Of a stretch of DNA of 64,000 bases, positions 1 to 64,000 are shown one piece after another. The DNA comes from a phage. Numbering within the stretch: the first letter of the stretch is position 1; every line of letters begins with the position of its first letter. The notes under the pieces are model-generated. The model was not told the DNA's origin, ran no database searches, and saw only the letters and a program-made list of their open reading frames with translations. The translations under genes were made by a program, and so were the position numbers. The DNA lies in the sequence record PZ445511.1. One strand, written 5' to 3'.

Positions 1-62
1 CACATATTTATTATATCTTGTTGTAATTACGGAATAATCACCTTCCTGCTCAATTGATACAA

Positions 63-86
63 ATGCCCGTAAAGCATATACGGGCA
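63..86 (-). terminator. Possible hairpin terminator downstream of DNA polymerase gene
   Basis: Inverted repeat tgcccgta...tacgggca just past the polymerase stop; weak U-tract. Confidence 0.3.
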
Positions 87-94
87 ATTTGAAA

Positions 95-2662
95 TCAAGC
101 ACCTAAAATCCTTTTCACATTATCCAGATCTTTACATACAGCAATAAACTTATCATCCTTGTACTTGCTGTGGTCTGGATGCTCTTTATCCATTGCAGCT
201 AACTTCTTATACTCGAAATCTGCATCGAGTAATACACCCTTAACATAACGAGTATATTCATCATCATCAATACAAGCGATTGATGGGTGTTGCTTCTTCA
301 TTTTACCACAAGAGTAGTCACGAGAACCACCTTTTTCAGAGTCAGAATCAATACCGATTGGGCAGCCAGGGATACTAATACCACGATCCTTCTGGATGTT
401 ACGAATCAGAATCTCGTTATACTGATCGATCAGATCTTCACGTACAATGGCAACCACGGAGTCGTGAACCAACATGACGATCTTCATCTCTTTTCCTAGA
501 CCCAAGGACAGGATTTCTTCATCAGCATCAATAGCCCCTAACAGGAGACTATCAGAAGATGCAGACTGAATGATTGCGTTAAATCCAGAACGGATTTCTT
601 CACCCTGAACACCACGATCTTCGGAATGGATGTTATGCAGACGACGCTTACGACCAAAGTGACTATAGATGAATCCAAAGTTCTTGATCTGATCGTGGCA
701 CTTATCAATCCAACGCTTAAGCTGAGGGAACTGACCGAAGTAAGTTTCGATATAGTCCTTCGCATCTGCAACGGTACATTCAACAAACGGTTCGCCTGTC
801 TTAGCGGCCTGTTCCAGAAGAGCTTCGTTAACAGAGTGAGCTACTTTCGCTGGGCCAGAACCATACAGAATACCGAAGGTAATTGCCTTAGCAGCCTGAC
901 GCAGAGCTGGGAACAGCTTCTTAACATCACGTGGTTCACAAGTCAGTTTAAATACCATGTGCGCGATGTTTGAGTGGAAGTCAGGATATTTATCAGGCTC
1001 ATTCTTCATGTTGATAAATACTTGTTGCATATTTCTGTCACCAGACAGAACAGCAGCATAGTAAACTTCCGCAGTTGTTAAGTCCCATGCGATTACACGG
1101 TATCCAGGAGGAGCTACTACACAACCCTTGATAATAGACTCATCACGTGGTAACTGTTGCAGGTTCAGCTTACCAGAAGAACTCAGACGACCAGAAGTAG
1201 TCATGTGTTCGTGGAAGCCGGTACGAATGCAACCATCTGCATCGATGCTCAGAAGAATCTTCTCAACATAAGTAGAGATCAGCTTAGTCAGCTTACGAAT
1301 CTCTAGCAGAGTTTTAGCAATCGGGTGCTGAGTTGCTAGTTCGTTCAGAGCTTCTGCGTTTGTAGAATCTGCACCTGTATCCGTCAGTTTACCAGTTGGA
1401 GTCAAACCAACATAATCAAACAGAAGAACACGGAGTTGCTTAACAGAGTTCGGGTTAAACGCTTCGTTCTGATCCTTCTCCAGCTGAACGACTTCTGGAT
1501 AAGTATACAGCTTCTCACGAGCCATATTTAATCGATGTGTCAACTGATACTGAGCTTCTTTCAAGCGATCAACGGAAATCGGTACACCACGATCTTCAAC
1601 ACGTTGCAGGAATACACAACCAGGCATCAGAACTTCGTAGTATAGACTGCAAAGCTTTTCGTTCTTCTCAATTTTTGGTAAGAAGAAGTTATGCAGACGC
1701 AGAGTAGCATCGGTATCTTTTGCAGCATATGGCCACATAATATCAAAAGGAATCAGATCATAGCTGAAATCCTCTTTTTTGATCTTATGTGCCTTGCAAT
1801 AATCATCCTTGAACTTATCCAGTTCAAAGTCATAGTCACCCATGTCAGTGTACTTCATAGCCAGAGATTTCAAGCCGTGAGTACCACGACGTTCATCGAG
1901 AACATAGTGTTGTAACATGGTATCGTGAAGTCTACGCTCTTTATGCGCTTTCTCAAAGGAAAGTCCTAGATGATAGGAATAAAAGTGCATATCGAACTTC
2001 AAGTTATGAAAAACGATCTGATGATTCTTGCTATCCAGAATTTTCTGGAGATAATGTACAGCTACTTCGGTGATGCTGTCAGAGTCAATATAGACACCCT
2101 GATACTCTTGGTGAGACATAGAAACACCAAGAAGATAACCATCACGAGCATACAGAGCTGAGGTTTCGGAGTCGAATGCGATAGGTCCGATAACCATGTT
2201 ATACACCATCTTGATGTATTCTTCAGCTTCGTCTGGATCAGTAATAGGACGATAATCACCAGCTTTTGCAATCTTCTCACGACCATTAATAATGTCGTGA
2301 ATACTTTCAACAGTAGCATCGAAAACTGGTTTCATTTCAGGTTTAAAGTGTAGCTGAGCTGGACTAATACTTGCAATCCAGTTGGCATAGCCACCATGCT
2401 CTACACGTTTACCAGTATAATCACCGATACCTTTCTTACCTGCGAAATACAGGAAAGGTTCAGCACCGACTAGCACAACAAAATCGTAATCGTTCGGATC
2501 GAACGGGTTATCTGGAGTTCCGATTGTAATATGCTTTTTCAGCAAACGACCAGATAACTTCTCGTTACACATATGGAATACATCAACTTCCTCACCATAA
2601 AGCTGGAAGTGTTTATCATAACGAGTGTTATTTAGAGCTTTATCAACTACTGCAATTTTCAA
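95..2662 (-). CDS. Family A DNA polymerase with 3'-5' exonuclease domain (T5-type replicative polymerase)
   Basis: 855 aa; Exo I motif FDSETSAL, motif B KAITFGILYGSG, motif C LVHDSVV; strong SD aaggag before ATG. Confidence 0.95.
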   Translation of the reverse strand: MKIAVVDKALNNTRYDKHFQLYGEEVDVFHMCNEKLSGRLLKKHITIGTPDNPFDPNDYDFVVLVGAEPFLYFAGKKGIGDYTGKRVEHGGYANWIASISPAQLHFKPEMKPVFDATVESIHDIINGREKIAKAGDYRPITDPDEAEEYIKMVYNMVIGPIAFDSETSALYARDGYLLGVSMSHQEYQGVYIDSDSITEVAVHYLQKILDSKNHQIVFHNLKFDMHFYSYHLGLSFEKAHKERRLHDTMLQHYVLDERRGTHGLKSLAMKYTDMGDYDFELDKFKDDYCKAHKIKKEDFSYDLIPFDIMWPYAAKDTDATLRLHNFFLPKIEKNEKLCSLYYEVLMPGCVFLQRVEDRGVPISVDRLKEAQYQLTHRLNMAREKLYTYPEVVQLEKDQNEAFNPNSVKQLRVLLFDYVGLTPTGKLTDTGADSTNAEALNELATQHPIAKTLLEIRKLTKLISTYVEKILLSIDADGCIRTGFHEHMTTSGRLSSSGKLNLQQLPRDESIIKGCVVAPPGYRVIAWDLTTAEVYYAAVLSGDRNMQQVFINMKNEPDKYPDFHSNIAHMVFKLTCEPRDVKKLFPALRQAAKAITFGILYGSGPAKVAHSVNEALLEQAAKTGEPFVECTVADAKDYIETYFGQFPQLKRWIDKCHDQIKNFGFIYSHFGRKRRLHNIHSEDRGVQGEEIRSGFNAIIQSASSDSLLLGAIDADEEILSLGLGKEMKIVMLVHDSVVAIVREDLIDQYNEILIRNIQKDRGISIPGCPIGIDSDSEKGGSRDYSCGKMKKQHPSIACIDDDEYTRYVKGVLLDADFEYKKLAAMDKEHPDHSKYKDDKFIAVCKDLDNVKRILGA

Positions 2663-2724
2663 ATTTAGTCTCCTTTTGGTAAGTAAGTATAACTTCAGTG
2701 TTTCTTCTCTAACTTACCAATATA

Positions 2725-3615
2725 TTATACCAAATCTTTGAGCGATTCGGCAACTAAAATTTCAATACGTTGAGCCAACATATCGATCTCTTCTTTATTT
2801 AAATCACCTGGGTCTTTGCCTTCTGGAAGAAGGAAGTTACCAACTATAGGTGTTAAACGTGTTTTTGTACGAATTAGCTTCGCTAGTGCTTGGGCAGCTT
2901 TATTACCAGAGGCATCATTATCTAGCAAGATAACAACTACTCTTACTCCAGCAATAATGTAAGGACTAAACTTATCCGCAATGTTATCAGATGTAAACTG
3001 ATGTGTACCAAAGCAGCAAGAAGCATAATCTACACCATTGTCTTCTAGATTTAACATATCAAAGATACCTTCAACTAGAACAAGAACTGGTGTATTATAT
3101 CGTACAGGGAAAATCGGTGGTGAAACTTGTTTTGGTTTTACTAAGTATTTAGGAGGGGCAGAACTGTTTATAGAACGTCCCAGGAATAGGATATTGCGTC
3201 CAACAGCATCTGTTATTGGGAATACAATTCTGCCTTCCCAGTCTGCTTGATGTTGGAAAGCAAAATATTTCTTCAAGGTCTTAGAACTGATACCTCGGAA
3301 ATCACCTTCGAAAAGGTAAGCAGATTCAGGAATTGCAAGATTCGTAGATCCATTCCTAATCTCTGAAATCTTTTTACGTACTTGTGACAATCTTGGGGAC
3401 TGTCTGTACTGAGTCTCATTAAAATAATGGTAAATGCTCGGTATTCCTCTACCGAAGCCACAGCTCAAGCAATGCATAATACCTGATTCAGGATCAATAC
3501 GCAAGCTTGGGTGTTTATCATCATGATCTGGATTGAGACAACAGATGAGGATGTCCCCACCTGTGTCTTTGTATTCAATGCCTTTCAGATCAAGTAGTTC
3601 TGTTATTCTACTCAT
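2725..3615 (-). CDS. DnaG-like DNA primase
   Basis: 296 aa; N-terminal zinc-binding CxxH...CxxC region, TOPRIM-like EGxxD and DxD motifs (VLVEGIFDML, LLDNDASG). Confidence 0.8.
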   Translation of the reverse strand: MSRITELLDLKGIEYKDTGGDILICCLNPDHDDKHPSLRIDPESGIMHCLSCGFGRGIPSIYHYFNETQYRQSPRLSQVRKKISEIRNGSTNLAIPESAYLFEGDFRGISSKTLKKYFAFQHQADWEGRIVFPITDAVGRNILFLGRSINSSAPPKYLVKPKQVSPPIFPVRYNTPVLVLVEGIFDMLNLEDNGVDYASCCFGTHQFTSDNIADKFSPYIIAGVRVVVILLDNDASGNKAAQALAKLIRTKTRLTPIVGNFLLPEGKDPGDLNKEEIDMLAQRIEILVAESLKDLV

Positions 3616-5135
3616 ATATCGCTGGCCTGTTCACCTGTTGAATTTTCAGCTTTGTCTTTCTTAGCACGTTTAGGTTGAGCTGGTTTATCCTTTTCAATAG
3701 GAATAACGAACTCAGCTTCCATTTGCGCAATATCTTCCATTGCTAGGTTGGTAGTGTTATCCATTCGCAGAGTTTCCCAGTTCATCTTAGGCATAAACTT
3801 CACACTATCAGAGGAACGAGTCTTAACGAAGTCAAACATAATAGCACCTTGACCATTATCAGCTTTTGCAGCATTAAGATTAGCAGCCATATCTGCGGAA
3901 TCAAGAATCCCTTTAGACATACGCGTTCTACCATCTTGGTCAATCTGATAAGGAGCAACACCAGCCACGTTATGTTTCTGGCAGATAGATTTGAAAGACG
4001 AACTAACAACCATCTGTTCTTTCCAGTCATACATGTCAATGGTCTTTGAATCTGGAAGTCTTGTTTGGTTAATATAGTCTAGAAGAGCTACAGTAACCTT
4101 ATCACCATACTTAGCAACTAGTTTATTTAATTCTACGTCAACCGTCGTAATAGACAGTTCAGGATCGTAAACGATGATCATAGGAGTGTGAAGTTCATAG
4201 CTTTCAAGGAGTTTACTTTCCATATCATAGAAGTCACTCATTTTAGCCATAGTGTACTGCTTAACGAAACTATCGAAAAGCTCTTCACCACCATTAAACA
4301 TTCTAGCCCTAGTTCTGGCTAATCTCAACAGAGCAGCACCTTCAAGAGTGTTATTACGCATTGCTAATGCAGATACTCCAGCTAACATAGCCAGATTACG
4401 TCTAAACACTTCGTGCTCTTTCATCTCAATTGAGAAATATGGAGCAATGTCTCCATTCAAATATTGCTGAACCTGTATGTTTGAACAGATAATGGATTTA
4501 CCAGTACCACGCCAACCACCAAGCAGTAACGTTTCTGTGCGAGCTAAACCAATTTGAGCGTCGAACTCATTACAAATACCAAGAGCGATCAAGTTCAGTT
4601 TGGTATCTTCTTCTCTCTGGAAAATACGCATTGTGTCCGCGTTGAATACCTTTCCAGTATTCGTTACTTTCTCTTCTAATTTTAAGTGAAGGGAGGCAAC
4701 TCGATTGAGAATTTCTCCCTGATCCAGCATTGTTAAATCTTGAAGCACGTCTGTTTCTAGAAGTTTCAGGAATAGATCCTGTGTATATTCAGCTTCTAGG
4801 ACTTCAAGTGCCTGTTCCATGCTCACTTCTGGAATTTGAGTGTTAGCTAAGACGACAAGAGCTTGAGAAAGGCGGGCGTTCCTATTGGCCTCAAGCATCA
4901 GTGCGTCAATGGACGGCATTGCGTTATATTTCTTATAATAATTCTGGACGGCTTGGTAAATTGAGGAGAAAGCGTCATTAAAATGATCTTTATGCAGTTT
5001 TGAGAATGTTTCCAATGCTATTTGCTTCTGTTCAGAAGCGAGAAGCATCTTCAACACTACAGCTTGCACGTTAAACAAGGTCATTCTCCTTTGCACGCTT
5101 TCGTGCCTTCTAAATGCAAAAAGGGGAAGGAGCAT
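3612..5135 (-). CDS. DnaB-like replicative DNA helicase
   Basis: 507 aa; Walker A-like GGWRGTGKS; 4-nt overlap (ATGA) with primase gene; start could instead be the internal Met at 5084. Confidence 0.8.
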   Translation of the reverse strand: MLLPLFAFRRHESVQRRMTLFNVQAVVLKMLLASEQKQIALETFSKLHKDHFNDAFSSIYQAVQNYYKKYNAMPSIDALMLEANRNARLSQALVVLANTQIPEVSMEQALEVLEAEYTQDLFLKLLETDVLQDLTMLDQGEILNRVASLHLKLEEKVTNTGKVFNADTMRIFQREEDTKLNLIALGICNEFDAQIGLARTETLLLGGWRGTGKSIICSNIQVQQYLNGDIAPYFSIEMKEHEVFRRNLAMLAGVSALAMRNNTLEGAALLRLARTRARMFNGGEELFDSFVKQYTMAKMSDFYDMESKLLESYELHTPMIIVYDPELSITTVDVELNKLVAKYGDKVTVALLDYINQTRLPDSKTIDMYDWKEQMVVSSSFKSICQKHNVAGVAPYQIDQDGRTRMSKGILDSADMAANLNAAKADNGQGAIMFDFVKTRSSDSVKFMPKMNWETLRMDNTTNLAMEDIAQMEAEFVIPIEKDKPAQPKRAKKDKAENSTGEQASDI

Positions 5136-5148
5136 AGCCCCCTCCCCT
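5118..5148 (-). terminator. Rho-independent terminator after the 255-aa gene; helicase ATG sits in its loop
   Basis: On minus transcript a 9-bp GC-rich stem (aggggaggg/ccttcccct) followed by UUUU. Confidence 0.5.
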
Positions 5149-5166
5149 TAGGTTTAATTTACCAGA

Positions 5167-5934
5167 TTATTCAGCAGCCGCAGCTTTTGCATCCAGTTTA
5201 GCACGCTTAGCGGCACCATCATAGTCCTTAGCAACCAGACCACGACGAGACAGCATAGATTTAACACCGCGCTCAGACTTACCAGTTTTCTCAGCGATCT
5301 CAGCAACAGTCATGTTAGCCAGATCCAGACCTTCTAACAGATCTTCACGAGTTTTAGCACTTGAAGTTTCCTGTACCGGCATAGCAGCGATACGACCTTC
5401 ACGAAGCAGGCTCAGAGCTTTACCACGGATCTGCTTAATATTGCGACCGAAGTGAGCAGCGATAGCTTCAATAGTAGCACCAGCAACAACCTGATTAACG
5501 AAATCAGTTTCTTCGTCAGGAGTGAAGGAACGAACAGCAGCAGTTTTTTCAGTTGGCTTAACAGAAGCAGTCATTTCCAGACTCAGGATCTTACCCTGTA
5601 CCTGCTTAGCACCGAACTGACCACCAGCTACAGCAGCAGCGATTTCAGCGTAAGTATACTGACCAGCATGAGCGTTCAGGAAATCAACCAGTTCAGCTTC
5701 CTGTTCAGGAGTCCACGGGGATTTCTGTACTTCGTTAGCTTTCTGTACTTCGAAACCTTCTTTACGCAGCTTAGAGCCAACAGAGCGAGCGGTAACGTCT
5801 TTACCAGTCTCGGTAGCCAGTTCAGCAGCGATAGCAGCTACTTGTTCTTGAGAGATTACAGCAACACCCAGAGCAGTGGCTTTTGCTTTCAGAGACTCGG
5901 TTACACCTTCTACGTTCCAGTTCAGTTTAGACAT
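5167..5934 (-). CDS. Putative DNA-binding replication protein (possible T5 D5-like)
   Basis: 255 aa, Ala/Lys/Glu-rich with internal repeats; sits between ligase and helicase genes; identity inferred from position only. Confidence 0.4.
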   Translation of the reverse strand: MSKLNWNVEGVTESLKAKATALGVAVISQEQVAAIAAELATETGKDVTARSVGSKLRKEGFEVQKANEVQKSPWTPEQEAELVDFLNAHAGQYTYAEIAAAVAGGQFGAKQVQGKILSLEMTASVKPTEKTAAVRSFTPDEETDFVNQVVAGATIEAIAAHFGRNIKQIRGKALSLLREGRIAAMPVQETSSAKTREDLLEGLDLANMTVAEIAEKTGKSERGVKSMLSRRGLVAKDYDGAAKRAKLDAKAAAAE

Positions 5935-6709
5935 TATTATTTTTCTCCAATAGTTCTTTAATCGACAGGATTTCTATCCCATTCGTTTCGGCTTTCTTAT
6001 AAGATGAGGAAGAACGTTTTGATTCATCCTCACAGATTAGGTATTTGACGTCTTTGGTAACGGACTTCTTGACCGTATATCCTAGACTTTCTAAATAGTT
6101 TGTTGCATCCGTTCGATTTGCAAAATCTTGCAAAGATCCGGTAATACAGATCGTGATTCCATTTGGCTGGGCAACTAAATCATCTGTAATGATGATGTCA
6201 GCTTTAGCACCTCGGATACCAGTTGAGAATTTCCACGGTAATTCAATAACATCCTTGCCTTGTGGGGAATTTAGCCAGGTTTTGTAATTTTCTCCAGCCT
6301 TGCCGTCAGCCTTCACATCGTGGAAGCTAGTGCAATTTTGGGACAGTTTCTTTGCTGCAACCTCTCCAATAAGAGGAATTCCTAAAGAACCGAGAACTGA
6401 ACCAAAGTCAATGTCTCCGCGAACCTTAGTATTTAACTCGCTAATCAATTTAGCGGCAACCTTGCTACCCACAGCTCCGACCAAATCTTCTTCGGTCAGG
6501 TAAAACAGTTCTGAGATCTTAGTCAGCTCCAGCTTCTCAATAGTTTTCGGGCCAAAGCCCTTTAACTTCATTTTTGTGCAGAAGTTCTCGATTAACTTAC
6601 TTGATTGCGCTGGACAGTTGGACTTATTCCTACAGAATAATTGCCCGTTGACAAGATCTAGCTTAGAACCACAAGAGGGACATTGTGTTGGAATTTCGAT
6701 TTTCATCAA
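5927..6709 (-). CDS. ligB: NAD-dependent DNA ligase, C-terminal subunit (Zn finger, HhH, BRCT)
   Basis: 260 aa; zinc-finger CPSCGSKL...CRNKSNC at N-terminus, HhH-like and BRCT-like C-terminus; separate ORF from adenylation domain. Confidence 0.8.
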   Translation of the reverse strand: MMKIEIPTQCPSCGSKLDLVNGQLFCRNKSNCPAQSSKLIENFCTKMKLKGFGPKTIEKLELTKISELFYLTEEDLVGAVGSKVAAKLISELNTKVRGDIDFGSVLGSLGIPLIGEVAAKKLSQNCTSFHDVKADGKAGENYKTWLNSPQGKDVIELPWKFSTGIRGAKADIIITDDLVAQPNGITICITGSLQDFANRTDATNYLESLGYTVKKSVTKDVKYLICEDESKRSSSSYKKAETNGIEILSIKELLEKNNNV

Positions 6710-6736
6710 ATTTCTTCCTTATCAATTTATATAAAT

Positions 6737-6765
6737 ATTATAGCAAGTATTTAAGCATTTAGCAA
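6737..6765 (-). promoter_or_regulatory. Sigma70 promoter for ligB (minus strand)
   Basis: Reverse complement reads ttgcta-17bp-tataat followed by conserved atttatataaattga leader. Confidence 0.6.
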
Positions 6766-6908
6766 CTACAATTTTAACTAACTTTGCTTACCCTCGCCAT
6801 AACTTTCTATCCCTCAACTGAATGATAATAGTATATACCTAAGCGGCGAAAATGTCAATAACCACTTTATAATTCCGACATGGTAAATGGGTAGCAAAGG
6901 GTTACGAA

Positions 6909-7880
6909 TTAGTCGTATACTCGCTCTACTATACAAGGGATTACACCACCAGCACGAATCACTCGAATCTGGCAACCGATCTCTAAATCGAGAGCGTTAA
7001 TATAATCAACGTTATTAAGAGTTGCTTTAACGATTGTGGCATCATCAATAATCACCGGTTCGAAATAACCAACTGGAGTTACTTTACCAGAAGCCCCTAC
7101 TTGCCATTCAACTTTAACAAGTGTGGTAATTTCGCCTTCTTCATCCTCTTTAATAGCAAATGCACCACGAGGAAATTTATTAGTCCAACCTTCACGGAAG
7201 AATTTATTGTTGTCGTTAATGCGAACAACTTTACCATCTGTCGGAATCCATTTAAAGAAGGAACGAACATTAACAACTGTCAAGAAGTTCTCATTCTCTA
7301 GCCAAAGCATATCTTTTAAATAGGCTTCTGTAATACCGACTGTTTCCGCTGAACACTGGATACCATATGCAACGAAGATTAAACCACCTTCACCAATACG
7401 TTGGATGAAATCATCGCTGTCTTTCAGGTTAATAGCACCCGAAGCGTAGTTACGTTTGTTCTCTACTTCTTTAGTAATTAGAACTTCACCAGTGATTTGA
7501 GTTGGTACTTTTTGGGAAATAGTTTTGGGGATGTTCAGCATTTTAACATTATGCGTTACATCATTCCCTAGAATACCGTTACCACGAGTTAACGCTTGAA
7601 CAAACTCACCATTAATATATAATAGAGAAATCGCACAACCATCTAACTTATCAGTTTCAACCTGACCAAGTGGGTTGAATGGAGCTTTATCACCACGATC
7701 GTAATAGACTTTCTGCAAAGAATACATACGATACAAATGAGGGATATCACCTTTCGGTCCGATTTCTTCCTCTAGTGGGAATCTTTTAATCAGACGATCA
7801 TATTCTTCGTCAGAGATTAAAGACATACCTTGATAATATGCTTCTTGACAGCGTTTAATAAATTCTTTTACATTAGTCAT
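6909..7880 (-). CDS. ligA: NAD-dependent DNA ligase, adenylation-domain subunit
   Basis: 323 aa; KxDG adenylation motif (ETDKLDGCAISL); N-terminal Ia-like region. Confidence 0.85.
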   Translation of the reverse strand: MTNVKEFIKRCQEAYYQGMSLISDEEYDRLIKRFPLEEEIGPKGDIPHLYRMYSLQKVYYDRGDKAPFNPLGQVETDKLDGCAISLLYINGEFVQALTRGNGILGNDVTHNVKMLNIPKTISQKVPTQITGEVLITKEVENKRNYASGAINLKDSDDFIQRIGEGGLIFVAYGIQCSAETVGITEAYLKDMLWLENENFLTVVNVRSFFKWIPTDGKVVRINDNNKFFREGWTNKFPRGAFAIKEDEEGEITTLVKVEWQVGASGKVTPVGYFEPVIIDDATIVKATLNNVDYINALDLEIGCQIRVIRAGGVIPCIVERVYD

Positions 7881-7911
7881 TTATTTATATCTCTCATCAA
7901 TTTATATAAAT

Positions 7912-7940
7912 ATTATATAACAAAACTGAGTCGAAAGCAA
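7912..7940 (-). promoter_or_regulatory. Sigma70 promoter for ligA (minus strand)
   Basis: Reverse complement ttgctt-17bp-tataat plus atttatataaattgatgagag leader. Confidence 0.6.
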
Positions 7941-7950
7941 GTACATTTAT

Positions 7951-7985
7951 AAAGAAAAAGCCAAGAATGCCTAGTTCTTGGCTTT
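7951..7985 (-). terminator. Rho-independent terminator (minus strand)
   Basis: Minus transcript hairpin gccaagaa...ttcttggc followed by UUUUU. Confidence 0.6.
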
Positions 7986-8276
7986 GAGTTCTTCAGCTCG
8001 TTTCTGTACTTCATGCAATACCTCGGATTCACTGAGGATTTGCGTAAAAGCGTAAAATAGCTGTGATGTAGTTTCTAGGGTATAAGGAAAAGAGAAGCCG
8101 GATTTCGTTGGAAACCACTCTCCAGTAATATCTTGGAGCCAGTAACGAATTCCCATGTATAGATTCCCACGAAATTCAGATACGGTTAGTCTTACTTGTT
8201 CCCCCTCCTTCTCCCAAAGCATGATGGACTGGTCGTCAACGTGTCCTTCATAGTTTTGATTTACCTGATCGCTCAT
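7971..8276 (-). CDS. Hypothetical protein
   Basis: 101-aa ORF in operon context; no recognisable motif. Confidence 0.5.
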   Translation of the reverse strand: MSDQVNQNYEGHVDDQSIMLWEKEGEQVRLTVSEFRGNLYMGIRYWLQDITGEWFPTKSGFSFPYTLETTSQLFYAFTQILSESEVLHEVQKRAEELKAKN

Positions 8277-8292
8277 TTACATATCCCAAATA

Positions 8293-8318
8293 CACAAAAA
8301 GCCCCATATAGGGGCTAA
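8293..8318 (-). terminator. Rho-independent terminator (minus strand)
   Basis: agcccc-tata-ggggct hairpin followed by U-run on minus transcript. Confidence 0.55.
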
Positions 8319-8326
8319 TTGGTTTC

Positions 8327-8623
8327 TTATCGGCCTACTGGAGAAGCACGATCTAACTCTGACTGGAGGCTCGTCACACGGCGAACTTTCGCAACAGGAA
8401 TAAAACGGAAGCTATCATTAGTACGAGAGAAAACGAGGATTTCATCTTCTTTCGGCTTACGGATGCGCTCACGTTTAATACGCTCAGCCAGGTATTTATC
8501 CTGAGCTGGATCAAATTCCATCGTACCCTGAAGGTACGTGGTTCCTTTCTGACGAAGTTTTTCGTAATGAAGATAAAACTCACCAAATTTTTCGCATTGA
8601 GCAATAATTTCAGCTTTGTTCAT
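8327..8623 (-). CDS. Hypothetical protein
   Basis: 98-aa ORF with SD aggaa upstream. Confidence 0.5.
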   Translation of the reverse strand: MNKAEIIAQCEKFGEFYLHYEKLRQKGTTYLQGTMEFDPAQDKYLAERIKRERIRKPKEDEILVFSRTNDSFRFIPVAKVRRVTSLQSELDRASPVGR

Positions 8624-8659
8624 AACTGTATTCCTTGTATTGGTGGATTTATCTAAGAT

Positions 8660-9070
8660 TTACTTAGTGATAGCTCGGATAGCTTCTGCCAGATGAGCAG
8701 CTGCTTTACCGGTCAGCTTGTCGATGATTGCGTCGTCCAGGAAGTCCGGTGCTAAGCCAGCATCAGAGAATGCAGAGCGAAGATCGGAGTGAGCCTGAGC
8801 TTTGGAAGTACGAGAACCACCAGAAGCTTTTTCTCCAGTAGATGCGCTTGATTTAGAAGTAGAGCCAGCAGCTTTCTTGATATACAGACCTGCTTTGGTC
8901 AGCTTCATACGAAAACCGTTCGGAGTTACACCATTTTCCTGAGCAATTTCGCTAACAATTTCCATGCTAACGCCCGGACGTTCATCTTCTGGGAATTGCT
9001 CCATACGAGCGACGTAGTCGGAAGACATTTTTTCGAACAGTTCATCAGTCCACTGAGTTGGAGTAGTCAT
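8660..9070 (-). CDS. Hypothetical protein
   Basis: 136-aa ORF directly downstream of a minus-strand promoter. Confidence 0.55.
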   Translation of the reverse strand: MTTPTQWTDELFEKMSSDYVARMEQFPEDERPGVSMEIVSEIAQENGVTPNGFRMKLTKAGLYIKKAAGSTSKSSASTGEKASGGSRTSKAQAHSDLRSAFSDAGLAPDFLDDAIIDKLTGKAAAHLAEAIRAITK

Positions 9071-9128
9071 ATTTTTCGATTTCCTTAATTAAGAATTAAA
9101 CAGAATAGTTCTTTCAAACTATGAGAAT

Positions 9129-9157
9129 ATTATATCAAGAATTACAGGATTAAGCAA
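9129..9157 (-). promoter_or_regulatory. Sigma70 promoter (minus strand)
   Basis: Reverse complement ttgctt-17bp-tataat. Confidence 0.55.
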
Positions 9158-9177
9158 CTGAAATTTTTCAGTAACTG

Positions 9178-9411
9178 CTACACATCTAGTTCAACGATCT
9201 CCCAATCGTCGGCCAGAGCTTCTTCTAGACTAAGATTAACTACTGTTACTATCGGGCGTACGCAGTGTATACTAGGCCACTCATATAGCTTAACAGTGTC
9301 ACTATCTACATCAAATTTTAACAAGAATGTAAAGTCTCGGGTGTTCTTCCAGCTATCTCGCTGGAGATATTTTACGTCTCCAGCTTTTAACAGATCAGTT
9401 AGTTTACTCAC
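9178..9411 (-). CDS. Hypothetical protein
   Basis: 77-aa ORF, 8-nt overlap with upstream gene. Confidence 0.45.
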   Translation of the reverse strand: MSKLTDLLKAGDVKYLQRDSWKNTRDFTFLLKFDVDSDTVKLYEWPSIHCVRPIVTVVNLSLEEALADDWEIVELDV

Positions 9412-10108
9412 GGCGTTTTCCTTTCTCTTTATCGAGTTTCAGTGCAGCTTTAACAGCTTCATTAACCAACGTGATAACTTCTTCACGGCCCCATTTAAAG
9501 CCAAGAGCTTTAACATCAACTCCCAGCTTTTCCAGATGTTTAACAGAAGCTAATTCGTAGTGCATATAGTGAACGTTCTGTTGTTTACCTTCTGATAACA
9601 ACCAAACACGATAGCAACCAACTGGGTTAGTCATTGCTTTCTTGATTTCACCAATACACTGATAGCCAGGAACCCAAACAAGTTCACCAACTTCAAATTC
9701 CTCTGCCATTGCATCATCAGGAATCAACGGAGGATTCAATGGATCAACAATATCATTTAAACGAAGCAGAGCACCATAACGTTCCAGAACAGATTTAATC
9801 ATCGCTACAGAACGATAGTTACGATCTGCGATTTCTTCAAAAGAATCACCAGAAAGATACTGTTCAATTACGTTTGCAAGCTCAACACCTTCAATCAGTG
9901 TTCCGCGCTTCTTCTTTTTCATTTCCGCAACCTGAACCTGACGATCCCTCCATTCCTCGATCATTCGTTCCATAGTTGGGTTAGAAGAAACACCGAGCAT
10001 TTCACATGCTGCTTTCTTAGTACCACCGTTCTCCAGATGTTCAATGACCTTTTTAAAGGTTTCATCAGGGATTTCATGGATAAGTTTCTTTCTACGAGAA
10101 CCAGCCAT
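9404..10108 (-). CDS. Putative DNA-binding protein with helix-turn-helix
   Basis: 234 aa; HTH-like segment KKAACEMLGVSSNPTMERMI near N-terminus. Confidence 0.5.
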   Translation of the reverse strand: MAGSRRKKLIHEIPDETFKKVIEHLENGGTKKAACEMLGVSSNPTMERMIEEWRDRQVQVAEMKKKKRGTLIEGVELANVIEQYLSGDSFEEIADRNYRSVAMIKSVLERYGALLRLNDIVDPLNPPLIPDDAMAEEFEVGELVWVPGYQCIGEIKKAMTNPVGCYRVWLLSEGKQQNVHYMHYELASVKHLEKLGVDVKALGFKWGREEVITLVNEAVKAALKLDKEKGKRRE

Positions 10109-10139
10109 ATTTAAACTCCTCTCTCAAATTTATGAATCT

Positions 10140-10168
10140 ATTATACAGAAAATTTTTCCTGAAAGCAA
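10140..10168 (-). promoter_or_regulatory. Sigma70 promoter (minus strand)
   Basis: Reverse complement ttgctt-17bp-tataat plus agattcataaatttgagag leader. Confidence 0.55.
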
Positions 10169-10176
10169 ATAAATTT

Positions 10177-10431
10177 TTACGATTCTTTGAGCAAAGAAGC
10201 AAGTTCAGCATAGACTTTATCTAACTCAAAGCCAATGCGAAGAGACACACGAGTCTTCCGTTGTTTAAGTAACCATATGGAGACGTTAGGGATGCCAGCG
10301 AGACGAGGTGGTACAACCCTACATAGTTTCTCCGCAGTATCGTAAACAGAAGTTTTACGTTCTTTTACGGGAAACTTCCTTGTTTCCCACTTTTTATTCT
10401 TCACTATCATTTCTAGCTCCCAATTCAGCAA
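10177..10431 (-). CDS. Hypothetical protein
   Basis: 84-aa ORF. Confidence 0.4.
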   Translation of the reverse strand: MLNWELEMIVKNKKWETRKFPVKERKTSVYDTAEKLCRVVPPRLAGIPNVSIWLLKQRKTRVSLRIGFELDKVYAELASLLKES

Positions 10432-13306
10432 GAGCTTCCTCGTGCATCTGACGTTCTTCGTCTGTCATAAACTTAACTGGAATCGGCATACATTCGATCT
10501 TACAGTAAGTTCTGTACCAGTCCACAATCTTTTCCGTATCCAGATCTTTACCGATACCCATCATGCCAAGATACATACGAGCATATTTTGGGTTAGCACT
10601 CTGACCTGTCTTAAGGAAGAAATCCTTCTTCTTATTCTTAAGAGCTTCAATAAACGGTTTGATTGTTACGTTTGAACACTTCTTGATATCTTCCCAGAAC
10701 ATATCGTGCATCTTATGGAAAAATGCAGCTCGATCATTCGGTTTATCCTTGATATACTGTTCAACATGTTCCACTGTTACATCTTTAATAGAATCCAGAT
10801 GATAATAGCGAACCAGAAGTAACTTGGCTTCATATGCATCTGCATGACGTGGTGCGCAGTATTCAGGAGTTGAGTGCAAAATAGCTTTGATTCGCTCTTC
10901 TGTATACTCTTTGCCTGCACCTTCGATAGTTCCCCAGCTTTCACTGAAAATATCAATAGTTGCACCTTGATCGAGAAGATAATAACGCAAAGTACTGGTA
11001 TAGTTTCTAGATTCCAGCTCACGACGACGTGCGTACAGTTGCTGAGCTAACTCAATCCAACCCTCGTCAATATTATATTGCTCGGAACCCGCAGAGAATC
11101 CACTCGTAGATTTATCAATAAAATAATAAATGTTCTGAGCACCACGGTCGCGCCTGATTGCTTGGAAACGCATGTTTGGCGCTTGGTTTGAGGTTCTAGT
11201 GATTACGAATACGTTATCAAAATAGTTAAAGTCAACACCACTCGTTACAGATGGACTACATAACAAACAATCAATCTGTTGATCAATTAGCTCATTAGTT
11301 GTATAATCCAGAATACGTCGAATATCTACGTCTGATGTAGAGTTTGAGTGAATTTCTTTAACTAACGCACCAGTATTACGACGTAATGCCATTCCCTTTT
11401 CATTCAGTTCATCCGGTCCACAGTCAGATACTAGGATTGATTTCTCACCCATCTCTAGAGATGTTTGAAGTGCGACCCAAATACTGGATTCATCAGGGAA
11501 TTCATAAGCATGAGCTTTCGCCAGCATTTTACGGTGATGATTATAGAATGCAACTGGTTTATCAAAATCAATCAAAGAACCATAGGCTTCAATCGTTTCT
11601 GCACTGATATCACCATCAGATAAGATCACCGTTTTAGCAGTAATAAGAATATCGCGAAGGACCTGTATACATTCACGACGGTTTTTAACAACCGGAGCGA
11701 ATAACAGATCATTCATTACTGCGTCACATTCATCAATAAAGATCGTATCAATCTGACCCACAAAGCTCTTGAACTTATGGATAGAGTGAATAGTTGAAGA
11801 CATACGATCAATGGCACCACGTTTGAAGTTCAGCATATCAACTGACTTATCATACTGACCAGCACCGAATTTCTTCGCGTTTGAAGATACAAGTGCCCTA
11901 GTATTCGTGATTGCAATAAAGTTTCCTGGAAGAACACCTGCATCTAGCCACTTAGTTACTGCTGTGGTTTTACCTGTACCAAGACTTGCCTTAACAAATG
12001 TTAAATGTCCTTTTGGTGGTACAATGTTAATTTTCAGGTATGGAACTTCTGGCGGTGAATCTGTGTCCAGACGCTTTAGTGGTACACCTTTTAAGTTGGG
12101 TGGAATCTCACGTTTGGAGTTATTCACAAAGGCTTTTAGAGCCTGCTTACGACCGTTATTAAAGTAATCTTGAATATTACGACTATTATCTTTAGTTGCA
12201 ATATATTCAGATAAAGCTGGTTTAATCTCACGTTCTAACCACGTAAAGTCAACACCATCTTCTAACGCTCTGTGATAAAGTTTTGGGATAATACGCAGGT
12301 ACACCCCATCCTCAGCTTCTTCTAGTTCGCTGATGGTTTCTTCCACTTTATCAGATGCAGCTTTCTTGCCTTTAATTTGGTCAAGTAAGGAGTAGAATTC
12401 TTCTTTAAACTCACCTCTAGTTGTTTCAAAGTCAACTAGGTTATTGGGTAGATTCACTTTCGAACCCTTAACATACACAAGACGTGGTTTATTCTCCGCT
12501 TTAAACGGATCGACTATACCATCATCAAACAAGGGATCTGCGAAATAGTGAAGCTGAACAGAAGAATAATAAGCTAAGTCAGCAATATCAAAGCCATACT
12601 TTTGCTTACTACTGTCATTGATAGATGTAAATAAGAACTTTAACTGTCCCTGCGTTACCTTGACATTAGATTCTAGCATTAAGTGCATTCGGATACCTGG
12701 TTTTAATCCAGCCGAAGACGATGCATGGGCAATAAACCCTGCATCAAGAGGAAACATATCCTCACTAATACTATTCAACATCTTAATAATATGACGTGCC
12801 ATGCCAACAAGATTAAACTTGTCATAGCCACCAGTATCTACAATACCATCCACGTCCATAGCGATAATATGACTAGGATTGGATACGTTAAAGTTTCCTC
12901 TGGTACGACGCACATTATCTTTTGGAGCTAGACATTTACCACGAATAGCTACAATATGCGGGTCTTTGGTAAGACGACGCATGATAGGTAACATTTCAGC
13001 AAGGTTTTGCGGGTCAAGTTCTTCAAGTACATCAAATTTGAAGGGCATGGAAGCTGGTTTACCTTCTGGATGCTCTTTAGAGAATCGCTTTGCAAAGGTA
13101 TAATCTTCCACTTTGATCTCTTTCCAGATGCCAGTGGCTTTATCTCTGGAAAATCCTGCGTGACCTTGTAGGATTGAGAACACAACAATACTCCTATGTT
13201 GGTTATTCGAATATCTTTCTTTAGGACTATTCAAAAGAATAGAACAACTATTACTACCATTTACACAAACATTAATCATCATCAAGCAGTATGAATAAGT
13301 TATCAT
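10394..13306 (-). CDS. Large SF2 helicase-domain protein (possible replication-origin-binding / initiator helicase)
   Basis: 970 aa; Walker A ASLGTGKTT and DExD-like FIDECDAV; N-terminal approx 90 aa low complexity, so true start may be the internal Met at 13048. Confidence 0.6.
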   Translation of the reverse strand: MITYSYCLMMINVCVNGSNSCSILLNSPKERYSNNQHRSIVVFSILQGHAGFSRDKATGIWKEIKVEDYTFAKRFSKEHPEGKPASMPFKFDVLEELDPQNLAEMLPIMRRLTKDPHIVAIRGKCLAPKDNVRRTRGNFNVSNPSHIIAMDVDGIVDTGGYDKFNLVGMARHIIKMLNSISEDMFPLDAGFIAHASSSAGLKPGIRMHLMLESNVKVTQGQLKFLFTSINDSSKQKYGFDIADLAYYSSVQLHYFADPLFDDGIVDPFKAENKPRLVYVKGSKVNLPNNLVDFETTRGEFKEEFYSLLDQIKGKKAASDKVEETISELEEAEDGVYLRIIPKLYHRALEDGVDFTWLEREIKPALSEYIATKDNSRNIQDYFNNGRKQALKAFVNNSKREIPPNLKGVPLKRLDTDSPPEVPYLKINIVPPKGHLTFVKASLGTGKTTAVTKWLDAGVLPGNFIAITNTRALVSSNAKKFGAGQYDKSVDMLNFKRGAIDRMSSTIHSIHKFKSFVGQIDTIFIDECDAVMNDLLFAPVVKNRRECIQVLRDILITAKTVILSDGDISAETIEAYGSLIDFDKPVAFYNHHRKMLAKAHAYEFPDESSIWVALQTSLEMGEKSILVSDCGPDELNEKGMALRRNTGALVKEIHSNSTSDVDIRRILDYTTNELIDQQIDCLLCSPSVTSGVDFNYFDNVFVITRTSNQAPNMRFQAIRRDRGAQNIYYFIDKSTSGFSAGSEQYNIDEGWIELAQQLYARRRELESRNYTSTLRYYLLDQGATIDIFSESWGTIEGAGKEYTEERIKAILHSTPEYCAPRHADAYEAKLLLVRYYHLDSIKDVTVEHVEQYIKDKPNDRAAFFHKMHDMFWEDIKKCSNVTIKPFIEALKNKKKDFFLKTGQSANPKYARMYLGMMGIGKDLDTEKIVDWYRTYCKIECMPIPVKFMTDEERQMHEEALAELGARNDSEE

Positions 13307-13678
13307 ACCTCAGTGCTGCGCTCTCTTAACTCTTATCCAGATCAGAACCTAGGTCATTGGCCGCTAAGCCAATTCTGATTGCCCTCACTATCCTATTGGT
13401 AGGTGGCTACTGGACGTGTCACCATTCGCTGCTCTTTTCGTTCGCACCCCCATATAAAGCTCTGCCTATATAACGAGCTAAATATGCACGGTTTGGATTT
13501 ACCTTTCCGAATTCAGGGTACGCAGATCACTTAATTGATAATTAACTAATGCAGTATAAACACTAGTAATAGTTAAAACAACCCTTAATGGGGCAGCCTA
13601 ACTGTTCCGTATTGCGGACTGTAAACAAGAAAAATTAGCAAAATCAATTTTTACTAATGTCTCTCAATTCAATATAAA

Positions 13679-13707
13679 TATTATATCAAGATTTTGAGCA
13701 TCCTGCA
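13679..13707 (-). promoter_or_regulatory. Sigma70 promoter (minus strand) giving approx 365-nt leader before the 970-aa ORF
   Basis: Reverse complement ttgcag-17bp-tataat. Confidence 0.5.
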
Positions 13708-13799
13708 AGTAAAATTTTTCCGAAGGTGCTATCAGTGTCTTTGAGCACAGAGAAAACCGAGCCAAAATGACTCGGTAATCAGGATTGGGCTAACGAAAA

Positions 13800-14195
13800 T
13801 CAATCATCATTTAGACCTGGGACATAGATCCCAATGCGATTTAATTGACCTTTAGCTTCTTCGAGAATATCTTCGGTGTACTCCCAAATATCATCTTCTA
13901 CTTGCAAAAGATAAGGGGATTCACCAGTTTCGGGGTCACGTGTAATGGCTAAGCCACGTGGATGGAATATAGAGAAGTTGAGGGCAACAATCAAGCCCAT
14001 GCTGGACAATTCATTCCAGTCAGCTTCCCAACCATCATCTTCATCTTCGTCCACAAAGACACCTACACTAGGGTCTGTTACAGAAGTAAACGGAAATGTT
14101 ACACTAACCTTGTCAACCCCCAACCAACGTGCAAGGAGCCCCTCAGCACGCTCTACCAAACTAGGATCTATCTGACGCCAAAATACTTGTTCCAT
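13800..14195 (-). CDS. Hypothetical protein, paralog of adjacent 142-aa gene
   Basis: 131 aa; shares GLxxALN, acidic WExxWxEL and C-terminal G(Y/I)xxPGL blocks with neighbour. Confidence 0.55.
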   Translation of the reverse strand: MEQVFWRQIDPSLVERAEGLLARWLGVDKVSVTFPFTSVTDPSVGVFVDEDEDDGWEADWNELSSMGLIVALNFSIFHPRGLAITRDPETGESPYLLQVEDDIWEYTEDILEEAKGQLNRIGIYVPGLNDD

Positions 14196-14204
14196 TCTGC
14201 CTCC

Positions 14205-14633
14205 TTAAGCAGTTAAACCTGGGATCATATACCCGAAACGACGAAGTTTCTGAATCCCCTCATTTACTTCCTCGGGCGAATATGACCAGCCCTCACTTTC
14301 ATTTACCTGGAAAGCAGGAGCTTCACCAGTGCGATAATTTACAATAAGACGGTGATTTGCAGGCATAAACAGCTTATGGTTCAAGGCAAAAACCAGACCC
14401 ATTTCATCGAGTTCTTTCCAGTCTACAATCTCTTCTACTCCCTCCCCTAAATCCACGCTAACTCCAATACACGGAGCTTCCTCTAGTGGGCCTTTAAAAG
14501 ACAGGAAGATATCGTTATTCTCACACCAAATCTTAAGCAGATTGATGGTTTCATTGTACATACCATTAGGGAGAGAACGCCAGAAGTTGAGGAGCATAGG
14601 ATTTACCTCTTTCATGAAAATATTATTGAACAT
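14205..14633 (-). CDS. Hypothetical protein, paralog of adjacent 131-aa gene
   Basis: 142 aa; tandem duplicate pair. Confidence 0.55.
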   Translation of the reverse strand: MFNNIFMKEVNPMLLNFWRSLPNGMYNETINLLKIWCENNDIFLSFKGPLEEAPCIGVSVDLGEGVEEIVDWKELDEMGLVFALNHKLFMPANHRLIVNYRTGEAPAFQVNESEGWSYSPEEVNEGIQKLRRFGYMIPGLTA

Positions 14634-14635
14634 GC

Positions 14636-15176
14636 TTATACCTTAAGTTTCTGAAGAGCCTTACACATTTCAAGATCTGGACTAAATTCCAGCATATAGC
14701 TTATAGCATTTAAATCTTGAAGGTTTATTCCAGTCCTGCCATTTACAATAACAGTAGGAAATTGGTACATCATAGCACCAGCATCATCTAGGACACACCA
14801 ATGCTTGAGCTTATATTTTTTCGACGAAACGTAAAACAGAATTACCCCGAGATAAACCACCTCCAGTAAAATCTGTTGTACCAAGGAAACGATCGATCAA
14901 ACCGAGCCCGGTCATAATCTGAACGTTCTCCATCTCATTTCGTACAGAAAACCATGAAGATACCCCAACAATCATTATTGGGGATGGCTTAAGAAAGTTC
15001 TGAAAAGCCTGGAGTAATGGCTTGTAAACCCAATCACCACCAAAGAATAGCTTCTCACTATCTGGAGCATGATGGTGAGAGATGCTCGAATTGAGCACCC
15101 CATCAATATCCAGGAAAATCACAGGAGTATTACTTATTTCCACCAGTAGCATCCCACGTCCAGACTTTAACTTCAT
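14636..15176 (-). pseudogene. HAD-superfamily hydrolase-like gene split across two frames (frameshift near 14811-14896)
   Basis: N-terminal ORF carries HAD motif I FLDIDGVLN; downstream overlapping ORF in another frame carries K...VLDD (motifs III/IV). Confidence 0.45.
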
Positions 15177-15296
15177 CAGTAAAAGGAACTGGAACCTTCA
15201 ATTCACCCTTACCCCCACATAACAGATAGGAACAGAGAATAAATGGTAATCATACCGATTAGGTTGACAAACCGTACTAGACCTTTCCAGATACCC

Positions 15297-15479
15297 TTAA
15301 AAATCTTCTTCACCATATTCTCCCTCCTTAATAAGGAACTCTTTCCATTCTGCTGTATCCTCATAGATAACGCAGAAATCATCACTCTTCCATGAGAAGT
15401 CATCAGTAGCAAATTCAAAACGGTAGCACCAACTACCGTCTGGCCATACTAAAAGATCACACATGCTTTTCTGGGACAT
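15297..15479 (-). CDS. Hypothetical small protein
   Basis: 60-aa ORF from internal Met (MSQKS...), overlaps end of Sir2-like gene. Confidence 0.3.
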   Translation of the reverse strand: MSQKSMCDLLVWPDGSWCYRFEFATDDFSWKSDDFCVIYEDTAEWKEFLIKEGEYGEEDF

Positions 15480-16308
15480 AAATATTTCCCTCCATAAAAG
15501 CTTCAACTTGATCAATAAAGTGTTTATTACCAAAAACTTCGGCAGCTCCAGCACGCCATACAGTAACACCACGTTTCTCATATTCAAGCTGTTCATCATA
15601 GCGAACTTGAGGGTTAACAACCATCATCTTAGTTCCACGACATACAGCAGGGAATAGTTCCCAGTTGAAGTCAATCACTTGGTTGCTACAACCTACTACA
15701 ATAACCATATCATTGCTAGTAAGTGTATCAAACAGGTTAATCTGACCCATATACCACGGAGCCGTCTCACCAAAGAATGTTACGTTTGGTTTTACCCATT
15801 CGTAATCTTCAGGAACAATTGCAGTGTATCCAACATCTTCGATGATTTGATTGCGACCCCGACGATAGATCACCTCTTTCAAGTACCCGTGAGCGTGAAT
15901 GATTTCATCACGAGGGATACCAGCACGTTCCAGAAGGTCATCAACGTTAGTAGTGAAGTTCTTCACGCTATCCGCACCATAACGCTGGAACCATTCTGCA
16001 ATTCGCAGATGGGCAATGTTAGGCTCAACAGTCTGTAATTCCTGACGACGCATGTTGTAGAACTCATGAGTCTTGAGATACAGATCGTTACCCTCTTCAT
16101 CAATGCCAGGGAAACGAGCACTGAAGTAGTTAGGATCATCTTCACCACAGAAGCGACGGAAGCCAGCTTCAAAGTTAGGCAAGCTACATACTTCCTCTAG
16201 ATCGTACTCATCCCACAAAGATTTTCCACTAGCAGTATCAGTACGGAAAGCACGAACACCACTATCAACACTTAAACCAGCACCACTAACAATGATTAGT
16301 CTACGCAT
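15457..16308 (-). CDS. Sir2-family (sirtuin-like) NAD-dependent protein
   Basis: 283 aa; N-terminal GAGLSxxSGxxxFR sirtuin NAD-binding motif and HG catalytic motif; no CxxC zinc module. Confidence 0.6.
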   Translation of the reverse strand: MRRLIIVSGAGLSVDSGVRAFRTDTASGKSLWDEYDLEEVCSLPNFEAGFRRFCGEDDPNYFSARFPGIDEEGNDLYLKTHEFYNMRRQELQTVEPNIAHLRIAEWFQRYGADSVKNFTTNVDDLLERAGIPRDEIIHAHGYLKEVIYRRGRNQIIEDVGYTAIVPEDYEWVKPNVTFFGETAPWYMGQINLFDTLTSNDMVIVVGCSNQVIDFNWELFPAVCRGTKMMVVNPQVRYDEQLEYEKRGVTVWRAGAAEVFGNKHFIDQVEAFMEGNIYVPEKHV

Positions 16309-16502
16309 TATACGATTCCTTGCTTGAATCCTTCGATGATATTTTGGAGCAGAATTGCTTCTTCTGGGCGAACCTTCTCTTGCTTAATAAGCATATCCAA
16401 ACCAGCAATACAGGTAGCTACTCCAGCATTATACCCAGCATTCCACTGCTCCATGAGCATATTTTCTAAATTACTTTTTAGATTCTGATTCAAGAAGTCC
16501 AT
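16308..16502 (-). CDS. Hypothetical protein
   Basis: 65-aa ORF from Met with SD ggagg; stop overlaps Sir2-like start (TAATG). Confidence 0.4.
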   Translation of the reverse strand: MDFLNQNLKSNLENMLMEQWNAGYNAGVATCIAGLDMLIKQEKVRPEEAILLQNIIEGFKQGIV

Positions 16503-16674
16503 AAAGTTTTTCCTCCAATTCCATAATACGATTTTCGTAAGAAGCACGCAGCTTCTCGATGGACAAAGCACGAACTGTAACTTCATCTGAATTGATCGCT
16601 AGCTGAGCTAGATCTTCTGTTTCCATACGTCCGTTGTAAATTAAGCGATATTTAAGATGTTTTACGTTTTTCAT
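16471..16674 (-). CDS. Hypothetical protein
   Basis: 67-aa ORF. Confidence 0.4.
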   Translation of the reverse strand: MKNVKHLKYRLIYNGRMETEDLAQLAINSDEVTVRALSIEKLRASYENRIMELEEKLYGLLESESKK

Positions 16675-16683
16675 TCTTGTTCC

Positions 16684-16965
16684 TTAGTTCTGTACTGTAA
16701 ATTCATTCTTATCACAGTGAGCATAATAATACCCATACATACGATAAATTTTCACAGCCTTAGTAGACCCCTTCGATTCTTCATAATCAATCCAGAGCCA
16801 CTTGTCTTTACCTACATAATGTACCCGAAACTTCTTAACTTTCTTATCATTCCATGTTGCAACAACACGACGATAATCAAATCCGCCCAACCAATCTAGA
16901 GCCTTACGTTCTTCACTAGGCTCTCCAAGATGGGAAACATCTACTTTCGGAAGCAATTCGCTCAT
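16684..16965 (-). CDS. Hypothetical protein
   Basis: 93-aa ORF directly downstream of minus-strand promoter. Confidence 0.5.
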   Translation of the reverse strand: MSELLPKVDVSHLGEPSEERKALDWLGGFDYRRVVATWNDKKVKKFRVHYVGKDKWLWIDYEESKGSTKAVKIYRMYGYYYAHCDKNEFTVQN

Positions 16966-16993
16966 AGCTTTCTCCTCTCAAATTTATAAATCA

Positions 16994-17022
16994 ATTATAC
17001 ATAAGTTTTAGCTCGAAAGCAA
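16994..17022 (-). promoter_or_regulatory. Sigma70 promoter (minus strand)
   Basis: Reverse complement ttgctt-17bp-tataat plus tgatttataaatttgagag leader. Confidence 0.55.
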
Positions 17023-17025
17023 ATA

Positions 17026-17058
17026 AAATAAAAGCCAGGTCGACTAGCAACCTGGCTG
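17026..17058 (-). terminator. Rho-independent terminator after nrdD
   Basis: Minus transcript hairpin agccaggt...acctggct followed by UUUUAUUUU. Confidence 0.6.
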
Positions 17059-17063
17059 ATTCA

Positions 17064-18938
17064 TTATTTAGCGCGAATGTCTTGATGTTTCACTCGACCC
17101 ATAACCTCATGTTGTTTACCTGGGTTAAACGGACGAGCACCTGGATTTCCAAGATATCCACAAACTCGACGAGTTACCTCAAGAGTCTCAGGATCATGAT
17201 TGCCACAAATTGGGCATTTGAAACCATCCTCAGAAGCTATAGTTTCACCCAAGAACCCACATTCCCCACAAGAGTCTACTGGAGTATTAATACCGAAGTA
17301 ATGAACTTTACTTGCAGCATAGTTAATAACCCATTCCAGTGCATCAGGGAATCGTTTCATATCAGGCAATTCCACATAGGAAATGCACCCACCAGAAGCA
17401 ATTGGGGTAAAGTTAGACTCATAATCGAACTTCACGTTCGGAGCAACCTTACGCTCCACATCAAGGTGATGAGAGTTAGTGTAATATCCTTTAACCAGAA
17501 TATCTTCATGCTCTGGGAAATACTCACGATCTAGACGACAGAAGCGATCACATAGAGATTCAGATGGTGTAGCATACAGACTATACCCTAATTGAGTCTC
17601 TTCCTTCTTCTGATCAGCACGATCACGCATGTATTGTAGCACACGTTGAACGAACTTGATACAGGATTCAGACATTGTATCTACATCTTTACCAAACATG
17701 AACTGTAACATTTCGTGGCAGCCAATATATCCTAGAGATACAGAAGCACGCTTGTAGAAATGATCAAATACATATTCATCTGGCCCCAGACGTAATCCAA
17801 AGGCTCCTGACATATAGAGGATGGGCGCAGCTTTAGCTTGAATGTACTTTAAGCGATCAACCCTCCACTCCAATGCTTTTAACGCGGTATCCACACGCAG
17901 CTCAAGCAGATCGAAGAATAGATCAATATTACCTTCCGCTTCGATAGCAATTCGAGGTAGGTTTACAGAAACAACGCCTAAGTTGTTACGACCAGAAGTT
18001 TCACCATCTTCCGCAGCAGCCAGGAATGAACGACAGCCCATAGAGACTTTGTAGTCTCCCGTAACTTCTACAACCTTATCATAACTGATGTAGTCAGGAT
18101 ACATACGTTCAGCAGTACATTTCATAGCTAACTTCTTGATATCATAGTTAACATCACCAGGTTTCATGTTTACGCCATCACGCAAAACAAATACCAGTTT
18201 AGGGAAGATAGCTGTACGTTTATTGATACCCAAACCATCCATACGCACTTCTAGGATTGCTTTCTGTACAAGACGTGCTTCCCAAGAAGTTCCTAGACCA
18301 AACCCAAAGGTAATAAACGGACTTTGACCATTAGAGTTGAACATCGTATTGATTTCATACTCCAGGCCCTGACAGGCATCGTAAACTTCTTTCTCAGTCA
18401 TTTCCGTAGCCATTACAGATGCTTTAGCTTCATCCTTAGTCCAACGCTTTGCAAACGCATGATTCTTATCATAAGACTTACGAACATAAGGAGCCAATAC
18501 TTCATCTAATCGGTCTACAGAAGTACCCCCATATTGATGTGAACTAACCTGAGTGATAATCTGAGCTGTGATAGCAGCCGCAGTAGTAATAGAGTTTGGT
18601 GTACTGATTTCAGCATTACCAACCTTCATACCATTCTTCAACATATCTTCCAAAGCAACCAGGCAACAGTTAGTCATACCTAACGCAGCGTAATCAGCAT
18701 CATGGAAGTGAATATCACCAATCATGTGAGCATTTCGAATCTGGATTGGCATTTCTTCCAGAATCAGATGTTTACTCAATTCCCCTGCAAGCATGTCCCT
18801 TTGTGTAGGGAAACGTTCGCTTGGTTTGTTCGCATTATTAAAGAGTAGCTCTTCATCTGCTGATCCTTCGATAATTTCTTTGCAGTTTCGAATTAAGGAC
18901 TGCACTCCTTTATACTTTAGTTCTTCATTGAGATTCAT
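17064..18938 (-). CDS. nrdD: Anaerobic ribonucleoside-triphosphate reductase (class III RNR)
   Basis: 624 aa; C-terminal glycyl-radical motif RVCGYLG and Cys-rich zinc ribbon CGECG...CPICG; strong SD AAGGAGG. Confidence 0.9.
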   Translation of the reverse strand: MNLNEELKYKGVQSLIRNCKEIIEGSADEELLFNNANKPSERFPTQRDMLAGELSKHLILEEMPIQIRNAHMIGDIHFHDADYAALGMTNCCLVALEDMLKNGMKVGNAEISTPNSITTAAAITAQIITQVSSHQYGGTSVDRLDEVLAPYVRKSYDKNHAFAKRWTKDEAKASVMATEMTEKEVYDACQGLEYEINTMFNSNGQSPFITFGFGLGTSWEARLVQKAILEVRMDGLGINKRTAIFPKLVFVLRDGVNMKPGDVNYDIKKLAMKCTAERMYPDYISYDKVVEVTGDYKVSMGCRSFLAAAEDGETSGRNNLGVVSVNLPRIAIEAEGNIDLFFDLLELRVDTALKALEWRVDRLKYIQAKAAPILYMSGAFGLRLGPDEYVFDHFYKRASVSLGYIGCHEMLQFMFGKDVDTMSESCIKFVQRVLQYMRDRADQKKEETQLGYSLYATPSESLCDRFCRLDREYFPEHEDILVKGYYTNSHHLDVERKVAPNVKFDYESNFTPIASGGCISYVELPDMKRFPDALEWVINYAASKVHYFGINTPVDSCGECGFLGETIASEDGFKCPICGNHDPETLEVTRRVCGYLGNPGARPFNPGKQHEVMGRVKHQDIRAK

Positions 18939-18967
18939 TACACCCTCCTTCTCTAATTAAGACTACT

Positions 18968-18996
18968 ATTATAACTCATTCGAAGGCGGATGTCAA
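18968..18996 (-). promoter_or_regulatory. Consensus sigma70 promoter for nrdD
   Basis: Reverse complement is exact ttgaca-17bp-tataat. Confidence 0.65.
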
Positions 18997-19188
18997 CAAT
19001 ATTTTACCATAAAGTTCTGTAACATGATCTGAGTCAAAAAATTTTATTTGCCAACCTCTATTAAAAATAGTATAATCACACGCCCGTGTACGCGATATAA
19101 AATGATTATCTAGTACCATACATCTCCCAATAAAAGCAAGTAAATTTTTTATTTAAAAGCAATATCATGGGTTTATTTAAAATTATAC

Positions 19189-19217
19189 TTGCTTTTTGCT
19201 GTAAACCTTGTTATAAT
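19189..19217 (+). promoter_or_regulatory. Sigma70 promoter for phoH operon
   Basis: ttgctt-17bp-tataat with A/T-rich upstream region. Confidence 0.6.
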
Positions 19218-19293
19218 ATATTTGTAAGTTGATAAACAAGATCTCTTTGTTGATCCTCTGTTAGAAGCGAAGTACACTATAGGAGTGTTATTT

Positions 19294-20046
19294 ATGGGAA
19301 AAGCACGTCAAAAAAGAGAGAACCGCAATGGTTCAAGAAAGCGTGGCAACAAGTATGAGAGTAACGTAATTCAAGCAGATTTCTCTGGTGATTACGCCAA
19401 TCCAGTTGCTAAATCCCTAGTTGGTAAAAACCGTGAGCAAAAATCATATATCAATATGATCAAGAACAACACAGTGACTGTGGGTATTGGTGAACCAGGT
19501 ACTGGTAAAACCTTTATTCCGTCCGTTCTTGCAGCTCAGGAACTCGTAGACATTCACTCAGATATTGAGCAAGTGATCCTCGTGCGTCCGAACGAACCTC
19601 TAGGTAAATCTCTTGGTATGCTCCCAGGTGATCTGGCAGAAAAGCTAGAGCCTTGGTTGGAACCAATAGCCGATGGCATGAAATGGGCAATCGGTGATCA
19701 CGCCTACAAAGGATATGTCGAACGTCAGAAAATTAAATTCCTGGCTATCGAACATGCCCGTGGCCGAACTTTCAACAACTCCTATGTAATTGTCGATGAA
19801 GCTCAGAATATCTCCGTTGAAGCAATGATCTGTCTCCTGACTCGTGTAGGACAAGATTGTCGTTTAATTATCTGTGGGGATATAGCGCAGAAAGACATCA
19901 AGGGTGATTCAGGTCTAGCACTTCTTATGGAAGTCTATGAGAAGTATGAAAACTCTCCTTTCTCTATGATCGAACTGATCGACAACGTTCGCTCACCAGA
20001 GTCTAAAGCATTCTACGATATCTTTAAGGATATGGGGAAGGTGTAA
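19294..20046 (+). CDS. phoH: PhoH-like ATPase
   Basis: P-loop GEPGTGKTF and DEAQN motif; start set to ATG 8 nt after aggag (track GTG start overlaps the RBS). Confidence 0.85.
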   Translation: MGKARQKRENRNGSRKRGNKYESNVIQADFSGDYANPVAKSLVGKNREQKSYINMIKNNTVTVGIGEPGTGKTFIPSVLAAQELVDIHSDIEQVILVRPNEPLGKSLGMLPGDLAEKLEPWLEPIADGMKWAIGDHAYKGYVERQKIKFLAIEHARGRTFNNSYVIVDEAQNISVEAMICLLTRVGQDCRLIICGDIAQKDIKGDSGLALLMEVYEKYENSPFSMIELIDNVRSPESKAFYDIFKDMGKV

Positions 20047-20047
20047 T

Positions 20048-20290
20048 ATGGGAAACGTCGTACATCTGCACCGCAAAACTAAGATTCACCGTACTTCACT
20101 GAGTGCTGCTAATATGATTACACGTAAGGAAGGGGAAGAAAGTCCTAAGACTACCCTAGCGTGGAAAATTGTAGCCTCTAATCCAAATCGGCCTTTTAAT
20201 TATAACGAATTGAGTACTTCTATAGACATTCTTATGGCTAAGGAAATACGACAGAAACTAACTGATATGACCGATAAACTTAAATGGTAA
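20048..20290 (+). CDS. Hypothetical protein
   Basis: 80-aa ORF translationally coupled to phoH. Confidence 0.5.
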   Translation: MGNVVHLHRKTKIHRTSLSAANMITRKEGEESPKTTLAWKIVASNPNRPFNYNELSTSIDILMAKEIRQKLTDMTDKLKW

Positions 20291-20297
20291 GACAGAC

Positions 20298-20330
20298 GAG
20301 CCTGGGTATGAAAATATCCGGGCTCTTTTT
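20298..20330 (+). terminator. Rho-independent terminator
   Basis: gagcc...ggctc hairpin followed by TTTTT. Confidence 0.6.
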
Positions 20331-20346
20331 ATCTGTAAAATTGTAC

Positions 20347-20375
20347 TTGCAAAATGACCCAAAACAAAGTAGAAT
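20347..20375 (+). promoter_or_regulatory. Sigma70 promoter for nrdA
   Basis: ttgcaa-17bp-tagaat. Confidence 0.5.
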
Positions 20376-20413
20376 ATTTCCTAAATCCTGATAACTACAA
20401 AAAGGAAAGCCAA

Positions 20414-22744
20414 ATGAGCCATCGCATCGAAAAAGTAATTAAACGTGACGGTACTGTTCAGGACTTTGCTCCTGAAAAACTCAATGATTGGGCTGCATGG
20501 GCATGTAAAGATACTGACGTAAGTTGGTCTGCCGTAGTTATGGCTGCCCTGAAAAATCTACCCAAAGGTGTTGTAGACTCCGATACACTCCAAGATGTGT
20601 TAATTAAAGCCGCTGAAGGTCTTATCAAAGACAACCCAGCATATGATACTGTAGCAAAGGAATTACGTCTTGCGCAGATGCGTAAACGCCTATATGATTC
20701 CTTTGAACCTCCTTCTCTGCGTTTCTTCCACGATCATATGATTCGTGTTGGCGCCTGGGAAGACATGAGTGCATGGATTAGCGATGATCAGTTTGATGCT
20801 CTGAATCAAGTTATTGATCATGATCGCGATCGTTTATTCACCAGTGGTGGACTGAAACAGTTCTTCGACAAGTATTCCCGTCGTAATATTGCAACTGGTG
20901 AAATTTATGAAACCCCGCAGTTTGCCTACATGGGTATGGCAATGGCGATGTTATCTCAACCTAACTGGACAATTCTCGATGCAATCGACCTCTACAACGC
21001 AATGTCACTCCATAAAATCAACGTGCCGACTCCACCTCTCGTGGGTCTTAGGAGCAGCGACCGCGGTTTTGCTTCTTGTTGTCTTGTTGATAGTACTGAT
21101 ACCCTCGATTCAATCGACACAGCCGAGCACATCGTCTTCAAAATGGTCGCAGCCAGAGCGGGAATCGGGTATCATCTTGAAAGCCGATCAATTGCTGATC
21201 CGGTGCGAAATGGGGCATTCCCGCATTCCGGAAAACTGCCATATTATCGACACATTGACCGATCAGTAAAAGCTAACACTCAGCAAACCCGTGGTGGTTC
21301 TGCTACTGTGTCTTACCCATACTTCGATCCTGAAATCATTCAGTTGATGCAGGTTAAGCAGCAACGTGCTACAGACGAGAATAAAATCGATAAGATGGAT
21401 TACTCTCTGAGCTTTAACAACCTTCTGTTAAAACGTTACCTGAAAAATGAAGATATTACGCTAATGTCCTACTTCTACGCACCAGAAGTTCATGAAGCGT
21501 TTTATGGCGAAGATGAGGCTAAGTTTGAAGAAATCTACGTGGCAGCGGAGAAACGTGTGGCATCTCTTACAAAGATCGACCACGAAGGAAAAACAATTCC
21601 AGCAGCTCCTAGAATCTCTGCAAAAGAAATCCTAGATACTTGGTTACGTATCCGTATGGAAACAGGGCGTATGTATGCTCATCACATTGGTGAATCTAAC
21701 CGTCATGGTAACTTCCTTGACCCGATTCGTATGACCAACCTTTGTGTTGAAATTACTCAGCCAACCCGTCCATTCCATCACATTACGGAGCTGTATAAGA
21801 CCCAAGATCAGTTAGACGATATGCGTCCAGAAGATATTGGTGAAGTATCTCTGTGTAACTTAGGTGGTGTTGTACTAGGTCGTATGGAATCTCTGGCTGA
21901 ATGGGAGAAAACTTGCTACATTCTTCTGAAATTCGTTGATACAATCATCGAGATTCAGGATTACCCATTCCCAACTATGGAGTACACGGCTAAGAAACGT
22001 CGTAACGTTGGTATTGGTCTGATGAACGCAGCAGGTGCAATGGCAGCCGAAGGTTTGGCTTACGAAGGTGTTGAAGCCCGTAACTGGATTCACCGTGAAG
22101 CTGAAAAGCTGTCCTACTTCCTACATAAAGCCTCTGTACGTCTGGCTAAAGAACAAGGTGCATGTGACTGGTTTAATCGTACTAAACCATCCAAAGGAAC
22201 TCTGGTAATCGACACGTACAAGAAAACTGTTGATGAACTGGTAACTGTAGGTCTAGAAATGGATTGGGAATCTCTGCGTGCAGATATTCTGAAATATGGT
22301 ATGCGCAACTCTGTTCTGACTGCTCAGATGCCGGGTGAAAGTTCCTCTGTACTGCTAGGTGTTACTAACTCTATCGAGCCGCCTCGTAAGATTGTATCTA
22401 TCAAGGGTAGTGCAGTTAATAAAGTAATTGCAATTGCTCCAGGTGCAACCGATTGGGATACATTAATGAGTTATAAACTGGCTTATGATGTAGATCGTAT
22501 CGAGTGGATCAAATGGGTAGCAACCATGCAGAAATTCTTCAGTCAGTCTATCAGTACGAATATGTACTATGACTACACCAAGTTTGAGAATGAAATCATT
22601 CCTGGTCCAGTAGTAGTTCGTGATTTCATGACTGCTGTTAAGTACGGCTGGAAAACTTGGTACTACGCTAACTTCAACACTGAAAATGGTGGTGGAGCTG
22701 GTGAAGAAGCAGCAGGTTGTGCATCAGGTGGTTGTAACCTATAA
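20414..22744 (+). CDS. nrdA: Ribonucleoside-diphosphate reductase large subunit (class Ia)
   Basis: ATP-cone at N-terminus, catalytic NLCVEI motif, C-terminal Cys pair; start moved to ATG after aaaggaaag RBS (track start lies inside the promoter). Confidence 0.9.
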   Translation: MSHRIEKVIKRDGTVQDFAPEKLNDWAAWACKDTDVSWSAVVMAALKNLPKGVVDSDTLQDVLIKAAEGLIKDNPAYDTVAKELRLAQMRKRLYDSFEPPSLRFFHDHMIRVGAWEDMSAWISDDQFDALNQVIDHDRDRLFTSGGLKQFFDKYSRRNIATGEIYETPQFAYMGMAMAMLSQPNWTILDAIDLYNAMSLHKINVPTPPLVGLRSSDRGFASCCLVDSTDTLDSIDTAEHIVFKMVAARAGIGYHLESRSIADPVRNGAFPHSGKLPYYRHIDRSVKANTQQTRGGSATVSYPYFDPEIIQLMQVKQQRATDENKIDKMDYSLSFNNLLLKRYLKNEDITLMSYFYAPEVHEAFYGEDEAKFEEIYVAAEKRVASLTKIDHEGKTIPAAPRISAKEILDTWLRIRMETGRMYAHHIGESNRHGNFLDPIRMTNLCVEITQPTRPFHHITELYKTQDQLDDMRPEDIGEVSLCNLGGVVLGRMESLAEWEKTCYILLKFVDTIIEIQDYPFPTMEYTAKKRRNVGIGLMNAAGAMAAEGLAYEGVEARNWIHREAEKLSYFLHKASVRLAKEQGACDWFNRTKPSKGTLVIDTYKKTVDELVTVGLEMDWESLRADILKYGMRNSVLTAQMPGESSSVLLGVTNSIEPPRKIVSIKGSAVNKVIAIAPGATDWDTLMSYKLAYDVDRIEWIKWVATMQKFFSQSISTNMYYDYTKFENEIIPGPVVVRDFMTAVKYGWKTWYYANFNTENGGGAGEEAAGCASGGCNL

Positions 22745-22751
22745 TAAAAAC

Positions 22752-22777
22752 AAGGAGATCTTCGGGTCTCCTTTTTT
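22752..22777 (+). terminator. Rho-independent terminator after nrdA
   Basis: ggagatc-UUCG-ggtctcc hairpin followed by TTTTTT. Confidence 0.65.
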
Positions 22778-22791
22778 CTTTGAAATTTTAC

Positions 22792-22820
22792 TTGCTAATC
22801 GCTACCAGATTTGCTATAAT
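22792..22820 (+). promoter_or_regulatory. Sigma70 promoter for nrdB
   Basis: ttgcta-17bp-tataat. Confidence 0.6.
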
Positions 22821-22851
22821 ATTCCTGAAATAGTGAGAAAGAGGAAAATCA

Positions 22852-23997
22852 ATGACTACTTTACTAAACCTGAATTGGGATCATACTAACGCTGACCTTT
22901 TCCTGGGCGATTCTCTTGGTATCGCAGATTACGTTCGTGTAGCACATCCTGAACTTGAGCGTCTAGCACTTCTGCAACGTTCTCAATTTTGGACTGAAAC
23001 TGAAATCAGTCTGGAAGCTGATAAGAAACAATGGCCAAACCTCCCGCGTGATATCCAGGAAATTACTCTCCTGAACTTAGCATGGCAAACTCAAACAGAT
23101 TCTTTCATTAGTCGTGCTCCTGAGGCAGCTATTATGCCACTTGTAAGCCGTCCTGAATTGGAAGGTATGCTCAAGCAGTGGAGCTACTTCGAAGATCTAC
23201 ATAGCCGTGCGTATAGTAACATTATTCGTAACGTTCTGACTGACCCAGCAGAATTTATTGATTCTGTAACTAAAAACCAAGAAGCATTTGCACGTATCGC
23301 AGATTCTGTTGAACTGTTTGATGAATTGTATCTGTTAGGTCAGTATTTCCTTGCAGTACGTGATCATCAGGGTGATAATACTTATCCAGAAACTGAGTTC
23401 CCTGAAGTTAAACGTGAAACTCAGGCTAAACTGTTAGACGCTTACTTTGCAATCTACGGTCTGGAAGCAATGCAGTTCTACGCATCCTTTGCATGTACCT
23501 TTGCTCTAGCAGAGAACGATATTCTGCAAGGTATTGCTAAGAACCTGCAATTAATCGCTAAAGATGAAGCTCTACATACTCAAATGTCTAAAGCTATCAT
23601 CCAGATTATGTTCCAGCAGTTTGATAAAGATCTGGTAGATGAAGCATTAGCTAAAGCACCAGCACAACTCCTAAAAACTCTGAAAACTGAGATTGAATGG
23701 GGCCACTTTATCTTTAAAGGCCGCAGTCTGATTGGTTTGAACGCAGAATTGCTTGAAGAATACCTTTACTTTGTAGGACGTAACGCATTTATGCACATTG
23801 GTGTAGAATGGCCAAGCCACTTACCTGTAATTACTAAGAACCCTATTCCGTGGATTATGAACTGGTTGGATACTACATCTTTACAACCTGCTCCACAAGA
23901 GATTCAGATTGGTGCAGCGTACCGTGTAGGTCAAGTAACTGAAACCTCTGCTGATACTCTGAAAGATCTTGGCAACGAATTTGAGGATATGTTCTAA
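22852..23997 (+). CDS. nrdB: Ribonucleoside-diphosphate reductase small subunit
   Basis: 381 aa; ferritin-like di-iron ligands (E..H pairs) and radical-site Tyr region. Confidence 0.85.
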   Translation: MTTLLNLNWDHTNADLFLGDSLGIADYVRVAHPELERLALLQRSQFWTETEISLEADKKQWPNLPRDIQEITLLNLAWQTQTDSFISRAPEAAIMPLVSRPELEGMLKQWSYFEDLHSRAYSNIIRNVLTDPAEFIDSVTKNQEAFARIADSVELFDELYLLGQYFLAVRDHQGDNTYPETEFPEVKRETQAKLLDAYFAIYGLEAMQFYASFACTFALAENDILQGIAKNLQLIAKDEALHTQMSKAIIQIMFQQFDKDLVDEALAKAPAQLLKTLKTEIEWGHFIFKGRSLIGLNAELLEEYLYFVGRNAFMHIGVEWPSHLPVITKNPIPWIMNWLDTTSLQPAPQEIQIGAAYRVGQVTETSADTLKDLGNEFEDMF

Positions 23998-24527
23998 TGA
24001 TAGCAGCAATCTATGCAACTGGGCCGAATGGGGAGTTCGGCCTCAATGGTAAGCTCCCCTGGGGTTCTTTCAAAGAAGAACTAGATATCTTCTATGCTAC
24101 ATTGGATTCTCTGGCACCTGACAATATTATTGTAGGAGCAGGAACTTGGTTAGCATTCCCTGAGACTCTGCAAAAAAGAATACTAGGAGATTCTGACCTA
24201 TTTATTTATGCAAATAGACCACTACCGAACTCTATAAGATCAGCTACACGCATAAGCAACATTGGATACCGTCTGCCTGATTTTCTCAAGGAAGAGGTAA
24301 CTGTAGTATTAGGGGGAGCAACTCTGCTTCTTGAAATGTATGTCAAAAATCATCTAGATATGGCGTATATCTCTACTGTTACTTCAGCCACACCATTATC
24401 TGCTGATGTACATCTGCATCATCATATTACTTTAACTAATTCAATGGCAACTAGAATGGACTATGTGGCAGGACAGAATGCAGATAAAACGCTTTCATTC
24501 TTACAAGAATTGGTGATATTTAAATGA
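23997..24527 (+). CDS. Dihydrofolate reductase
   Basis: 176 aa; N-terminal [14 protein letters not shown]...LPW motif typical of DHFR; overlaps nrdB stop. Confidence 0.75.
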
Positions 24528-25378
24528 AGCAATATATTGAAACTGGAAAACGTATTCTTGAAGAGGGTGTATGGGTAACGAATCCTAGAACAGGGGTTCG
24601 TTGCCTAACCATTATTGATGCAGACTTTACCTTTAACGTAGGAGCAGGAGAACTGCCGCTAGTAACTACTCGTAAAGCATTTGCTAAACAAGCAATAATG
24701 GAAATGATCGGATATCTACGTGGGTACGACTCAGCAGCACAATTCCGCACTATTGGTGTTAATACATGGAATGCTAATGCAAATGAAAATATTGCCTGGC
24801 TAGGTAATCCATTCCGTAAAGGCGAGGATGATATGGGACGAGTCTATGGTGTTCAAGGACGTCATTGGACTAATTCTGATGGTATGGTATTTGATCAGTT
24901 AGCCAAAGTCTACCATAATTTGAAAAGAGGGATTGACGATCGTGGAGAAATTTTAACTTTTTGGAACCCTGGGGAATTTCGTAAAGGATGCCTACGTCCG
25001 TGTATGCATACCCATCAATTCTCTATTTTAGGTGATACACTATACCTAAACTCTTTCCAGAGGTCTAATGATTTCTTGCTGGGCCAAGTATTTAATATGG
25101 TGCAATGCTATGCACTTCTAGCTATTATGGCACAGATTACAGGTCTTAAGCCAGGTATTGCTCGTCAAAAGATTATTAATCTTCATATCTATGAAGATCA
25201 GTATAATGTTCTGATGGAGCACAAGCAATTCGATCGTGAACCTTTTGCACCTCCTACTTTAGAAATCAATCCAAATATTAGAACTTTGGATGATGTATTA
25301 ACGTGGGTAAGTAAGGATGATTTTACTGTTCGTGGCTATGAACACCATCCTGCTATTGCATATCCATTTACGGTGTAA
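24524..25378 (+). CDS. thyA: Thymidylate synthase
   Basis: 284 aa; catalytic Cys region [10 protein letters not shown] and conserved C-terminal blocks; ATGA overlap with DHFR gene. Confidence 0.85.
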
Positions 25379-25381
25379 CAT

Positions 25382-25735
25382 ATGTTAATTATACTATTAT
25401 TTGTCATATTCTTTCTAAAACATTTTATGGCCGATTATCCACTCCAAACACCATATATGCTAAGAAAGACGCATAAAATAGGGTGGAAACTTCCATTATT
25501 AACCCATTCGCTAGTACATGCTGGATTAACATTTGCAATTCTAATCCTATTCACATCACCAGGAATGTCTATAGCTTTAGCTATTATGGAATTAATTCTA
25601 CACTTTATTATAGATTATTGGAAAGCACAACGCTGTAAATACGCTATAAGCGATGCTAAGTTTTGGATAGCTTTAGGATTTGATCAGTTACTGCATTATC
25701 TGACATACGCCCTAATAATCTTGATTATAATCTAA
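25382..25735 (+). CDS. Hypothetical integral membrane protein
   Basis: 117 aa with multiple hydrophobic helices. Confidence 0.5.
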   Translation: MLIILLFVIFFLKHFMADYPLQTPYMLRKTHKIGWKLPLLTHSLVHAGLTFAILILFTSPGMSIALAIMELILHFIIDYWKAQRCKYAISDAKFWIALGFDQLLHYLTYALIILIII

Positions 25736-25740
25736 TTCAA

Positions 25741-25767
25741 ATAGCCCTTCGGGGCTATTATATTTAA
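25741..25767 (+). terminator. Rho-independent terminator
   Basis: tagccc-TTCG-gggcta hairpin then T-rich run. Confidence 0.55.
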
Positions 25768-25774
25768 ATTTCAT

Positions 25775-25803
25775 TTGCTTACTGAGTGAAATTCAAATAT
25801 AAT
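25775..25803 (+). promoter_or_regulatory. Sigma70 promoter
   Basis: ttgctt-17bp-tataat. Confidence 0.55.
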
Positions 25804-25827
25804 ATATTTTATAAATTGGAGACACTT

Positions 25828-26082
25828 ATGGGACTCTTTAAAAAGAAAGTTTATTTAACACAAAGTCAAGAACGCAGGTTCTTAGCTCTGTCTCAGTATT
25901 ACCATTTACCTTTCGATCATTTCATAGAACGGGCGTTAGAACAATTCCTAGAAAAGGAATTAAGGGCAATTAGACCTGAACCGCCAAGAGCACCAAATGA
26001 TGCACAGAGAGGTCATCCACATATCCCACCTATGCCGCCAGTTCCACCAGCGACTAGGGTCATTATAGAAGGTGAAAAATAA
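25828..26082 (+). CDS. Hypothetical protein
   Basis: 85 aa from ATG after ggagac; Pro-rich C-terminus. Confidence 0.5.
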   Translation: MGLFKKKVYLTQSQERRFLALSQYYHLPFDHFIERALEQFLEKELRAIRPEPPRAPNDAQRGHPHIPPMPPVPPATRVIIEGEK

Positions 26083-26351
26083 TGTCTATTCTTTTATCTG
26101 CTTTAGAAGCAAAACAAAATACTATTGCTAGTATTAAAAAGGAAGTAATTGACTTAGAGTCACTTATTGCCGTAGAGATTGACAAAGCCATCAAAGATAA
26201 AGAATTTAACTGTCACATCCAGGGATTGACTGAATATTCAGAAAATGCTAGAAATAGCGTCATGCAAAAACTTAGCAAACTAGGTTATGTTGTGGAAGCT
26301 AAGTATGAGCAACGTGAAGGTTTTTGGCTTGAAATTGATTGGAGCAAATAA
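26082..26351 (+). CDS. Hypothetical protein
   Basis: 89-aa ORF translationally coupled. Confidence 0.5.
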   Translation: MSILLSALEAKQNTIASIKKEVIDLESLIAVEIDKAIKDKEFNCHIQGLTEYSENARNSVMQKLSKLGYVVEAKYEQREGFWLEIDWSK

Positions 26352-26827
26352 TGTCGGTTTTCCACATATATACAGATGGTGCATGTAAGGGCAATCCTGG
26401 TTTAGGTGCGTGGGGATTCGTTGTCTATAATGATAATGATGATCGTATTGGCTCTAAATCTGGCTTCAGCCATAAAACTACTAATAACGAAATGGAACTT
26501 ACTGCAATTGTTGAAGTTCTTCGTTGGTCTACTAAGAAAGATAATCGTCCAGTAATTATCTACACTGATTCTGCTTACTGCAAAAATGGTATGGAGAGTT
26601 GGGTATTTGCCTGGCAAAAGAAAGGATGGAAAAAAGCAGATGGTGAGGCCCCTCTTAATCTAGAACTATGGAAAGAGGCATTTTCTTTACTACAGAAATA
26701 TATAAACTTCCATGACACTACGCCTACTTTTATAAAAGTCAAAGGTCACTCAGGGGACCCTAGAAATGATGAAGTAGATGCTCTATGTAACACAGTTATA
26801 ACAGAGCAAGAATTAGCTGATATATAA
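26339..26827 (+). CDS. Ribonuclease H
   Basis: 162 aa; RNase H1 motifs YTDGAC...GxGxAxWG and TDSxY. Confidence 0.8.
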   Translation: MEQIMSVFHIYTDGACKGNPGLGAWGFVVYNDNDDRIGSKSGFSHKTTNNEMELTAIVEVLRWSTKKDNRPVIIYTDSAYCKNGMESWVFAWQKKGWKKADGEAPLNLELWKEAFSLLQKYINFHDTTPTFIKVKGHSGDPRNDEVDALCNTVITEQELADI

Positions 26828-26829
26828 TT

Positions 26830-27342
26830 ATGCTAACACAAGAAATTCTCAAGCAATTGCTAGATTATGATCCACTATCCGGTATTTTTACATGGAAAAC
26901 TAGAGATCCCGATAAGGGAGGATTTAATAAGCAATTTGCAGGTAAAGTAGCTGGAACCAAAAAATCTGGATATATCAGAATACAGATTAACGGAAAACCA
27001 TACGATGCCCATAGACTAGCCTTCTTATTTATGGAGGGCTATATACCAGAGCTGATAGACCATAAAGACAGAGTGGGAACAAACAACGCTTGGGACAATC
27101 TTAGAAAAGCTACTGATAGTCAAAATGCTGCAAACCAATCCGTCCGATCTACTAATATTTCTGGATATAAAAATGTATCCTGGGATAAGGCTAGAAATAA
27201 ATGGTTAGTTAATATCATGAAGGATGGTAAAACTATATATGGTGGTAGATTCTCTGAATTAGAGGATGCAGTAAATGCTGCCAATACTCTACGTTTGTCT
27301 TTATTTGGTAGCTTTGCTCTTTACGAAGAATTTATAAAATAA
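26830..27342 (+). CDS. HNH homing endonuclease (HNH_3 plus AP2-like DNA-binding domain)
   Basis: 170 aa; AHRLAFLF...DHKDR...NN..NLR motif followed by SGYKNVSW AP2-like region. Confidence 0.75.
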   Translation: MLTQEILKQLLDYDPLSGIFTWKTRDPDKGGFNKQFAGKVAGTKKSGYIRIQINGKPYDAHRLAFLFMEGYIPELIDHKDRVGTNNAWDNLRKATDSQNAANQSVRSTNISGYKNVSWDKARNKWLVNIMKDGKTIYGGRFSELEDAVNAANTLRLSLFGSFALYEEFIK

Positions 27343-27355
27343 ATTAAAAATTCAC

Positions 27356-27384
27356 TTGCTTAAAGCCCTCGAATTTAGTATAAT
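27356..27384 (+). promoter_or_regulatory. Sigma70 promoter
   Basis: ttgctt-17bp-tataat. Confidence 0.55.
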
Positions 27385-27411
27385 ATTCGTATTGAAAGTG
27401 AGGAGGGCTTT

Positions 27412-27690
27412 ATGCGAATTTACAACTCAAATTCATTAGGATTTAAACCTTTGAGAAAACGCGCACAATCTCCGCGTCAGATCAGAAAGGCAAATATTGG
27501 TGAGCCAGAAACTAGGCTTCCACCACCTCCGGAGCAACGTCTAGTTTACTTAGACGAAGAATTAGCCGAAAGGGAACGTAAAGCTCAAGAAGAAATTGAG
27601 CGCAAGAAACTGTGTACTGCTCCTGCATATAACAAGGGTGGTTATCAGTACGTTTCCAGTGAGGAACAAGCTAAGATGATCGGCAGATAA
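27412..27690 (+). CDS. Hypothetical protein
   Basis: 92-aa ORF after SD gaggagg. Confidence 0.55.
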   Translation: MRIYNSNSLGFKPLRKRAQSPRQIRKANIGEPETRLPPPPEQRLVYLDEELAERERKAQEEIERKKLCTAPAYNKGGYQYVSSEEQAKMIGR

Positions 27691-27706
27691 TTTTTAAAAA
27701 ATTCAT

Positions 27707-27735
27707 TTGCTAAACGCTTCAAAATTTCGTATAAT
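27707..27735 (+). promoter_or_regulatory. Sigma70 promoter
   Basis: ttgcta-17bp-tataat with A-rich UP-like region. Confidence 0.6.
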
Positions 27736-27773
27736 ATATCTCATAAATTGATCAACAAAAAGGAAAACAAATA

Positions 27774-28289
27774 ATGGCTAAGCAGAAAAACGCAAAAACT
27801 CAGGCAGCTCCGGCAGTTAAAACTTTCGCTCAGACCGAAGCCAATCGTAAGGCTCGTCTGGAACGTCATCTGCGTGAGCATCCTACTGATGCTCAGGCTC
27901 AGACTGCCCTGAAGTCTGCGGCTCCGGTTCGCCAGAAGCCGAAGGCCAAGAACTCTACTCGCGCAACTGCTAAGCAGGTTGTGTTCATCAAGGGTGAAGG
28001 TCATAAGTCTGTACCTGTAACTCTGAGCTTTAATGGCGGTGCTGAGATGTTCGCCCGCAACGGTATGGCTCTGAAAGACTACGAAAAAGCAGTCAATCAG
28101 AAGCGTAAGCCAATGGCTGACGTAATGCGTGAATCCCGTGGACAGTTTGGCTCCGTTAAACCGAATATTTTCGGTGTAGAGTATAGCCGTGACAACGTTC
28201 GCGCTCTGTGCTACGGTATAGGTATTAAGTTTACTGGTGCTTCTGATCGTAAATCCGCTAAACCTACTCGTAAGCGTAAAGCGAAGTAA
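27774..28289 (+). CDS. Basic Lys/Ala-rich protein of unknown function
   Basis: 171 aa; codon usage enriched in gct/cgt/ctg unlike neighbours; antisense 190-aa ORF judged spurious. Confidence 0.6.
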   Translation: MAKQKNAKTQAAPAVKTFAQTEANRKARLERHLREHPTDAQAQTALKSAAPVRQKPKAKNSTRATAKQVVFIKGEGHKSVPVTLSFNGGAEMFARNGMALKDYEKAVNQKRKPMADVMRESRGQFGSVKPNIFGVEYSRDNVRALCYGIGIKFTGASDRKSAKPTRKRKAK

Positions 28290-28350
28290 TGATTGATGGG
28301 GCGAAAGCCCCATATACTAACTCTTTCTCTGACTAATCAAGGATATTTTT

Positions 28351-28566
28351 ATGTTCTCTAAGAAACCACGTTCCGTTACTGAAATCGTTGCTTCCTTTAC
28401 CACTATTACTGATGAACTTCAAGCTCGTATTGAAGCTGACCAGAAAACTGCTGCTGATATTCAGAAACAGCAGGAAGAACTCGCTCTGAAACTGGCTGAA
28501 ACCAATAAGAGTGAAAAATCTGCTCAAACTATTAAGGAAAATATCCTTAAACTGCTGGGCAAGTAA
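28351..28566 (+). CDS. Hypothetical coiled-coil protein
   Basis: 71-aa ORF. Confidence 0.5.
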   Translation: MFSKKPRSVTEIVASFTTITDELQARIEADQKTAADIQKQQEELALKLAETNKSEKSAQTIKENILKLLGK

Positions 28567-28607
28567 TTTAAATCAGGGGGCGAAAGCCCCTCTTATTTGG
28601 AGAAACT

Positions 28608-28820
28608 ATGCGTAACTTCGTTGCAAAGAATGATTTTAACCGTGCTAGCACTCACAAGTCTGCTAGAGACTACACTCGTCTTTCTAAACATGAGCTTCTA
28701 GAAGAAATCATGGAAGAAAACTGGGATGTTAGTGAAAATGGAACAGACCTGTTTGAAGAAGAGGAACTTCCTCTGAAAGACCCCAAACAGTGGGAGTCTA
28801 TTAAAGAGACAGCTCTTTAA
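28608..28820 (+). CDS. Hypothetical protein
   Basis: 70-aa ORF with SD ggag. Confidence 0.5.
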   Translation: MRNFVAKNDFNRASTHKSARDYTRLSKHELLEEIMEENWDVSENGTDLFEEEELPLKDPKQWESIKETAL

Positions 28821-28850
28821 TAGTTTTCTACAACAATAAAGGACATAATT

Positions 28851-29552
28851 ATGAAATTCAAGCCCTTTGGTATGCTGGACATTGAATCTCTAGGTACTCC
28901 AGGAAATTGCGGTACTACTCATATTGCAATGCCTTCTTTCGCTTTTGTAGCGATGCACGGAATTGATAAAGATCCTGATCTGGTATTCGTTACTCTAGAC
29001 GTTCAAGATCAGCTTAATGCGGGTGCTAAGGTAACTGCCTCTACTATTGCATTCTGGATGGATCAAGCTAAAAACAGTCCATCTGCGCTCCATATTATGG
29101 AGGCTCTAAATGGTCGTAATCCTAAACTGATTGCCTTCCGTGATGGTAAGCATCACTGCACTAATGACGTAGGCTCTAATTATGCTGCCTTCTCTATGGC
29201 TCAGAACATTATGGAATTGTCTCTAGGAGATAATGCTCTGTATTATGGCAATGGCCCAGAGTTTGATATGACAATCTACTCTGCAAATACGTTCCATGCC
29301 GGAACCCATGAAGAAATAGTTCCGTGGAAATTCTGGAACTTAGGTAACGTTCGATCTTTCCGTAATCAGTGGATGCAAGCTGGTTATAGCTATAAAGATC
29401 TAGAAGCCGAAGGTGCTAGCTGGGCAAAAGCTAAAATGGAAAAGATGGACACCATTCGTTATGGAATCTATCCTGTGAAGCATGATCCAGCATTCGATGC
29501 TTTAGTTGAAAGTTATTGTGTAGCCGTCATGATCGAAAAAATCAAAATTTGA
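28851..29552 (+). CDS. DEDDh-family 3'-5' exonuclease (DnaQ-like)
   Basis: 233 aa; Exo I-like LDIESLG near N-terminus and Exo III-like H..D (VKHDPAFDA) near C-terminus. Confidence 0.55.
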   Translation: MKFKPFGMLDIESLGTPGNCGTTHIAMPSFAFVAMHGIDKDPDLVFVTLDVQDQLNAGAKVTASTIAFWMDQAKNSPSALHIMEALNGRNPKLIAFRDGKHHCTNDVGSNYAAFSMAQNIMELSLGDNALYYGNGPEFDMTIYSANTFHAGTHEEIVPWKFWNLGNVRSFRNQWMQAGYSYKDLEAEGASWAKAKMEKMDTIRYGIYPVKHDPAFDALVESYCVAVMIEKIKI

Positions 29553-29553
29553 T

Positions 29554-29582
29554 TTGCTTTCAGCTCCAAAATTCTGTATAAT
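29554..29582 (+). promoter_or_regulatory. Sigma70 promoter
   Basis: ttgctt-17bp-tataat. Confidence 0.55.
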
Positions 29583-29622
29583 ATATTCATAAATTTGAGA
29601 GAACAACAAAAGGAAAATAATT

Positions 29623-29805
29623 ATGCCAGTATCTAAAAACGTCCGTAAAAATGGTAAAGTAGCAAAACGTAACCTGGGTCTGCGTCGTATGGCTGAGCGT
29701 CAGTCCGGCATCCAGAAAATCTTTAATGTGCTGAATCGCGCCAACCCGAATATTGATAACAGTTCTGATACTGTTCTGCGCACTCTGCTAGCAATCGGTC
29801 TGTAA
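29623..29805 (+). CDS. Hypothetical small basic protein
   Basis: 60-aa ORF with SD aaggaaa. Confidence 0.5.
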   Translation: MPVSKNVRKNGKVAKRNLGLRRMAERQSGIQKIFNVLNRANPNIDNSSDTVLRTLLAIGL

Positions 29806-29858
29806 TAGACCATTTTTAAAACAAATTCAAATCTCAAACTTCATATAAGGAAGAAATA

Positions 29859-30497
29859 ATGACTACTCGTATCTCTAAAACTCGTGCTCTGGCAACTATC
29901 AAGTCTCTAGAAGCTAAAATCCGTAAAGCTACTGAACAACAGCTTTTGATTGCTGTTGGTGAAGGTAAGGATAAGAACCAAGTTGTAGTTGGCGCTGCAA
30001 TCGAAGTAGATGCTCTGTCTACTCGTATTAAGACTGATTTCCAGTCTCTGTTGGATATGATGTCCCAGCGTGATCATCTGAAAGCAGCGCTGATCAAGAG
30101 CAATGCTGAAACTGTTGTAGAGATCGGTTCCCGATCTATGACTGTTGCGGAAGCAATCGAAGCTAAGCGTTCTATGGAACTCAAAGCTCAGTTGCTGGCT
30201 AACATGCGTAAGCAGTTCCATGCTGCTACTGTTAAGTTTAACACTCAGAAGGCTCAGTTTGATAACAAGTATGAGCGTTTGCAGGATACCATGGCTACCC
30301 GCGACAAGAAGACTTCTGAGGATGAAGTTAAGATGCAGCTTAACCTGCTGGAACTCAAGAACACTCCGTTCCTGATCGATCCGCTGGAGCTGGAAAAGCT
30401 GATCAAGCAACACGACGAAGAATACCAGGATTTTGCAACCAACGTTGACTTTGTTCTGTCTGAGTCCAACGCCTCTACTTTTATCGAAGTAGAGTAA
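29859..30497 (+). CDS. Hypothetical protein
   Basis: 212-aa ORF with SD aaggaag; high-expression-like codon usage. Confidence 0.6.
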   Translation: MTTRISKTRALATIKSLEAKIRKATEQQLLIAVGEGKDKNQVVVGAAIEVDALSTRIKTDFQSLLDMMSQRDHLKAALIKSNAETVVEIGSRSMTVAEAIEAKRSMELKAQLLANMRKQFHAATVKFNTQKAQFDNKYERLQDTMATRDKKTSEDEVKMQLNLLELKNTPFLIDPLELEKLIKQHDEEYQDFATNVDFVLSESNASTFIEVE

Positions 30498-30887
30498 TGA
30501 TTTAAAAGACTAGTAAATCGGTAGACGAAAGCCCAAGCATCTTACCTCGCAGCAGCGGTTGAAATACGAGGTTAAATAAGACCGCTGACCATACTATAAA
30601 GTATAATCTATTGGAGATTATCTTAATTTATTTTTCGGCAGATGTTGCATCTGTCAAAATAAAACAAGACGTCGTTGGTAGTACCAACACAACTTCAAAG
30701 ATCAACGCTCAAGTATGAAAGCTGAAAAGTTAAAAGCACTCAAACTTCTAACCTTCTAAAGCTAAAAGATGCAAAGTATTCGTTGATGATTCAAACCCTA
30801 GATCAAAGGTACATGGCTCATAAGATATGGCCTGTGGCGCCTCTAGGCTGTTTATCGGTTTACTAGTTTCACAATTTAAAAATGTAT

Positions 30888-30916
30888 TTGCTAATTAGTT
30901 TAGTTTTCTGTATAAT
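30888..30916 (+). promoter_or_regulatory. Sigma70 promoter
   Basis: ttgcta-17bp-tataat. Confidence 0.55.
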
Positions 30917-30946
30917 ATATTTTTAAATTGATGAGACGAGGCTATT

Positions 30947-31210
30947 ATGATTTTTCATATTCTTATTGATGATGTGCGTAACCTTCATGGAATGGACATT
31001 ATAATTCGAACCCCCGAAGCCGCTGTTGAGTTTCTGAATAAAACCGATACCACAGGTCATTTCGTTTATATGGATAACGATCTGGCTGTAGATGATATGG
31101 AAGGTTATCAAATTCTTCGTTTACTCCTAGAATTTGGTCAGAGACCCAAGAAAGTGGTACTAGTAACCTCGAACCCTTCGTCTAAGAGACCATGCGTAAT
31201 GATCTCTTAG
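30947..31210 (+). CDS. Hypothetical protein
   Basis: 87-aa ORF after promoter and gagacgagg RBS. Confidence 0.5.
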   Translation: MIFHILIDDVRNLHGMDIIIRTPEAAVEFLNKTDTTGHFVYMDNDLAVDDMEGYQILRLLLEFGQRPKKVVLVTSNPSSKRPCVMIS

Positions 31211-31268
31211 ACGAAGGGTATCAAGAAAGCCCTAATCGTATTGAGTACGATTGGCCGGAGTAAATAAA

Positions 31269-31718
31269 ATGAAGGCAGCTTTGCTTTTAATAGCTGCCCT
31301 AACCTATAGCTTCAATAGTCATGCTACCTACGACGCTAAACAGATTGATTGCATTGCAAAAAATGTCTATTTTGAGAGCCGAGGTGAGGGCACGAAGGGA
31401 ATGGTTGCAGTTGCACAGGTCACCAAAAACCGTGTTAACTCTGGTACATTCCCGGATTCTTACTGTAAAGTAGTATATCAGTCTAACCAGTTCTCTTGGG
31501 TATCTAAGAGACCAAAAGTTGATAAAACCGATGCGGCTTGGCAAACTGCTAAGAATGTAGCTAGAGTGATATACTACGTTGATTTACCCCATGATCCAAC
31601 ATATGGAGCGTTATACTTCCATAGTGGTAAAGAAAAGCCGTACTGGACGAAAACGTTCAAGAAAACAACTAAAATTCAAGGCCACACGTTCTATAAGCCT
31701 GTGACTAAGAAAATTTAA
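31269..31718 (+). CDS. Secreted SleB-like cell-wall hydrolase
   Basis: Signal peptide MKAALLLIAALTYSFNSHA; conserved SleB/Hydrolase_2-like block NVYFESRGEG...VTKNRV...FP...C...QFSW. Confidence 0.6.
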   Translation: MKAALLLIAALTYSFNSHATYDAKQIDCIAKNVYFESRGEGTKGMVAVAQVTKNRVNSGTFPDSYCKVVYQSNQFSWVSKRPKVDKTDAAWQTAKNVARVIYYVDLPHDPTYGALYFHSGKEKPYWTKTFKKTTKIQGHTFYKPVTKKI

Positions 31719-31726
31719 AAATTCAA

Positions 31727-31755
31727 TTGCTTTAAGCCTTAAAATTCTGTATAAT
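31727..31755 (+). promoter_or_regulatory. Sigma70 promoter
   Basis: ttgctt-17bp-tataat. Confidence 0.55.
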
Positions 31756-31787
31756 AACTGTATAAATTGATGAGAGGAAAGCGAACA

Positions 31788-31958
31788 ATGAAAACCTTAG
31801 TAATTATTGGTGTTAATACTCATGGTATTCGTACTACGAAAACAGTTAAAACTACTAACATTGCTGAAATTACTACAAATCCTAAGAAGTTTGATTTCGC
31901 CAAAGTCTCAGCAGTTATGACAGAACAATCTTTTAACCAAGCACTGGGAATTAAATAA
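31788..31958 (+). CDS. Hypothetical protein
   Basis: 56 aa from ATG after gagagg RBS. Confidence 0.45.
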   Translation: MKTLVIIGVNTHGIRTTKTVKTTNIAEITTNPKKFDFAKVSAVMTEQSFNQALGIK

Positions 31959-32401
31959 TGGAAGAGAATATTCTAGATGTTTTGCGTAGGGCTTTGCAGG
32001 AATCCAAGTTTGATGGTTCTGATAAAGAAGTAGCTAAAAGCTACCAGACCATAATCGGAGATCTTCAGCGTGTTGATAAAGACTTCATTACTTCTGAACA
32101 GTTTATATCTTATCTAAAAGCTCAACTGAAAAGCATTAATCAGACGAAAGCTAAACTTCACAGTCAAGATCTTGATAATTATAGCTTGCAGTCTGCTCAG
32201 TATGAATATATACTGAACAAATGGTTACAGCAGTATTTGCCTCCTCAGCTATCTGATTCTGAGATTCGCAAATACTTCGCAGAATTAGTTAAGCTGAATC
32301 CTGGGATTACAAAGGGTATGCTGATGAAAGCGATTAAGGAAGAGTTTCCTGGTCGTTACGACGGTGGCATTGCTGCTCAGGTTGCTGGCGAATTTAATTA
32401 A
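31958..32401 (+). CDS. GatB/YqeY-domain protein
   Basis: 147 aa; C-terminal YqeY-like block NPGITKGMLMKAIKEEFPGRYDG. Confidence 0.55.
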   Translation: MEENILDVLRRALQESKFDGSDKEVAKSYQTIIGDLQRVDKDFITSEQFISYLKAQLKSINQTKAKLHSQDLDNYSLQSAQYEYILNKWLQQYLPPQLSDSEIRKYFAELVKLNPGITKGMLMKAIKEEFPGRYDGGIAAQVAGEFN

Positions 32402-32409
32402 AAATTAAT

Positions 32410-32438
32410 TTGCTAAACGCTTCAAAATTCTGTATAAT
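32410..32438 (+). promoter_or_regulatory. Sigma70 promoter; downstream HNH ATG sits 7 nt after the -10
   Basis: ttgcta-17bp-tataat; ATG at 32445 with no Shine-Dalgarno. Confidence 0.5.
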
Positions 32439-32444
32439 ATATTC

Positions 32445-32927
32445 ATGAAAAGGAAAGAATACCCTACTAAAGAAATACTTGAAAAATATTTTGTAGCTGA
32501 TCCTGATAATGGGATACTATATAGGAAAACAAAGAAAGGTTTGAAAGAGTGTTGTGCCAATAATAAGAAATCACATCCAGATGTGGGATTTCAGGGCGAC
32601 ACCTATCAACTGCATGTCTTATTATTTATTATGTACTATGGATATAGGCCTGAAGAAGTAGATCATAAGGATACTAATCCTAGAAATAATAGGAAAAATA
32701 ATCTAAGGGACGCCTCTAGATCGCAAAATAATGCGAATAGAAACCAACAATGCAATAATACTTCTGGGTACAAAGGAGTAAGTTGGGAAGGCTCTTCCTG
32801 GAGATACCAAGTAAGACATGAAGGAAAAAATTACAGTAAAAGAGGGTTTAAAACTGCGGAAGAGGCTTTCGAGGCCTCTAAGATATTAAGAGAATCCTTA
32901 CATAAAGAATTTACTAACTTTGGTTAG
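32445..32927 (+). CDS. HNH homing endonuclease (HNH_3 plus AP2-like domain)
   Basis: 160 aa; VDHKDTNPRNN...NLR and SGYKGVSW motifs; paralog of 26830 and 37805 genes. Confidence 0.7.
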   Translation: MKRKEYPTKEILEKYFVADPDNGILYRKTKKGLKECCANNKKSHPDVGFQGDTYQLHVLLFIMYYGYRPEEVDHKDTNPRNNRKNNLRDASRSQNNANRNQQCNNTSGYKGVSWEGSSWRYQVRHEGKNYSKRGFKTAEEAFEASKILRESLHKEFTNFG

Positions 32928-32965
32928 TAATAGTGGGGTGCCGAAACCACTTATGTAACAACACT

Positions 32966-33037
32966 GCCGTCCTAGTATAATAGGTATTATTAGGGCTTCA
33001 CCGCCTGAAGATGTGGGTTCGAGTCCCACGGTCGGAA
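32966..33037 (+). other. tRNA-like element (canonical T-arm, non-canonical anticodon arm, no CCA)
   Basis: gtgggTTCGAGTcccac T-arm plus 6-of-7 acceptor pairing; 5-nt loop where anticodon loop should be. Confidence 0.3.
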
Positions 33038-33499
33038 AGAGTTGGATAACTGGTGCTTCTAATGGCGAAGCAATCGCAGGCAGTTGCGCACTGCCAAAAC
33101 CACGCGGTAGTTGGTTCCAGGCTAACCAACCACTCTTGAAAAGTATATACTACGGTTTTGCTTGTTCAGGAAGCTTCGCATCGAAAATCGGAGGTGCGAT
33201 TTTATCAGACCGCGTGGAGGACGTCTCTCCGTTAAGTGACGAAAAGTGGGACGATTCAGGTAGAGCTGGATATGGAACACCTATACATATGCGGAGTGCG
33301 CACAAAGCATATTGCGGTGGTACTAAACGAAATTAGGAGTCATGACCTGCACAAGTTTAGTATGTCATAACCGATGTACATTCAGTACAAAAACCACTGA
33401 AGCTAAGATAGATAGTCACCTTGACTTAAACTGGAAGATATTGTCTGACGGAAGGGCTGCAGAGCTTAATCTGAGGGGGCTGACCCTACCTACCGTCGG

Positions 33500-33539
33500 G
33501 TATCTTTAAGAGTTCTTACGAGAACTCTTAAAGATACCT
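33500..33539 (+). other. Perfect 18-bp inverted repeat hairpin with TACG loop
   Basis: ggtatctttaagagttct / agaactcttaaagatacc, exact complement, 18 nt upstream of the next ORF. Confidence 0.8.
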
Positions 33540-33557
33540 AAACATTAAGGAATACTG

Positions 33558-34067
33558 ATGAATCTAGGAACTACTTGTATATTTGATCACAGAGAAATGT
33601 GTTGCCCACATATTCTGTATGTAGTTCACTTTGCAGAACGTCTTACTCTGGATGAAGCTCGTGAGAAAATGGGTGGAATTACTGGATATGATTTCCGTGA
33701 AGGTGAATACTTTAGCATTGCTCTTGATTACATTGACAATACCCGTCTCTATCATCTAGTGCAGCTAGGGGAAGAAACTGATGAAGTGAAAATGGCGAAA
33801 GATACTCTACGTCGTTATCGTCCTCAGATTCTAGAACGTACACTTCGTGGAGAACGTAGTGACCCATTGTTCTTGAAGTGCTATGACGCAGATGTTAATG
33901 AGTATCTAGGACAGCAACGGTTTTACACTGAAATCAAAGAGTTTGTTCGTGAAAAATACGACGCTCTACTAATTGATTCCAGAGCACGACGTGCAGCTAA
34001 AAATGCTGAGAAATCTGCTAAAGCAGCACTAGAAAGCCAAACCAAACTGAACGAAATCGTTAAGTGA
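33558..34067 (+). CDS. Hypothetical protein
   Basis: 169-aa ORF after aaggaa RBS. Confidence 0.55.
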   Translation: MNLGTTCIFDHREMCCPHILYVVHFAERLTLDEAREKMGGITGYDFREGEYFSIALDYIDNTRLYHLVQLGEETDEVKMAKDTLRRYRPQILERTLRGERSDPLFLKCYDADVNEYLGQQRFYTEIKEFVREKYDALLIDSRARRAAKNAEKSAKAALESQTKLNEIVK

Positions 34068-34075
34068 TCTAATTT

Positions 34076-34150
34076 CGGGGTGTAGTCTAAGGGATAGGCA
34101 GGAGTCTTCTAAATTCCTTTATGCAGGTTCGAATCCTGTCACCTCGGCCA
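34076..34150 (+). tRNA. tRNA-Arg (anticodon TCT)
   Basis: Acceptor cggggtg/cacctcg, anticodon loop cttctaa, T-arm gcaggTTCGAATcctgt, CCA encoded. Confidence 0.8.
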
Positions 34151-34176
34151 ATCTTATTACCTGTTAGGAAAATAAA

Positions 34177-34377
34177 ATGAAAACACGATATATAGTAAAA
34201 GTAGTAGGTGAACATTCGCAAGTAAATACCACGGATGTTACAGCACTAGCATTTGAGGTAGTCTCCGGTATAGTCATATTTCATAATGGGGATATCAAAG
34301 CTCCTGAATTTGCTGTGGATGCTGGCCTGTTTATTTCTGCAACTAAAGTAACTGTAGTAGCTAACTCTTCTAAATAA
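34177..34377 (+). CDS. Hypothetical protein
   Basis: 66-aa ORF just upstream of SPFH gene. Confidence 0.45.
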   Translation: MKTRYIVKVVGEHSQVNTTDVTALAFEVVSGIVIFHNGDIKAPEFAVDAGLFISATKVTVVANSSK

Positions 34378-34388
34378 TAAGGAAATAT

Positions 34389-35333
34389 ATGTTTACTAAA
34401 AACACTAAAGAACTGACTTCTGAGCAAAAAGTAATTCGTACTATTAAACGTTGGGGTGTTGGTGCTGCTATTAGTCTTGGTGCTCTTATTCTGGCTCTCA
34501 ATTCCTATACAGTTGTTCAGGATGGTACTGTTAAGACCCAAACCTTCCTGGGTAAAGTTAGCCCTAATCCTGTATTGCCAGGCTTCCATATTGTTAACCC
34601 ATTTGCTTCTTTTGATACTTTTAGTACGAAAGATATTTCCATGAAACTGGATAAACTTCAGGTTCCTAGCCAGGATAAGTTTAAGTCCACTGTTGACATT
34701 ACCGTTATGTTGCAGTTTGATGGTGCTAAAGCTCCTATGAACCGTGTTAACGCAGGTACTCAGGATCAAGCTCTGAACAAGTACGTTGAAGAGAAGATGC
34801 TGTCTACGATTCGTGAGTTTGGTAAGTCTGTACCAAAAGCACAAGATCTGTTCGACGCTAAGATTCAGGCTCAACTGCAAACCGCTATTCAGCAAGAAGT
34901 AGAAGAGTATGCGCGTCCTTATGGTTACACCGTTAAGCAAGTATTCCTTCAGGATATTACTCTGCCACCGGTAATCATGGAACAGGTACAGAACACCAAA
35001 GTTCGTGAAGAACAAGTTAACGCTGCAAAAGCTGAACTGGCTCGTGTTGAACAAGAAGCACAGCAGAAAGTTAAGCAAGCTGAGGCGGATCGTTCCGCTC
35101 GTGAAAACATGGCAGTAGCTAACGAACGTGACGCAGATGCTAAACTGTACGCAGCTAAGAAAGAAGCTGAAGCTAACGCCGCTCTGCAACGTACCATTAC
35201 TCCTGAAATGATTCGTTGGAAGCAGCTGGAAGTTGAAATGCTTCGTGCTGAAAAATACCAAGGTGGTGTACCACAGACTGTTGTCGGTACTGGCTACGAT
35301 GGTCAAATGATCATGGATATGCGTAACAAGTAA
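34389..35333 (+). CDS. SPFH/band-7 (stomatin/prohibitin-like) membrane protein
   Basis: 314 aa; N-terminal TM helix, SPFH core, long Ala/Gln/Glu coiled-coil C-terminus. Confidence 0.7.
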   Translation: MFTKNTKELTSEQKVIRTIKRWGVGAAISLGALILALNSYTVVQDGTVKTQTFLGKVSPNPVLPGFHIVNPFASFDTFSTKDISMKLDKLQVPSQDKFKSTVDITVMLQFDGAKAPMNRVNAGTQDQALNKYVEEKMLSTIREFGKSVPKAQDLFDAKIQAQLQTAIQQEVEEYARPYGYTVKQVFLQDITLPPVIMEQVQNTKVREEQVNAAKAELARVEQEAQQKVKQAEADRSARENMAVANERDADAKLYAAKKEAEANAALQRTITPEMIRWKQLEVEMLRAEKYQGGVPQTVVGTGYDGQMIMDMRNK

Positions 35334-35346
35334 TAGTTACACGTAA

Positions 35347-35383
35347 TCTTCGAACCAAGCCCGCGTTTCCTTCGAGAGCGCGG
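35347..35383 (+). terminator. Rho-independent terminator
   Basis: aagcccgcg...cgcgggctt hairpin then TTTCTATATTT. Confidence 0.6.
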
Positions 35384-35537
35384 GCTTTTCTATATTTAAG
35401 GCAAAAGAAAAAGCCCATAAGTTATTCAACTAAGGTCTTTAGTATTTAATTCTTTAGAATCATATACTATTATTGCAGCAACAACGTGCTAACCTTAAGT
35501 GCCCTGCGATTTTCCTCTAAAAAGTTAAAAAATTCGA

Positions 35538-35566
35538 TTGCTTGAATGCTAAATTCTCTGTATAAT
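35538..35566 (+). promoter_or_regulatory. Sigma70 promoter for nadR-pnuC
   Basis: ttgctt-17bp-tataat; leader identical to the one at 37402-37437. Confidence 0.6.
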
Positions 35567-35596
35567 ATATTTATAAATTTGAGAGAGGAATCAAAT

Positions 35597-36652
35597 ATGA
35601 TTAAGACTGGTCTAGTAATTGGTAAGTTCGCACCATTAACGCGTGGTCATATTAACCTAATAAACACAGCAGCAACTATGTGTGAACGAGTTATTGTTGT
35701 AGTTAGTCATGATAATCGTTGGCTGGATAAGCAGAACACACGTGATAAGGAAGTATTACAGTTAAAGAATCGACTTCGTTGGTTAGAACAAACTTACGCG
35801 GATATTGAGCACATTTCGGTAGAGTACATTATTGAAGATGATATTCCTGAATATCCGAATGGTTGGCCGGAATATGCTAGAATCCTTAATGAAAATTACG
35901 GACATTTGCCTGAGATCACCGTTTTCTCTAGCGAACTAGACTATGATGCAGAATATAAGAAATATCTGCCGAAGTTTGGTCATTATATTGTAGATTCTGA
36001 TCGGACTCGTGTTCCAATCTCAGCTACAATGATTCGTAATGATCTTATGAAGTATTGGGAGTTTCTTCCTAGCGTAGTTCGTAAAGATTACGTGCGTAAG
36101 GTTGTAATCATTGGGACTGAAAGCTCGGGAAAGACTACTTTAACAAAATACCTTGCGAAGCTATACAACACTTCGTGGGTAGAAGAATATGGTCGAACGT
36201 ATTGTGAAGTTGATCTAGTTGGTAACGAAAATCTGCTTACCAGCGAAGATTATAGTAAAATTGCGTTCAGACACAAAGAGCTAGAGTTTGAAGCAGAACG
36301 TACTGCAAATAAGATCATGTTTGTGGATACAAATGCTTTTATTACTGAGTTCTACCACAGACTTTATGAACATAGTAAGAATCCTGTGGTTACAGCAATT
36401 GCAAAAGAAGAACATTATGATTTAGTAATTGTTCTAGCGCCTACTGTCAAGTGGGTAGATGATGGTTTACGTATTAACTCCGATCGTTCAATTACTTCTG
36501 AACTATTCGAGCAGATGAAGAAAGAATTTCCAAATCAGTTCCCTGAAGGGCGTACTGTTTACATCGACTCTCCGGACTACAAAGTTCGTATGGACGAAGC
36601 AGTAAACGCAGTAGACTGGCTGATTCATCACTTTAACGTTGGAGAGTTTTAA
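35597..36652 (+). CDS. nadR: NadR-type bifunctional NMN adenylyltransferase / ribosylnicotinamide kinase
   Basis: N-terminal nucleotidyltransferase GKFAPLTRGH (HxGH-class), C-terminal P-loop GTESSGKTTL kinase; start set after gagagagg RBS. Confidence 0.75.
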   Translation: MIKTGLVIGKFAPLTRGHINLINTAATMCERVIVVVSHDNRWLDKQNTRDKEVLQLKNRLRWLEQTYADIEHISVEYIIEDDIPEYPNGWPEYARILNENYGHLPEITVFSSELDYDAEYKKYLPKFGHYIVDSDRTRVPISATMIRNDLMKYWEFLPSVVRKDYVRKVVIIGTESSGKTTLTKYLAKLYNTSWVEEYGRTYCEVDLVGNENLLTSEDYSKIAFRHKELEFEAERTANKIMFVDTNAFITEFYHRLYEHSKNPVVTAIAKEEHYDLVIVLAPTVKWVDDGLRINSDRSITSELFEQMKKEFPNQFPEGRTVYIDSPDYKVRMDEAVNAVDWLIHHFNVGEF

Positions 36653-36653
36653 T

Positions 36654-37331
36654 ATGACTAACTATCTCGTAAATGACTTTAAAAACTGGAAACCTCTGGA
36701 ATATCTGTGGCTGTTCATAGCGGTTGTCTTCATTAGTTTAGCAAACTATAATGGTACAGCTCTAGATTGGGCTACTGCAATAACCAATGTGGTTTGTGTT
36801 ATTCTGGTTGCAAAAGGACGTATTTCCAACTATATTTGGGGCTTAGTGGGTGTTCTTACATATGGTATTACAGCTTTAAACGCAGATCTTTATGGTAACG
36901 CTGCACTAAACCTGCTATACTACGTTCCTATGCAGTTTTATGGAATGTACTTATGGCATAAAAATAAGCCAAGTAATCTGCCAGATGTTCCAACTAAGGT
37001 TCTGACTAAAGCCCAAGCTCTGCTGACTCTAGGGATTCTAGCAGTAGCCACGTTAGGGTATGGTAGTTTCTTAGCTACTACGGCTGATCCATTTCCAATG
37101 TTGGATGCATTTACTGCTGTAGGTAGTGTGATCGCTATGTGGCTTATGGTTAAGCAATATGCCGAGCAGTGGCTGATCTGGATTGCTATTAACATTGGTA
37201 CTGTGTACATTTGGCTTGTAACTGCTCAATCTACAGGTGCATCTTATGCAATCCTAGCAATGTGGCTAGTATTCTTAGGTAACTCTATTATAGGAGCCTA
37301 TAAAGGATACTTTGTACGCGTTAACAAATAA
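36654..37331 (+). CDS. pnuC: PnuC-like nicotinamide riboside transporter
   Basis: Multi-helix membrane protein with conserved W/Y-rich PnuC-like blocks; coupled to nadR. Confidence 0.65.
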   Translation: MTNYLVNDFKNWKPLEYLWLFIAVVFISLANYNGTALDWATAITNVVCVILVAKGRISNYIWGLVGVLTYGITALNADLYGNAALNLLYYVPMQFYGMYLWHKNKPSNLPDVPTKVLTKAQALLTLGILAVATLGYGSFLATTADPFPMLDAFTAVGSVIAMWLMVKQYAEQWLIWIAINIGTVYIWLVTAQSTGASYAILAMWLVFLGNSIIGAYKGYFVRVNK

Positions 37332-37338
37332 AGTAGTT

Positions 37339-37364
37339 ATAGCCCTCGCTTAGAGGGCTATTAT
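37339..37364 (+). terminator. Hairpin terminator after pnuC
   Basis: atagccctc-gctta-gagggctat, weak U-tract. Confidence 0.45.
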
Positions 37365-37378
37365 ACAGAAATTTTCAC

Positions 37379-37407
37379 TTGCTTAATATAGAAAATTTCT
37401 GTATAAT
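37379..37407 (+). promoter_or_regulatory. Sigma70 promoter
   Basis: ttgctt-17bp-tataat; -10 plus leader plus RBS duplicated from nadR promoter. Confidence 0.6.
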
Positions 37408-37437
37408 ATATTTATAAATTTGAGAGAGGAATCAAAT

Positions 37438-37734
37438 ATGAAACGCATTGTACTTGCATTGACTCTAGTATCTACTTCTGTATTTGCTGCTCCACAACAG
37501 GAACTTTGTCAAGTTCAAGTTTGTAATAAGCTAGAACGATTTACTCTAGACATTTGGTCCCACATTAAAGATAATATGGGTGAACAGTGTTTTGATATTG
37601 TTCTGCCAAAAGAACAAGCTGTTCCTGGGGCTGTTCTCAGCTCAGAATCACGTTGGTGGCAAGGTTCTTCTATCAACCCAACTAAGAAGTCAGTGACACG
37701 TATCAAACAAGTATATCAGTGCAACGTTCAGTAA
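37438..37734 (+). CDS. Secreted Cys-containing protein
   Basis: Signal peptide MKRIVLALTLVSTSVFA then mature domain with 4 Cys. Confidence 0.55.
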   Translation: MKRIVLALTLVSTSVFAAPQQELCQVQVCNKLERFTLDIWSHIKDNMGEQCFDIVLPKEQAVPGAVLSSESRWWQGSSINPTKKSVTRIKQVYQCNVQ

Positions 37735-37742
37735 AATTTCAC

Positions 37743-37771
37743 TTGCTTAATGCCGAAATTTTCTGTATAAT
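37743..37771 (+). promoter_or_regulatory. Sigma70 promoter
   Basis: ttgctt-17bp-tataat. Confidence 0.55.
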
Positions 37772-37804
37772 ATATTCATAAATTTGGAAGATTAGGAACT
37801 ATTT

Positions 37805-38314
37805 ATGTTAGACTATGAGTCTATACTTTATAGATTCCGTTTAGAAGATGGTGTACTGGTGTGGAATCCGCTCTCCGGAAACTCCAGAGAGGAGAAGATA
37901 TTTAATACTAAGTTTGCCAATAAACCTGCGGGATCTTTGCACAAAAGCTCTGGGTATATCAGAGTTAACGTTGATCACCAAGATTACTTAGCTCATATCA
38001 TAGTATTTATACTATGATATGGGTATAGGCCGGAAATGGTTGATCATAAAGACTGCAATAAGTTAAATATACATCCTTTAAATTTAAGAGCAGCGGATAG
38101 TACCACTAATACTCATAATGCTAGTAAATCTTCTAGGAATACTAGCGGATTTAAGGGAGTATCCTACCACAAAGCATCTGGTCAGTGGCAGGGTAGAATA
38201 ATGTTTAAAGGTAAGTCATACTCCGCAGGGCTGCACAGTACTCCTGAAGCAGCAAATGAAGCTCTAATTCAACTGAGAGAGAAACTTCATGGGGAATATG
38301 CCCGAAATAATTAA
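37805..38314 (+). pseudogene. HNH homing endonuclease interrupted by in-frame TGA at 38015-38017
   Basis: Reading continues in the same frame across TGA: ...AHIIVFIL-stop-YGYRPEMVDHKDC..., matching the paralog sequence FIMYYGYRPEEVDHKD. Confidence 0.55.
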
Positions 38315-38403
38315 GGAAGAATAGCATAACGGTATTGCAGCAGATTGCTAATCTGTCGGTTTGAAACATAGCCTTGTGGGTTCGATTCCCACTTCTTCCG
38401 CCA
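38315..38403 (+). tRNA. tRNA-Ser (anticodon GCT), class II
   Basis: Acceptor ggaagaa/ttcttcc, anticodon loop ttgctaa, long variable arm, T-arm gtgggTTCGATTcccac, CCA. Confidence 0.75.
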
Positions 38404-38408
38404 AATTT

Positions 38409-38486
38409 GGTTCTCAAGCTCATTTGGTATGAGCCGTCGCCTCATAAGCGAAAGGTAGGTAGGTTCGAATCCTCCGGGAGCCACCA
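38409..38486 (+). tRNA. tRNA with CAT anticodon (Met or Ile2)
   Basis: Acceptor ggttctc/gggagcc (two G-U), D-arm gctc...gagc, anticodon loop ctcataa, T-loop TTCGAAT, CCA; A at position 8. Confidence 0.65.
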
Positions 38487-38635
38487 GATAACTAGGAGAC
38501 TTTATGTCACGCTTTCACGAAATTAAGCAAGAACTAGAAGAATGTATGTGTACTGAATGTTGGGGTTCTGGCACTTAATGTTCCAGTGACTGGATTCCCT
38601 GATTGGCTGCAAGGTTACGAACTCTAACAAAATTT

Positions 38636-38721
38636 GGATCTGTGGTGGAATTGGCAATACACACCATGCTTAAAACGTGGCGCTTAAATGATTGAGGGTT
38701 CGAGCCCCTCCAGATCCACCA
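38636..38721 (+). tRNA. tRNA-Leu (anticodon TAA), class II
   Basis: Acceptor ggatctg/cagatcc, anticodon loop cttaaaa, 13-nt variable arm, T-arm gagggTTCGAGCccctc, CCA. Confidence 0.75.
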
Positions 38722-38737
38722 AATTAAGGAAGTAAAA

Positions 38738-38860
38738 ATGAAATCTATTAAGAAAGCTATTCGTGAACTTATCCGTTGTCGCTTCCATAACATCAAGGCT
38801 TCAACTAATGGTACTACTTACGATCGCTATGATCCTAAGTTTGGCTTACATTCTAAATAA
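38738..38860 (+). CDS. Hypothetical small protein
   Basis: 40-aa ORF with aaggaag RBS. Confidence 0.35.
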   Translation: MKSIKKAIRELIRCRFHNIKASTNGTTYDRYDPKFGLHSK

Positions 38861-38873
38861 CTGGAGAAAACAA

Positions 38874-39080
38874 ATGGCTAATCCTGAAATTACGGCACAA
38901 CGTTTTATGCTGAAAGGAATTATTGCTGAAGCAGGCGTGACACAAGAAGTGGAAGATTTCCATAAGCAGTTCCTAAATATTCTCACTCAAGCCAAAGAGC
39001 TAGGAGAGAAAGAACATGGCGCGGCTATTATGGCAATCACATTGGTTGGGCTTGATCTGGCAGAAGAATCAGGAGTTTAA
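38874..39080 (+). CDS. Hypothetical protein
   Basis: 68 aa from ATG after ggagaaa RBS. Confidence 0.45.
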   Translation: MANPEITAQRFMLKGIIAEAGVTQEVEDFHKQFLNILTQAKELGEKEHGAAIMAITLVGLDLAEESGV

Positions 39081-39110
39081 CTTCTCCAAGCAGAAATTTT
39101 AAAAATGTAC

Positions 39111-39140
39111 TTGCTTTTTACTTAAGATTTCTGCTATAAT
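39111..39140 (+). promoter_or_regulatory. Sigma70 promoter
   Basis: ttgctt-18bp-tataat. Confidence 0.5.
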
Positions 39141-39169
39141 AGTTATATAAGTTGATGAGAGGAATCAGA

Positions 39170-39445
39170 ATGTTAAAACGTTTTGCAGCAACTGGTATTG
39201 AAAGCTCAGTATGTAAATCCTGGGGTGGTTGGGAAGGTGAGATCGAGTGGCTTTATTTCTACAATGTAGAACTTCTTCCAGAGATCAAAGCTCAATGTAT
39301 TGAGGCTGGTATGGCTCCTGATGCTACGGCTGATGTTGAAATCAGCATGAATAAGCTAGAGGGTCGAGTAGTCACTGTTACTGATGAAGGTGAAGAGGTA
39401 TTCGAACTTCCATTCACTTTGAAAGTCACTCCTTCATTTGATTAA
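39170..39445 (+). CDS. Hypothetical protein
   Basis: 91 aa from ATG after gagagg RBS. Confidence 0.5.
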   Translation: MLKRFAATGIESSVCKSWGGWEGEIEWLYFYNVELLPEIKAQCIEAGMAPDATADVEISMNKLEGRVVTVTDEGEEVFELPFTLKVTPSFD

Positions 39446-39483
39446 CTGATACAGCACTTGAGCAAGTTCTTTAAAATTTGACT

Positions 39484-39512
39484 TGCTCAAGTGCCTTAAA
39501 ACTTGATATAAT
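39484..39512 (+). promoter_or_regulatory. Sigma70 promoter for tRNA transcription unit; -35 lies inside a 13-bp inverted repeat
   Basis: ttgctc-17bp-tataat; approx 124-nt leader before tRNA-Tyr. Confidence 0.55.
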
Positions 39513-39636
39513 AGTTACCTAATTTGGAAACATATCTGAATGAGAAGTAATTAAGCGAGTTGCTTTGAGGGATAAAGTCAGGATAGCCGGAAATATTCCA
39601 CCTTGAGTTTAACCGACTTACTTTTCATTCAAATAT

Positions 39637-39717
39637 GGGGGATTGGCTCAGTGGCGACGGCGCCTGGCTGTAGACCGGGTATATCACGCGGAGGTTCGAG
39701 TCCTCCATCCCCCACCA
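39637..39717 (+). tRNA. tRNA-Tyr (anticodon GTA)
   Basis: Acceptor gggggat/atccccc, anticodon stem cctgg/ccggg with loop ctgtaga, extended variable region, T-arm ggaggTTCGAGTcctcc, CCA. Confidence 0.7.
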
Positions 39718-39725
39718 AAATTAAT

Positions 39726-39800
39726 GCACCTATCGTCTAATGGTTAGGACATCAGGATTTCAATCTGAGAATTGAACTCCGATTCTCCGTGGGTGTGCCA
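39726..39800 (+). tRNA. tRNA-Glu-like (anticodon TTC) with degenerate T-arm
   Basis: Good acceptor, D- and anticodon arms (loop atttcaa); T-arm tgaac/tccgatt/ctccg pairs poorly; CCA encoded. Confidence 0.45.
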
Positions 39801-39809
39801 ATTAATAAT

Positions 39810-39880
39810 TGGGGTACACATAGGTTGCTAGTGGGCCTCCAAAACCCATGAAAAGGTTTCGAATACCTTTACCCCTGCCA
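39810..39880 (+). tRNA. tRNA-Trp-like (anticodon CCA) with truncated D-arm
   Basis: Canonical T-arm aaggtTTCGAATacctt and CCA; anticodon loop ctccaaa with C31-A39 mismatch; U1-U72 mismatch; only 15 nt for the D region. Confidence 0.35.
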
Positions 39881-39886
39881 ATATTT

Positions 39887-39961
39887 GCACCTTTAGCTGA
39901 GATGGATTAGCGCTTGCCTGAAGAGCTTGAGAGGTTCGTTCAATTCGAACAGGGTGCACCA
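39887..39961 (+). tRNA. tRNA-Phe (anticodon GAA), weak anticodon stem
   Basis: Acceptor gcacctt/agggtgc, D-arm gctg...tagc, anticodon loop ctgaaga, T-arm gttcgTTCAATTcgaac, CCA. Confidence 0.55.
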
Positions 39962-39978
39962 ATTTGAAGGAGATGCTG

Positions 39979-40251
39979 ATGCATCCTGAAAACTTCTTTA
40001 TATACTGTACTAGTCCTTTGCTTAAACGCCGGATTAATAAAGTATATCACTACAGAGCTAGTCAACAGCCTTATGTTTATGATTCTAGTGGAGATCATAT
40101 TCCACTTGAGCAACTAGGGACTGATTATATGGTTTTGAAGCACTTTAATGAGGCGAAGATCTCTAGCGTTCATAACCGACAAAACTCTAAAACGTGGTGG
40201 CATAAGAAGCGTAAGAAAGGCATCAAATTTCTTAAAAATGTAGTTGCTTAA
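39979..40251 (+). CDS. Hypothetical protein
   Basis: Track ORF begins at TTG 39964 abutting the tRNA; ATG at 39979 has aggag at proper spacing. Confidence 0.45.
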   Translation: MHPENFFIYCTSPLLKRRINKVYHYRASQQPYVYDSSGDHIPLEQLGTDYMVLKHFNEAKISSVHNRQNSKTWWHKKRKKGIKFLKNVVA

Positions 40252-40272
40252 ATCCTTAAAGTTCTGTATAAT
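40244..40272 (+). promoter_or_regulatory. Sigma70 promoter
   Basis: ttgctt-17bp-tataat overlapping upstream stop codon. Confidence 0.55.
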
Positions 40273-40300
40273 TATTACATAAATTGAACTGGAGAACTAG

Positions 40301-40489
40301 ATGAAAGCACCTAAACCGAAATTAGTTAAGTTCGACTGCTGTGATACTGAAATCTTATTTACTAAGTTTGGTGAATTTAAGATGTGTGAATGTGGAACAT
40401 GTGGTTACGATCATGGTGATGGATATTATTGCAGAACCCTAGGGCCTTCTGAACTAATCCACTTCTCATGGCCGGAAAGTAAAGAATAA
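40301..40489 (+). CDS. Hypothetical Cys-rich small protein
   Basis: 62 aa with CC...CxC...CxxC pattern; ggagaa RBS. Confidence 0.5.
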   Translation: MKAPKPKLVKFDCCDTEILFTKFGEFKMCECGTCGYDHGDGYYCRTLGPSELIHFSWPESKE

Positions 40490-40491
40490 TA

Positions 40492-40567
40492 CGACCGTTG
40501 GCTGAATGGCTTAGGCGGAGGCCTGCAAAACCTCCTTATGTGAGTTCGAATCTCATGCGGTCGTCCA
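40492..40567 (+). tRNA. tRNA-Cys (anticodon GCA)
   Basis: Acceptor cgaccgt/gcggtcg, anticodon loop ctgcaaa (C31-A39), T-arm gtgagTTCGAATctcat, CCA. Confidence 0.65.
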
Positions 40568-40719
40568 ATTTGCTGAAAGAATTGTTAAATCAATTCAGGC
40601 ACGCGTAGGAACACTGCCTCAGTAATTGAAAGATGAGGCACGGTTTGGAGAGGTATGCCGCTACACGCTACGGTGCTAACTCCGTCTAGGTGAAAATCCT
40701 AGTCAGCAATATAAATTTA

Positions 40720-40802
40720 GGGTCGTTAGCCAAGCGGTTTGGCGGTGGACTGTTAATCCATGTCGAAAGACAACGTAGGTTCGAATCCTACACGGCCCGC
40801 CA
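40720..40802 (+). tRNA. tRNA with GTT anticodon (Asn) and unusual 13-nt variable arm
   Basis: Acceptor gggtcgt/acggccc, D-arm gcca...tggc, anticodon loop ctgttaa, variable gtcgaaagacaac, T-arm gtaggTTCGAATcctac, CCA. Confidence 0.65.
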
Positions 40803-40905
40803 TATTCTATGTAGGATTAAGTAAACCGGTAGCCAACCAGCTATCATTACTGATATCGAATTCAGTCACAGATACCATTTTTCACTAACAACTGAGGAAA
40901 TAGAT

Positions 40906-41091
40906 ATGACAACTCGTGCAATTGCTCGACTAGAAGCTGATCGTGATAATCTGATTAATAATATTAAGGTTCGTGGTAATATTATTAAGGCTCTGAAAGC
41001 TGAACTTCTTGAAGAACTTCAAGGTCAAGTAGAGCGTCGTGAAGCTCTAAAAGAGGTTGAGGAAGCTATCGAAAAACTCAAGGCTGAATAA
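40906..41091 (+). CDS. Hypothetical coiled-coil protein
   Basis: 61-aa ORF with gaggaaa RBS. Confidence 0.5.
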   Translation: MTTRAIARLEADRDNLINNIKVRGNIIKALKAELLEELQGQVERREALKEVEEAIEKLKAE

Positions 41092-41094
41092 ATT

Positions 41095-41676
41095 ATGCAC
41101 GGAATATCCTTACCCATTCCAGGGTTTGAGGAGTACTTAGTAAGTTTGGATGGGTTAGTATTTAGTATCAAATCAAACAAAATACTAACCCCAATAACCA
41201 GTAATTATGGATACTTATCTATACGTCTCCATAAAAATGGTCAACAGAGAAATACCGGTGTACATAGGATTTTAGCATGTGCATTTAAGAAATTACCAAG
41301 TCTAGACTCTGAACTAGAAGTTGACCATATTAACACAGACATTACTTATTGGGGTCTTAATAACTTACAAGTGCTCACAAAAGAGCAGCATCTAGAAAAG
41401 ACTTTAAAAGATAAAGGATTTAGTAAACTAAATCATGATAATTGTTGTAAGGATTGTGGTAAAGCTATTTCTTTAAAAGCTGAAAAATGTCAGGAGTGCT
41501 CTTCACATAAACCAAAAGATATCTCTATAACTAAAGAAATAATCGAGGTTACAGTAAGAGAGCTAGGCTGGTCAGGTGCAGGGAGAAAGTTAAATTATTC
41601 AGATAATGGGTTGCGTAAAAGATACACTTCTTTAGGAGGCAATCCTAAAGAACTTAAAAAGTTAAAGGTACTATAG
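41095..41676 (+). CDS. HNH homing endonuclease (NUMOD4-like N-terminus, HNH core, C-terminal zinc ribbon)
   Basis: 193 aa; GFEEYLVSLDG, VHRILA...VDHINTD...NL, CCKDCGK...CQEC. Confidence 0.7.
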   Translation: MHGISLPIPGFEEYLVSLDGLVFSIKSNKILTPITSNYGYLSIRLHKNGQQRNTGVHRILACAFKKLPSLDSELEVDHINTDITYWGLNNLQVLTKEQHLEKTLKDKGFSKLNHDNCCKDCGKAISLKAEKCQECSSHKPKDISITKEIIEVTVRELGWSGAGRKLNYSDNGLRKRYTSLGGNPKELKKLKVL

Positions 41677-41741
41677 TCTAACGGTTAGGATACTCCCCTG
41701 TCACGGGAGAGGTAGGGTTTCGATTACCCTTAGTACCGCCA
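41667..41741 (+). tRNA. tRNA-Asp (anticodon GTC)
   Basis: Acceptor ggtacta/tagtacc, anticodon stem ctccc/gggag loop ctgtcac, T-arm agggtTTCGATTaccct, CCA; 5' end overlaps HNH gene stop. Confidence 0.8.
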
Positions 41742-41747
41742 AATTAT

Positions 41748-41824
41748 ACATCCATAGCTCAACTGGTCAGAGCTACCGCCTCTTAAGCGGAGGGTTGAAG
41801 GTTCAAGTCCTTCTGGGAGTACCA
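41748..41824 (+). tRNA. tRNA-Lys (anticodon CTT)
   Basis: D-arm gctc...gagc, anticodon loop ctcttaa, T-arm gaaggTTCAAGTccttc, CCA; one acceptor mismatch. Confidence 0.65.
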
Positions 41825-42027
41825 AACAAATAGAGTAAAGGCTACAGTAGGTGCACCCTTACGGACTGCTACACCGGACTCTATTCATTAACAAACATTC
41901 TAGCGTGGTGGAGAGGGGACACCAGCTGTGCGAGGGTAGAAGCTTGTTCGATTCAAGTGAAAGAATGGTTCTCGTAAATCCGCAGCAGTGATAGTAGGTT
42001 CAAGTCCTACCTAGATTGACTTATTAT

Positions 42028-42101
42028 GCGTTCGTAGTTAAAAGGTATAATTTTTGGTTGCCAACCAGAAGTTGAGGGTTCGATTCCCTCCGACCGCACC
42101 A
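42028..42101 (+). tRNA. tRNA-Gly (anticodon GCC)
   Basis: Acceptor gcgttcg/cgaccgc (one mismatch), anticodon loop ttgccaa, T-arm gagggTTCGATTccctc, CCA. Confidence 0.7.
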
Positions 42102-42351
42102 AATTTAGGGTTCTGCTTCCTAGAGAACGGACTCCTAGATAAACAAGGCGATGAGTTTCCGGCCGGTTCTAGTCGCTGAAAATCCTCCCGACCAGGTAGG
42201 TGTAGGTAAACGAAAGTTTACTTATTGAGTAGGTTCCGATAGATCGGCGGATCTATTCTGGCATTTAAGAGAAGTCTCGCAAACTTCTTTGTCAGCAGAG
42301 CGTTTGAAGCGTGAGGTGGCCTACACAATAAGTAAATTTATTAAAAACTCA

Positions 42352-42381
42352 TTTGCTATTTCACTTAATTCTCTTTATAAT
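42352..42381 (+). promoter_or_regulatory. Sigma70 promoter for tRNA transcription unit
   Basis: ttgcta-18bp-tataat directly upstream of tRNA-Pro. Confidence 0.55.
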
Positions 42382-42413
42382 ATATCTTATAAAGTGAGTT
42401 AACAAAGAATATT

Positions 42414-42491
42414 CTCCGTGTAGCTCAGTTTGGCCAGAGCGTTCCGTTTGGGGCGGTAGGGTCGGGGGTTCAAATCCTCCCACGGAGACCA
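42414..42491 (+). tRNA. tRNA-Pro (anticodon TGG)
   Basis: Acceptor ctccgtg/cacggag, D-arm gctc...gagc, anticodon loop tttgggg (G37), T-arm gggggTTCAAATcctcc, CCA. Confidence 0.75.
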
Positions 42492-42497
42492 AACAAT

Positions 42498-42575
42498 TGC
42501 GGGTTAGATCTCTGGTAGAGATCGCTAGTCTCATAAGCTAGAAAGAGGTAGGTTCGATTCCTACACCCGCTTCCA
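42498..42575 (+). tRNA. tRNA with CAT anticodon (Met-type; unpaired 1-72, possibly initiator-like)
   Basis: Anticodon stem ctagt/gctag loop ctcataa, T-arm gtaggTTCGATTcctac, CCA; position 1 U opposite U72. Confidence 0.6.
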
Positions 42576-42594
42576 ATTTAATAGAGGATACGAA

Positions 42595-42759
42595 ATGAAA
42601 TTATTTCGATTGGTAGTAAGTGATAGACGGTCTAGCAAAGATCGTTCGAAGTATACCTTAGCCCATTATGGGAAAGATGAAAATGAAGTAATGGCTGAAT
42701 TTGGTATTAATCATCGCTACTTAGAAGTTTACTCTATTAAGGAAGTTTATCCGTATTAA
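42595..42759 (+). CDS. Hypothetical small protein
   Basis: 54-aa ORF with agagga RBS between two tRNAs. Confidence 0.4.
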   Translation: MKLFRLVVSDRRSSKDRSKYTLAHYGKDENEVMAEFGINHRYLEVYSIKEVYPY

Positions 42760-42837
42760 GGGTCGTTAGCTCAATTGGTTAGTAGCACTTGCCTTTTAAG
42801 CAATAGGTTGAAGGTTCGAGTCCTTCACGACCCACCA
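42760..42837 (+). tRNA. tRNA-Lys (anticodon TTT)
   Basis: Acceptor gggtcgt/acgaccc, anticodon loop cttttaa, T-arm gaaggTTCGAGTccttc, CCA. Confidence 0.75.
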
Positions 42838-42846
42838 AATTACTTT

Positions 42847-42920
42847 GCTCGGTTAGTTTAATGGGAGAACCCCGTCTTTACACGGCGGTTGCGATAGTTC
42901 GATTCTATCACCGAGTACCA
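42847..42920 (+). tRNA. tRNA-Val (anticodon TAC)
   Basis: Acceptor gctcggt/accgagt, anticodon stem ccgtc/ggcgg loop tttacac, T-arm gatagTTCGATTctatc, CCA. Confidence 0.75.
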
Positions 42921-42939
42921 ATTAACTCAAAATAAGGAA

Positions 42940-43299
42940 TTGCAAATGCAATTATCAAGCAAGATTCAAGGCTATTTTGGTCATGTAACAATGGAGTTCG
43001 CTATCTCTAAAGGTTGGGATTTCGAGCAAGATCTAGCTGAGTTCTACAAAGATATTGATCTGAACGTACCATACATGGGACTCTCCACTGGTCAAGAGAT
43101 CACAGAAGGCGATGTGTTCAAGGCAAGTCAAGGTGAGGTAACACCTAATTTTGCCAAGTTCTGGTTAGGACTTACTTTGAAGGAAGATGCACCAGAGGAT
43201 GGTGTGGTTATGCAGAGTATGCACTCTGGAAGCTCTGATTACCTTTTCGTTAGCGACGTTAAGGAACTACAAGAAATCGCTAAAAATGTACTTGCTTGA
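42940..43299 (+). CDS. Hypothetical protein
   Basis: 119-aa ORF (TTG start per track; internal ATG 6 nt later) after aaggaa RBS. Confidence 0.5.
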   Translation: MQMQLSSKIQGYFGHVTMEFAISKGWDFEQDLAEFYKDIDLNVPYMGLSTGQEITEGDVFKASQGEVTPNFAKFWLGLTLKEDAPEDGVVMQSMHSGSSDYLFVSDVKELQEIAKNVLA

Positions 43300-43320
43300 T
43301 GCTTAATTTCTTGTTATAAT
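43292..43320 (+). promoter_or_regulatory. Sigma70 promoter overlapping upstream stop codon
   Basis: ttgctt-17bp-tataat then gatgagga-GAAA-tcctcatc hairpin in leader. Confidence 0.55.
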
Positions 43321-43582
43321 ATTTATATAAATTGATGAGGAGAAATCCTCATCAAAGTTCACTAAGGTATTAGCTCGACCTAGGGCTGGCTGCCAAAAAG
43401 CACAATTGCAATTAGACCCCTAATGGCGGGGGATACTTTGCAATAAGTTCTAGATTAGTCCACTAGATTCAGTGGCAACTGAATAGTGTATCGGGTTTGT
43501 GAAGAGCGGTTATCCTCTACTGGCTAATGTCTGAGGGTAATACGCACACCGAGCTAATAGCCTTAGTAAACTTAAAGATTTT

Positions 43583-43661
43583 GGGGAATGGGTCTGCTTG
43601 GAGTGGACACCTCGCTTGCACCGAGGATATCAGAAGAGTTCGAATCTCTTATTCTCCACCA
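43583..43661 (+). tRNA. tRNA-Ala-like (anticodon TGC), G3-U70 present, 7-nt variable loop
   Basis: Acceptor ggggaat/attctcc with G3-U70, anticodon stem cctcg/cgagg loop cttgcac, T-arm aagagTTCGAATctctt, CCA. Confidence 0.55.
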
Positions 43662-43666
43662 AATTC

Positions 43667-43742
43667 GGGGTCATAGGTTATTTGGTTAAACTTACTGCCT
43701 TGCAAGCAGTGGAACTCAGTTCAATTCTGAGTGACTCCACCA
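43667..43742 (+). tRNA. tRNA-Ala (anticodon TGC)
   Basis: Acceptor ggggtca/tgactcc with G3-U70, anticodon stem actgc/gcagt loop cttgcaa, T-arm ctcagTTCAATTctgag, CCA. Confidence 0.7.
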
Positions 43743-43761
43743 AACAAATTAAGGAAATAAT

Positions 43762-43980
43762 ATGGTATTCTTAGCAGCCTCTGTAGTTCTTGCAGCTTTA
43801 GCACTAGCTATCTATTTTAGAACTATTAAAGATTTAGCTAAAGAAAAGAAAACTTTCTTTACTGATTATTCTTGGGGCGCTCCATATAACGTCCGCTTTA
43901 TCAGCTTAGAAGCTATGCTGATAATGGTATTCAGTGGCATAGGTTCCATTGTTGCAGGGTTACTATTTATTTCTAACTAA
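43762..43980 (+). CDS. Hypothetical small membrane protein
   Basis: 72 aa with two hydrophobic helices; aaggaaa RBS. Confidence 0.5.
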   Translation: MVFLAASVVLAALALAIYFRTIKDLAKEKKTFFTDYSWGAPYNVRFISLEAMLIMVFSGIGSIVAGLLFISN

Positions 43981-43987
43981 ATAAAAT

Positions 43988-44068
43988 GGGGATGTGGCGA
44001 AATTGGCAGACGCGCTAGATTTAGGTTCTAGTCTTCGGGTGTGGGTTCGAGTCCCTCCATCCCTACCA
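43988..44068 (+). tRNA. tRNA-Leu (anticodon TAG), class II
   Basis: Acceptor ggggatg/catccct, anticodon stem ctaga/tctag loop tttaggt, long variable arm, T-loop TTCGAGT, CCA. Confidence 0.7.
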
Positions 44069-44084
44069 AACATTGGATTAACTC

Positions 44085-44261
44085 ATGATGAAAACTCCTA
44101 TAACTGATATCTGGTTAGCTGTTAATACATCAACTAAAGAGTATGTGTTTATAGAGTATGGTCAGAGGTATGACCAAAAGATGTATAATCTCATACTTCC
44201 AGTATCTGCTAATGAAGTTTATGATTTAATCCTGAGATCTACGGAAGAGCAAATCGATTAG
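44085..44261 (+). CDS. Hypothetical small protein
   Basis: 58-aa ORF; 3' end overlaps tRNA-Ser(GGA). Confidence 0.35.
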   Translation: MMKTPITDIWLAVNTSTKEYVFIEYGQRYDQKMYNLILPVSANEVYDLILRSTEEQID

Positions 44262-44335
44262 GTGACGAAAACCGCTTGGAAAGTGGCTGACTTGTTAAAG
44301 CAGGCTTGAGAGTTCGAATCTCTCTTCTTCCGCCA
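44243..44335 (+). tRNA. tRNA-Ser (anticodon GGA), class II
   Basis: Acceptor ggaagag/ttcttcc, anticodon loop ttggaaa, approx 20-nt variable arm, T-arm gagagTTCGAATctctc, CCA. Confidence 0.55.
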
Positions 44336-44356
44336 AACAACTAATAGGGAATATAA

Positions 44357-44599
44357 ATGAAAGTCAAGATTATGATGTTGGATTTAGCTAATGATAAGTT
44401 TTTCTTGCGTCATACATTCCCTAGTAAGCAAGCTTTAGAGTTTCATATCAAGTACGCAATGGGCATGAAACTTCCTGAGCGAGAAATATTTGATAAAGCA
44501 TGTGATACTGGAGTTATTTATGTATGGCAAACAACCTATCATGATAATCCAGAAGATCTTCGAAAAGAAGTAGAACAAATACTAGAAGATAGTACGTAG
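44357..44599 (+). CDS. Hypothetical protein
   Basis: 80-aa ORF; 3' end overlaps tRNA-Ser(TGA). Confidence 0.45.
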   Translation: MKVKIMMLDLANDKFFLRHTFPSKQALEFHIKYAMGMKLPEREIFDKACDTGVIYVWQTTYHDNPEDLRKEVEQILEDST

Positions 44600-44673
44600 T
44601 GGTATGTAACCGGTCTTGAAAACCGGCCCGCTGTAGTGATACGGTGATGGTTCGACTCCATTATCTTCTGCCA
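44584..44673 (+). tRNA. tRNA-Ser (anticodon TGA), class II
   Basis: Acceptor agaagat/atcttct, anticodon stem ccggt/accgg loop cttgaaa, long variable arm, T-arm gatggTTCGACTccatt, CCA. Confidence 0.7.
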
Positions 44674-44998
44674 AATCTTGAAGTATGCCGGAATCGGTAG
44701 ACGGGGCTTCCTAAAGGGCGTAAGGGGAACATCCACTCCTCATAAGATACCCGAAAACGAGGCTGAGATAACTGGTCTATCTCGTGAAGGTTCGAGTCCT
44801 TCTGCTTCTTGATATTCATCAATGGCTCAAAGTGTAACGGTGCTATTTGATGCTCTTAGTAAGACTTTCCCGACATGCGTTCGGGAGTAAGCTGCTAAGG
44901 CTAGAGTAGAAGAGTTTCGGAGAGCCGCCACAATTGAAGTCTTTAGAATGGGTATCGCCCTTTAGCCCCTCCGAAAGGGATAACTAGAGATTTCAATT

Positions 44999-45075
44999 GT
45001 GGCTATATCATAATTGGTTAATGATCCTGATTGTGAATCAGGCCTATGTGGATTCGAATTCCACTAGCCACCCCA
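44999..45075 (+). tRNA. tRNA-His (anticodon GTG)
   Basis: Acceptor gtggcta/tagccac, discriminator C, anticodon stem cctga/tcagg loop ttgtgaa, T-arm gtggaTTCGAATtccac, CCA. Confidence 0.75.
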
Positions 45076-45081
45076 AATATT

Positions 45082-45156
45082 GCGTCCTTATTTCAACGGA
45101 AAGAATGTAAAGCTACGAACTTTACGATCGGGGTTCGATTCCCTGAGGATGCACCA
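45082..45156 (+). tRNA. tRNA-Arg (anticodon ACG)
   Basis: Acceptor gcgtcct/aggatgc, anticodon stem taaag/cttta loop ctacgaa, T-arm cggggTTCGATTccctg, CCA. Confidence 0.75.
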
Positions 45157-45180
45157 ATTAACTTAAACAGGAAATAAAAT

Positions 45181-45381
45181 ATGGCTGATTTCTGCAAAGA
45201 ATGCTCTATTGATATGTGGGGCAGAGATACTGGTGATCTTTCTGGTCTGATTACAGAAGCCGAAGTTAAAGAAGGCTATGGTGCTGTTGTAATCTGTGAA
45301 GGTTGTGGCATTATCCGTGTTGATCATAATGGTAAACGTCTAGAAGAACCTGATCCAATCGCCACGGTTCCTGTAGAATAA
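45181..45381 (+). CDS. Hypothetical zinc-ribbon-like small protein
   Basis: 66 aa with CxxC...CxxC; ggaaataaaat upstream. Confidence 0.5.
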   Translation: MADFCKECSIDMWGRDTGDLSGLITEAEVKEGYGAVVICEGCGIIRVDHNGKRLEEPDPIATVPVE

Positions 45382-45388
45382 AAATTAT

Positions 45389-45464
45389 TGGGATGTAGAT
45401 CAATTGGTAGATCGTCGGCCTCTGACTCCGAAGGTTCCACGTTCGATCCGTGGCATCCCAGCCA
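45389..45464 (+). tRNA. tRNA-Gln (anticodon CTG)
   Basis: U1-A72 acceptor tgggatg/catccca, D-arm gatc...gatc, anticodon loop ctctgac, T-arm ccacgTTCGATCcgtgg, CCA. Confidence 0.7.
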
Positions 45465-45470
45465 AACAAT

Positions 45471-45546
45471 TGGAGAGTAGTGTAACGGTTAGCACAACGG
45501 CCTTTGACTCCGTTAATGGTAGGTTCGATTCCTCCTTCTCCAGCCA
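45471..45546 (+). tRNA. tRNA-Gln (anticodon TTG)
   Basis: U1-A72 acceptor tggagag/ttctcca, anticodon loop ctttgac, T-loop TTCGATT, CCA. Confidence 0.7.
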
Positions 45547-45552
45547 ATTTAT

Positions 45553-45627
45553 GCGTGATTAGTTCAGTGGCTAGAATAACTGGCTTCCAACCAGTAGACA
45601 CGAGTTCGACTCTCGTATCCCGCACCA
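45553..45627 (+). tRNA. tRNA-Gly (anticodon TCC)
   Basis: Anticodon stem actgg/ccagt loop cttccaa, T-arm acgagTTCGACTctcgt, CCA; one acceptor mismatch. Confidence 0.7.
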
Positions 45628-45643
45628 AATATAAGGAAACGTT

Positions 45644-45865
45644 ATGGACGTTTTTGAGTTTCGTAATAAAAATCCTAATAGACGAGTTTTAATTATTGGT
45701 GAAACATACCGAGCTTATGAACAGGAAGACGGTTCGGTTTTATTAAATGATGAAAAGCAAGGCTATAGCTTTCATCCAGAAGAAACATATGAAGAATTTC
45801 GTACTAAGTTTCTTTTACCAGACTGGCTAGCAATAGCTGAGCAAAGAGAACCCGAAGAGGGCTGA
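45644..45865 (+). CDS. Hypothetical protein
   Basis: 73-aa ORF with aaggaaa RBS. Confidence 0.5.
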   Translation: MDVFEFRNKNPNRRVLIIGETYRAYEQEDGSVLLNDEKQGYSFHPEETYEEFRTKFLLPDWLAIAEQREPEEG

Positions 45866-46032
45866 TAATCTAAAGCTAAAGGTTGATAAGCAAATGAAGT
45901 GTGTTGAGGTTGAGTTGGGTGAAGAACGTTTAAAACTCTCATTCGAATTTCTACAGCAGTTGGCTATGACAGTAATGTCTGATAAGTCCCTTATATTTGA
46001 AAAAGAAATCCCGTTGAAATAATGGGTTTATT

Positions 46033-46107
46033 GCTCCTAAAGCATTGCTGGCGATGCAGTTGCCTTGTAAGCATCTGAACCGGGTTCGATTCCAGGTGGG
46101 AGCACCA
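46033..46107 (+). tRNA. tRNA-Thr (anticodon TGT)
   Basis: Acceptor gctccta/tgggagc, D-arm gcat...atgc, anticodon loop cttgtaa, T-loop TTCGATT, CCA. Confidence 0.65.
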
Positions 46108-46123
46108 AATTTAAAAAATTCAT

Positions 46124-46152
46124 TTGCCTTCTCTCTTATTTCTTGTTATAAT
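46124..46152 (+). promoter_or_regulatory. Sigma70 promoter
   Basis: ttgcct-17bp-tataat. Confidence 0.5.
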
Positions 46153-46182
46153 ATTTATATAAATTAATTAGAGGGAAACCAA

Positions 46183-46476
46183 ATGAAACGTTATCTTTCT
46201 GTCGTGTTCCAAACTGGTGGTCAACGCTACACTTATGAATTTCCTGAGTCCTGGAAAATTAAAGAAGGTGATCAAGTTGTTGTATTAACACCTCGTGAAG
46301 GCTTCAAAGTAGTAACGGTTAAACAAGTATTTCCAAAAGATCACGAACCATCTAAGTCTATTCAGTACAAGATGATTCACGGTCTGGTACGAAAAGTACC
46401 TAGAACAGAAGTCGAAGTAGATAAAACTGGGGGAGTTAAGTATCAATATACATCCTACTTAGACGAGATGATGTAA
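46183..46476 (+). CDS. Hypothetical protein
   Basis: 97-aa ORF with gagggaaa RBS. Confidence 0.55.
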   Translation: MKRYLSVVFQTGGQRYTYEFPESWKIKEGDQVVVLTPREGFKVVTVKQVFPKDHEPSKSIQYKMIHGLVRKVPRTEVEVDKTGGVKYQYTSYLDEMM

Positions 46477-46676
46477 TGAGAATTACTTTCACAGAAAAGA
46501 TTATGTGTAATGGTGTTATGATCATTACAGCGTGGGACGGTAAATTGTGGTGTAACGTATCTGGTCTAAAGCCAGAAGATCAAACACCTGAAAACATCCG
46601 CAAAGTAAAGCGAAAAATGGCGGAACGTGCCCAACTTCCAGGTGCTCCAAGAAATGGAGGCTATTTTTCAACCTAA
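46476..46676 (+). CDS. Hypothetical protein
   Basis: 66-aa ORF, ATGA-coupled. Confidence 0.45.
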   Translation: MRITFTEKIMCNGVMIITAWDGKLWCNVSGLKPEDQTPENIRKVKRKMAERAQLPGAPRNGGYFST

Positions 46677-46677
46677 T

Positions 46678-46753
46678 GCTCCGATAGTTCAACAGGTTAG
46701 AACAGGCGACCGATAATCGTCAAATCTTGGTTCGATCCCAAGTCGGAGTACCA
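46678..46753 (+). tRNA. tRNA-Ile (anticodon GAT)
   Basis: Acceptor gctccga/tcggagt, D-arm gttc...gaac, anticodon stem ggcga/tcgtc loop ccgataa (C33), T-arm cttggTTCGATCccaag, CCA. Confidence 0.65.
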
Positions 46754-46759
46754 AATTAT

Positions 46760-46835
46760 AGTTAGTTGGCAGAACGGTTATGCACCTCCTTCATACGGAG
46801 CGACTACAGTGGTTCAACTCCACTACTAACTACCA
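46760..46835 (+). tRNA. tRNA with CAT anticodon (Met or Ile2)
   Basis: Acceptor agttagt/actaact, anticodon loop ttcatac, T-arm agtggTTCAACTccact, CCA. Confidence 0.6.
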
Positions 46836-47018
46836 AAGATAAGATCAGGCCTTTGTGCCAGATCTCTGTGTTTATTAAACTGAATGGGACTATCAATCCA
46901 CAAGCCGGACTACGAGCGATTATCGGGTATTCACTTAATAAACAGCCTGCCTCCCAGTTTTTATCTTGCTTCTGGGTTAACAAAAAGCTGAGCCAAATTC
47001 TAACATCAGGGAGATCTA

Positions 47019-47387
47019 ATGAAAGCATATCAAAGTCTTAAGTCTGGCGTAATTAACATTGTTCATAACAATCAGATCATTCAACTATATTCTAAAGATG
47101 GTAAACTTAAACAGAAAGTTCTAGTCGAAGATCTAGAAGGTATCACACCTCACTTTGACCCTGAGGCCTTTCGCATTGTAGATGTGGAAGTGGTTCCTCA
47201 AGTCGAGGGTGGTCAGCACCTAAATGTCAATGTGTTAAGCCGTGATCAGCTTTTGGATGCACAGAAACATCCTGAAAAATATCCTCAGTTGACCATCCGT
47301 GTCTCTGGCTATGCTGTTCGATTTAACGCATTGACGCGTGAACAACAGAACGACGTTATTAGTCGTACATTTACTCAGGCGATATAA
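47019..47387 (+). CDS. grcA: Autonomous glycyl-radical cofactor (GrcA/YfiD-like)
   Basis: 122 aa; C-terminus [12 protein letters not shown]...[28 protein letters not shown] closely resembles the glycyl-radical domain (RVSGY). Confidence 0.75.
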
Positions 47388-47468
47388 TGGGGTTTGGATA
47401 CGATTTCTCCCAGCTACGCAAGGTAGTCGAGCAAACTCCATTTATCTCCCAAGTTTTAGGAGAAATGT

Positions 47469-47768
47469 GTGGATCGAGCATTAAGACGCCATCACCGGCA
47501 ACGTGTGAAAAACAATCGCAAAAAGTATTGGACAGTCTTCCCACATGAAGAAAGTCCTAAGCGGTTAGGCATTATCACTACCACTCCTTGCATCTGTTCT
47601 TGTTGGATGTGTGGGAATCCTCGCAAATACTATAAGAATAGTAAAGCAGGTATGAAAATCTCGGAGATTAAAAAGATGGGTGCAATGATTATGGGCATCA
47701 CCTTTACAGGCGGTATCTCTGATGAATTCGACGGTTTTGTAACTCAGGATATTGTCGAAATTATCTAA
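47469..47768 (+). CDS. Hypothetical Cys-rich basic protein
   Basis: 99 aa (GTG start after aggag); CICSCWMCGNP cluster. Confidence 0.45.
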   Translation: MDRALRRHHRQRVKNNRKKYWTVFPHEESPKRLGIITTTPCICSCWMCGNPRKYYKNSKAGMKISEIKKMGAMIMGITFTGGISDEFDGFVTQDIVEII

Positions 47769-47778
47769 TTAATAATAA

Positions 47779-47815
47779 ACCCCAGCTATTGAATAGGTAG
47801 TCTGGGGTTTTCTTG
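47779..47815 (+). terminator. Rho-independent terminator
   Basis: accccag...ctggggt hairpin followed by TTTCTTGT. Confidence 0.6.
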
Positions 47816-47832
47816 TATGTAGGATTTTCGAA

Positions 47833-48018
47833 ATGAAAATTTTTAAAGTGAACTATAGCGGCCTGTGGTTAGGTGGTAAAGCTATTGTCGTTGCAGAAAC
47901 TGCAGAAGAAGCAATCGAACTGGCTAGAAACCATAGAAGTTCTATAGAATTCGAGGATGTGACAGTAGAAGAACTCCCGAGCAGTGGGGTAGTATACAAC
48001 GACAACGGAGATTACTGA
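47833..48018 (+). CDS. Hypothetical protein
   Basis: 61-aa ORF. Confidence 0.45.
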   Translation: MKIFKVNYSGLWLGGKAIVVAETAEEAIELARNHRSSIEFEDVTVEELPSSGVVYNDNGDY

Positions 48019-48076
48019 TGTTATATTTTGAAGTTCGCCCACATTAAGTTAATTTAAAAGACTTAATGGAGGTAAT

Positions 48077-48472
48077 ATGAGCCGTACATATCGTAAACAA
48101 TCTGGTGATCGTCACTGGCGTGATGCACATCGTTCTACTTATAATTTTCATAGCACTAATATCCGTATTCCGTATATCTACACGGATAGGGATGGTAAGC
48201 AGTGGAAGTATTATCAAGTTCGATCCAATGAAGCATGGGCTAAAACTTGGGATGAAATTGAGAAGGAGATTCAGGAAAATATCATCCGTAACGAGAAGAA
48301 AGATGGGCACTGGTGGGATTCTGTTAGTAGGAATGTTAAGTGGCATTCTAACAAAATGGTTCGTCATGGAAACCGTCGTGAACTTCACCGTGTGATGAAA
48401 GATCCAGAAAATTACGACTATAATCGTGATCATGACCTGCGTAAGCGTGGGTTATGGTGGGTTTACGACTAA
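48077..48472 (+). CDS. Hypothetical Trp/Arg-rich protein
   Basis: 131-aa ORF with ggaggtaat RBS. Confidence 0.55.
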   Translation: MSRTYRKQSGDRHWRDAHRSTYNFHSTNIRIPYIYTDRDGKQWKYYQVRSNEAWAKTWDEIEKEIQENIIRNEKKDGHWWDSVSRNVKWHSNKMVRHGNRRELHRVMKDPENYDYNRDHDLRKRGLWWVYD

Positions 48473-48489
48473 TTTCATAAATAATTCAT

Positions 48490-48518
48490 TTGCTAAAACC
48501 CTCTCCTTTTGATATAAT
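48490..48518 (+). promoter_or_regulatory. Sigma70 promoter
   Basis: ttgcta-17bp-tataat. Confidence 0.55.
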
Positions 48519-48548
48519 ATTTATATAAATTGATGAGAGGGCTTTGAA

Positions 48549-48821
48549 ATGAAAGAAGCAGAAATTAATGAAATGGCTAGAATATTCATCGTTTCCTATA
48601 TGCAAGGCAGTTGCAATAGTTTATTCGAGTCTGCTATAGTATTTCAGGAAATGTTAGCCGAGAAAGGCGTACATATGGAAGATACTGAAATTGAAGATCT
48701 TCTAATGGAAACTTGTAGTAGTGCTGAAGTCTTCCAGTGTGGTAACTGTAATTGGTGGTGTCCAGAGCATGATCGTTCTGAAGAAGGTTCCTACTGTTCC
48801 GATTGTGAAGGAGAAGAATAA
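48549..48821 (+). CDS. Hypothetical Cys-rich acidic protein
   Basis: 90 aa; CGNCNWWCPEH and CSDC motifs. Confidence 0.55.
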   Translation: MKEAEINEMARIFIVSYMQGSCNSLFESAIVFQEMLAEKGVHMEDTEIEDLLMETCSSAEVFQCGNCNWWCPEHDRSEEGSYCSDCEGEE

Positions 48822-49120
48822 TGAATAAGTTTATTATTGCTCTAGTAATTTCAGCAGTTAGTTTCGGTTCTCTGGCATCTACCAAAGTTTCTATGAAAAA
48901 TGGTAATGTTAAAGTTCAGCAGAATGGCATTACCACCGAATATGGTAAAGTACGTGATGTAAAAGAACGTAATGGCAAAGTAGAAATATATACTAATAAA
49001 AACTTCTCTACTCCGGCTGTTACTGTTAGTAAACGTGGTGAAATCACTACTCAACGTACTAATAGTTCTGATTCTTTTACTTGCCGTTATGACTGCGGCT
49101 TTGAAGGTGAAGATGAGTAA
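48821..49120 (+). CDS. Hypothetical secreted protein
   Basis: 99 aa with N-terminal signal peptide MNKFIIALVISAVSFGSLA. Confidence 0.5.
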   Translation: MNKFIIALVISAVSFGSLASTKVSMKNGNVKVQQNGITTEYGKVRDVKERNGKVEIYTNKNFSTPAVTVSKRGEITTQRTNSSDSFTCRYDCGFEGEDE

Positions 49121-49532
49121 TTTAGACCCTAGAATTAAACATGCAGTTGAAGAAATCCAAGATCAAATCGATGAGGATTTCACTGTTTGGTCAAGATTTG
49201 GTAATGGTGAAGGTTGTCAGCTTTATAACATGAAAATGGGTATCTCGATTGAACTTAGTATCAATCCCGAGGGTAACGTAGAAGCCCAACCCATGTTCAG
49301 TGTTCCAGGCTTCTCTGGATTTGTTATGGGCATGAAACTATGTCTACCAAATAAACATCTTTACCGTGTTATCTGTCAGCTAGAAACAATTAAACATTTC
49401 TTGCCAGAAGATAACATTAATGACTACTATCATGAAGTTGTAGCAGCTTACATGATGAAAGAACGCAAACGTCGGAGAGCAGAACGTGAAAGAGCTAAAT
49501 CTCAACAGTCTAGTACAGATTCCAGCAACTGA
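49113..49532 (+). CDS. Hypothetical protein
   Basis: 139 aa from ATG overlapping upstream stop. Confidence 0.45.
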   Translation: MSNLDPRIKHAVEEIQDQIDEDFTVWSRFGNGEGCQLYNMKMGISIELSINPEGNVEAQPMFSVPGFSGFVMGMKLCLPNKHLYRVICQLETIKHFLPEDNINDYYHEVVAAYMMKERKRRRAERERAKSQQSSTDSSN

Positions 49533-49782
49533 TGCTGTACTAGACTTCCCCAAGCAGGAACATATTAAGTTCTGGACTAACTATGCAGAACAGTACGAAG
49601 AAACTTCTAGTGCAATAACATTCGCGGATAAACGAATAGCTGAGTATACAGATCCTAGAGTTAAAAATGGTATGATTACCTTACCACTTTGGGATGTAAT
49701 GGAAAAGTTTGGTAAAGATTTGTGCCCAGGTTGTATACCATTGTTTGTTACTATTCTAATTGACGAAAAGGATCTTAAATGA
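49486..49782 (+). CDS. Hypothetical protein
   Basis: 98-aa ORF, GTG start, overlaps upstream gene; start uncertain. Confidence 0.35.
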   Translation: MKELNLNSLVQIPATDAVLDFPKQEHIKFWTNYAEQYEETSSAITFADKRIAEYTDPRVKNGMITLPLWDVMEKFGKDLCPGCIPLFVTILIDEKDLK

Positions 49783-50063
49783 TTATCTCTCCATTTGCTT
49801 TGTGGTTTGTTATTGGTGCAGTTGTCGCGATTTACAGTCTGATTGATGATCTGTATATCTCTAAAAATAAAGATGTTATTCTTTATGTTATAAACAAATA
49901 TCGTCCGCCAGAATTAACAGAATTTGACGATGAAAAGATGTTCAAATTCATTATGTCAGGTATGCTTATTATGGACACCTTGTTCGGGCCAGTAGCTACT
50001 TATTTCTTCTTACGTAAAACTCGTAAGATGAAAAAGTTCCGTGCTGAAATGCAGAGCAAGTAA
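49779..50063 (+). CDS. Hypothetical membrane protein
   Basis: 94 aa with two hydrophobic segments. Confidence 0.5.
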   Translation: MIISPFALWFVIGAVVAIYSLIDDLYISKNKDVILYVINKYRPPELTEFDDEKMFKFIMSGMLIMDTLFGPVATYFFLRKTRKMKKFRAEMQSK

Positions 50064-50179
50064 AGAACTCGCGTAGGACCGAGTTGCGTCACCTGCAACT
50101 GTTACGGATAAGGGAGTCGTGCCCCTTAGTGCGGTAAGTGGTGAGTTGGTCGCTGACCTCAACTTTAACTGGAGATATC

Positions 50180-50527
50180 ATGAGCTTTATTTTATTCATT
50201 GTAGCAGCATGGTTTATTATTGGTTTAGGCTATGCTATTGCAGTTATTCGTCATCTGGATGAATATTCTGCTGAATGGTTTATTAAGTACCTACGTTTAG
50301 ACGATCAAGAACACGAGTTCGACAGTGCTGAGGAAAGACAGGCTGTCCAGTCAATGACTCCCAAAGAATGCTTGCTTTACATGCGTGTAATTGGTTTCTT
50401 TGGACTGTTGGTAGCGGGGCCGTTAGGTCTTACTATTGCTCCCTACAAAGAAGTTGTTGACGACATTAAACTATGGAGAACCGCTGGATCGCTACGTCGT
50501 GCTAGAGAATTAAGTAAACAAGAGTGA
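50180..50527 (+). CDS. Hypothetical membrane protein
   Basis: Start moved to ATG after ggagat RBS; two TM helices. Confidence 0.5.
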   Translation: MSFILFIVAAWFIIGLGYAIAVIRHLDEYSAEWFIKYLRLDDQEHEFDSAEERQAVQSMTPKECLLYMRVIGFFGLLVAGPLGLTIAPYKEVVDDIKLWRTAGSLRRARELSKQE

Positions 50528-50561
50528 TGATAATCACCTCCTAGCAAGAATAATAATGACA

Positions 50562-50597
50562 AAGCCCAGCCTGCAATTTTGCGACTGGGCTATTTTT
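50562..50597 (+). terminator. Rho-independent terminator
   Basis: gcccag...ctgggc hairpin followed by TATTTTT. Confidence 0.6.
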
Positions 50598-50612
50598 GTA
50601 ATAAAATTTCAG

Positions 50613-50641
50613 TTGCTCAGATGCCACAAGTATTGTATAAT
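50613..50641 (+). promoter_or_regulatory. Sigma70 promoter
   Basis: ttgctc-17bp-tataat. Confidence 0.55.
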
Positions 50642-50672
50642 ATGTTTATAGATTGAGGCAAAAGGATAATTT

Positions 50673-51371
50673 ATGAGAATCATTTCAAAGTTCAATGATG
50701 TATACGATTTGCAGAATAGTTTATTTGATCCAGATCGTGTCTGGGAGCGTAAAACTGAAGAGCTGCTAGTAAAAGTAACTGACGATGTAGAAAAGAATAT
50801 CGTTCATAATCGTCAGGTGTTTCGTGAGGGTTCCTTATCCTTCCGTGGTGACTTCGAATACTCAGTAAATCCACTGTTTATTGCAGGTGAAGTTTACTGG
50901 TTACATGAACTGTCCTGCTGGCATCCAGCATTCAGTTTCAAAACGTTCAACATCGATGCTGTGTTCGATAAAATGGAAGAAATGGGATTACATGCCCGTT
51001 CTTACTTACTAGATAAGAATCGTGGTGATGTTCGTGAAACCATGCGAGATATGTTGGTTGAAGCAAAACCTAAAGCAGAACGTATCTTATCTGAACTGCG
51101 CGTACCAATTGCATATGTGAAAGGTATTAAGAAGAACGATAACGATGATGTTCGTAACTTCGTAATTCAGACAAACATTCGTTTCCATCAGTCAGGTATT
51201 CCGTGGCAGGAAATTGAAAGTAACTTATACCGTTTACACCAAGTTCTCGAACAGTATATTTTCGGTGTACTAGGAACTGGTGAGCCTGATATGATTACCG
51301 TATCAGATAAAGACAGGTTAGCAGCACATGGATTTGATACAAAAACTTCTTTCAGGAATATGGCAAGGTAA
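50673..51371 (+). CDS. Hypothetical protein
   Basis: 232-aa ORF with aaaagga RBS. Confidence 0.6.
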   Translation: MRIISKFNDVYDLQNSLFDPDRVWERKTEELLVKVTDDVEKNIVHNRQVFREGSLSFRGDFEYSVNPLFIAGEVYWLHELSCWHPAFSFKTFNIDAVFDKMEEMGLHARSYLLDKNRGDVRETMRDMLVEAKPKAERILSELRVPIAYVKGIKKNDNDDVRNFVIQTNIRFHQSGIPWQEIESNLYRLHQVLEQYIFGVLGTGEPDMITVSDKDRLAAHGFDTKTSFRNMAR

Positions 51372-51777
51372 GTGGTATATCCTGGGAGCTGGTCTTGCGA
51401 TAGGTATCGGATTCGGTGCTTATCACTTAGTAAATAAGGTTGAAACTCTAGCTGGGGATCTTGCAGTTGCGGCTAAAAAGATCTCCACTCTAGAGACTTC
51501 CCTTAATAAGGTGAAAACTGAAAGTGAACTTCGGGAGACTCGAATGAACCAGTATTTCACAATGAATAATATTTCGCAAGCAGATCTAGACAAAAAGATT
51601 AAGCAGTTAGATAAAGCTCTTAATCGTCAAGATGTTATCGCTGCAAAGCCTGGATTGGTAACATTAATTGCTAAAAAGCAGAATAAAGAGTTCGAGGAAA
51701 GATTAGCGTGTTTAACTGGAAACTTGGAGTACTGCTCGCAGCCGCAATCACAATCACAGGCTGTGCAGAAGAAATAA
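51328..51777 (+). CDS. Putative i-spanin-like type II membrane protein
   Basis: 149 aa; N-terminal TM helix then coiled-coil periplasmic region; next gene starts inside its 3' end. Confidence 0.4.
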   Translation: MDLIQKLLSGIWQGKWYILGAGLAIGIGFGAYHLVNKVETLAGDLAVAAKKISTLETSLNKVKTESELRETRMNQYFTMNNISQADLDKKIKQLDKALNRQDVIAAKPGLVTLIAKKQNKEFEERLACLTGNLEYCSQPQSQSQAVQKK

Positions 51778-52061
51778 AACCAGAGCCATCCCATGAGTTA
51801 AAGCAAGCTCATATCGATTGGCCTAAAGGACTTCAGCCTTGTAGTTTTGATTTCAAATTCGAAAAGAAATTAGCTACAAATGGTGAAGATGGCGTAGTAG
51901 TTGTTGTACCTTACAAAGATTGGAATGCAAAAGCAAAATGCGAGGAAGCAGTTTACTCTTACATTTCACGACTGACCGGTATGGTTTGCTTCTATCGTCA
52001 GGATTTACAAGAAAAACGTTGCTTAGTTTATTATCCACCCATTACAAATAGGAAAGATTAA
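51708..52061 (+). CDS. Putative outer-membrane lipoprotein (o-spanin-like)
   Basis: GTG start after gagga; lipoprotein signal with lipobox ITGC; embedded in another frame in upstream gene. Confidence 0.4.
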   Translation: MFNWKLGVLLAAAITITGCAEEIKPEPSHELKQAHIDWPKGLQPCSFDFKFEKKLATNGEDGVVVVVPYKDWNAKAKCEEAVYSYISRLTGMVCFYRQDLQEKRCLVYYPPITNRKD

Positions 52062-52813
52062 TGTCAGTATTAGTCGGTTTACATGGTGAGGCTGGTGCGG
52101 GAAAAGATACTGTTGCAAAATTAATGATTGACTGGTGTAATGACACGTTCCCAACGTGTTTATCCCGTCGTTATAGTTTTGCTAAACCCGTTTACGAACT
52201 TGCATCCGTAATCCTCGGGGTAACTCCAGAGTTTCTGGGAGAGCGCAGGGGAAAAGAGATTGACCAATGGTTTACGATCACACAATCTCAATTGGAGCGA
52301 GCTAGAGACGTATGGTTTAAGTATGGTATCGATAAGTTTGAGGACTTCTCGTACGTTTGGCCGATTTTTGAAGGAAAATACCTTGATCCTCAGCAGTTAA
52401 TTGGGCAAGCTGATGATGCGCTGTATAGCGTGTTTATCTCCCCAAGAAAAATGCTACAGCTTGTAGGTACTGAGTTAGGAAGGCAGCTGGTGCATGAACG
52501 CATTTGGCTCATAATTCTGGAGCAATCCATCGATAAAGACGACCCAGACGTCGCAATCGTTACCGATGTGCGTTTCCCCAATGAGGGAGAGCTAATCATG
52601 GAAACCAATACTCTAGATATGGATTCCATGCTTATTAAGGTTGAATCTGGTATTACTAATAAGTATCGCATCGAGACAGATCATCCGTCTGAAAGCGGTA
52701 TTCCTGAAAAATACATTTCTCATAAATTTGAGAATACCTTCAACGGACTTGATGCACTTCGTACCGATGTGTACCACTTCTGTGACTTAGAGCTAGAACC
52801 ACTAGTTGGATAA
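52061..52813 (+). CDS. Deoxynucleoside monophosphate kinase
   Basis: 250 aa; P-loop GEAGAGKDT and DVRFPNE block similar to phage dNMP kinases. Confidence 0.6.
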   Translation: MSVLVGLHGEAGAGKDTVAKLMIDWCNDTFPTCLSRRYSFAKPVYELASVILGVTPEFLGERRGKEIDQWFTITQSQLERARDVWFKYGIDKFEDFSYVWPIFEGKYLDPQQLIGQADDALYSVFISPRKMLQLVGTELGRQLVHERIWLIILEQSIDKDDPDVAIVTDVRFPNEGELIMETNTLDMDSMLIKVESGITNKYRIETDHPSESGIPEKYISHKFENTFNGLDALRTDVYHFCDLELEPLVG

Positions 52814-52825
52814 TTAAGGATCACT

Positions 52826-53425
52826 ATGACTAATAAGAAAGAAGAAAAGACTAACTTGTTTCACACTGTTCGCCAATCTAACGAATATACCTTTTTCTTT
52901 GATGAAGAATTAGGCTCACCGGATGAGTATCGTGACCTATCCATGATACTTATGCAGGCTGGTGAAGAAGATGAAATTAATCTGATGATTAATGGGCCTG
53001 GTGGTTACGTTGATACTGCTGCACAACTATCTAACCTAATCGCTAACTGTCGTGGAACGGTTATTGGACACCTGCTCGGTCCTAGTGCTTCTGCTTACTG
53101 TACAATCTTCCTGTCTTGCCACGGTTGGGTTGTACATCCACATGCTACGCTTATGGGACATACGTTCTCTGGCGGATTCTGCGAGAAAGGTCAAGAAATC
53201 AAGAAAGCCTATGAATCCTACAACCAGTTTGTAGAAGATATGATGCTAGATATTTACTTTCCGTTCTTCTCTGTCGACGAAATCGAGGATATGGTAAAAG
53301 AGAATAAGAATATCTATCTCAACAGCAAAGAAATCAATAAGCGTATTGAAATTTTGGCGAATTATCGTAAAGAGCAGTGTAGTAAAGCTCAAGCCCCGCA
53401 TCCAGAAGAACATGGAGAAGTGTAA
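52826..53425 (+). CDS. ClpP-like serine protease
   Basis: 199 aa; INGPGGYV motif resembling ClpP INSPGG. Confidence 0.5.
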   Translation: MTNKKEEKTNLFHTVRQSNEYTFFFDEELGSPDEYRDLSMILMQAGEEDEINLMINGPGGYVDTAAQLSNLIANCRGTVIGHLLGPSASAYCTIFLSCHGWVVHPHATLMGHTFSGGFCEKGQEIKKAYESYNQFVEDMMLDIYFPFFSVDEIEDMVKENKNIYLNSKEINKRIEILANYRKEQCSKAQAPHPEEHGEV

Positions 53426-53434
53426 GTAGTTTTA

Positions 53435-53468
53435 AGCCAGAGTTTAACGACTCTGGCTTTTCTTTTGC
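53435..53468 (+). terminator. Rho-independent terminator
   Basis: agccagag...ctctggct hairpin followed by TTTCTTTT. Confidence 0.6.
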
Positions 53469-53528
53469 CTAAAATTCTTCTTGACAACGACAAAAAATTG
53501 TGCTCCAGAAGTGATCTTAAAAAACACA

Positions 53529-53557
53529 TTGTAATTTTACTCTAGAATTAGTATAAT
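53529..53557 (+). promoter_or_regulatory. Putative sigma70 promoter for lysis genes
   Basis: ttgtaa-17bp-tataat; a ttgaca without matching -10 lies 40 nt upstream. Confidence 0.4.
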
Positions 53558-53581
53558 GGTAGTGGTTAGAGGAGGTTACAA

Positions 53582-54238
53582 GTGGAAAAGTTTATACAAC
53601 TATTAACGATACTGCTACAAGAAGCGAAAGATCCAGCTTCGCTACTAAAACGTCTGCTAACTATCTTAGTTGCTGTCATTATTTTCTTGTTTATAAGTAA
53701 CACTAGCGAGGTGATGTCATTTTTAAAGACTTTCTCCACGTCTTCGGTTTTACAGGATGTTCAAACCCAAAGGATAGATAACTTTCCTAATGTAGCACGA
53801 GAAAAGAGTATGGTTCTTTTCTCCCAGACTGGTGCGGATGCCGTTTTTGTAGTAAAGTATAAACCAGATGCTATAAATGATTATTCAAACATTATTGCAT
53901 GGGAAAGCAATGCGCAATTGGATAGGGCTGACTTGGCCGATAAAGCAGTAAACAAGACGTCTGAACTTTATAGACGTCACCTGGAAGGCTTTAACTATGC
54001 TGCGGATTTAAGTGTAAAAGTAAATAAATATACGGGGTCAAATATACCAGCGTTTAAGAACATTACTTTTAATTACGTCTACACTTGTCCATATTTCAAC
54101 CTAAATAATATCTATGCTGGATACATAGGTATTGCATGGAAGGATAAACCCGTAGATACAGCTGATTCGGAACAATTTAATGAGTACTTAGCAAAGCTCT
54201 GTTCCCCACAACGGAGATCATTAGGTAGATCTATATGA
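53582..54238 (+). CDS. Holin
   Basis: 218 aa; N-terminal TM segment, GTG start with aggagg SD, immediately upstream of and overlapping endolysin gene. Confidence 0.6.
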   Translation: MEKFIQLLTILLQEAKDPASLLKRLLTILVAVIIFLFISNTSEVMSFLKTFSTSSVLQDVQTQRIDNFPNVAREKSMVLFSQTGADAVFVVKYKPDAINDYSNIIAWESNAQLDRADLADKAVNKTSELYRRHLEGFNYAADLSVKVNKYTGSNIPAFKNITFNYVYTCPYFNLNNIYAGYIGIAWKDKPVDTADSEQFNEYLAKLCSPQRRSLGRSI

Positions 54239-54648
54239 GTTTTAAATTTGGTAAAAATAGCGAAAAACAATTAGCAACTGTTAAGCCCGAGCTACAGAAG
54301 GTAGCTCGTAGGGCTTTAGAATTATCTCCATATGATTTCACAATCGTACAGGGTATTCGTACAGTAGCACAAAGTGCCCAAAACATTGCTAATGGTACTT
54401 CATTTTTGAAAGACCCTAGCAAAAGTAAGCATGTAACTGGAGACGCTATCGATTTTGCACCATATATTAATGGTAAGATTGATTGGAAAGATCTGGAAGC
54501 ATTTTGGGCTGTTAAGAAGGCTTTTGAACAAGCTGGTAAGGAACTTGGTGTCAAACTTCGTTTTGGTGCCGACTGGAATAGTTCTGGTGATTATCATGAT
54601 GAGATCGATCGTGGTACTTACGACGGTGGTCACGTAGAATTAGTCTGA
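54235..54648 (+). CDS. Endolysin, zinc-dependent L-alanyl-D-glutamate peptidase (M15-like)
   Basis: 137 aa; H...D...H metal-ligand pattern (SKHVTGDAIDF ... DGGHVE). Confidence 0.75.
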   Translation: MSFKFGKNSEKQLATVKPELQKVARRALELSPYDFTIVQGIRTVAQSAQNIANGTSFLKDPSKSKHVTGDAIDFAPYINGKIDWKDLEAFWAVKKAFEQAGKELGVKLRFGADWNSSGDYHDEIDRGTYDGGHVELV

Positions 54649-54658
54649 TAATAAATCA

Positions 54659-54682
54659 AGGCGGGGTAATTCCCGCCTTTTA
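54659..54682 (+). terminator. Rho-independent terminator after endolysin
   Basis: aggcggg...cccgcct hairpin followed by TTT. Confidence 0.55.
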
Positions 54683-54723
54683 AAGCAAAGGGGGCTTTAA
54701 AAACTTAATGATAGGAGAAAGCC

Positions 54724-55140
54724 ATGTTTGCAGAACTATTCACCATGATATTACTAGGAATATGGAAAATAAGCCTAGTAGTTTTCATCTTAATGATAAT
54801 TCTCACTGTTGTCGCACTAGTTACCCAAAATGATACATTAAAGAAAGTCGTTCATGGGCTAGAGTATATAATTATGGGCACATTCGGCGTTTGCAAATGC
54901 AACTGCCAGAGGAATACGAAATATTGTTGGCTTTGGATGGAGTTAGAGAACTGCATCACAGTAGCCTTGGCTGTCTCATTCGGTATGATTCTTATGGCCC
55001 TTACTCTAGCATTGATACCACTAATGTTAGCTGGGGGAGTCACGGCTTATTTCACCCTTTTCTCCCCTATACTTATGTATTCAATATACCCAATAACTAT
55101 GTACTTAGTTAGGAAGAGATTCCCACATCAAGCACACTAA
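54724..55140 (+). CDS. Hypothetical membrane protein
   Basis: 138 aa with several hydrophobic helices. Confidence 0.5.
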   Translation: MFAELFTMILLGIWKISLVVFILMIILTVVALVTQNDTLKKVVHGLEYIIMGTFGVCKCNCQRNTKYCWLWMELENCITVALAVSFGMILMALTLALIPLMLAGGVTAYFTLFSPILMYSIYPITMYLVRKRFPHQAH

Positions 55141-55153
55141 TATAAAAAAGTAG

Positions 55154-55182
55154 TTGACTTTCCGCTGAAATTTTTATATAAT
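55154..55182 (+). promoter_or_regulatory. Sigma70 promoter
   Basis: ttgact-17bp-tataat. Confidence 0.55.
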
Positions 55183-55215
55183 ATTTGTATAAATTGAATC
55201 AGAGGAGTTTCACAA

Positions 55216-55626
55216 ATGTCAGATCGTTACTATACTCAGATGGCTAACCATTACAATATGGCTCCGTATGAATTGAACATCGCATTACGTGACCTCGATT
55301 CACCAGAGCGTGCAAAACTTGAGAAAAAGGCGGGAATTCGTATGTCTAGCAAGGGCAAGAAACTTACTCGTATTGACTTAAATACCATGCTAATGGAAGA
55401 GCTTGGCGTGAATATTGAAGGTCAGAAGTTGCCTCTCAATGTTCTTGAAACGATGCTGGATAAAGTCAAGAAGAAAACCTATAAGAAAGTACAAGTACCG
55501 GAAGGCAGGCTAAAAGCCCCTTATCAAGCTGCTGTATCCGAGTGCTTAGGTGCTACCTTAGATCTTAGCACTGCAACTGTCAAGGTAATGAAAGGCTTTT
55601 TGGAGGCCATTAATAAACATGAGTAA
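55216..55626 (+). CDS. Hypothetical protein
   Basis: 136-aa ORF with gaggag RBS. Confidence 0.6.
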   Translation: MSDRYYTQMANHYNMAPYELNIALRDLDSPERAKLEKKAGIRMSSKGKKLTRIDLNTMLMEELGVNIEGQKLPLNVLETMLDKVKKKTYKKVQVPEGRLKAPYQAAVSECLGATLDLSTATVKVMKGFLEAINKHE

Positions 55627-55909
55627 ATTAATATATCTATTAAAAGGTTCCACTTGCAACCCATGTAAACTTTTCGAGCCTGTATTCGATAAAGTAGTAC
55701 AGGGCTACAGTCTAGAAGTTCATAAAGAGACTGATAATACAGAACTTATGCAGAAGTTCGGTGTTAGACAAGTTCCTGTAGTAGTTCTAGCAGATCGTCT
55801 ACCGAATGGTCGTGTGGAAGCCAACCACATTCTGATTGGTCGTCAGCTTCGTAAGGAAACTATGCACGATGCAATCAAAAACTTCCTGGAAGATAATCCA
55901 GAAGATTAA
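55619..55909 (+). CDS. Thioredoxin/glutaredoxin-like protein
   Basis: 96 aa; CxxC active site STCNPCK near N-terminus. Confidence 0.55.
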   Translation: MSKLIYLLKGSTCNPCKLFEPVFDKVVQGYSLEVHKETDNTELMQKFGVRQVPVVVLADRLPNGRVEANHILIGRQLRKETMHDAIKNFLEDNPED

Positions 55910-55918
55910 TAAATCCAA

Positions 55919-55946
55919 CCCAGATCTTAGCTGATCTGGGTTTTTC
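55919..55946 (+). terminator. Rho-independent terminator
   Basis: cccagatc-ttagct-gatctggg followed by TTTTT. Confidence 0.65.
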
Positions 55947-55951
55947 TTTAT

Positions 55952-55980
55952 TTGCTAAACGCTTAAAATTTTGATATAAT
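55952..55980 (+). promoter_or_regulatory. Sigma70 promoter
   Basis: ttgcta-17bp-tataat. Confidence 0.6.
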
Positions 55981-56011
55981 ATACCTATAAACTTGAGAAA
56001 GGAACCAGATA

Positions 56012-56875
56012 ATGAAAAAAGAATTTAACCTGCATGAAATGTTAGTAGTACCAGACGATGTTAACCTGTTCTTCGTAGGAGATATTCACGGCTGTAATGA
56101 TATGCTGGAAGATGCTCTTAAACTAGCAGGATATAAAGAGAAGCGTGACTATGTTGTCTGTGTTGGCGACTTAATTGACCGTGGCCCGCAGAACTTACAG
56201 GTTCTAGCCAAATTCTTATATAACCCACGCTTCCGCAGCGTTCGTGGCAACCATGATCAGTTTATGATTGCTGGTGACTACGCCAACTGGATGTATAATG
56301 GTGGAATGTGGGCAATGAATGATCTGGATACCGATACAATTAAAGGTATCGCAGAAGATATGGCAGTTAAAATGCCAGTATTCATGACTGTACTCCATCG
56401 TGGCAAGAAATACGGTGTTGTTCATGGTGGAATACCATTCCAATATAAAGATGCGGGATTCGATGTACATACACCTAATTGGGACGATATTATTGATCAT
56501 ATCGCTGCAAGTGAAAATGATCCTAATGACCATCCTAGTTATTATATTGAACCATATTTGTGGGATCGTGATGTAATTCAGGAAATTGGTTTTCATCTAT
56601 CTAAGCAAGGTGCAGAACATCCTTATTTCCAGCGTTATACAGGCTTTAAAGATGAATTGACGGTGGAAGTACCAGAAGTTGAAAGTGTGGATTTCGTATT
56701 CCACGGCCACACTGGTGTTCCTTACCCGATTCTATATAAGAACCGTGTTTATCTTGATACTGGCGGTGTTTTCAACGGGCAGTTGACGGTTGCGCAAGTT
56801 AATGATGAAGCCGGTAAAATCATGACATTTACCACAGATAAAAATGATAGCTGTGGTGTACAGAGGATTCTATAA
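56012..56875 (+). CDS. Ser/Thr protein phosphatase (calcineurin-like, PPP family)
   Basis: 287 aa; GDIHG, GDLIDRG and RGNHD motifs. Confidence 0.8.
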   Translation: MKKEFNLHEMLVVPDDVNLFFVGDIHGCNDMLEDALKLAGYKEKRDYVVCVGDLIDRGPQNLQVLAKFLYNPRFRSVRGNHDQFMIAGDYANWMYNGGMWAMNDLDTDTIKGIAEDMAVKMPVFMTVLHRGKKYGVVHGGIPFQYKDAGFDVHTPNWDDIIDHIAASENDPNDHPSYYIEPYLWDRDVIQEIGFHLSKQGAEHPYFQRYTGFKDELTVEVPEVESVDFVFHGHTGVPYPILYKNRVYLDTGGVFNGQLTVAQVNDEAGKIMTFTTDKNDSCGVQRIL

Positions 56876-57243
56876 TGGAACGTGAAGAACGTTATGTAGT
56901 AATAAAGTTGTCTGATATTGAGAAAGCCCTAGAATTAGGGCATATCACTCAAAGCAACTTTACCACTTTGGAACATATCTTATCCAAACTGTGGTATAGT
57001 CGAGCACAACGTGGAAAAGAGGATCTCAAAACCGTTGTGGTAGAGCATGACTGGCCAGAGTATGAAGAAGTCTGGAAAATGCTAGAGAATCGTGTTGATT
57101 TTGAGCAAGCACGACAAGAAGAACTTGACAAAGGATATCAAGAAGCAAAAGAACATCATGAGATTCATGATGAAATATTCAAACTTCGTGGTATTAGTAG
57201 TTATTGTCAGGGTTGGAATAAATATGCGGAGGAAGTTCTGTAA
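56875..57243 (+). CDS. Hypothetical protein
   Basis: 122-aa ORF, ATGA-coupled. Confidence 0.5.
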   Translation: MEREERYVVIKLSDIEKALELGHITQSNFTTLEHILSKLWYSRAQRGKEDLKTVVVEHDWPEYEEVWKMLENRVDFEQARQEELDKGYQEAKEHHEIHDEIFKLRGISSYCQGWNKYAEEVL

Positions 57244-57761
57244 TGAAAGTTTATTTTTGGAGCGACCTACACTTAGGGCATGTTAATATCCCTAAGTTTC
57301 GAACTATGTTCTCTAGTATGGAAGAGCACGACGAATTTATCATGGATACTATTACGTCTATGAAGGATAAACGTACTGTATTTTTCATTTTAGGGGACGC
57401 ATTTGTATCTAGAAAGGGTCTGGAGAAGTTTGAAAAACTATTTAGCAATGTTAGGACTACTTTAGTTCTGGGGAACCACGATTTGGAACGAGAAGGCTTA
57501 TCTTTTACAGACTTAGTAGGTGTAGTAGATAATGTGCAGTCTTTAGTTAAATATAAGAACTTCTGGCTTTCTCATGCCCCCGTGCACCCAGGAGAGTTAA
57601 GGGGTAAAAAGAATTTACATGGGCATACTCACTTTGAATTAATGGGAGATCCACGTTACATTAACGTTTGTGTTGAGTATGCAAAGTCGCCTGTACGATT
57701 AGAAGATATTATGAGTGGTAAGTATACTTCTCATGATAAAACTAGCTGGATGTTGGAATGA
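57243..57761 (+). CDS. Calcineurin-like metallophosphoesterase
   Basis: 172 aa; DLHLGH, GDAF and GNHD motifs. Confidence 0.65.
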   Translation: MKVYFWSDLHLGHVNIPKFRTMFSSMEEHDEFIMDTITSMKDKRTVFFILGDAFVSRKGLEKFEKLFSNVRTTLVLGNHDLEREGLSFTDLVGVVDNVQSLVKYKNFWLSHAPVHPGELRGKKNLHGHTHFELMGDPRYINVCVEYAKSPVRLEDIMSGKYTSHDKTSWMLE

Positions 57762-58225
57762 TATGGATACAAATTACAGAATATCCTAACTATGCTGTAT
57801 CAGAAGATGGTGAAGTTAAGAATATATCACGAGGTAGACTTTTAACTCCCCATATAGATAGAGATGGATATGTTATTTATACACTATATAACAAGGGTAA
57901 ACCTAAAAAGTTAAAAGCCCATAGATTAGTCGCGCAATACCATCTAGATTTACCAGATAACTGGGAAAACCTACCTGTTAATCACAAGGATGGGGATAAG
58001 CAGAATAACCATAAATCTAATGTAGAATGGTCTACTATACTGGAAAATAATAGACATGCTAGAATTAATGGGTTAACTACAGATGCGCTTACAGTAGAAC
58101 AAGTATGGGAAATTAGAAGTCTGCTTATACAAGGCAGATCTAATACCGAAATTGCCAAAATCTATAAAGTAGATCAGTCTACTATCAGTAATATAAAGAC
58201 AGGAAGAACGTGGAATTATGTTTGA
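57758..58225 (+). CDS. HNH homing endonuclease with C-terminal HTH
   Basis: 155 aa; NUMOD4-like YPNYAVSEDGEV, HNH AHRLVA...NHKDGDKQNN, C-terminal sigma-r4-like HTH. Confidence 0.7.
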   Translation: MIWIQITEYPNYAVSEDGEVKNISRGRLLTPHIDRDGYVIYTLYNKGKPKKLKAHRLVAQYHLDLPDNWENLPVNHKDGDKQNNHKSNVEWSTILENNRHARINGLTTDALTVEQVWEIRSLLIQGRSNTEIAKIYKVDQSTISNIKTGRTWNYV

Positions 58226-58327
58226 TTTTGATGGCATGGCTCGTGAGATATTTATAGCAATAGGGATAGTAGTTCTTATCTCTTTCTTTACGGGCCTAGG
58301 CTTAGGCCTTTTATTTTAAAACTTCAT

Positions 58328-58356
58328 TTGCTAAAATGCTTAGTTTTCTGTATAAT
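58328..58356 (+). promoter_or_regulatory. Sigma70 promoter
   Basis: ttgcta-17bp-tataat. Confidence 0.55.
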
Positions 58357-58387
58357 TACTTTATAAATTGATGAGAAGGAATCAAAA

Positions 58388-58819
58388 ATGCAAAAGATTG
58401 ATAAAGCACTTTTAATCGCAACAGCAGATAAGTTTGAGCAAGTTAAAACTACTTTTAAGGCAGTCTTTCAGTCCTATGTTCAAGACAAATCGAACCCGAT
58501 TTCTGAGCGTTTGATGATGTGGGAATGTTTTACTTGCAATGCTCTGCTAATTTCCGATTATAGGGGAGAAGTATCTGAGGAATTGCAGGAGATCTTTATT
58601 AATGAAGATACTCCACGCTATCAGTTAGTGAACTTCCAGGATCTAGCCGAGCAAGTTATTCCAGATGATCTTTGGGACAAGTATTACGGTGATCCTGAAG
58701 AAGATGGTATGGAACCTGAGAAGTGCATCGAACTGATCTGTAAGGATTATCCTGAAATTGCTGAGAAATTTGAGTTAGTATTTGCTTCGGAGTTCTCAGG
58801 TTTCGTTAACGATTGGTAA
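58388..58819 (+). CDS. Hypothetical protein
   Basis: 143-aa ORF with gaagga RBS. Confidence 0.55.
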   Translation: MQKIDKALLIATADKFEQVKTTFKAVFQSYVQDKSNPISERLMMWECFTCNALLISDYRGEVSEELQEIFINEDTPRYQLVNFQDLAEQVIPDDLWDKYYGDPEEDGMEPEKCIELICKDYPEIAEKFELVFASEFSGFVNDW

Positions 58820-58832
58820 ATAAATAATTTAC

Positions 58833-58861
58833 TTGCTAAATGTCCAGAAATCTTATATAAT
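58833..58861 (+). promoter_or_regulatory. Sigma70 promoter
   Basis: ttgcta-17bp-tataat. Confidence 0.55.
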
Positions 58862-58893
58862 ATATTTATAAATTAATGAGAGAGGAAGTTCAA

Positions 58894-59154
58894 ATGGAAA
58901 ACATGACTAAAACTGAAATGGCAAACGTATTGGCTATCCTGCTGGACATGCAAGGGTTTGAAGGTCAGCTCATGAAGATGTCTATTCCGGCAATGAAAAA
59001 GATGTATGATTCTCTGAACAAGAATGCTATGGCATTCAACCTAGCAAAACAGGAAGCACGTTTTGCGAAAGAGCATCAGGCAACTGCCGAACGTCGTGCA
59101 GCATCTTTTGAGCGTGAAGTTAAGCAACTGAAAGGTAAGAAAAATGGAAGCTAA
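58894..59154 (+). CDS. Hypothetical protein
   Basis: Start moved to ATG after agaggaag RBS (track start lies in promoter). Confidence 0.5.
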   Translation: MENMTKTEMANVLAILLDMQGFEGQLMKMSIPAMKKMYDSLNKNAMAFNLAKQEARFAKEHQATAERRAASFEREVKQLKGKKNGS

Positions 59155-59286
59155 ACTAGCTATATTAGTAGTATTAGCTTTCCAAGCAATGGTATTAGGA
59201 TTTATTCATGGTAAAGTGTCCCATTTAGAGAATTCAGTGAAGGAATTAAAAGTAGAAATGTGCAAAAATATCCCAGATAATGAAAA

Positions 59287-59583
59287 ATGCAGGAGCACTT
59301 AATGATTACAGAAATTTTAATTGGATTGCTGGTTCTTACTACTTTAGCAGCAATTGGAGGAATCATTGGCATTCTTAATGCTAGTAAAAATATGGAAGCA
59401 ATGAAGGCTACCAACAATGCGCTTTGGGAAAAATATATAGCTGCGGAAAAAGATATCGAGGACACACAAAGACGTTCAGATCTTCTTAAAGAAAAGCTAA
59501 AGAATGTTGAAACTCTTGTTGGTAACACTAAACTTCCTATTAAAGTCCTGCGCGCTCAGGTAATCACGGAGATTAAGAAATGA
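59287..59583 (+). CDS. Hypothetical membrane-anchored coiled-coil protein
   Basis: 98 aa with N-terminal hydrophobic helix. Confidence 0.45.
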   Translation: MQEHLMITEILIGLLVLTTLAAIGGIIGILNASKNMEAMKATNNALWEKYIAAEKDIEDTQRRSDLLKEKLKNVETLVGNTKLPIKVLRAQVITEIKK

Positions 59584-59825
59584 TGTTAATTATCTTAGCT
59601 TTTTATCTGGTTATTGTTGGTGTTCTGGTTACTAAGTATCACACCTGGACTCCGAAGAACGTTGGTAAAGTAGCACTGTTTGTTCTGCCAGTTCCTATCA
59701 TCATCGTTGCAATGCTGTTCACGATGTTGGCCGGTAAAGTGACAAAAACTGACGTTAAACGCATTGTAGACGAACTACAGCAATCTTCTGACATGATCGA
59801 GGATATTCTGAAAGATGAAGCTTAA
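59580..59825 (+). CDS. Hypothetical membrane protein
   Basis: 81 aa, ATGA-coupled. Confidence 0.45.
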   Translation: MMLIILAFYLVIVGVLVTKYHTWTPKNVGKVALFVLPVPIIIVAMLFTMLAGKVTKTDVKRIVDELQQSSDMIEDILKDEA

Positions 59826-60147
59826 TTTTAGTGAATTAACCCTGCTGGACGAGTTTCTAGGTTTTGTTACTGAACGTGGGTTTATTAACGTAGACCACCA
59901 GACACTAGAAGTCCTTCAATCTATCCAGAATAAAACTAAAACAGATCTGGAAGACTTATGGCGACCGCTTTCTGAGTTAACTCCTCTTAATATGAAAGTG
60001 ATTGTTAAAAATATTGAAACTGGTGAAGAACGTGAGATGGTTCGTAAAGAACTGGCTAATAGTTATTCTCCAGAGTCCCTAGTGATGCATCATGACGATG
60101 AACCAGAAACACTTTGGACAGCCCATTATATTTGGCGTCTGCCTTGA
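59815..60147 (+). CDS. Hypothetical protein
   Basis: 110-aa ORF. Confidence 0.45.
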   Translation: MKLNFSELTLLDEFLGFVTERGFINVDHQTLEVLQSIQNKTKTDLEDLWRPLSELTPLNMKVIVKNIETGEEREMVRKELANSYSPESLVMHHDDEPETLWTAHYIWRLP

Positions 60148-60246
60148 TTGATTTAACAACTGTTACGGCAATCTTAATCTTCGGTTTAGTGGTTGCAGTT
60201 TTCATAATCGTTGAGCAGGCCAAAGTAATACGGAGACTTAAAAACA

Positions 60247-60447
60247 ATGCTAAGACTTCTTAGTTCCAAGCTCTCCCAATCCATTTGGGAGTATTTTATA
60301 ATTCTACCAGCTTTTATGTTAAGTTGTGCAATCATTAACATTATGTATCAAGAAGCTGGTTGGACAGTCCAAGATTTCCACATTTCACAAGTTCTTCCCT
60401 TCATGTATGAAGGCGTTATCGCAGCAATAAATGGAGTTCGTAAATGA
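60247..60447 (+). CDS. Hypothetical small membrane protein
   Basis: 66-aa ORF. Confidence 0.4.
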   Translation: MLRLLSSKLSQSIWEYFIILPAFMLSCAIINIMYQEAGWTVQDFHISQVLPFMYEGVIAAINGVRK

Positions 60448-60911
60448 CAGCACTGCAAAGATTACAAAATTACTGGTTTGATGGCCAATTTAATGATTTA
60501 TTCATCCAGTTGTTTGTCGAAACGAATGGACGCTTTAACTACCGCTTCTTTAATACCTTCCATGAAACGAAGTTCTCACATACAGAGATTAATGCGGCGA
60601 TTCAAGATCTCACCGGTTCTAAGGTAGTTCCTTATCGTGATGTAGATTTTGCACCTGACTGTTTTGGTTTTGAACTGTTCAAGAAAGCATATAAGTTCGG
60701 TAAGTTTGAAAATGCACGACATTGGGTTCATGACTTCTGGTATAATACCGATATCGTTCCTAGCCGTGTACTGATCCTCAACTGGATTGCTAAACAACAT
60801 CCGCCGAAAGCACAATCGGCATTCCTTCCAACTGATACAGGAAACCTTTACCATGACACAAAAGAAAAATCCAGTGCTAGAGCAGATGAAGCAGTTGGAG
60901 AAGCAGATTGA
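60444..60911 (+). CDS. Hypothetical protein
   Basis: 155-aa ORF, ATGA-coupled. Confidence 0.5.
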   Translation: MTALQRLQNYWFDGQFNDLFIQLFVETNGRFNYRFFNTFHETKFSHTEINAAIQDLTGSKVVPYRDVDFAPDCFGFELFKKAYKFGKFENARHWVHDFWYNTDIVPSRVLILNWIAKQHPPKAQSAFLPTDTGNLYHDTKEKSSARADEAVGEAD

Positions 60912-61236
60912 GGAAGGAAGCGTTGATGGGCAGTCAATTGTCAATCATGCTTTCGATCTTACAGTAGGATGTGCTAATCCGCTGGTGGCAGGTGAAACAA
61001 CAGATATTCTTGGGCTTTTAATGGCTGTTGGCCAGTTAATTGAGATTACCAAAGAAGAGTTAGACAAGGATGAAGAAGTAACTGTTCATGATGTTCTTGG
61101 TGCTCTAGATCTGATTGTTAATGCTTATGCCTATAAACGCCGCCACTCAATTGATGAATATCTAGTTTCTCGAGAGATTACCGAATCTCTTCTGGAAACT
61201 GCTGATATGGCCTTAAACGGCAAGCAACTTCACTAA
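60853..61236 (+). CDS. Hypothetical protein
   Basis: Overlaps upstream gene; start uncertain (track 60787, internal Met 60853). Confidence 0.35.
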   Translation: MTQKKNPVLEQMKQLEKQIEEGSVDGQSIVNHAFDLTVGCANPLVAGETTDILGLLMAVGQLIEITKEELDKDEEVTVHDVLGALDLIVNAYAYKRRHSIDEYLVSREITESLLETADMALNGKQLH

Positions 61237-61242
61237 TCCTAG

Positions 61243-61272
61243 AGGCCAGGACTTAATTGTTCTGGCCTTTCG
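61243..61272 (+). terminator. Rho-independent terminator
   Basis: ggccag...ctggcc hairpin followed by TTTCGTG. Confidence 0.5.
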
Positions 61273-61290
61273 TGTATACAGGAATATAAC

Positions 61291-61488
61291 ATGAAATCAC
61301 TAGATAATTACTTAAAGGCTAAATACAGTCCTATAGAAGATCAATCTGCTGTAACTTGTGAAATAAGTCGAAATAATACATTACGATTAGCTCAAAAAGG
61401 TGGAGGAGCATCCGCCAGCATTATTTGGCTATCCGAAGAACAAGCAAAAGACTTGTACCATAAGCTAGACAAGTTATTTAATAAGTAA
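61291..61488 (+). CDS. Hypothetical protein
   Basis: 65-aa ORF. Confidence 0.45.
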   Translation: MKSLDNYLKAKYSPIEDQSAVTCEISRNNTLRLAQKGGGASASIIWLSEEQAKDLYHKLDKLFNK

Positions 61489-61489
61489 T

Positions 61490-62008
61490 ATGAGAGATAA
61501 AATAAACGAATTACTTTATGAGGAAGCACTACAATTCCCCATAAATAGATTCACTAAATCAGATGGATCTATTAATAGAACTAAACTCAAACAACTTCAT
61601 CCAGACTTCCAGCAAGATGCACTTAATCTAATCTTTATTAGAAGATCTGTAGAAGCACATGGCAAGTTCTTTGGGTATGAAAGAGTTAAGTATAGAACTA
61701 TGCAACAGCAGGTTGAGATCTATTGTCCAGATCATGACGGTTACTTCCTGCAAACTGCACGATCTCACTTAGAAGGACATGGTTGCCGATTATGTGCTCA
61801 TAAAGTTGTGACACGCTTAACAGAATATGGAGTGTACACCGTACCAGCACCTTTCCACAAATTTGTAGTTGACGGTGAGCATATAATTTGGTATAATAAA
61901 GATCAAAAGTTAAAACAGGAGTTAAAGAAAGATGGAGTACGTAGTCTGGTCAAACCCATTAGCTCTACTCTCCCACAAACTGTTCAAGACGACGTGGGGA
62001 AGGCATGA
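61490..62008 (+). CDS. Hypothetical protein
   Basis: 172 aa; CxxH...CxxC cluster. Confidence 0.5.
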   Translation: MRDKINELLYEEALQFPINRFTKSDGSINRTKLKQLHPDFQQDALNLIFIRRSVEAHGKFFGYERVKYRTMQQQVEIYCPDHDGYFLQTARSHLEGHGCRLCAHKVVTRLTEYGVYTVPAPFHKFVVDGEHIIWYNKDQKLKQELKKDGVRSLVKPISSTLPQTVQDDVGKA

Positions 62009-62217
62009 AGTCTTTATAGATACAAATCCTTATCCAAATAGCCCTCCATTAGTTCCTACATTATTTAAGGTAAAAATTGATGGTAAAGAATATTTACTAG
62101 ATTCTTTTGGGCATGAGTTTGTAATAGAAGCTGTAGAAAATAATAGTATCTCTATGCGTGAAGTAATTAATAGAGCAGCCACCTTTGATAAGAGTTGGAT
62201 GTTAATCTGGGGTTAAT

Positions 62218-62451
62218 ATGGAAATTATAGTAAGTGTCTTAGTAGTTATGTTATTCATCGTAATACTCGTATCTTTCGCTATTATGCGTAGAGCTAGAGA
62301 ACTAGCAGCAGATCTAACAAAGTTACGTGGCGAAGTAGCTGGTTTTAAACTACAACGTGAAGCTCTCAAGTTATTCGTGGCTCAAGGTAGCCTAGAACAT
62401 AAAGCGGAAGACTTTATCGTATATCTTAAACATTACATGGGAATCAAATAA
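62218..62451 (+). CDS. Hypothetical membrane protein
   Basis: 77 aa with N-terminal TM helix. Confidence 0.45.
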   Translation: MEIIVSVLVVMLFIVILVSFAIMRRARELAADLTKLRGEVAGFKLQREALKLFVAQGSLEHKAEDFIVYLKHYMGIK

Positions 62452-62636
62452 TGGAAACATTACTTCTTGTATTACTAGGCGGCTCACTCTTAACCATCCT
62501 AGGCTTGATAATTGTGTGCAGTCGCCTCAATACTAAGAATCTAGAGTTAATCTGTGAGAATGAAATTCTCAATAATGAACTCTTTCAATATAACATCGCA
62601 GCTCATAAACTGTTAGACAAACTGGAGAATATATAA
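62451..62636 (+). CDS. Hypothetical membrane protein
   Basis: 61 aa, ATGA-coupled. Confidence 0.4.
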   Translation: METLLLVLLGGSLLTILGLIIVCSRLNTKNLELICENEILNNELFQYNIAAHKLLDKLENI

Positions 62637-63241
62637 TGTTTACACAACAACCTATTCAAGTAGTACCGGATCATGAACTGAACACATGGGATTATAGCTT
62701 TAAAGATTTAACTGCTACTGTACAATTCAAATCTATGAAGCTAACATTTGCACACAATGACCTTAGAGCATGTAAAGATCTTGAGGGTAAGCTCGAAGAT
62801 GCTCGCAAGATTTTTGGTAAGGCTCGCATCCCGGCGGATAATCTGATTAATGCACTGATCGATGCAGGATACAAACTCGTGAAGACTGAGGTGAACCGCC
62901 CGAGTACTACAACTATTCCTCGTAATGACCCTTGGCATATTACTGCACTGACTAATTCTGATAAAAGATTAATGTCGGATATGCACAATGTTCCTTGTGG
63001 TGGCGTGGTAAGCAATACGCAATCATATAAGTTTGGGGAGGATTGCAGTCCTTCTGTACAATTGAAACATACTCAAGAAGCTCTTGAATCTGATATGCGA
63101 AGCGTAGCACCAGCGGATACTGGAGTTTCTAGGAACTCATACACCATTCATCTGAGTACACCATCTAGTAGAAATGAGAGCTTTGCTGATGCAGTTATGG
63201 AAGCTCTTGTTGATCTGACTAATAGTAAGGGTTTTAATTAA
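62636..63241 (+). CDS. Hypothetical protein
   Basis: 201-aa ORF. Confidence 0.55.
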   Translation: MFTQQPIQVVPDHELNTWDYSFKDLTATVQFKSMKLTFAHNDLRACKDLEGKLEDARKIFGKARIPADNLINALIDAGYKLVKTEVNRPSTTTIPRNDPWHITALTNSDKRLMSDMHNVPCGGVVSNTQSYKFGEDCSPSVQLKHTQEALESDMRSVAPADTGVSRNSYTIHLSTPSSRNESFADAVMEALVDLTNSKGFN

Positions 63242-63591
63242 TGGAACTAGTTACTGAATTTACTATAGGCCACTGCAAGGTGGCTTTTCTTAATGAAAAG
63301 TCTTTTAATAACGAAGAAACTATTGGGATCTTTGAAATTAAGGAGGATGAATATGAACGTGTGGAAAGGCTAGCGTATTTATTCTTTGCTGATGGTCATT
63401 TAATGAATGATCTCAAAGAGCTAGTATTTAGGCTGCCAAAAGATATACCTTTCACAGCTAGAAACATGTCTCATATTGTTGCTCAACTAAATCTAATATG
63501 GATTAAATTAGATCCCGCTATAGATAGAGTCATAACATTAAAAGAAAGACCAGTTAAAAAATTTACAGGTGATCAAGCCTGTGATATCTAG
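63241..63591 (+). CDS. Hypothetical protein
   Basis: 116-aa ORF, ATGA-coupled. Confidence 0.5.
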   Translation: MELVTEFTIGHCKVAFLNEKSFNNEETIGIFEIKEDEYERVERLAYLFFADGHLMNDLKELVFRLPKDIPFTARNMSHIVAQLNLIWIKLDPAIDRVITLKERPVKKFTGDQACDI

Positions 63592-63667
63592 TAATAAAGC
63601 ATGAGCCTCTACGGAGGCTCTAAAATAAAAAGAAGGTCACAATGACCTTAAAAACGAGATATAACTA

Positions 63668-64000
63668 ATGTATAACTTTAAAGATAAACTAAGACAAAAT
63701 GCTGGTAAAGGAAAAGCTAAAGAGAACAATAATATTCCTAGTGCTAAAATATTATCTTTTCCTGAACTAACACAGGAAGAAAAAGATAAACTAGCATTTA
63801 TGTTCGATGCACTTATAGGATTAAGTGGACGCCTATATTCCACTCTTAGTATTAATGAGAAACGTCTAGTAGAGATGTTCTGCAAACGTTATCAAGTTAC
63901 TTCAAAAGGTAACTCTTATAAAGAAGGTGAAAAAGCATTCACAGTCTTAAAAATCAGTGCGTATGCACATCGTTTCTTAGTTTATGGATTACAGATGGAA
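63668..64000 (+). CDS. Hypothetical protein, 3' end beyond window
   Basis: Open frame from ATG 63668 to window end; antisense 82-aa ORF judged less likely. Confidence 0.4.
   Translation, partial: MYNFKDKLRQNAGKGKAKENNNIPSAKILSFPELTQEEKDKLAFMFDALIGLSGRLYSTLSINEKRLVEMFCKRYQVTSKGNSYKEGEKAFTVLKISAYAHRFLVYGLQME

What the first reader, a model, noticed from the sequence alone, without database searches (positions are those of the whole stretch)
14636..15176. HAD-like hydrolase gene split by a frameshift
HAD motif I (FLDIDGVLN) is in one frame and a K...VLDD block (motifs III/IV) continues in an overlapping ORF in another frame. The switch must occur between 14811 and 14896. This could be a pseudogene, a sequencing indel or a programmed frameshift.
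Basis: seen in the sequence. Interest (0 to 1): 0.45.

Follow-up and report, generated by a model that had tools for sequence, protein, structure and literature searches.

The report
One-base frameshift in phage HAD gene
A small phosphatase-like (HAD) gene of a T5-like Salmonella/E. coli phage is broken in two by one extra A in a run of As; relatives have the gene intact, so this is an ordinary recent mutation or sequencing slip, not a programmed frameshift.

Summary
On the minus strand, ORF1 (14811-15176) and ORF2 (14636-14884) are the two halves of one HAD_SAK_2 (PF18143) gene, the homolog of phage T5 gene T5.105.

The break is located exactly. The coding strand has A6 (plus-strand T-run 14816-14821), whereas close relatives have A5 and an uninterrupted 540-nt ORF. 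Deleting one A gives a 179-aa protein 100% identical to the one in at least six other phages. In a tblastn sample, 60 of 60 records carry the gene in a single frame.

A programmed frameshift is not supported. The shift is not conserved, it needs +1 rather than -1, and no downstream RNA structure stands out (z = -0.5).

The same A6 allele occurs on a different haplotype in phages misterkot and PMBT26. SP_Thor has a stop codon five codons downstream, and SHSML-45 and DT57C match only part of the gene. The gene therefore looks dispensable and repeatedly lost.

All substitutions downstream of the shift are synonymous against the nearest relatives, so the event is recent, or it is an assembly error. 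Over about 48 kb, the only other indel unique to the window is a one-base insertion about 400 bp away, at 15212-15216. It truncates the adjacent small membrane ORF.

This is ordinary and of low interest.

The parts
14636..15176 (-). Whole disrupted HAD_SAK_2 gene (homolog of phage T5 gene T5.105). It is 541 nt here and 540 nt in relatives.
   Evidence: Relatives annotate one CDS over this span.
14811..15176 (-). ORF1, 121 aa: the N-terminal two thirds of the HAD domain. It holds motif I (D23-x-D25), motif II (S73/S74) and R110, and ends ...VEKI*.
   Evidence: Pfam HAD_SAK_2 positions 1-99, E 5.9e-11. Invariant columns.
15090..15116 (-). HAD motif I, FLDIDGVLN. It includes the predicted nucleophile Asp23 and acid/base Asp25.
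   Evidence: Sequence. F21-N29 are invariant in 28 homologs.
14816..14821 (-). The lesion. The coding strand reads A6 (GUC GAA AAA AUA UAA). Relatives have A5 (GUC GAA AAA UAU AAG ...) or GAAAAG/GAAAAAC, all in frame.
   Evidence: Alignments. States in 10 relatives. Indel list.
14636..14815 (-). The part of ORF2 that is real coding sequence: the C-terminal third of the HAD domain (YKLKHWCVLDDAG...KLKV*), read in the +1 frame relative to ORF1. The ORF2 codons from 14816 up to 14884 are only an out-of-frame overlap.
   Evidence: Pfam positions 95-138. phrog_1818 positions 102-161. Repaired translation.
14783..14788 (-). HAD motif IV, D130-D131 (predicted Mg2+ ligands). The frameshift separates it from motifs I-III.
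   Evidence: Sequence. D130 is invariant and D131 is at least 90% conserved. It sits at the end of core strand E126-130 in the model.
15212..15216 (-). Second one-base insertion unique to the window: plus-strand C5, against C4 in 8 of the 10 relatives (GEC_vB_N7 and misterkot differ by a substitution but have the same in-frame length). It creates a TAA at 15209-15211.
   Evidence: None of 210 GenBank records reaches 99% identity over this 101-nt stretch.
15209..15316 (-). Truncated small membrane-like ORF immediately upstream (T5.104 position). It is 35 aa here and 61 aa in relatives, where its stop overlaps the HAD gene start.
   Evidence: Translations. Annotations.

Best explanation
The window comes from a T5-like phage (Demerecviridae, Epseptimavirus/Tequintavirus). 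The feature is the homolog of T5 gene T5.105, a small, capless HAD-superfamily phosphatase of the HAD_SAK_2 family. It lies in an early operon with a Sir2-like gene and two DUF7415 paralogs.

One extra A in an A5 run (A5 to A6; plus-strand 14816-14821) shifts the frame after codon 120. ORF1 then ends two codons later. The last third of the enzyme, comprising core beta-strand 126-130, the motif IV Asp-Asp Mg2+ ligands and two C-terminal helices, is left in the +1 frame.

The shift is not programmed. It is a replication-slippage type insertion at a homopolymer. Most likely it is a genuine and very recent loss-of-function mutation in a dispensable accessory gene, and the 121-aa product is predicted to be inactive.

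Shown: the split, its exact site, the intact state in relatives, the HAD fold, the recurrence of the allele, and the other loss alleles. Inferred: that the insertion is in the phage DNA rather than in the assembly, that the truncated protein is inactive, and that the intact enzyme dephosphorylates a macromolecular (RNA-end) substrate.
For: - Relatives have one 540-nt ORF with A5 at the site.
- The repaired protein is 100% identical to the protein encoded in EH4, LVR16A, SB13, EH5, CRW-SP5 and PYC03. In a spread tblastn sample, 60 of 60 records gave a single-frame match.
- The same A6 allele is present in misterkot and PMBT26. These two records come from different labs, are 99.6% identical to each other, and are only about 95.8% identical to the window over 3 kb, whereas the window is 99.0-99.1% identical to S147 and polluks, which are in frame. 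The allele is therefore viable in nature and arose at least twice.
- Other loss alleles of the gene exist. SP_Thor has TGG to TAG at W126. In SHSML-45 and DT57C only part of the gene matches.
- The window is not littered with homopolymer errors. Across about 48 kb compared with S147, polluks and bux, only two net indels are unique to the window (14816-21 and 15212-16), although the full 64-kb window holds 168 A5/T5 and 22 A6/T6 runs. The other homopolymer differences are shared with one relative or another.
Against: No reads are available, so an assembly or base-calling error at the homopolymer cannot be excluded.

Several observations fit an error as well as they fit a very recent mutation. 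All 4-5 nucleotide differences downstream of the shift, against GEC_vB_N7, LVR16A and bux, are synonymous in the ORF2 frame. The exact A6 sequence on the window's haplotype occurs in no other record. The two unique insertions lie only about 400 bp apart, which could reflect a local low-quality stretch.
Confidence: 0.55

Rival explanations
1. Sequencing or assembly artefact. The phage really has A5 (and C4 at 15212), and the extra bases are homopolymer over-calls in the consensus. The gene would then be intact and functional.
For: - Both window-unique indels are one-base insertions in homopolymers.
- The repaired protein is 100% identical to proteins in other phages, and every downstream substitution against the nearest relatives is synonymous.
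- The exact allele on this haplotype is seen nowhere else.
- The two insertions cluster within about 400 bp, as would happen in a locally poor region.
Against: - Only 2 such events appear in about 48 kb, although the 64-kb window holds 190 A/T runs of 5-6. The remaining homopolymer length differences are shared with one relative or another.
- The identical A5 to A6 change exists in two independently deposited genomes from different labs. This shows it is a real, tolerated allele in this phage group.
Confidence: 0.35
2. Recoding. The full-length enzyme is still made from the A6 allele in one of two ways. Either tRNA-Lys makes a +1 ribosomal slip on GAA-AAA-AUA (AAA re-pairs with AAA and the next codon becomes UAU), or transcriptional slippage drops one A. 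The split would then be regulatory rather than inactivating.
For: - On paper, a +1 slip on the A-run reproduces exactly the wild-type sequence ...VEKYKLKHW... (sequence; repaired translation).
- The 0-frame codon after the run is AUA followed by UAA. By general knowledge, AUA is rare in enterobacteria, which could favour pausing.
- A6 recurs in two lineages.
Against: - There is no conservation. Relatives are in frame with A5, GAAAAG or GAAAAAC at the site, and 60 of 60 sampled records are single-frame.
- The direction is +1, so the usual -1 X XXY YYZ logic does not apply.
- No stable downstream structure is predicted (MFE -25.7 kcal/mol against -23.7 for shuffles, z = -0.5).
- By general knowledge, six As is too short for efficient RNA polymerase slippage.
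- Closely related phages encode tRNA-Lys(UUU) and several CAU-anticodon tRNAs, one of which may read AUA, so AUA need not be a hungry codon.
Confidence: 0.03
3. Selected loss or a contingency switch. The A-run would act as a mutational hot spot through which T5-like phages repeatedly switch off T5.105, and here also the neighbouring T5.104-like gene. The benefit might be, for example, escape from a host defence that senses the protein or its activity.
For: - Independent truncations fall at codons 121 (two origins) and 126 (SP_Thor), and two further phages match only part of the gene.
- In the window, the only two unique indels in about 48 kb hit adjacent genes of one operon.
Against: - Only about 3 A6 records are known among roughly 440 matches, so loss is rare.
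- An A5 run is not unusually mutable, and the window holds 168 runs of that length.
- No host or defence data exist, and the literature searches for this gene and family found nothing relevant.
- Relaxed selection on an accessory gene explains the same pattern.
Confidence: 0.07

Closest known systems
Phage T5 gene T5.105 and its orthologs in Tequintavirus/Epseptimavirus (UniRef name 'RNA repair protein'; PHROG phrog_1818)
   Same: The operon position is the same: Sir2-like gene, two small ORFs, this gene, then two DUF7415 paralogs. Nucleotide identity is 83-99%. The repaired protein is 100% identical to several orthologs.
   Different: The window copy carries one extra A (A6 rather than A5) and so is split into 121-aa and 82-aa ORFs. 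Orthologs are single ORFs of 168-179 aa.
Pfam PF18143 HAD_SAK_2 (HAD domain of 'Swiss Army Knife' RNA repair proteins)
   Same: The match covers the full profile, 1-138 of 139, at E 8.3e-18 once repaired. All homologs found carry this domain.
   Different: Here it is a stand-alone single-domain protein, not part of a multi-domain repair protein. No RNA-repair activity has been demonstrated for it; the name is a prediction.
Capless (C0-type) HAD phosphatases: MDP-1 (1u7o), Scp1 CTD phosphatase (1t9z), and the phosphatase domain of polynucleotide kinase/phosphatase (3u7e)
   Different: Sequence identity is only 9-18%. The Foldseek E-values are weak, with none at or below 0.001. The substrate is unknown.
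The same A6 frameshift allele in Salmonella phages misterkot (MT074453) and PMBT26 (PP926508)
   Same: The insertion is at the identical site. It gives the same 121-aa ORF1, annotated in full in PMBT26 and from a later start in misterkot.
   Different: The haplotype differs (TTTTGTAGAAAAAAT against TTTCGTCGAAAAAAT; about 95.8% identity over 3 kb), so the origin is probably independent. Those phages keep the upstream small ORF intact.

Membership tests
HAD superfamily phosphatase | Motif I, DxDx(T/V), at the end of beta-strand 1 | tested here: met
   FLDIDGVLN at 15090-15116 (minus strand). F21-N29 are invariant in 28 homologs. It follows strand E19-22 in the model.
HAD superfamily phosphatase | Motif II, a conserved Ser/Thr at the end of strand 2 | tested here: met
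   In VGVSSWF, G71, S73, S74, W75 and F76 are invariant. The motif follows strand E68-71.
HAD superfamily phosphatase | Motif III, a conserved Lys/Arg | tested here: inconclusive
R110-G111 is invariant and lies at the start of helix 108-120. The assignment rests on position only, and no active-site superposition was made.
HAD superfamily phosphatase | Motif IV, acidic DD/DxxxD residues that bind Mg2+, on the same polypeptide as motifs I-III | tested here: not met
   D130-D131 are conserved, but in this window they lie in the +1 frame (14783-14788), beyond the ORF1 stop at 14811-14813. The feature is met in every intact relative.
HAD superfamily phosphatase | Rossmannoid HAD fold | tested here: met
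Pfam PF18143 HAD_SAK_2 | Score above the curated gathering cut-off (27.5 bits) | tested here: met
   ORF1 alone scores 43.3 bits. ORF2 alone scores 14 bits, below the cut-off. The repaired protein scores 65.5 bits.
Programmed ribosomal frameshift or transcriptional slippage site | The frameshift requirement and shift site are conserved among homologs | tested here: not met
   Relatives are in frame with A5, GAAAAG or GAAAAAC at the site. 60 of 60 sampled records gave a single-frame match.
Programmed ribosomal frameshift or transcriptional slippage site | A canonical slippery motif in the right direction, plus a downstream stimulatory structure | tested here: not met
   The shift needed is +1 (or -2), not -1. 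The 131 nt spanning the site and the roughly 115 nt downstream fold no better than shuffles (z = -0.5). The run is only 6 As.
Programmed ribosomal frameshift or transcriptional slippage site | A trans-frame protein product is observed | not testable with these tools
   This needs mass spectrometry, a western blot or a reporter assay.
Sir2 (NAD-dependent deacetylase), the name RefSeq gives this gene | Match to the SIR2 domain profile | tested here: not met
   At E up to 1, Pfam reports only HAD_SAK_2 for ORF1, ORF2 and the repaired protein. The true Sir2 gene is the neighbour at 15457-16308 (PF02146, E 2e-21). The label traces back to the annotation of T5.105.

The most novel reading that the evidence does not exclude
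The A-run in T5.105 homologs might be a recurrent off-switch. T5-like phages would repeatedly lose the C-terminal third of this HAD enzyme (A6 arising twice, a nonsense codon five codons downstream in SP_Thor), and in this genome also the tail of the adjacent small membrane protein. The cause would be that loss is advantageous on some hosts, for example by evading a defence system that senses the enzyme or its product. A weaker variant of this reading is that low-level +1 slippage on GAA-AAA-AUA keeps a trickle of full-length enzyme.
Probability: 0.07. Interest if true: 0.5.

Novelty: already known. Interest (0 to 1): 0.1.

Why it matters
It matters little beyond annotation hygiene. The two ORFs should be annotated as one disrupted gene, a HAD_SAK_2 phosphatase and T5.105 homolog, and not as two hypothetical proteins or as 'Sir2'.

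The assembly should be checked at two homopolymers, 14816-14821 and 15212-16.

If the insertions are real, this phage is a natural double mutant for T5.104/T5.105-like genes. It could be used to ask what this conserved but evidently dispensable early operon does. The biochemical function of the HAD_SAK_2 protein in T5-like phages remains untested.

Tried and rejected
- A sequence search of the repaired protein against PDB chains gave only spurious matches to His-tag/TEV linkers, caused by the protein's own HHH...LFFGG stretch. It was discarded, and fold comparison was used instead.
- Exact-pattern scans for the A6 allele found nothing in IMG/VR viral contigs or in JGI metagenome contigs. The A5 allele was found only twice in IMG/VR and not at all in the metagenomes. 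These collections therefore hold too few such phages to be informative.
- An exact look-up of the two split ORFs in the 15-billion-protein collection found neither. The source record of the window could not be identified; the best GenBank match is about 99.1% (S147, polluks).
- Literature searches for T5.105, PF18143 and HAD_SAK_2 returned nothing. A search for 'Swiss Army Knife', 'RNA repair' and 'HAD' returned four papers, none evidently about this gene.
- I first misread the S147 sequence at the site as an A7 run. The alignment shows it is GAAAAACAT (VEKHK), in frame.
- I considered and rejected the idea that the two ORFs are unrelated overlapping genes. They map to consecutive parts of one Pfam profile and one PHROG profile.

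Full report
**What is there.** Two overlapping ORFs lie on the minus strand: 14811-15176 (121 aa, containing FLDIDGVLN) and 14636-14884 (82 aa, containing HWCVLDD). Pfam places them on consecutive parts of a single profile, HAD_SAK_2 (PF18143). ORF1 covers profile positions 1-99 (E 5.9e-11, 43.3 bits; cut-off 27.5). ORF2 covers positions 95-138 (E 0.064). PHROGs gives the same picture with phrog_1818.

**Where the window comes from.** The region is 95-99% identical to about 200 Salmonella and Escherichia T5-like phages (Demerecviridae: Epseptimavirus and Tequintavirus). The best matches are S147 and polluks at about 99.1%. The gene is the homolog of phage T5 gene T5.105. It sits in an early operon with a Sir2-like gene (window 15457-16308), two small ORFs, and two DUF7415 paralogs (14205-14633 and 13800-14195).

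**The lesion.** In GEC_vB_N7, LVR16A, S132 and ESCO40 the same stretch is one uninterrupted CDS of 540 nt or slightly less. The alignment shows a single difference in length. The window reads GTC GAA AAA ATA TAA (A6; plus-strand T-run 14816-14821). Relatives read GTC GAA AAA TAT AAG ... (A5), or GAAAAG/GAAAAAC, and stay in frame.

Deleting one A gives a 179-aa protein that matches the full HAD_SAK_2 profile (1-138 of 139, E 8.3e-18). That protein is 100% identical to the one encoded by EH4, LVR16A, SB13, EH5, CRW-SP5 and PYC03. In a spread tblastn sample, all 60 records match in a single frame. Neither split ORF exists there.

**Is it a programmed frameshift?** The evidence says no.
- The need for a shift is not conserved.
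- The shift required is +1 (or -2), so a -1 slippery-heptamer mechanism does not apply.
- The RNA spanning the site and the roughly 115 nt downstream folds no better than shuffled sequence (z = -0.5).
- Six As is short for RNA polymerase slippage (general knowledge).

On paper, tRNA-Lys could slip +1 on GAA-AAA-AUA and regenerate the wild-type sequence. Some leakiness therefore cannot be excluded, but nothing indicates that it is a selected feature.

**Real mutation or artefact?** Reads are not available, so I looked for indirect evidence.

- *The assembly is not riddled with homopolymer errors.* I compared about 48 kb of the window with S147, polluks and bux. Only two net indels are unique to the window: this one, and a C4 to C5 insertion at 15212-15216. 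The full 64-kb window holds 168 A5/T5 and 22 A6/T6 runs. The other homopolymer length differences are shared with one relative or another, so they are real polymorphisms.
- *The same allele exists elsewhere.* The identical A5 to A6 change is present in two GenBank genomes from different laboratories, misterkot and PMBT26, where the 121-aa ORF is likewise annotated. Those two are 99.6% identical to each other but only about 95.8% identical to the window over 3 kb. The window's nearest relatives, at 99.0-99.1%, are in frame. The allele is therefore viable in nature and arose at least twice.
- *The gene is lost in other ways.* SP_Thor has TGG to TAG five codons downstream. In SHSML-45 and DT57C only part of the gene matches.

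Other observations point the opposite way.
- All 4-5 substitutions downstream of the shift, against GEC_vB_N7, LVR16A and bux, are synonymous in the ORF2 frame.
- The two unique insertions lie within about 400 bp of each other.
- The exact allele on this haplotype is seen nowhere else.

These fit a very recent mutation, but they fit a local consensus error equally well. My estimates are about 55% real recent mutation, 35% artefact, 7% selected or contingency loss, and 3% recoding.

Residues that are invariant or nearly so across homologs correspond to the HAD motifs:
- D23 and D25: motif I
- S73 and S74: motif II
- R110: probably motif III
- D130 and D131: motif IV

By the established HAD mechanism, D23 would form the aspartyl-phosphate intermediate and D130/D131 would hold the Mg2+ ion. 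The frameshift after codon 120 removes core strand 126-130, motif IV and the two C-terminal helices. The 121-aa product should therefore be inactive (inference). The 'RNA repair' role is a family-name prediction, and the literature searches found no experimental work on this family.

**The neighbouring lesion.** The insertion at 15212-15216 creates a TAA at 15209-15211. It shortens the small membrane-like ORF upstream (the T5.104 position) from 61 to 35 aa. None of 210 GenBank records reaches 99% identity over that 101-nt stretch. In relatives the stop codon of this ORF overlaps the start region of the HAD gene, which suggests translational coupling. That coupling would be lost here (inference).

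**Verdict.** This is a correctly spotted, precisely localised, non-programmed one-base frameshift in a known and dispensable phage accessory gene. The same allele is already present in public genomes. It is ordinary, and its main value is for annotation and assembly checking.

Noticed in passing
window 15209-15316 (minus strand); insertion at 15212-15216: A second one-base homopolymer insertion unique to the window (plus-strand C5, against C4 in most relatives) truncates the small membrane-like ORF just upstream of the HAD gene from 61 to 35 aa. Together with the HAD frameshift, it is the only net indel unique to the window in about 48 kb.
   Followed up: yes
window 7958-7984: The 7-nt loop of a perfect 10-bp hairpin (AAGCCAAGAA / TTCTTGGCTT) reads TGCCTAG here but CTAGGCA, its reverse complement, in S147, polluks and bux. 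This is a hairpin-loop inversion in a terminator-like element near the stop codon of the small gene that polluks and bux annotate as a transcriptional regulator.
   Followed up: partly
window 14636-15176, and RefSeq records of T5-like phages (e.g. T5.105, HOT54_gp127): RefSeq names this HAD gene 'Sir2 (NAD-dependent deacetylase)', and PHROG phrog_18062 carries the same label. Pfam finds no SIR2 domain in it, and the true Sir2 gene is the neighbour at 15457-16308. This looks like a propagated annotation error.
   Followed up: yes
L013 (Salmonella phage SP_Thor NC_103484), locus about 676-678: There is an independent nonsense mutation (TGG to TAG at W126) in the same gene, five codons downstream of the window's frameshift. 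In SHSML-45 and DT57C only the C-terminal part of the gene matches.
   Followed up: partly
window 13800-14633 (minus strand): Two tandem paralogs carrying DUF7415 (PF24187; E 9e-37 and 3e-28) lie directly downstream of the HAD gene. Some records annotate them as 'exonuclease', and their function is unknown.
   Followed up: no
window about 33000-48000: Alignment with S147, polluks and bux places a large tRNA gene cluster interspersed with small ORFs and homing endonucleases in this part of the window. This region aligns only patchily between the window and these close relatives (80-99% identity, with gaps between blocks), so it is the most mosaic part compared. I did not scan the window itself for tRNAs.
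   Followed up: no

What the first reader, a model, noticed from the sequence alone, without database searches (positions are those of the whole stretch)
30498..30887. 390-bp non-coding gap with palindromes before a promoter
No ORF occupies this gap in a densely packed region. It contains a near-perfect palindrome gttggtaGtaccaac and inverted repeats cagatg...catctg and gcctgtggcgcctctaggc, suggesting protein-binding sites or a small RNA gene.
Basis: seen in the sequence. Interest (0 to 1): 0.45.

Follow-up and report, generated by a model that had tools for sequence, protein, structure and literature searches.

The report
Uncatalogued structured RNA in phage T5
The "empty" gap in this T5-like phage holds a roughly 363-base folded RNA that matches no RNA family in the catalogue searched here, always follows the same protein gene of unknown function, and recurs from phage T5 to Bacillus-type bacteria.

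Summary
The window is a T5-like phage. The gap and its three palindromes are real, but the palindromes are minor parts of a larger object.

Window 30507-30869 (+) is a ~363-nt structured RNA:
- a 21-bp closing helix with an invariant G·U
- an H-type pseudoknot
- about 14 tandem 7-nt units (GWUYAAA)
- a 51-56-nt 3' domain, AAAUCC-helix...GGCUG

The helices covary strongly across relatives (97% of cells paired against 64% in shuffles; 0 of 500 shuffles reach the observed values).

The RNA always lies just after a 212-aa helical protein gene (phrog_1491, DIP1984/3KDQ-like fold, mislabelled "tail fiber"). This holds in T5-like, Vequintavirinae, Lactococcus, Bacillus and other phages, and in 78 of 80 bacterial loci, mostly Bacillota. 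A search with the RNA motif alone also recovered the protein gene in 18 of 18 assessable hits.

Rfam 15, ARAGORN and the literature searches gave no match.

Most likely it is a gene-linked ribonucleoprotein RNA whose repeat array is a fixed-valency binding platform. That function is inferred, not shown. There is no expression or binding evidence.

The parts
29859..30497 (+). Partner gene: 212-aa helical protein (T5.085 homologue, phrog_1491, DIP1984/3KDQ-like fold). Databases label it 'tail fiber protein'.
30507..30869 (+). The whole structured RNA, from the first to the last base of the closing helix P1. The true transcript ends are unknown.
   Evidence: The MFE fold reproduces P1, the 3' helix, pseudoknot stem S2 and both variable hairpins, with z = -5.9.
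30507..30527 (+). P1 5' strand, AGACUAGUAAAUCGGUAGACG.
   Evidence: Pairs with 30849-30869: 21 bp including 3 G·U. None of 300 shuffles reach its score. The inner 11 bp are 100% paired in 20 family members, and 9 of those 11 pairs show double changes.
30528..30543 (+). Junction after P1. It reads GAAAGC here; the family consensus is GAAAAC followed by ACUUAAA.
   Evidence: G11, A12 and A13 are invariant in alignment A2. Sequences.
30544..30587 (+). H-type pseudoknot. S1 is ACCUCG 30544-49 with CGAGGU 30567-72. S2 is CAGCGGUU 30553-60 with GACCGCUG 30580-87. Loop 3 is A-rich.
   Evidence: Found at the same place, with different sequences, in nearly all of 34 members. Only 71 of 2040 shuffles reach the observed scores.
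30588..30638 (+). Linker. It is about 100% conserved among T5-like phages up to roughly 30620, then variable.
30639..30653 (+).
   Evidence: T5-like relatives keep it through compensatory changes. Some variants look like an anticodon arm (CAGC-CUUUUAA-GCUG).
30674..30688 (+).
   Evidence: Other T5-like phages have GUCG...CGAC at this position.
30693..30795 (+). Array of about 14 tandem heptamer units, consensus G-W-U-Y-A-A-A. Non-coding, because the period is 7.
   Evidence: Autocorrelation is 0.445 at lag 7, 0.42 at lag 14 and 0.37 at lag 21, against about 0.22 off-phase. 27 of 31 sequences peak at lag 7, and the 5' control region shows no period. Position weight matrix. Unit count peaks at 14 (32 of 56 scorable sequences) with array length about 96-99 nt.
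30793..30850 (+). 3' domain. AAAC, then the outer helix CCUAGA 30797-802 with UCUAGG 30842-847. Probable inner hairpin GGCU 30815-18 with GGCC 30829-32. Possible GGU 30808-10 with GCC 30839-41. C30848 is a single-base hinge to P1.
   Evidence: RNAalifold predicts the outer helix unaided, and 36 of 36 sequences keep all 5 pairs. The helix is 100% paired. Covariance-model hit at E = 3.6e-13, the only hit in the 64-kb window.
30849..30869 (+). P1 3' strand, UGUUUAUCGGUUUACUAGUUU. U30849 forms the invariant G·U with G30527.
   Evidence: the G·U is present in 20 of 20 sequences.
30888..30916 (+). T5-type early promoter of the next transcription unit, TTGCTA-17-TATAAT. Not part of the RNA.
   Evidence: T5 annotates a promoter at the equivalent position, 43067-43141.

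Best explanation
Window 30507-30869 (+) encodes a member of an uncatalogued class of structured non-coding RNA, 250-400 nt long.

Shown:
- The fold. A long closing helix ends in an invariant G·U. It is followed by an H-type pseudoknot, a variable hairpin region (which in some relatives holds a whole tRNA or a T-arm-like hairpin), about 14 tandem 7-nt units (GWUYAAA, roughly 98 nt) and a compact 3' domain that abuts the closing helix.
- An essentially obligate position, 5-90 nt downstream of one protein gene (phrog_1491, DIP1984-like) and on the same strand. This holds in many phage lineages and in bacterial chromosomes.

Inferred:
- The RNA is transcribed with that gene, from the promoter-like sequence near 29555-29585 in this phage. 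In several relatives a terminator immediately follows the RNA.
- The closing helix and terminal domains define and protect a discrete RNA.
- The RNA works as a ribonucleoprotein. The fixed-length repeat array would be a multivalent platform binding a defined number of copies of a protein. The co-encoded helical protein is the most likely partner.

My estimates: about 0.95 that it is a real structured RNA of this strand, about 0.8 that it is co-transcribed with the gene, about 0.5 that it binds the neighbouring protein, and about 0.4 that the array is the binding platform. What the particle does for the phage is unknown.
For: Conservation:
- Two blocks of the gap are 99-100% identical in 27 T5-like relatives, against 80-95% for the flanking genes.

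Structure:
- On a gapless 20-sequence alignment, 97.4% of cells are paired against 63.5% in shuffles. There are 115 double-change cells against 35.5, and the covariation score is 0.928 against 0.222. No shuffle of 500 reaches these values. Slid controls give 23-44% paired.
- RNAalifold finds the 3' helix unaided, with 36 of 36 sequences intact.
- P1 exceeds every one of 300 shuffles in 22 of 34 sequences.
- The pseudoknot is reached by only 71 of 2040 shuffles.

Strand:
- The G·U closing P1 is invariant, and G·U pairs are frequent elsewhere.
- All 84 covariance-model hits are on the gene's strand.
- Terminators follow the RNA in L037, L047, L051, L052, L063 and L307.

Link to the gene, tested from both directions:
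- Nearly all of 52 distant protein-anchored loci have an ORF-free gap of 300 nt or more after the gene.
- An RNA-motif-only scan gave 20 true hits. Of these, 18 of 18 assessable have the gene just upstream.
- A model built from viral sequences alone finds the 3' domain 200-330 nt after the gene in 78 of 80 bacterial loci, and in phages BCP78, AM5, 7-11 and KB57.

Array:
- The period is 7.
- The unit count peaks at 14 across lineages.
Against: - There are no expression data, mapped ends or binding data of any kind.
- In T5-like phages no terminator or dedicated promoter flanks the RNA. A discrete RNA therefore requires processing that I did not show.
- The partner protein has no recognisable RNA-binding domain and no Pfam family. 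Its only structural relative, 3kdq, has unknown function.
- The unit count comes from a heuristic segmentation that failed on 13 of 69 sequences.
- The register of P1 was chosen by complementarity. The 3' helix register was not.
- The inner hairpin of the 3' domain is only 62% paired in the MAFFT alignment.
- Gene linkage alone would fit equally well a cis-acting 3'-UTR element or an RNA that neutralises the protein.
Confidence: 0.5

Rival explanations
1. [quoted passage not shown] The helical protein is harmful or needs restraint, for example a membrane-active 'septicolysin'/ClyA-like bundle. The co-transcribed RNA sequesters it through its repeat array.
For: - It is a stand-alone two-part module with its own terminator in a non-prophage chromosomal context.
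- Its distribution across unrelated phages and bacteria is patchy and looks mobile.
- Short tandem repeats in a protein-linked RNA recall ToxI.
Against: - The RNA lies downstream of the protein gene, not upstream.
- The units are 7 nt, not 34-45 nt.
- The protein lacks the ToxN/AbiQ fold.
- PADLOC gave no hit.
- The module is found in all of the roughly 440 T5-like records that match this region, which is unusual for an addiction module.
Confidence: 0.15
2. Decoy or sponge for a host factor. The array titrates a host RNA-binding protein or nuclease, such as RNase E, an anticodon or tRNA nuclease, Hfq or S1. The neighbouring protein would be only an accessory.
For: - In phages the RNA sits among tRNA arrays and RNA-processing genes: an Rv2179c-like 3'-5' exoribonuclease and a cREC-domain protein.
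- The units resemble T-loop or anticodon-loop heptamers (GUUCAAA).
- tRNAs are embedded in the RNA in L034 and L294.
Against: - The module also occurs in bacterial chromosomes with no phage context.
- The association is with the protein gene rather than with tRNAs: 7-11, AM5 and BCP78 have no tRNA directly next to the RNA.
- No known binding motif was identified.
Confidence: 0.15
3. A purely cis-acting 3'-UTR element of the upstream mRNA, controlling stability, translation or autoregulation, with no separate RNA product.
For: It starts 9 nt after the stop codon. It is always on the same transcript side, and in several loci a terminator follows directly.
Against: About 300-400 nt with a pseudoknot, a 14-unit array and near-100% nucleotide conservation is far more than known 3' stabilisers need. 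In 27 T5-like relatives the RNA's conserved blocks are more conserved than the gene itself.
Confidence: 0.12
4. A DNA-level element: a replication origin, iterons or palindromic operator sites for a DNA-binding protein.
For: The middle is AT-rich with short tandem repeats and palindromes, and the T5 origin is poorly defined (my own knowledge, not checked here).
Against: - The helices keep complementarity, not sequence, and use G·U pairs.
- The invariant G·U would be a C·A mismatch on the other strand.
- The element is tied to a gene and strand in bacteria as well, with terminators.
Confidence: 0.03
5. A degenerate relative of tmRNA, RNase P RNA or a Y RNA.
For: - The order closing helix, then GAAA, then pseudoknot recalls tmRNA P2/PK1. 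So does the smpB-ssrA gene order (from memory).
- The T5 clade has GACGAAAGCCC and GGCUGUUUAUCGGU, which resemble E. coli M1 RNA CR-I and its 3' end (from memory).
- Some members carry tRNA-like inserts, as YrlA does.
Against: - ARAGORN finds no tmRNA.
- Rfam tmRNA, RNase P and YrlA models give nothing at the element at E up to 1-10, in the window and 27 loci.
- The similarities to M1 RNA and tmRNA lie in positions that covary freely in the rest of the family, so they are coincidental.
- There is no acceptor or CCA end and no tag reading frame, since the period is 7.
Confidence: 0.03

Closest known systems
tmRNA (ssrA) with SmpB
   Same: Similar size, about 360 nt. A long helix formed by the two ends, immediately followed by an H-type pseudoknot with an A-rich loop, then a less structured central stretch and structured 3' modules. 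The gene lies directly downstream of a protein partner gene in many genomes (the smpB-ssrA order is from my own knowledge).
   Different: There is no tRNA-like domain, no CCA end and no resume codon or tag ORF (the period is 7). ARAGORN and Rfam RF00023 are negative at the element. The partner protein is an all-helical DIP1984-like fold, not an SmpB barrel.
Bacterial Y RNA (YrlA) with Ro/Rsr
   Same: A modular RNA closed by a long terminal stem and encoded next to its protein partner. Some members carry a tRNA or T-arm-like module (L034, L294, L044/L052). It occurs in phages and in RNA-repair-type neighbourhoods.
   Different: There is no Ro/TROVE protein and no RF02553 hit, except on an embedded genuine tRNA (26.6 bits, E 0.18). 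It is much larger. Y RNAs have no pseudoknot or heptamer array.
Type III antitoxin RNAs (ToxI, CptI, TenpI)
   Same: A protein-linked RNA made partly of short tandem repeats. A two-part module found in both bacteria and phages.
   Different: The repeats are 7 nt rather than 34-45 nt. The RNA lies downstream of the gene. The array is flanked by large conserved structured domains. The protein is not a ToxN/AbiQ endoribonuclease.
CsrB/RsmZ-type sponge RNAs
   Same: The nearest working analogy: many copies of one short motif in a single RNA, providing multivalent protein binding.
   Different: The motif is GWUYAAA rather than GGA in hairpin loops. The copy number is fixed at about 14 in strict tandem. 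There is no CsrA partner. This is an analogy only.
GOLLD and ROOL (large ornate phage-associated RNAs)
   Same: Large structured RNAs of unknown function, often in phages and next to tRNA genes.
   Different: No Rfam match. It is smaller and has a different architecture. It has an obligate protein-gene partner, which GOLLD and ROOL lack.

Membership tests
tmRNA (RF00023) | tRNA-like domain: acceptor stem formed by the two ends, a T-arm and a 3' CCA | tested here: not met
   ARAGORN finds no tmRNA in the window or in 46 related loci. The 3' end after P1 reads UUCACAAUU, with no CCA.
tmRNA (RF00023) | Match to the covariance model | tested here: not met
   No hit at the element at E up to 10, up to 5 or up to 1. 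The same search did find a genuine tmRNA elsewhere, at L083:1-226.
tmRNA (RF00023) | Internal tag-peptide reading frame | tested here: not met
   The central region has a 7-nt period, not 3. The small ORFs are not conserved.
Bacterial RNase P RNA (RF00010/RF00011) | Conserved CR-I and CR-V forming P4; match to the model | tested here: not met
   No Rfam hit. The CR-I-like and 3'-end-like strings occur only in the T5/L030/KB57 clade, and those positions covary freely in other members.
Y RNA-like (YrlA, RF02553) | Adjacent Ro/Rsr (TROVE) gene and a Ro-binding stem; match to the model | tested here: not met
   The neighbouring gene is phrog_1491 with no Pfam family. The only sub-threshold YrlA hits fall on genuine tRNAs.
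Type III toxin-antitoxin | Tandem 34-45-nt antitoxin repeats upstream of a ToxN/AbiQ-fold endoribonuclease gene | tested here: not met
   The units are 7 nt. The RNA lies downstream of the gene. The protein's best fold match is 3kdq. PADLOC gave no hit.
GOLLD / ROOL / other Rfam 15 families | Match to any of 4227 covariance models | tested here: not met
   Nothing at the element in the window, in 10 viral loci, or in 16 bacterial loci plus phage AM5.
DIP1984 family (NF038048; PDB 3kdq), for the partner protein | Sequence match above the NCBIfam cut-off, or clear fold identity | tested here: inconclusive
Sigma-70 T5 early promoter (flank of the gap) | -35 and -10 hexamers with 17-nt spacing and an A-rich upstream region | tested here: met
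   TTGCTA-17-TATAAT at 30888-30916, 10 of 12 matches. T5 annotates a promoter at the equivalent site.

The most novel reading that the evidence does not exclude
This is a previously undescribed ribonucleoprotein system: a roughly 300-400-nt RNA with a 14 x 7-nt repeat array, plus a DIP1984-like helical protein. It is shared by model phage T5, many other large virulent phages of Gram-negative and Gram-positive hosts, and the chromosomes of spore-forming Bacillota. The array would assemble a fixed-stoichiometry protein oligomer, for example 14 subunits or 7 dimers, with a new function in RNA metabolism or in phage-host conflict.
Probability: 0.4. Interest if true: 0.9.

Novelty: categorically new. 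Interest (0 to 1): 0.8.

Why it matters
T5 has been a model phage for about 70 years, yet this region is unannotated in its reference genome.

A large structured RNA class would join a very short list of such RNAs of unknown function. Its covariation is strong, it has an obligate protein partner, and it ranges from enterobacterial phages to Lactococcus and Bacillus phages and Bacillota chromosomes.

Unlike GOLLD, ROOL or raiA, it comes with a partner gene and a genetically tractable host system (T5 in E. coli). Its function is therefore directly testable.

It also corrects a widespread misannotation ("tail fiber protein") and gives annotators a new RNA gene to call in more than 700 phage genomes.

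Caveat: novelty here means absence from Rfam 15, from every GenBank or RefSeq record inspected, and from the open-access papers searched. A description in subscription journals cannot be excluded.

Tried and rejected
- **Small ORFs in the gap**. They are not conserved; T5 has a stop after 10 codons.
- **tRNA or tmRNA**. None was found at the element.
- **Rfam** at gathering and permissive thresholds, on the window and 27 related loci. Nothing matched at the element.
- **RNase P-like and tmRNA-like sequence resemblances**, recalled from memory. Rejected because those positions covary freely outside the T5 clade.
- **Rad anti-retron of T5-like phages**. This is a different gene, a 189-aa Toprim protein.
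- **T5 nick consensus (PuGCGC) at GGCGCC.** The motif is too short to mean anything, and no nick is annotated there.
- **Intrinsic terminator.** The only match is on the minus strand and is hairpin V2.
- **First IMG/VR motif scan**. My pattern had one N too many, and all 120 hits were chance. The corrected pattern worked.
- **AFDB Foldseek library.** It was unavailable.
- **Inner structure of the 3' domain.** Only partly resolved. MAFFT misaligns the sub-clades, giving 62% paired.
- **Literature searches** for a T5 transcriptome or ncRNA, DIP1984, heptamer-repeat RNAs and T5.085. Nothing relevant was found.
- **Homing-endonuclease insertions.** In L005 and L008 the insertion lies downstream of the promoter, not inside the RNA.

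Full report
**Context.** The window is a T5-like phage (Demerecviridae). The region 30300-31100 is 100% identical to Salmonella phages vB_SenS-3, vaffelhjerte, gmork and PMBT36, and about 440 T5-like records match it. The gap lies between the homologue of T5.085 (212 aa, 29859-30497, +) and an early promoter, TTGCTA-17-TATAAT at 30888-30916, that drives the T5.084 homologue. A 28-gene tRNA array follows downstream. In the T5 reference genome the equivalent stretch, 43142-43504, carries no feature.

**Observation.** The gap, the promoter and the three repeats are all present at the stated positions. The only small ORF that any record annotates here (35 aa, 30611-30718) is not conserved; T5 has a stop after 10 codons.

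Positions 30519-30608 and 30759-30878 are 99-100% identical, while the flanking genes are 80-95% identical. Positions 30609-30668 are variable, at about 60%. Non-coding DNA that is more conserved than the genes around it calls for an explanation at the nucleotide level.

**The element outside T5-like phages.** I fetched loci encoding relatives of the upstream protein. They share 31-42% amino-acid identity and come from contigs of 5-350 kb. Nearly all have an ORF-free stretch of 300 nt or more directly after the gene. A profile of the T5-like gap hits 13 of them at that position, on the + strand.

**Structure.** Comparing 31-34 distinct sequences gave one common architecture.
1. A closing helix P1 of 13-21 bp. 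Its sequence differs completely between lineages. In the window it pairs 30507-30527 with 30849-30869: 21 bp including three G·U pairs.
2. A GAAAAC-type junction.
3. An H-type pseudoknot. In the window, S1 is 30544-49 with 30567-72, and S2 is 30553-60 with 30580-87.
4. One to three variable hairpins.
5. A tandem-repeat region.
6. A 3' domain of nearly constant length, 51-56 nt. It reads AAAUCC-NNNG...CNNN-GGCUG, and its last C is followed directly by the 3' strand of P1.

**Formal tests of the fold.**
- I built a gapless 20-sequence alignment of the inner 11 bp of P1 plus the 3' outer helix. On it, 97.4% of cells are paired, against 63.5% in shuffles. There are 115 cells changed on both sides, against 35.5. 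The covariation score is 0.928, against 0.222. None of 500 shuffles reaches these values, and sliding the partner by 1-3 columns drops pairing to 23-44%.
- The P1 register in that alignment was chosen by complementarity. The 3' helix was anchored on sequence motifs only.
- RNAalifold, run on an independent MAFFT alignment of 36 3' domains, predicts that helix unaided. All 36 sequences keep all five pairs.
- P1 exceeds every one of 300 shuffles in 22 of 34 sequences. The others have an interrupted P1, which my ungapped score underrates.
- The pseudoknot score is reached by only 71 of 2040 shuffles.
- The window sequence folds at -103.7 kcal/mol (z = -5.9). The MFE structure contains P1, S2, both variable hairpins and the 3' helix.
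- The inner hairpin of the 3' domain covaries by eye (GAGU/ACUC, GGGU/ACCC, UCGG/CCGA, and others). It is only 62% paired in the MAFFT alignment, so I rate it probable.

**Strand.** The minus strand folds about as stably (z = -5.2), so thermodynamics does not decide the strand. Four other lines of evidence do.
- The pair closing P1 is G·U in 20 of 20 sequences, and G·U or U·G types are common throughout.
- The element is always on the strand of the upstream gene.
- In L037, L047, L051, L052, L063 and the Solibacillus locus L307, an intrinsic terminator follows it on that strand.
- All 84 covariance-model hits are on the + strand.

**The repeat array.** The roughly 110 nt before the 3' domain have a clear 7-nt period.
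- Self-identity is 0.445 at lag 7, 0.42 at lag 14 and 0.37 at lag 21, against about 0.22 off-phase.
- 27 of 31 sequences peak at lag 7.
- The 5' part of the RNA shows no period.
- The unit consensus is G-W-U-Y-A-A-A.
- A heuristic segmentation gives 14 units (about 96-99 nt) in 32 of the 56 sequences it could score, with most others at 12-16. This holds from T5-like phages to Bacillota. It failed on 13 of 69 sequences.
- A period of 7 excludes coding.
- In the window the array spans 30693-30795.

**Link to the protein, tested from both sides.**
- Starting from the RNA. A corrected IUPAC pattern for part of the 3' domain left the three helix positions on each side free. It found 21 stretches in IMG/VR. 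Twenty have 5 of 5 complementary helix pairs. Eighteen of the 18 with enough upstream sequence encode the protein just upstream on the same strand. The single non-complementary hit has no such gene.
- Starting from the protein. It occurs in 744 phage records. These include T5-like phages, Vequintavirinae, Salmonella phage 7-11, Lactococcus 949-like phages, Bacillus Bastillevirinae, Vibrio, Pseudomonas and Xanthomonas phages, and Erwinia and Ralstonia jumbo phages. In the four annotated records I opened, the space after the gene (340-550 nt) carries no feature.
- In bacterial genomes. A scan of one genome per GTDB species found 189 relatives. Most are in Bacillota chromosomes: Lysinibacillus, Solibacillus, Paenibacillus, Brevibacillus, Bacillus and Clostridium.
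- With a covariance model. A model of the 3' domain built only from viral sequences hits 78 of those 80 loci. All hits are on the + strand, 200-330 nt after the gene, with E from 6e-18 to 1e-3. It also hits phages BCP78, AM5, 7-11 and KB57. In the 64-kb window it gives exactly one hit, 30793-30850, at E = 3.6e-13.
- In Solibacillus silvestris the gene, the RNA and a terminator stand alone among cell-wall and spore genes, not in a prophage.

**The partner protein.**
- It has no Pfam family.
- PHROGs calls it "tail fiber protein". Nothing here supports that label.
- The AF2 model is confident (pLDDT 90): long helices plus a small sheet.
- PADLOC gives nothing.

**Comparison with known RNAs.** Rfam 15 gives no match at the element at permissive thresholds. 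This covers the window, 10 viral loci, and 16 bacterial loci plus phage AM5. Those same searches did find tRNAs, a cobalamin riboswitch, a skipping-rope RNA and a phage tmRNA in the flanks, so the method was working. ARAGORN finds no tmRNA.

From memory, I noticed resemblances between the T5 sequence and tmRNA (CGAAA-CCCAAG before PK1) and E. coli M1 RNA (GAAAG-CC; GGCU-UAUCGGU). These lie in positions that covary freely in the rest of the family, so I reject them as coincidence.

Eight literature searches found no description. The T5 anti-retron Rad is a different gene.

**Interpretation.**
- Shown: a structured RNA of the + strand, with a defined architecture and an essentially obligate position after one gene.
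- Inferred: co-transcription with that gene. No promoter lies between them; the nearest promoter-like sequence upstream is near 29555-29585.
- Inferred: release or definition of the RNA by the closing helix.
- Inferred: function as a ribonucleoprotein in which the fixed-length array binds a set number of protein copies, most simply the co-encoded protein.
- Rivals, listed separately with estimated weights: an RNA that neutralises the protein (type III TA-like), a decoy for a host factor, a purely cis-acting 3' UTR, a DNA element, and a degenerate tmRNA, RNase P RNA or Y RNA.
- Nothing here shows what the module does for the phage.

**Verdict.** The real object is much larger and, as far as these libraries show, undescribed. 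The main limits are the complete lack of expression or binding evidence, and the possibility of a prior description outside the libraries searched.

Noticed in passing
window 31172-31216 (inside the T5.084 homologue, 30947-31210): A perfect 16-bp inverted repeat, CCCTTCGTCTAAGAGA...TCTCTTAGACGAAGGG. PMBT36 (identical over 30300-31100) and T5 have an imperfect quasi-palindrome here (CCCAGTAGCTAAAGAGA in PMBT36). In this genome the left arm has become the exact complement of the right arm and lost one base. That frameshifts the cREC_REC-domain protein, giving 87 aa instead of 105. It looks like a template-switch 'quasipalindrome correction' mutation, or a sequencing artefact.
   Followed up: partly
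L034:3729-3805 and L294:2198-2271; also L044 and L052 (about 100-130 nt into the RNA): A complete tRNA gene sits inside the RNA, between the pseudoknot and the repeat array: tRNA-Thr in L034, and a tRNA (RF00005) hit in L294. L044 and L052 carry a perfect T-arm-like hairpin (GCTGGTTCGAATCCAGC) at the same position. Excision of the tRNA by RNase P/Z would leave a two-piece RNA held together by P1.
   Followed up: partly
L083:1-226 (Lactococcus phage AM5): A phage-encoded tmRNA (RF00023, 51.7 bits, cut at the locus edge) lies about 2.3 kb upstream of the protein-RNA module.
   Followed up: no
L227:2519-2647 (Paenibacillus xylaniclasticus): A skipping-rope RNA (RF02924, 54 bits) lies about 80 nt after the new RNA, which spans 2140-2436.
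   Followed up: no
L270:2336-2396 and 2698-2754 (Parabacteroides MAG): Two covariance-model hits for the 3' domain, about 360 nt apart. This may be a tandem duplication of the whole RNA.
   Followed up: no
window 29859-30497 and about 740 phage records: The partner protein is widely annotated as 'tail fiber protein'. It lies in the early region and has a DIP1984-like helical fold, and nothing supports a tail-fibre role. The label appears to be propagated misannotation.
   Followed up: partly
window 28851-29552 and 30947-31210: The genes around the module suggest RNA processing or repair. One is an Rv2179c-like 3'-5' exoribonuclease domain (PF16473, 1.3e-7). The other is a cyclic-phosphate-processing receiver domain (PF20274, 3e-12).
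   Followed up: no
L005 and L008, about 4082-4900: In two T5-like relatives, a 273-aa ORF starts at the start codon of the T5.084 homologue, directly after the conserved promoter. It is probably a homing endonuclease, but it was not searched against any family here. The RNA is left intact.
   Followed up: partly
window 32965-33038 and 39726-39797: ARAGORN calls a tRNA with a UCA anticodon ('SeC', possibly an opal-suppressor type) that overlaps predicted ORFs. Rfam finds one tRNA (39726-39797) that ARAGORN misses.
   Followed up: no

What the first reader, a model, noticed from the sequence alone, without database searches (positions are those of the whole stretch)
31269..31718. Secreted SleB-like cell-wall hydrolase outside the lysis cassette
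A signal-peptide-bearing protein with a SleB/Hydrolase_2-like block is expressed from its own early promoter, about 22 kb from the holin/endolysin genes. It may act in the periplasm for a purpose other than end-of-cycle lysis.
Basis: partly seen in the sequence, partly recalled or inferred. Interest (0 to 1): 0.5.

Follow-up and report, generated by a model that had tools for sequence, protein, structure and literature searches.

The report
Exported SleB-type wall hydrolase of T5-like phage
This is the already-annotated "cell wall hydrolase" gene of T5-like Salmonella phages (the counterpart of T5 gene T5.083): a small enzyme built to be exported to the periplasm, with the fold of a spore-cortex glycan-cutting enzyme, real and conserved but of unproven role and apparently dispensable in the laboratory.

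Summary
The ORF at 31269-31718 (+) is real. It is 100% identical to the annotated "cell wall hydrolase" of Salmonella phage vaffelhjerte (Epseptimavirus) and 85% identical to T5 gene T5.083.

It matches Pfam Hydrolase_2 end to end (E 3.7e-26). Its AlphaFold model matches only the SleB catalytic domains 4F55/4FET. Glu36 aligns with the SleB catalytic glutamate.

It has a 19-residue Sec-type signal peptide with a conserved small-x-Ala cleavage site, and a covarying Cys28/Cys66 pair, as expected of a periplasmic protein. The holin/M15-endolysin pair lies 21.9 kb away.

One detail is wrong: the gene has no promoter of its own. It is the second gene of a two-gene early operon behind a cREC_REC-domain gene, as annotated in T5.

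"Early" does not set it apart, because the holin and endolysin lie in the same early-strand block.

The most likely role is a Sec-exported, holin-independent accessory glycan-cleaving enzyme that backs up the L-Ala-D-Glu peptidase endolysin. A separate non-lysis periplasmic role is not excluded.

A published T5 knock-down screen scores T5.083 and lys as "Not Fit" and the holin as "Fit". Several papers have already noted the "second endolysin far from holin". Known gene, unresolved function, modest interest.

The parts
30888..30916 (+). Sigma-70-type early promoter (TTGCTA-17-TATAAT) driving the two-gene operon
   Evidence: Best consensus match in 30400-32100, 10 of 12. Its position corresponds to the promoter annotated upstream of T5.084 in the T5 record.
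30947..31210 (+). First cistron: cREC_REC-domain gene (T5.084 orthologue), frameshifted in this window (87 aa; 105 aa ending at 31263 in relatives)
   Evidence: The intact vaffelhjerte protein matches PF20274 at E 8.5e-15. The window carries a local substitution cluster plus a 1-nt deletion.
31173..31219 (.). 21-nt inverted repeat with a 5-nt loop inside the first cistron; the sequence change that perfects it causes the frameshift
   Evidence: the repeat finder reports 95% complementarity. RNA fold is -34.2 kcal/mol against -16.3 for the vaffelhjerte version. None of 189 related phage records carries this variant.
31257..31260 (+). Shine-Dalgarno GGAG, 8 nt upstream of the ATG
   Evidence: Read directly from the sequence.
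31269..31718 (+). SleB-like (Hydrolase_2) exported peptidoglycan hydrolase, 149 aa, T5.083 orthologue
   Evidence: Pfam PF07486 E 3.7e-26. PHROG 938. 100% identical to QIN99712.1. 85% identical to T5.083 with dN/dS 0.10.
31269..31325 (+). Signal peptide, residues 1-19 (MKAALLLIAALTYSFNSHA), predicted signal peptidase I cleavage after Ala19
   Evidence: Hydrophobicity profile. Small residue at -3 and Ala at -1 conserved in the T5-like homologues. 136 of 151 sequences (the query plus 150 family representatives) have an N-terminal hydrophobic segment.
31350..31352 (+). Cys28 codon, half of the conserved Cys pair (putative periplasmic disulfide)
   Evidence: Invariant in alignment A1. Present together with Cys66 in 148 of 151 sequences.
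31374..31376 (+). Glu36 codon, predicted catalytic glutamate in the YFESRGE motif
   Evidence: Invariant and present in 150 of 151 sequences. It aligns with the Glu of GESRGE in SleB 4F55/4FET.
31464..31466 (+). Cys66 codon, the other half of the conserved Cys pair
31727..31755 (+). Next early promoter (TTGCTT-17-TATAAT) for the downstream DUF7616/YqeY genes; it marks the end of the two-gene unit
   Evidence: Read from the sequence. It corresponds to promoter P-D/E 33 annotated in T5 between T5.083 and T5.082. It fell below the scan threshold because the -35 hexamer matches only 3 of 6.
53582..54238 (+). Holin (T4 t-type class III), shown for context
   Evidence: PF11031 E 7.9e-111.
54235..54648 (+). 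Canonical endolysin (M15 L-alanyl-D-glutamate peptidase type), shown for context
   Evidence: Peptidase_M15_4 and VanY matches. Annotated as endolysin next to the holin in relatives.

Best explanation
The gene encodes a small (mature form about 14.9 kDa, pI 9.7) single-domain enzyme of the SleB/CwlJ (Hydrolase_2) fold. It is transcribed with the preceding cREC_REC gene from a host-sigma-70 early promoter. I infer that it is exported by Sec, cleaved after Ala19 and folded in the periplasm with a Cys28-Cys66 disulfide. By analogy with SleB, whose equivalent glutamate is essential for lytic transglycosylase activity, Glu36 would cleave the glycan strands of host peptidoglycan. It reaches the wall without the holin. 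I propose that it accumulates there in a tolerated or restrained state during infection and helps destroy the sacculus once the holin triggers, complementing the cytoplasmic L-Ala-D-Glu peptidase endolysin. One enzyme would cut glycan strands and the other peptide stems. In this reading it is an accessory, partly redundant 'second endolysin' of the secreted type, dispensable under laboratory conditions. Shown here: the ORF, the domain, the fold, the conserved catalytic residue, the export-signal features, operon position, purifying selection, and near-universal presence in T5-like phages. Inferred: signal-peptide cleavage, the disulfide, bond specificity, timing of activity and the role in lysis. 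The confidence of 0.5 applies to the accessory-lysis role; the molecular identity (an exported SleB-fold peptidoglycan-cleaving enzyme) I put at about 0.9.
For: Domain and fold: PF07486 E 3.7e-26 over the full profile. AlphaFold model pLDDT 86.6. The only Foldseek PDB matches at E <= 0.001 are SleB 4F55 and 4FET, probability 1.0, TM 0.70-0.72. Catalytic residue: Glu36 is invariant and aligns with chain position 26 of 4F55 and 120 of 4FET, the Glu of GESRGE. That glutamate is reported as essential for SleB lytic transglycosylase activity (PMC12331253). Export: signal-peptide features. An N-terminal hydrophobic segment is present in 136 of 151 sequences and the Cys28/Cys66 pair in 148 of 151. 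Homologues in Vequintavirus, phi92 and Pakpunavirus also carry N-terminal hydrophobic leaders. Selection and conservation: dN/dS 0.10 against T5.083. 519 phage records carry a copy at >=60% identity, against 527 for the M15 endolysin. Lysis link: the SP-bearing homologue CB7_83 was toxic on expression in E. coli and CR3_087 has been implicated in lysis (PMC7344957). In T5, knock-down of lys alone and of T5.083 alone is 'Not Fit' while the holin is 'Fit' (PMC11879866 supplement). This is the pattern expected if two wall enzymes back each other up and both depend on holin triggering. The same pairing of an M15 peptidase with a SleB-like enzyme recurs in Vequintavirinae.
Against: No muralytic assay of any T5-like member was found. 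The CRISPRi-ART T5 screen has many false negatives: D10, D13 and N4 are also 'Not Fit' and its authors advise caution, so 'Not Fit' for lys may be technical. The gene is not next to any holin, spanin or endolysin gene in any lineage examined, apart from a candidate holin in CB7. It recurs instead in replication and nucleotide-metabolism modules, which hints at a role earlier in infection. An active wall-cleaving enzyme exported from early times would need to be tolerated or restrained, and no restraining mechanism was identified. Bacillus SleB is known to require muramic-delta-lactam (my own knowledge, not tested here), which is absent from Salmonella peptidoglycan, so the substrate specificity must differ.
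Confidence: 0.5

Rival explanations
1. A dedicated non-lysis periplasmic function. An early-exported lytic transglycosylase would remodel or turn over host peptidoglycan during infection. Possible purposes include clearing uncross-linked strands, altering the sacculus for host takeover, superinfection control or evasion of envelope-linked defences. It would have no part in end-of-cycle lysis.
For: SP-bearing Hydrolase_2 genes recur in early, replication or nucleotide-metabolism modules, away from lysis genes, in several unrelated virulent phage lineages: T5-like phages; Vequintavirus, next to rIIA/rIIB; phi92; Pakpunavirus, next to ligase and dCMP deaminase; and metagenomic phage contigs. For T5-like phages, Vequintavirinae and a PVP-SE1-like phage a separate endolysin is documented. 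Export does not depend on the holin. E. coli is reported to tolerate raised lytic transglycosylase activity (abstract of PMC10139938), so continuous activity need not be lethal.
Against: No specific process or partner can be named. No gene neighbour is conserved across lineages. T5.083 knock-down has no fitness effect in the laboratory. Toxicity of the CB7 homologue on expression fits a lytic enzyme. Early-block location does not distinguish it, because the T5-type holin and endolysin lie in the same block.
Confidence: 0.25
2. Post-lysis or between-cell role. The basic, stable, disulfide-bonded enzyme would be released at lysis and then degrade glycan strands in debris left by the peptidase endolysin, freeing trapped progeny, or it would act on neighbouring cells.
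For: The mature protein is basic (pI 9.7) with a cationic C-terminus. The putative disulfide would suit an extracellular life. The glycan-versus-peptide bond specificities of the two enzymes would be complementary (inferred).
Against: The outer membrane blocks access to the peptidoglycan of intact neighbouring cells. No data support this role. Export to the producer cell's periplasm is not needed for it.
Confidence: 0.07
3. Virion-associated lysin used at entry.
For: Hydrolase_2 domains occur in some phage polyvalent proteins, which are proposed to be virion-packaged and to help breach peptidoglycan at entry (PMC5512222).
Against: A cleavable Sec signal sends the protein to the periplasm, away from cytoplasmic virion assembly. 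The gene sits in the early block, not among the structural genes. The T5 tape-measure protein pb2 already carries the muralytic activity used at entry (reference cited in PMC6116005). The SleB-domain protein gp368 of PA5oct was not detected in virions by mass spectrometry.
Confidence: 0.03
4. A catalytically dead or vestigial domain, for example a binding protein only or a decaying gene.
For: Dispensable in the T5 screen. It evolves faster than the M15 endolysin: most relatives are 80-95% identical, against >=95% for the endolysin.
Against: The catalytic Glu and the surrounding motif are invariant. dN/dS is 0.10. The gene is present in essentially all T5-like records.
Confidence: 0.05

Closest known systems
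Phage T5 gene T5.083 (YP_006911.1; RefSeq label 'endolysin', PHROG 938)
   Same: Orthologue: 149 aa, 85% identical, the same signal peptide, Cys pair and catalytic motif. Gene order is also the same: T5.085, promoter, T5.084 (cREC_REC), T5.083, promoter P-D/E 33, T5.082, T5.081.
   Different: Nothing substantive. In this window the upstream cistron is frameshifted. T5.083 itself is uncharacterised and scored 'Not Fit' in CRISPRi-ART.
Bacillus SleB catalytic domain (PDB 4F55, 4FET) and CwlJ, the germination-specific cortex-lytic enzymes
   Same: Same Hydrolase_2 fold (TM 0.70-0.72, 30-31% identity). The same GESRGE-type motif with the essential glutamate. Like CwlJ, it is a single domain.
   Different: It lacks the N-terminal PG_binding_1 domain of SleB. 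It scores 56.6 bits against the 236.5-bit cut-off of the SleB equivalog model TIGR02869. No YpeB partner gene was noticed among the annotated or scanned neighbours (no dedicated search was made). The muramic-delta-lactam substrate is absent from the host (my own knowledge). It also has a Sec signal and a Cys28/Cys66 pair that SleB lacks.
SleB-like hydrolases of Vequintavirinae and relatives (CB7_83, CR3_087, rV5-type such as naam_76), phi92 gp170, PVP-SE1 gp243 and Pakpunavirus PaoP5_032
   Same: Small Hydrolase_2 proteins with N-terminal hydrophobic leaders, encoded away from the lysis genes. A separate endolysin is documented for Vequintavirinae and a PVP-SE1-like phage. CB7_83 has a signal peptide and is reported as toxic in E. 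coli.
   Different: Only 34-37% identical. The cysteines sit at other positions. The gene neighbours differ: rIIA/rIIB, glycosyltransferases, ligase.
Sec-secreted endolysins (Lys44 of Oenococcus phage fOg44) and SAR endolysins (P1 Lyz, phage 21 R)
   Same: Export is holin-independent. In those systems the enzyme is placed beside the wall ahead of time and is unleashed when the membrane is de-energised (established knowledge, not tested here).
   Different: Those enzymes are the phage's main endolysin, are encoded in the lysis cassette and have lysozyme or muramidase folds. SAR domains are about 20-residue, Gly/Ala-rich, uncleaved anchors. Here the hydrophobic core is 13 residues and is followed by an S-H-A cleavage motif.
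EndoT5 (T5 lys, M15 L-alanyl-D-glutamate peptidase), the canonical endolysin of this phage group
   Same: Both target peptidoglycan. Both lie in the early-strand block and both are present in essentially all T5-like genomes.
   Different: Unrelated fold and bond specificity. EndoT5 has no signal peptide, is adjacent to the holin and depends on it.

Membership tests
Pfam Hydrolase_2 (PF07486; SleB/CwlJ cell wall hydrolase domain) | Profile match above the gathering threshold over the whole domain | tested here: met
   92.1 bits against a cut-off of 27, E 3.7e-26, profile positions 1-100 of 100.
Pfam Hydrolase_2 (PF07486; SleB/CwlJ cell wall hydrolase domain) | SleB catalytic-domain fold | tested here: met
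   Model pLDDT 86.6. Foldseek top hits are 4F55 and 4FET, probability 1.0, TM 0.70-0.72, and no other hit reaches E <= 0.001.
Pfam Hydrolase_2 (PF07486; SleB/CwlJ cell wall hydrolase domain) | Conserved catalytic glutamate | tested here: met
   Glu36 aligns with the Glu of GESRGE in both SleB structures. It is invariant in 27 homologues and present in 150 of 151 sequences. The residue numbers Glu151 and Glu157 are from my own knowledge plus chain-offset arithmetic.
Pfam Hydrolase_2 (PF07486; SleB/CwlJ cell wall hydrolase domain) | Peptidoglycan-cleaving (lytic transglycosylase) activity | not testable with these tools
   Needs a zymogram or muropeptide analysis of the purified protein.
SleB proper (NCBIfam TIGR02869 spore_SleB equivalog) | Equivalog score and the two-domain architecture (N-terminal PG-binding domain plus catalytic domain) | tested here: not met
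   56.6 bits against a cut-off of 236.5, and only profile positions 78-201 are matched. Pfam finds no PG_binding domain.
Canonical holin-dependent endolysin | Cytoplasmic accumulation (no export signal) and a gene in the lysis cassette beside the holin | tested here: not met
   A signal peptide is present. The gene lies 21.9 kb from the holin/endolysin pair.
SAR (signal-anchor-release) endolysin | Uncleaved, weakly hydrophobic N-terminal transmembrane domain of about 20 residues, rich in Gly/Ala/Ser | tested here: not met
   The hydrophobic core is only about 13 residues, is Leu/Ile-rich, and is followed by a conserved small-x-Ala site. This rests on sequence alone; cleavage was not shown experimentally.
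Sec-secreted endolysin (Lys44 type) | Cleavable Sec signal peptide on a muralytic enzyme | tested here: met
   Signal-peptide features hold across the family. No dedicated predictor was available.
Sec-secreted endolysin (Lys44 type) | Required for, or contributing to, host lysis; activity unleashed by membrane de-energisation | not testable with these tools
   Only indirect data exist: T5.083 'Not Fit', lys 'Not Fit', holin 'Fit'.
Virion-associated peptidoglycan hydrolase | Presence in the virion; gene in the structural module | tested here: not met
   The gene lies in the early block, between nucleotide-metabolism genes and the tRNA region. Virion proteomics could not be tested here; the distant PA5oct homologue was absent from virion mass spectrometry.

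The most novel reading that the evidence does not exclude
The signal-peptide-bearing, Cys-pair-containing Hydrolase_2 clade is not a spare endolysin. It recurs in the early and replication modules of at least five unrelated lineages of large virulent phages of Gram-negative bacteria. A separate canonical endolysin is documented for three of those lineages and assumed for the others. In this reading the clade is a dedicated early periplasmic peptidoglycan-remodelling factor with its own function during infection, such as host-envelope takeover, superinfection control or evasion of envelope-linked defence. That would define a conserved but unrecognised step of the lytic cycle.
Probability: 0.2. 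Interest if true: 0.6.

Novelty: already known. Interest (0 to 1): 0.25.

Why it matters
The gene is a core gene of T5-like phages and has been annotated for two decades, yet nobody appears to have tested what it does. Databases label it "endolysin" by homology, although these phages already carry a validated, holin-linked endolysin. If it is a redundant secreted wall enzyme, that would explain why knocking down the T5 endolysin alone has little effect, and it bears on the design of lysis-defective or engineered T5-like therapeutic phages. If it has a separate early periplasmic role, the same would probably hold for the similar genes in rV5-, phi92-, PVP-SE1- and PAK_P1-like phages. In practical terms it is a small, basic, apparently disulfide-stabilised glycan-cleaving enzyme adapted to the Gram-negative periplasm. 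It is therefore a candidate enzybiotic that differs from the usual lysozyme-type lysins.

Tried and rejected
- **Own promoter.** The only candidate next to the gene (31241-31270, 9 of 12) ends on the start codon, and T5 annotates no promoter there.
- **Conserved partner gene across phage families** (an inhibitor, immunity protein or holin next to the SleB-like gene). Pfam scans of the flanking genes in Vequintavirus, phi92, PaoP5 and two metagenomic phages found nothing shared. The cREC_REC linkage is specific to T5-like phages.
- **SleB orthology.** Rejected on the TIGR02869 score.
- **SAR endolysin.** Rejected on the length and composition of the hydrophobic core and on the cleavage motif.
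[quoted passage not shown] The SleB structure papers (PMC3415495, PMC3621120) were not held, so the catalytic-residue numbering rests on my own knowledge plus chain-offset arithmetic.
- **A third 'putative endolysin'.** It is annotated in vaffelhjerte (gene 115, tRNA region) but has no BLAST match in this window.
- **Disulfide geometry.** It could not be measured because model coordinates are not exposed to the script environment. The disulfide rests on covariation only.
Full report
**What the window is.** The window comes from a T5-like Salmonella phage (Demerecviridae, Markadamsvirinae, Epseptimavirus). The 3 kb around the finding is 99.8% identical to Salmonella phages vaffelhjerte, vB_SenS-3, gmork and PMBT36. 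Over its full length the window is a mosaic relative of vaffelhjerte with several insertions and deletions. The + strand from about 19 kb onward is the T5-type early block. It holds nucleotide-metabolism genes, then the finding, then a long tRNA region, and then the spanin, holin and endolysin genes.

**The observation.**
- An ATG-initiated ORF occupies exactly 31269-31718 (+), 149 aa, with GGAG 8 nt upstream.
- It coincides with the annotated CDS vaffelhjerte_92 "cell wall hydrolase" at 100% amino-acid identity.
- It matches Pfam Hydrolase_2 (PF07486) over the whole profile: E 3.7e-26, 92.1 bits against a cut-off of 27. It also falls in PHROG 938, labelled "endolysin".
- phmmer against PDB sequences finds only the SleB catalytic domains 4F55 and 4FET, at E about 1e-9.
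- An AlphaFold2 model built on 27 homologues has mean pLDDT 86.6.
- Foldseek against the PDB returns only those two structures at E <= 0.001: probability 1.0, TM 0.70-0.72 normalised to the target.

**Catalytic residue.** Glu36, in the motif YFESRGE, aligns with the first Glu of GESRGE in both SleB structures (chain position 26 of 4F55 and 120 of 4FET). By chain-offset arithmetic these are Glu157 of B. cereus SleB and Glu151 of B. anthracis SleB. The residue numbers come from my own knowledge, because the primary papers were not held. A 2025 paper confirms that the catalytic glutamate of SleB is essential for its lytic transglycosylase activity (PMC12331253). Conservation is as follows:
- Glu36 is invariant in 27 homologues down to 35% identity.
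- In the alignment of the query with the 150 best representatives from an exhaustive search (151 sequences), Glu36 is present in 150.
- In the same alignment Asn54 and Arg55 are present in all 151 and His139 in 150.

**Export signal.**
- The N-terminus MKAALLLIAALTYSFNSHA|TYD has a lysine at position 2, a 13-residue Leu/Ile/Ala-rich core and S-H-A at positions -3 to -1.
- Every T5-like homologue keeps Ala at -1 and a small residue at -3 (SHA, SQA, AYA, SYA, TFA).
- The core is too short and too hydrophobic for a SAR anchor.
- Of the 151 aligned sequences, 136 carry an N-terminal hydrophobic 11-mer; most of the rest are N-terminally truncated sequences or have very short N-termini.
- Cys28 and Cys66 are both present in 148 of the 151 and both absent in one. 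Bacillus SleB has neither.
- A covarying cysteine pair in a protein with a signal peptide is what a DsbA-oxidised periplasmic protein would show. I could not measure the Cys-Cys distance because model coordinates are not exposed.
- The predicted mature protein is 130 aa, 14.9 kDa, pI 9.7.

- The only strong sigma-70 match nearby (TTGCTA-17-TATAAT, 30888-30916) precedes the upstream gene, which starts at 30947.
- The weak 9/12 match at 31241-31270 ends on the start codon and cannot serve this gene.
- The T5 RefSeq record shows the orthologous arrangement: promoter, T5.084, T5.083, promoter P-D/E 33, T5.082, T5.081. No promoter is annotated between T5.084 and T5.083.
- In intact relatives the stop codon of the upstream gene lies between the Shine-Dalgarno sequence and the ATG of the hydrolase gene, 5 nt apart. 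That is typical of coupled cistrons.
- The upstream gene encodes a cREC_REC "cyclic-phosphate processing receiver" domain (PF20274, E 8.5e-15).
- "Early" expression does not distinguish this gene from the lysis genes. The class III holin (53582-54238, PF11031, E 7.9e-111), the M15 peptidase endolysin (54235-54648) and the spanins (51328-52061) lie on the same strand in the same block, 21.9 kb downstream.

**Conservation.**
- tblastn finds the protein in 1357 phage records, 519 of them at >=60% identity.
- The M15 endolysin is found at >=60% identity in 527 records. The SleB-like gene is therefore essentially a core gene of T5-like phages.
- It diverges faster than the endolysin: mostly 80-95% identical, against >=95% for the endolysin.
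- Against T5.083 it is 85% identical with dN/dS 0.10, which indicates purifying selection.
- The wider family is very large: 14,341 cluster representatives at E <= 1e-3 and 5,264 at E <= 1e-10. It includes chromosomal proteobacterial members, for example one from an Azospirillaceae MAG.

**A recurring pattern in other phages.**
- Homologues at 34-37% identity, also with N-terminal hydrophobic leaders, occur in several other lineages: Vequintavirus (naam_76, immediately upstream of rIIA/rIIB), phi92 (gp170) and Pakpunavirus (PaoP5_032, beside DNA ligase and dCMP deaminase).
- Closer metagenomic relatives (P0035 at 43% and P0031 at 50% identity to the query) lie beside polymerase, primase-helicase, RNase H and Thy1-type genes on phage-like contigs.
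- Published genome papers note that some of these phages also carry a separate endolysin. A PVP-SE1-like phage (BME3) has a lysozyme plus a SleB homologue in the replication module. Certrevirus and Septuagintavirus have an M15 peptidase plus a SleB-like protein.
- I found no neighbouring gene conserved across lineages.

**What is already published on this gene.**
- The T5-like gene was noted as "cell wall hydrolase SleB" in the early region of AKFV33 in 2012 (PMC3326045).
- In 2024 it was described as an "endolysin far from holin" carrying a SleB domain in T5-like Salmonella phages. The authors wrote explicitly that further work is needed to learn which endolysin is used (PMC11180984).
- For Pectobacterium phage CB7 the homologue was reported to have a signal peptide and to be toxic when expressed in E. 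coli (data not shown). The same paper says CR3_087 has been implicated in lysis (PMC7344957).
- The SleB-domain protein gp368 of PA5oct was not detected in virions.
- The CRISPRi-ART transcriptome-wide knock-down of T5 lists T5.083 as "Not Fit" (mean fitness -3.97, P 0.73), lys (T5.040) as "Not Fit" and the holin (T5.041) as "Fit" (PMC11879866 supplement).
- That screen also calls D10, D13 and N4 "Not Fit", and its authors advise caution for T5. A negative result there is therefore weak evidence.
- I found no enzymology for any T5-like member.

**Most likely mechanism.** The molecular identity is well supported, at roughly 0.9: an exported, periplasmic, single-domain SleB-fold enzyme with an intact catalytic glutamate. 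It most likely cleaves glycan strands as a lytic transglycosylase or muramidase.

The biological role is inferred. I favour, at about 0.5, an accessory endolysin of the secreted type. It would be delivered by Sec independently of the holin and tolerated or restrained in the energised cell. It would then contribute to sacculus destruction once the holin triggers, complementing the L-Ala-D-Glu peptidase by attacking a different bond.

This reading accounts for three things:
- the toxicity of a homologue on expression;
- the recurring pairing with M15 peptidases;
- the screen pattern in which neither wall enzyme alone matters but the holin does.

It is favoured by the persistent placement of such genes in early and replication modules in many lineages, but no specific process can be named. 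A post-lysis debris-clearing role, a virion role and a dead domain are all less likely, for the reasons given in the rival explanations.

**Comparison with known families.**
- It is a member of Pfam Hydrolase_2.
- It is not a SleB orthologue: it scores 56.6 bits on TIGR02869 against a cut-off of 236.5 and has no PG-binding domain.
- It is not a canonical holin-dependent endolysin, because it has a signal peptide and lies outside the cassette.
- It is not a SAR endolysin by sequence criteria.
- It works most like Sec-secreted endolysins such as Lys44. That is a functional analogy, not a demonstrated membership.

**Verdict.** The feature is real and correctly read in most respects, but it is an already annotated, repeatedly noticed gene. 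What remains open is its biological role, which a handful of straightforward experiments would settle. Interest is modest at 0.25. The most novel reading still allowed is a dedicated early periplasmic peptidoglycan-remodelling step shared by many large virulent phages, with probability about 0.2.

**Seen in passing.** In this window the upstream cREC_REC gene is frameshifted by a clustered change (CCCAGTAGCTAAAGAGA to CCCTTCGTCTAAGAGA). The change turns an imperfect palindrome into a near-perfect 21-nt hairpin: -34.2 against -16.3 kcal/mol, z-score -8.5. None of 189 related phage records shares it. This is the signature of a quasipalindrome template-switch mutation, or else an assembly artefact. 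It removes the translational coupling to the hydrolase gene.

Noticed in passing
window 31173-31219 (within the upstream gene 30947-31210/31263): The cREC_REC gene upstream of the hydrolase is frameshifted (87 aa instead of 105). The cause is a clustered substitution plus a 1-nt deletion that converts an imperfect palindrome into a near-perfect 21-nt inverted repeat (RNA fold -34.2 against -16.3 kcal/mol). None of 189 related phage records has this variant; the best match is 95.9% identical. It looks like a quasipalindrome template-switch mutation or an assembly artefact.
   Followed up: partly
window 30947-31263; T5 gene T5.084: The co-transcribed upstream gene encodes a cREC_REC 'cyclic-phosphate processing receiver' domain (PF20274, E 8.5e-15). 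The CRISPRi-ART supplementary text lists T5.084 among five 'Fit' genes of unknown function, yet the supplementary table marks it 'Not Fit'. The source is inconsistent and the gene's function is unknown.
   Followed up: partly
T5 genes lys (T5.040), T5.083 and holin (T5.041); window 31269-31718 and 53582-54648: In the published T5 knock-down screen the canonical endolysin lys is 'Not Fit' while the holin is 'Fit'. This could reflect redundancy with the SleB-like enzyme or simply the limited sensitivity of the screen. A double knock-down would decide between the two.
   Followed up: no
window 31788-31958 and 31958-32401: The genes downstream, behind their own promoter, encode a 56-aa DUF7616 protein (E 6.7e-35) and a protein with a sub-threshold YqeY match (25.2 bits against a cut-off of 27). 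RefSeq labels the latter 'tRNA amidotransferase'. Neither shows an evident link to the hydrolase.
   Followed up: no
window 32445-32927: An HNH_3 homing-endonuclease gene lies just before the tRNA block (PF13392, E 1.2e-11). The window differs from vaffelhjerte by several insertions and deletions, some at sites where vaffelhjerte has annotated homing or HNH endonuclease genes (for example around window 22.8 kb and 50.7-51.4 kb).
   Followed up: no
L004 (Escherichia phage naam) 2402-4881: In Vequintavirus the SP-bearing SleB-like gene overlaps the start of rIIA by 4 nt and is followed by rIIB. These are membrane-associated early genes linked to lysis control. This may be a clue to the role of the family.
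   Followed up: no
window 28851-29552 and 29859-30497: Several database labels nearby look unreliable. The 'putative metallopeptidase' matches a 3'-5' exoribonuclease Rv2179c-like domain (E 1.3e-7). The 212-aa 'tail fiber protein' in the early block has no Pfam match.
   Followed up: no
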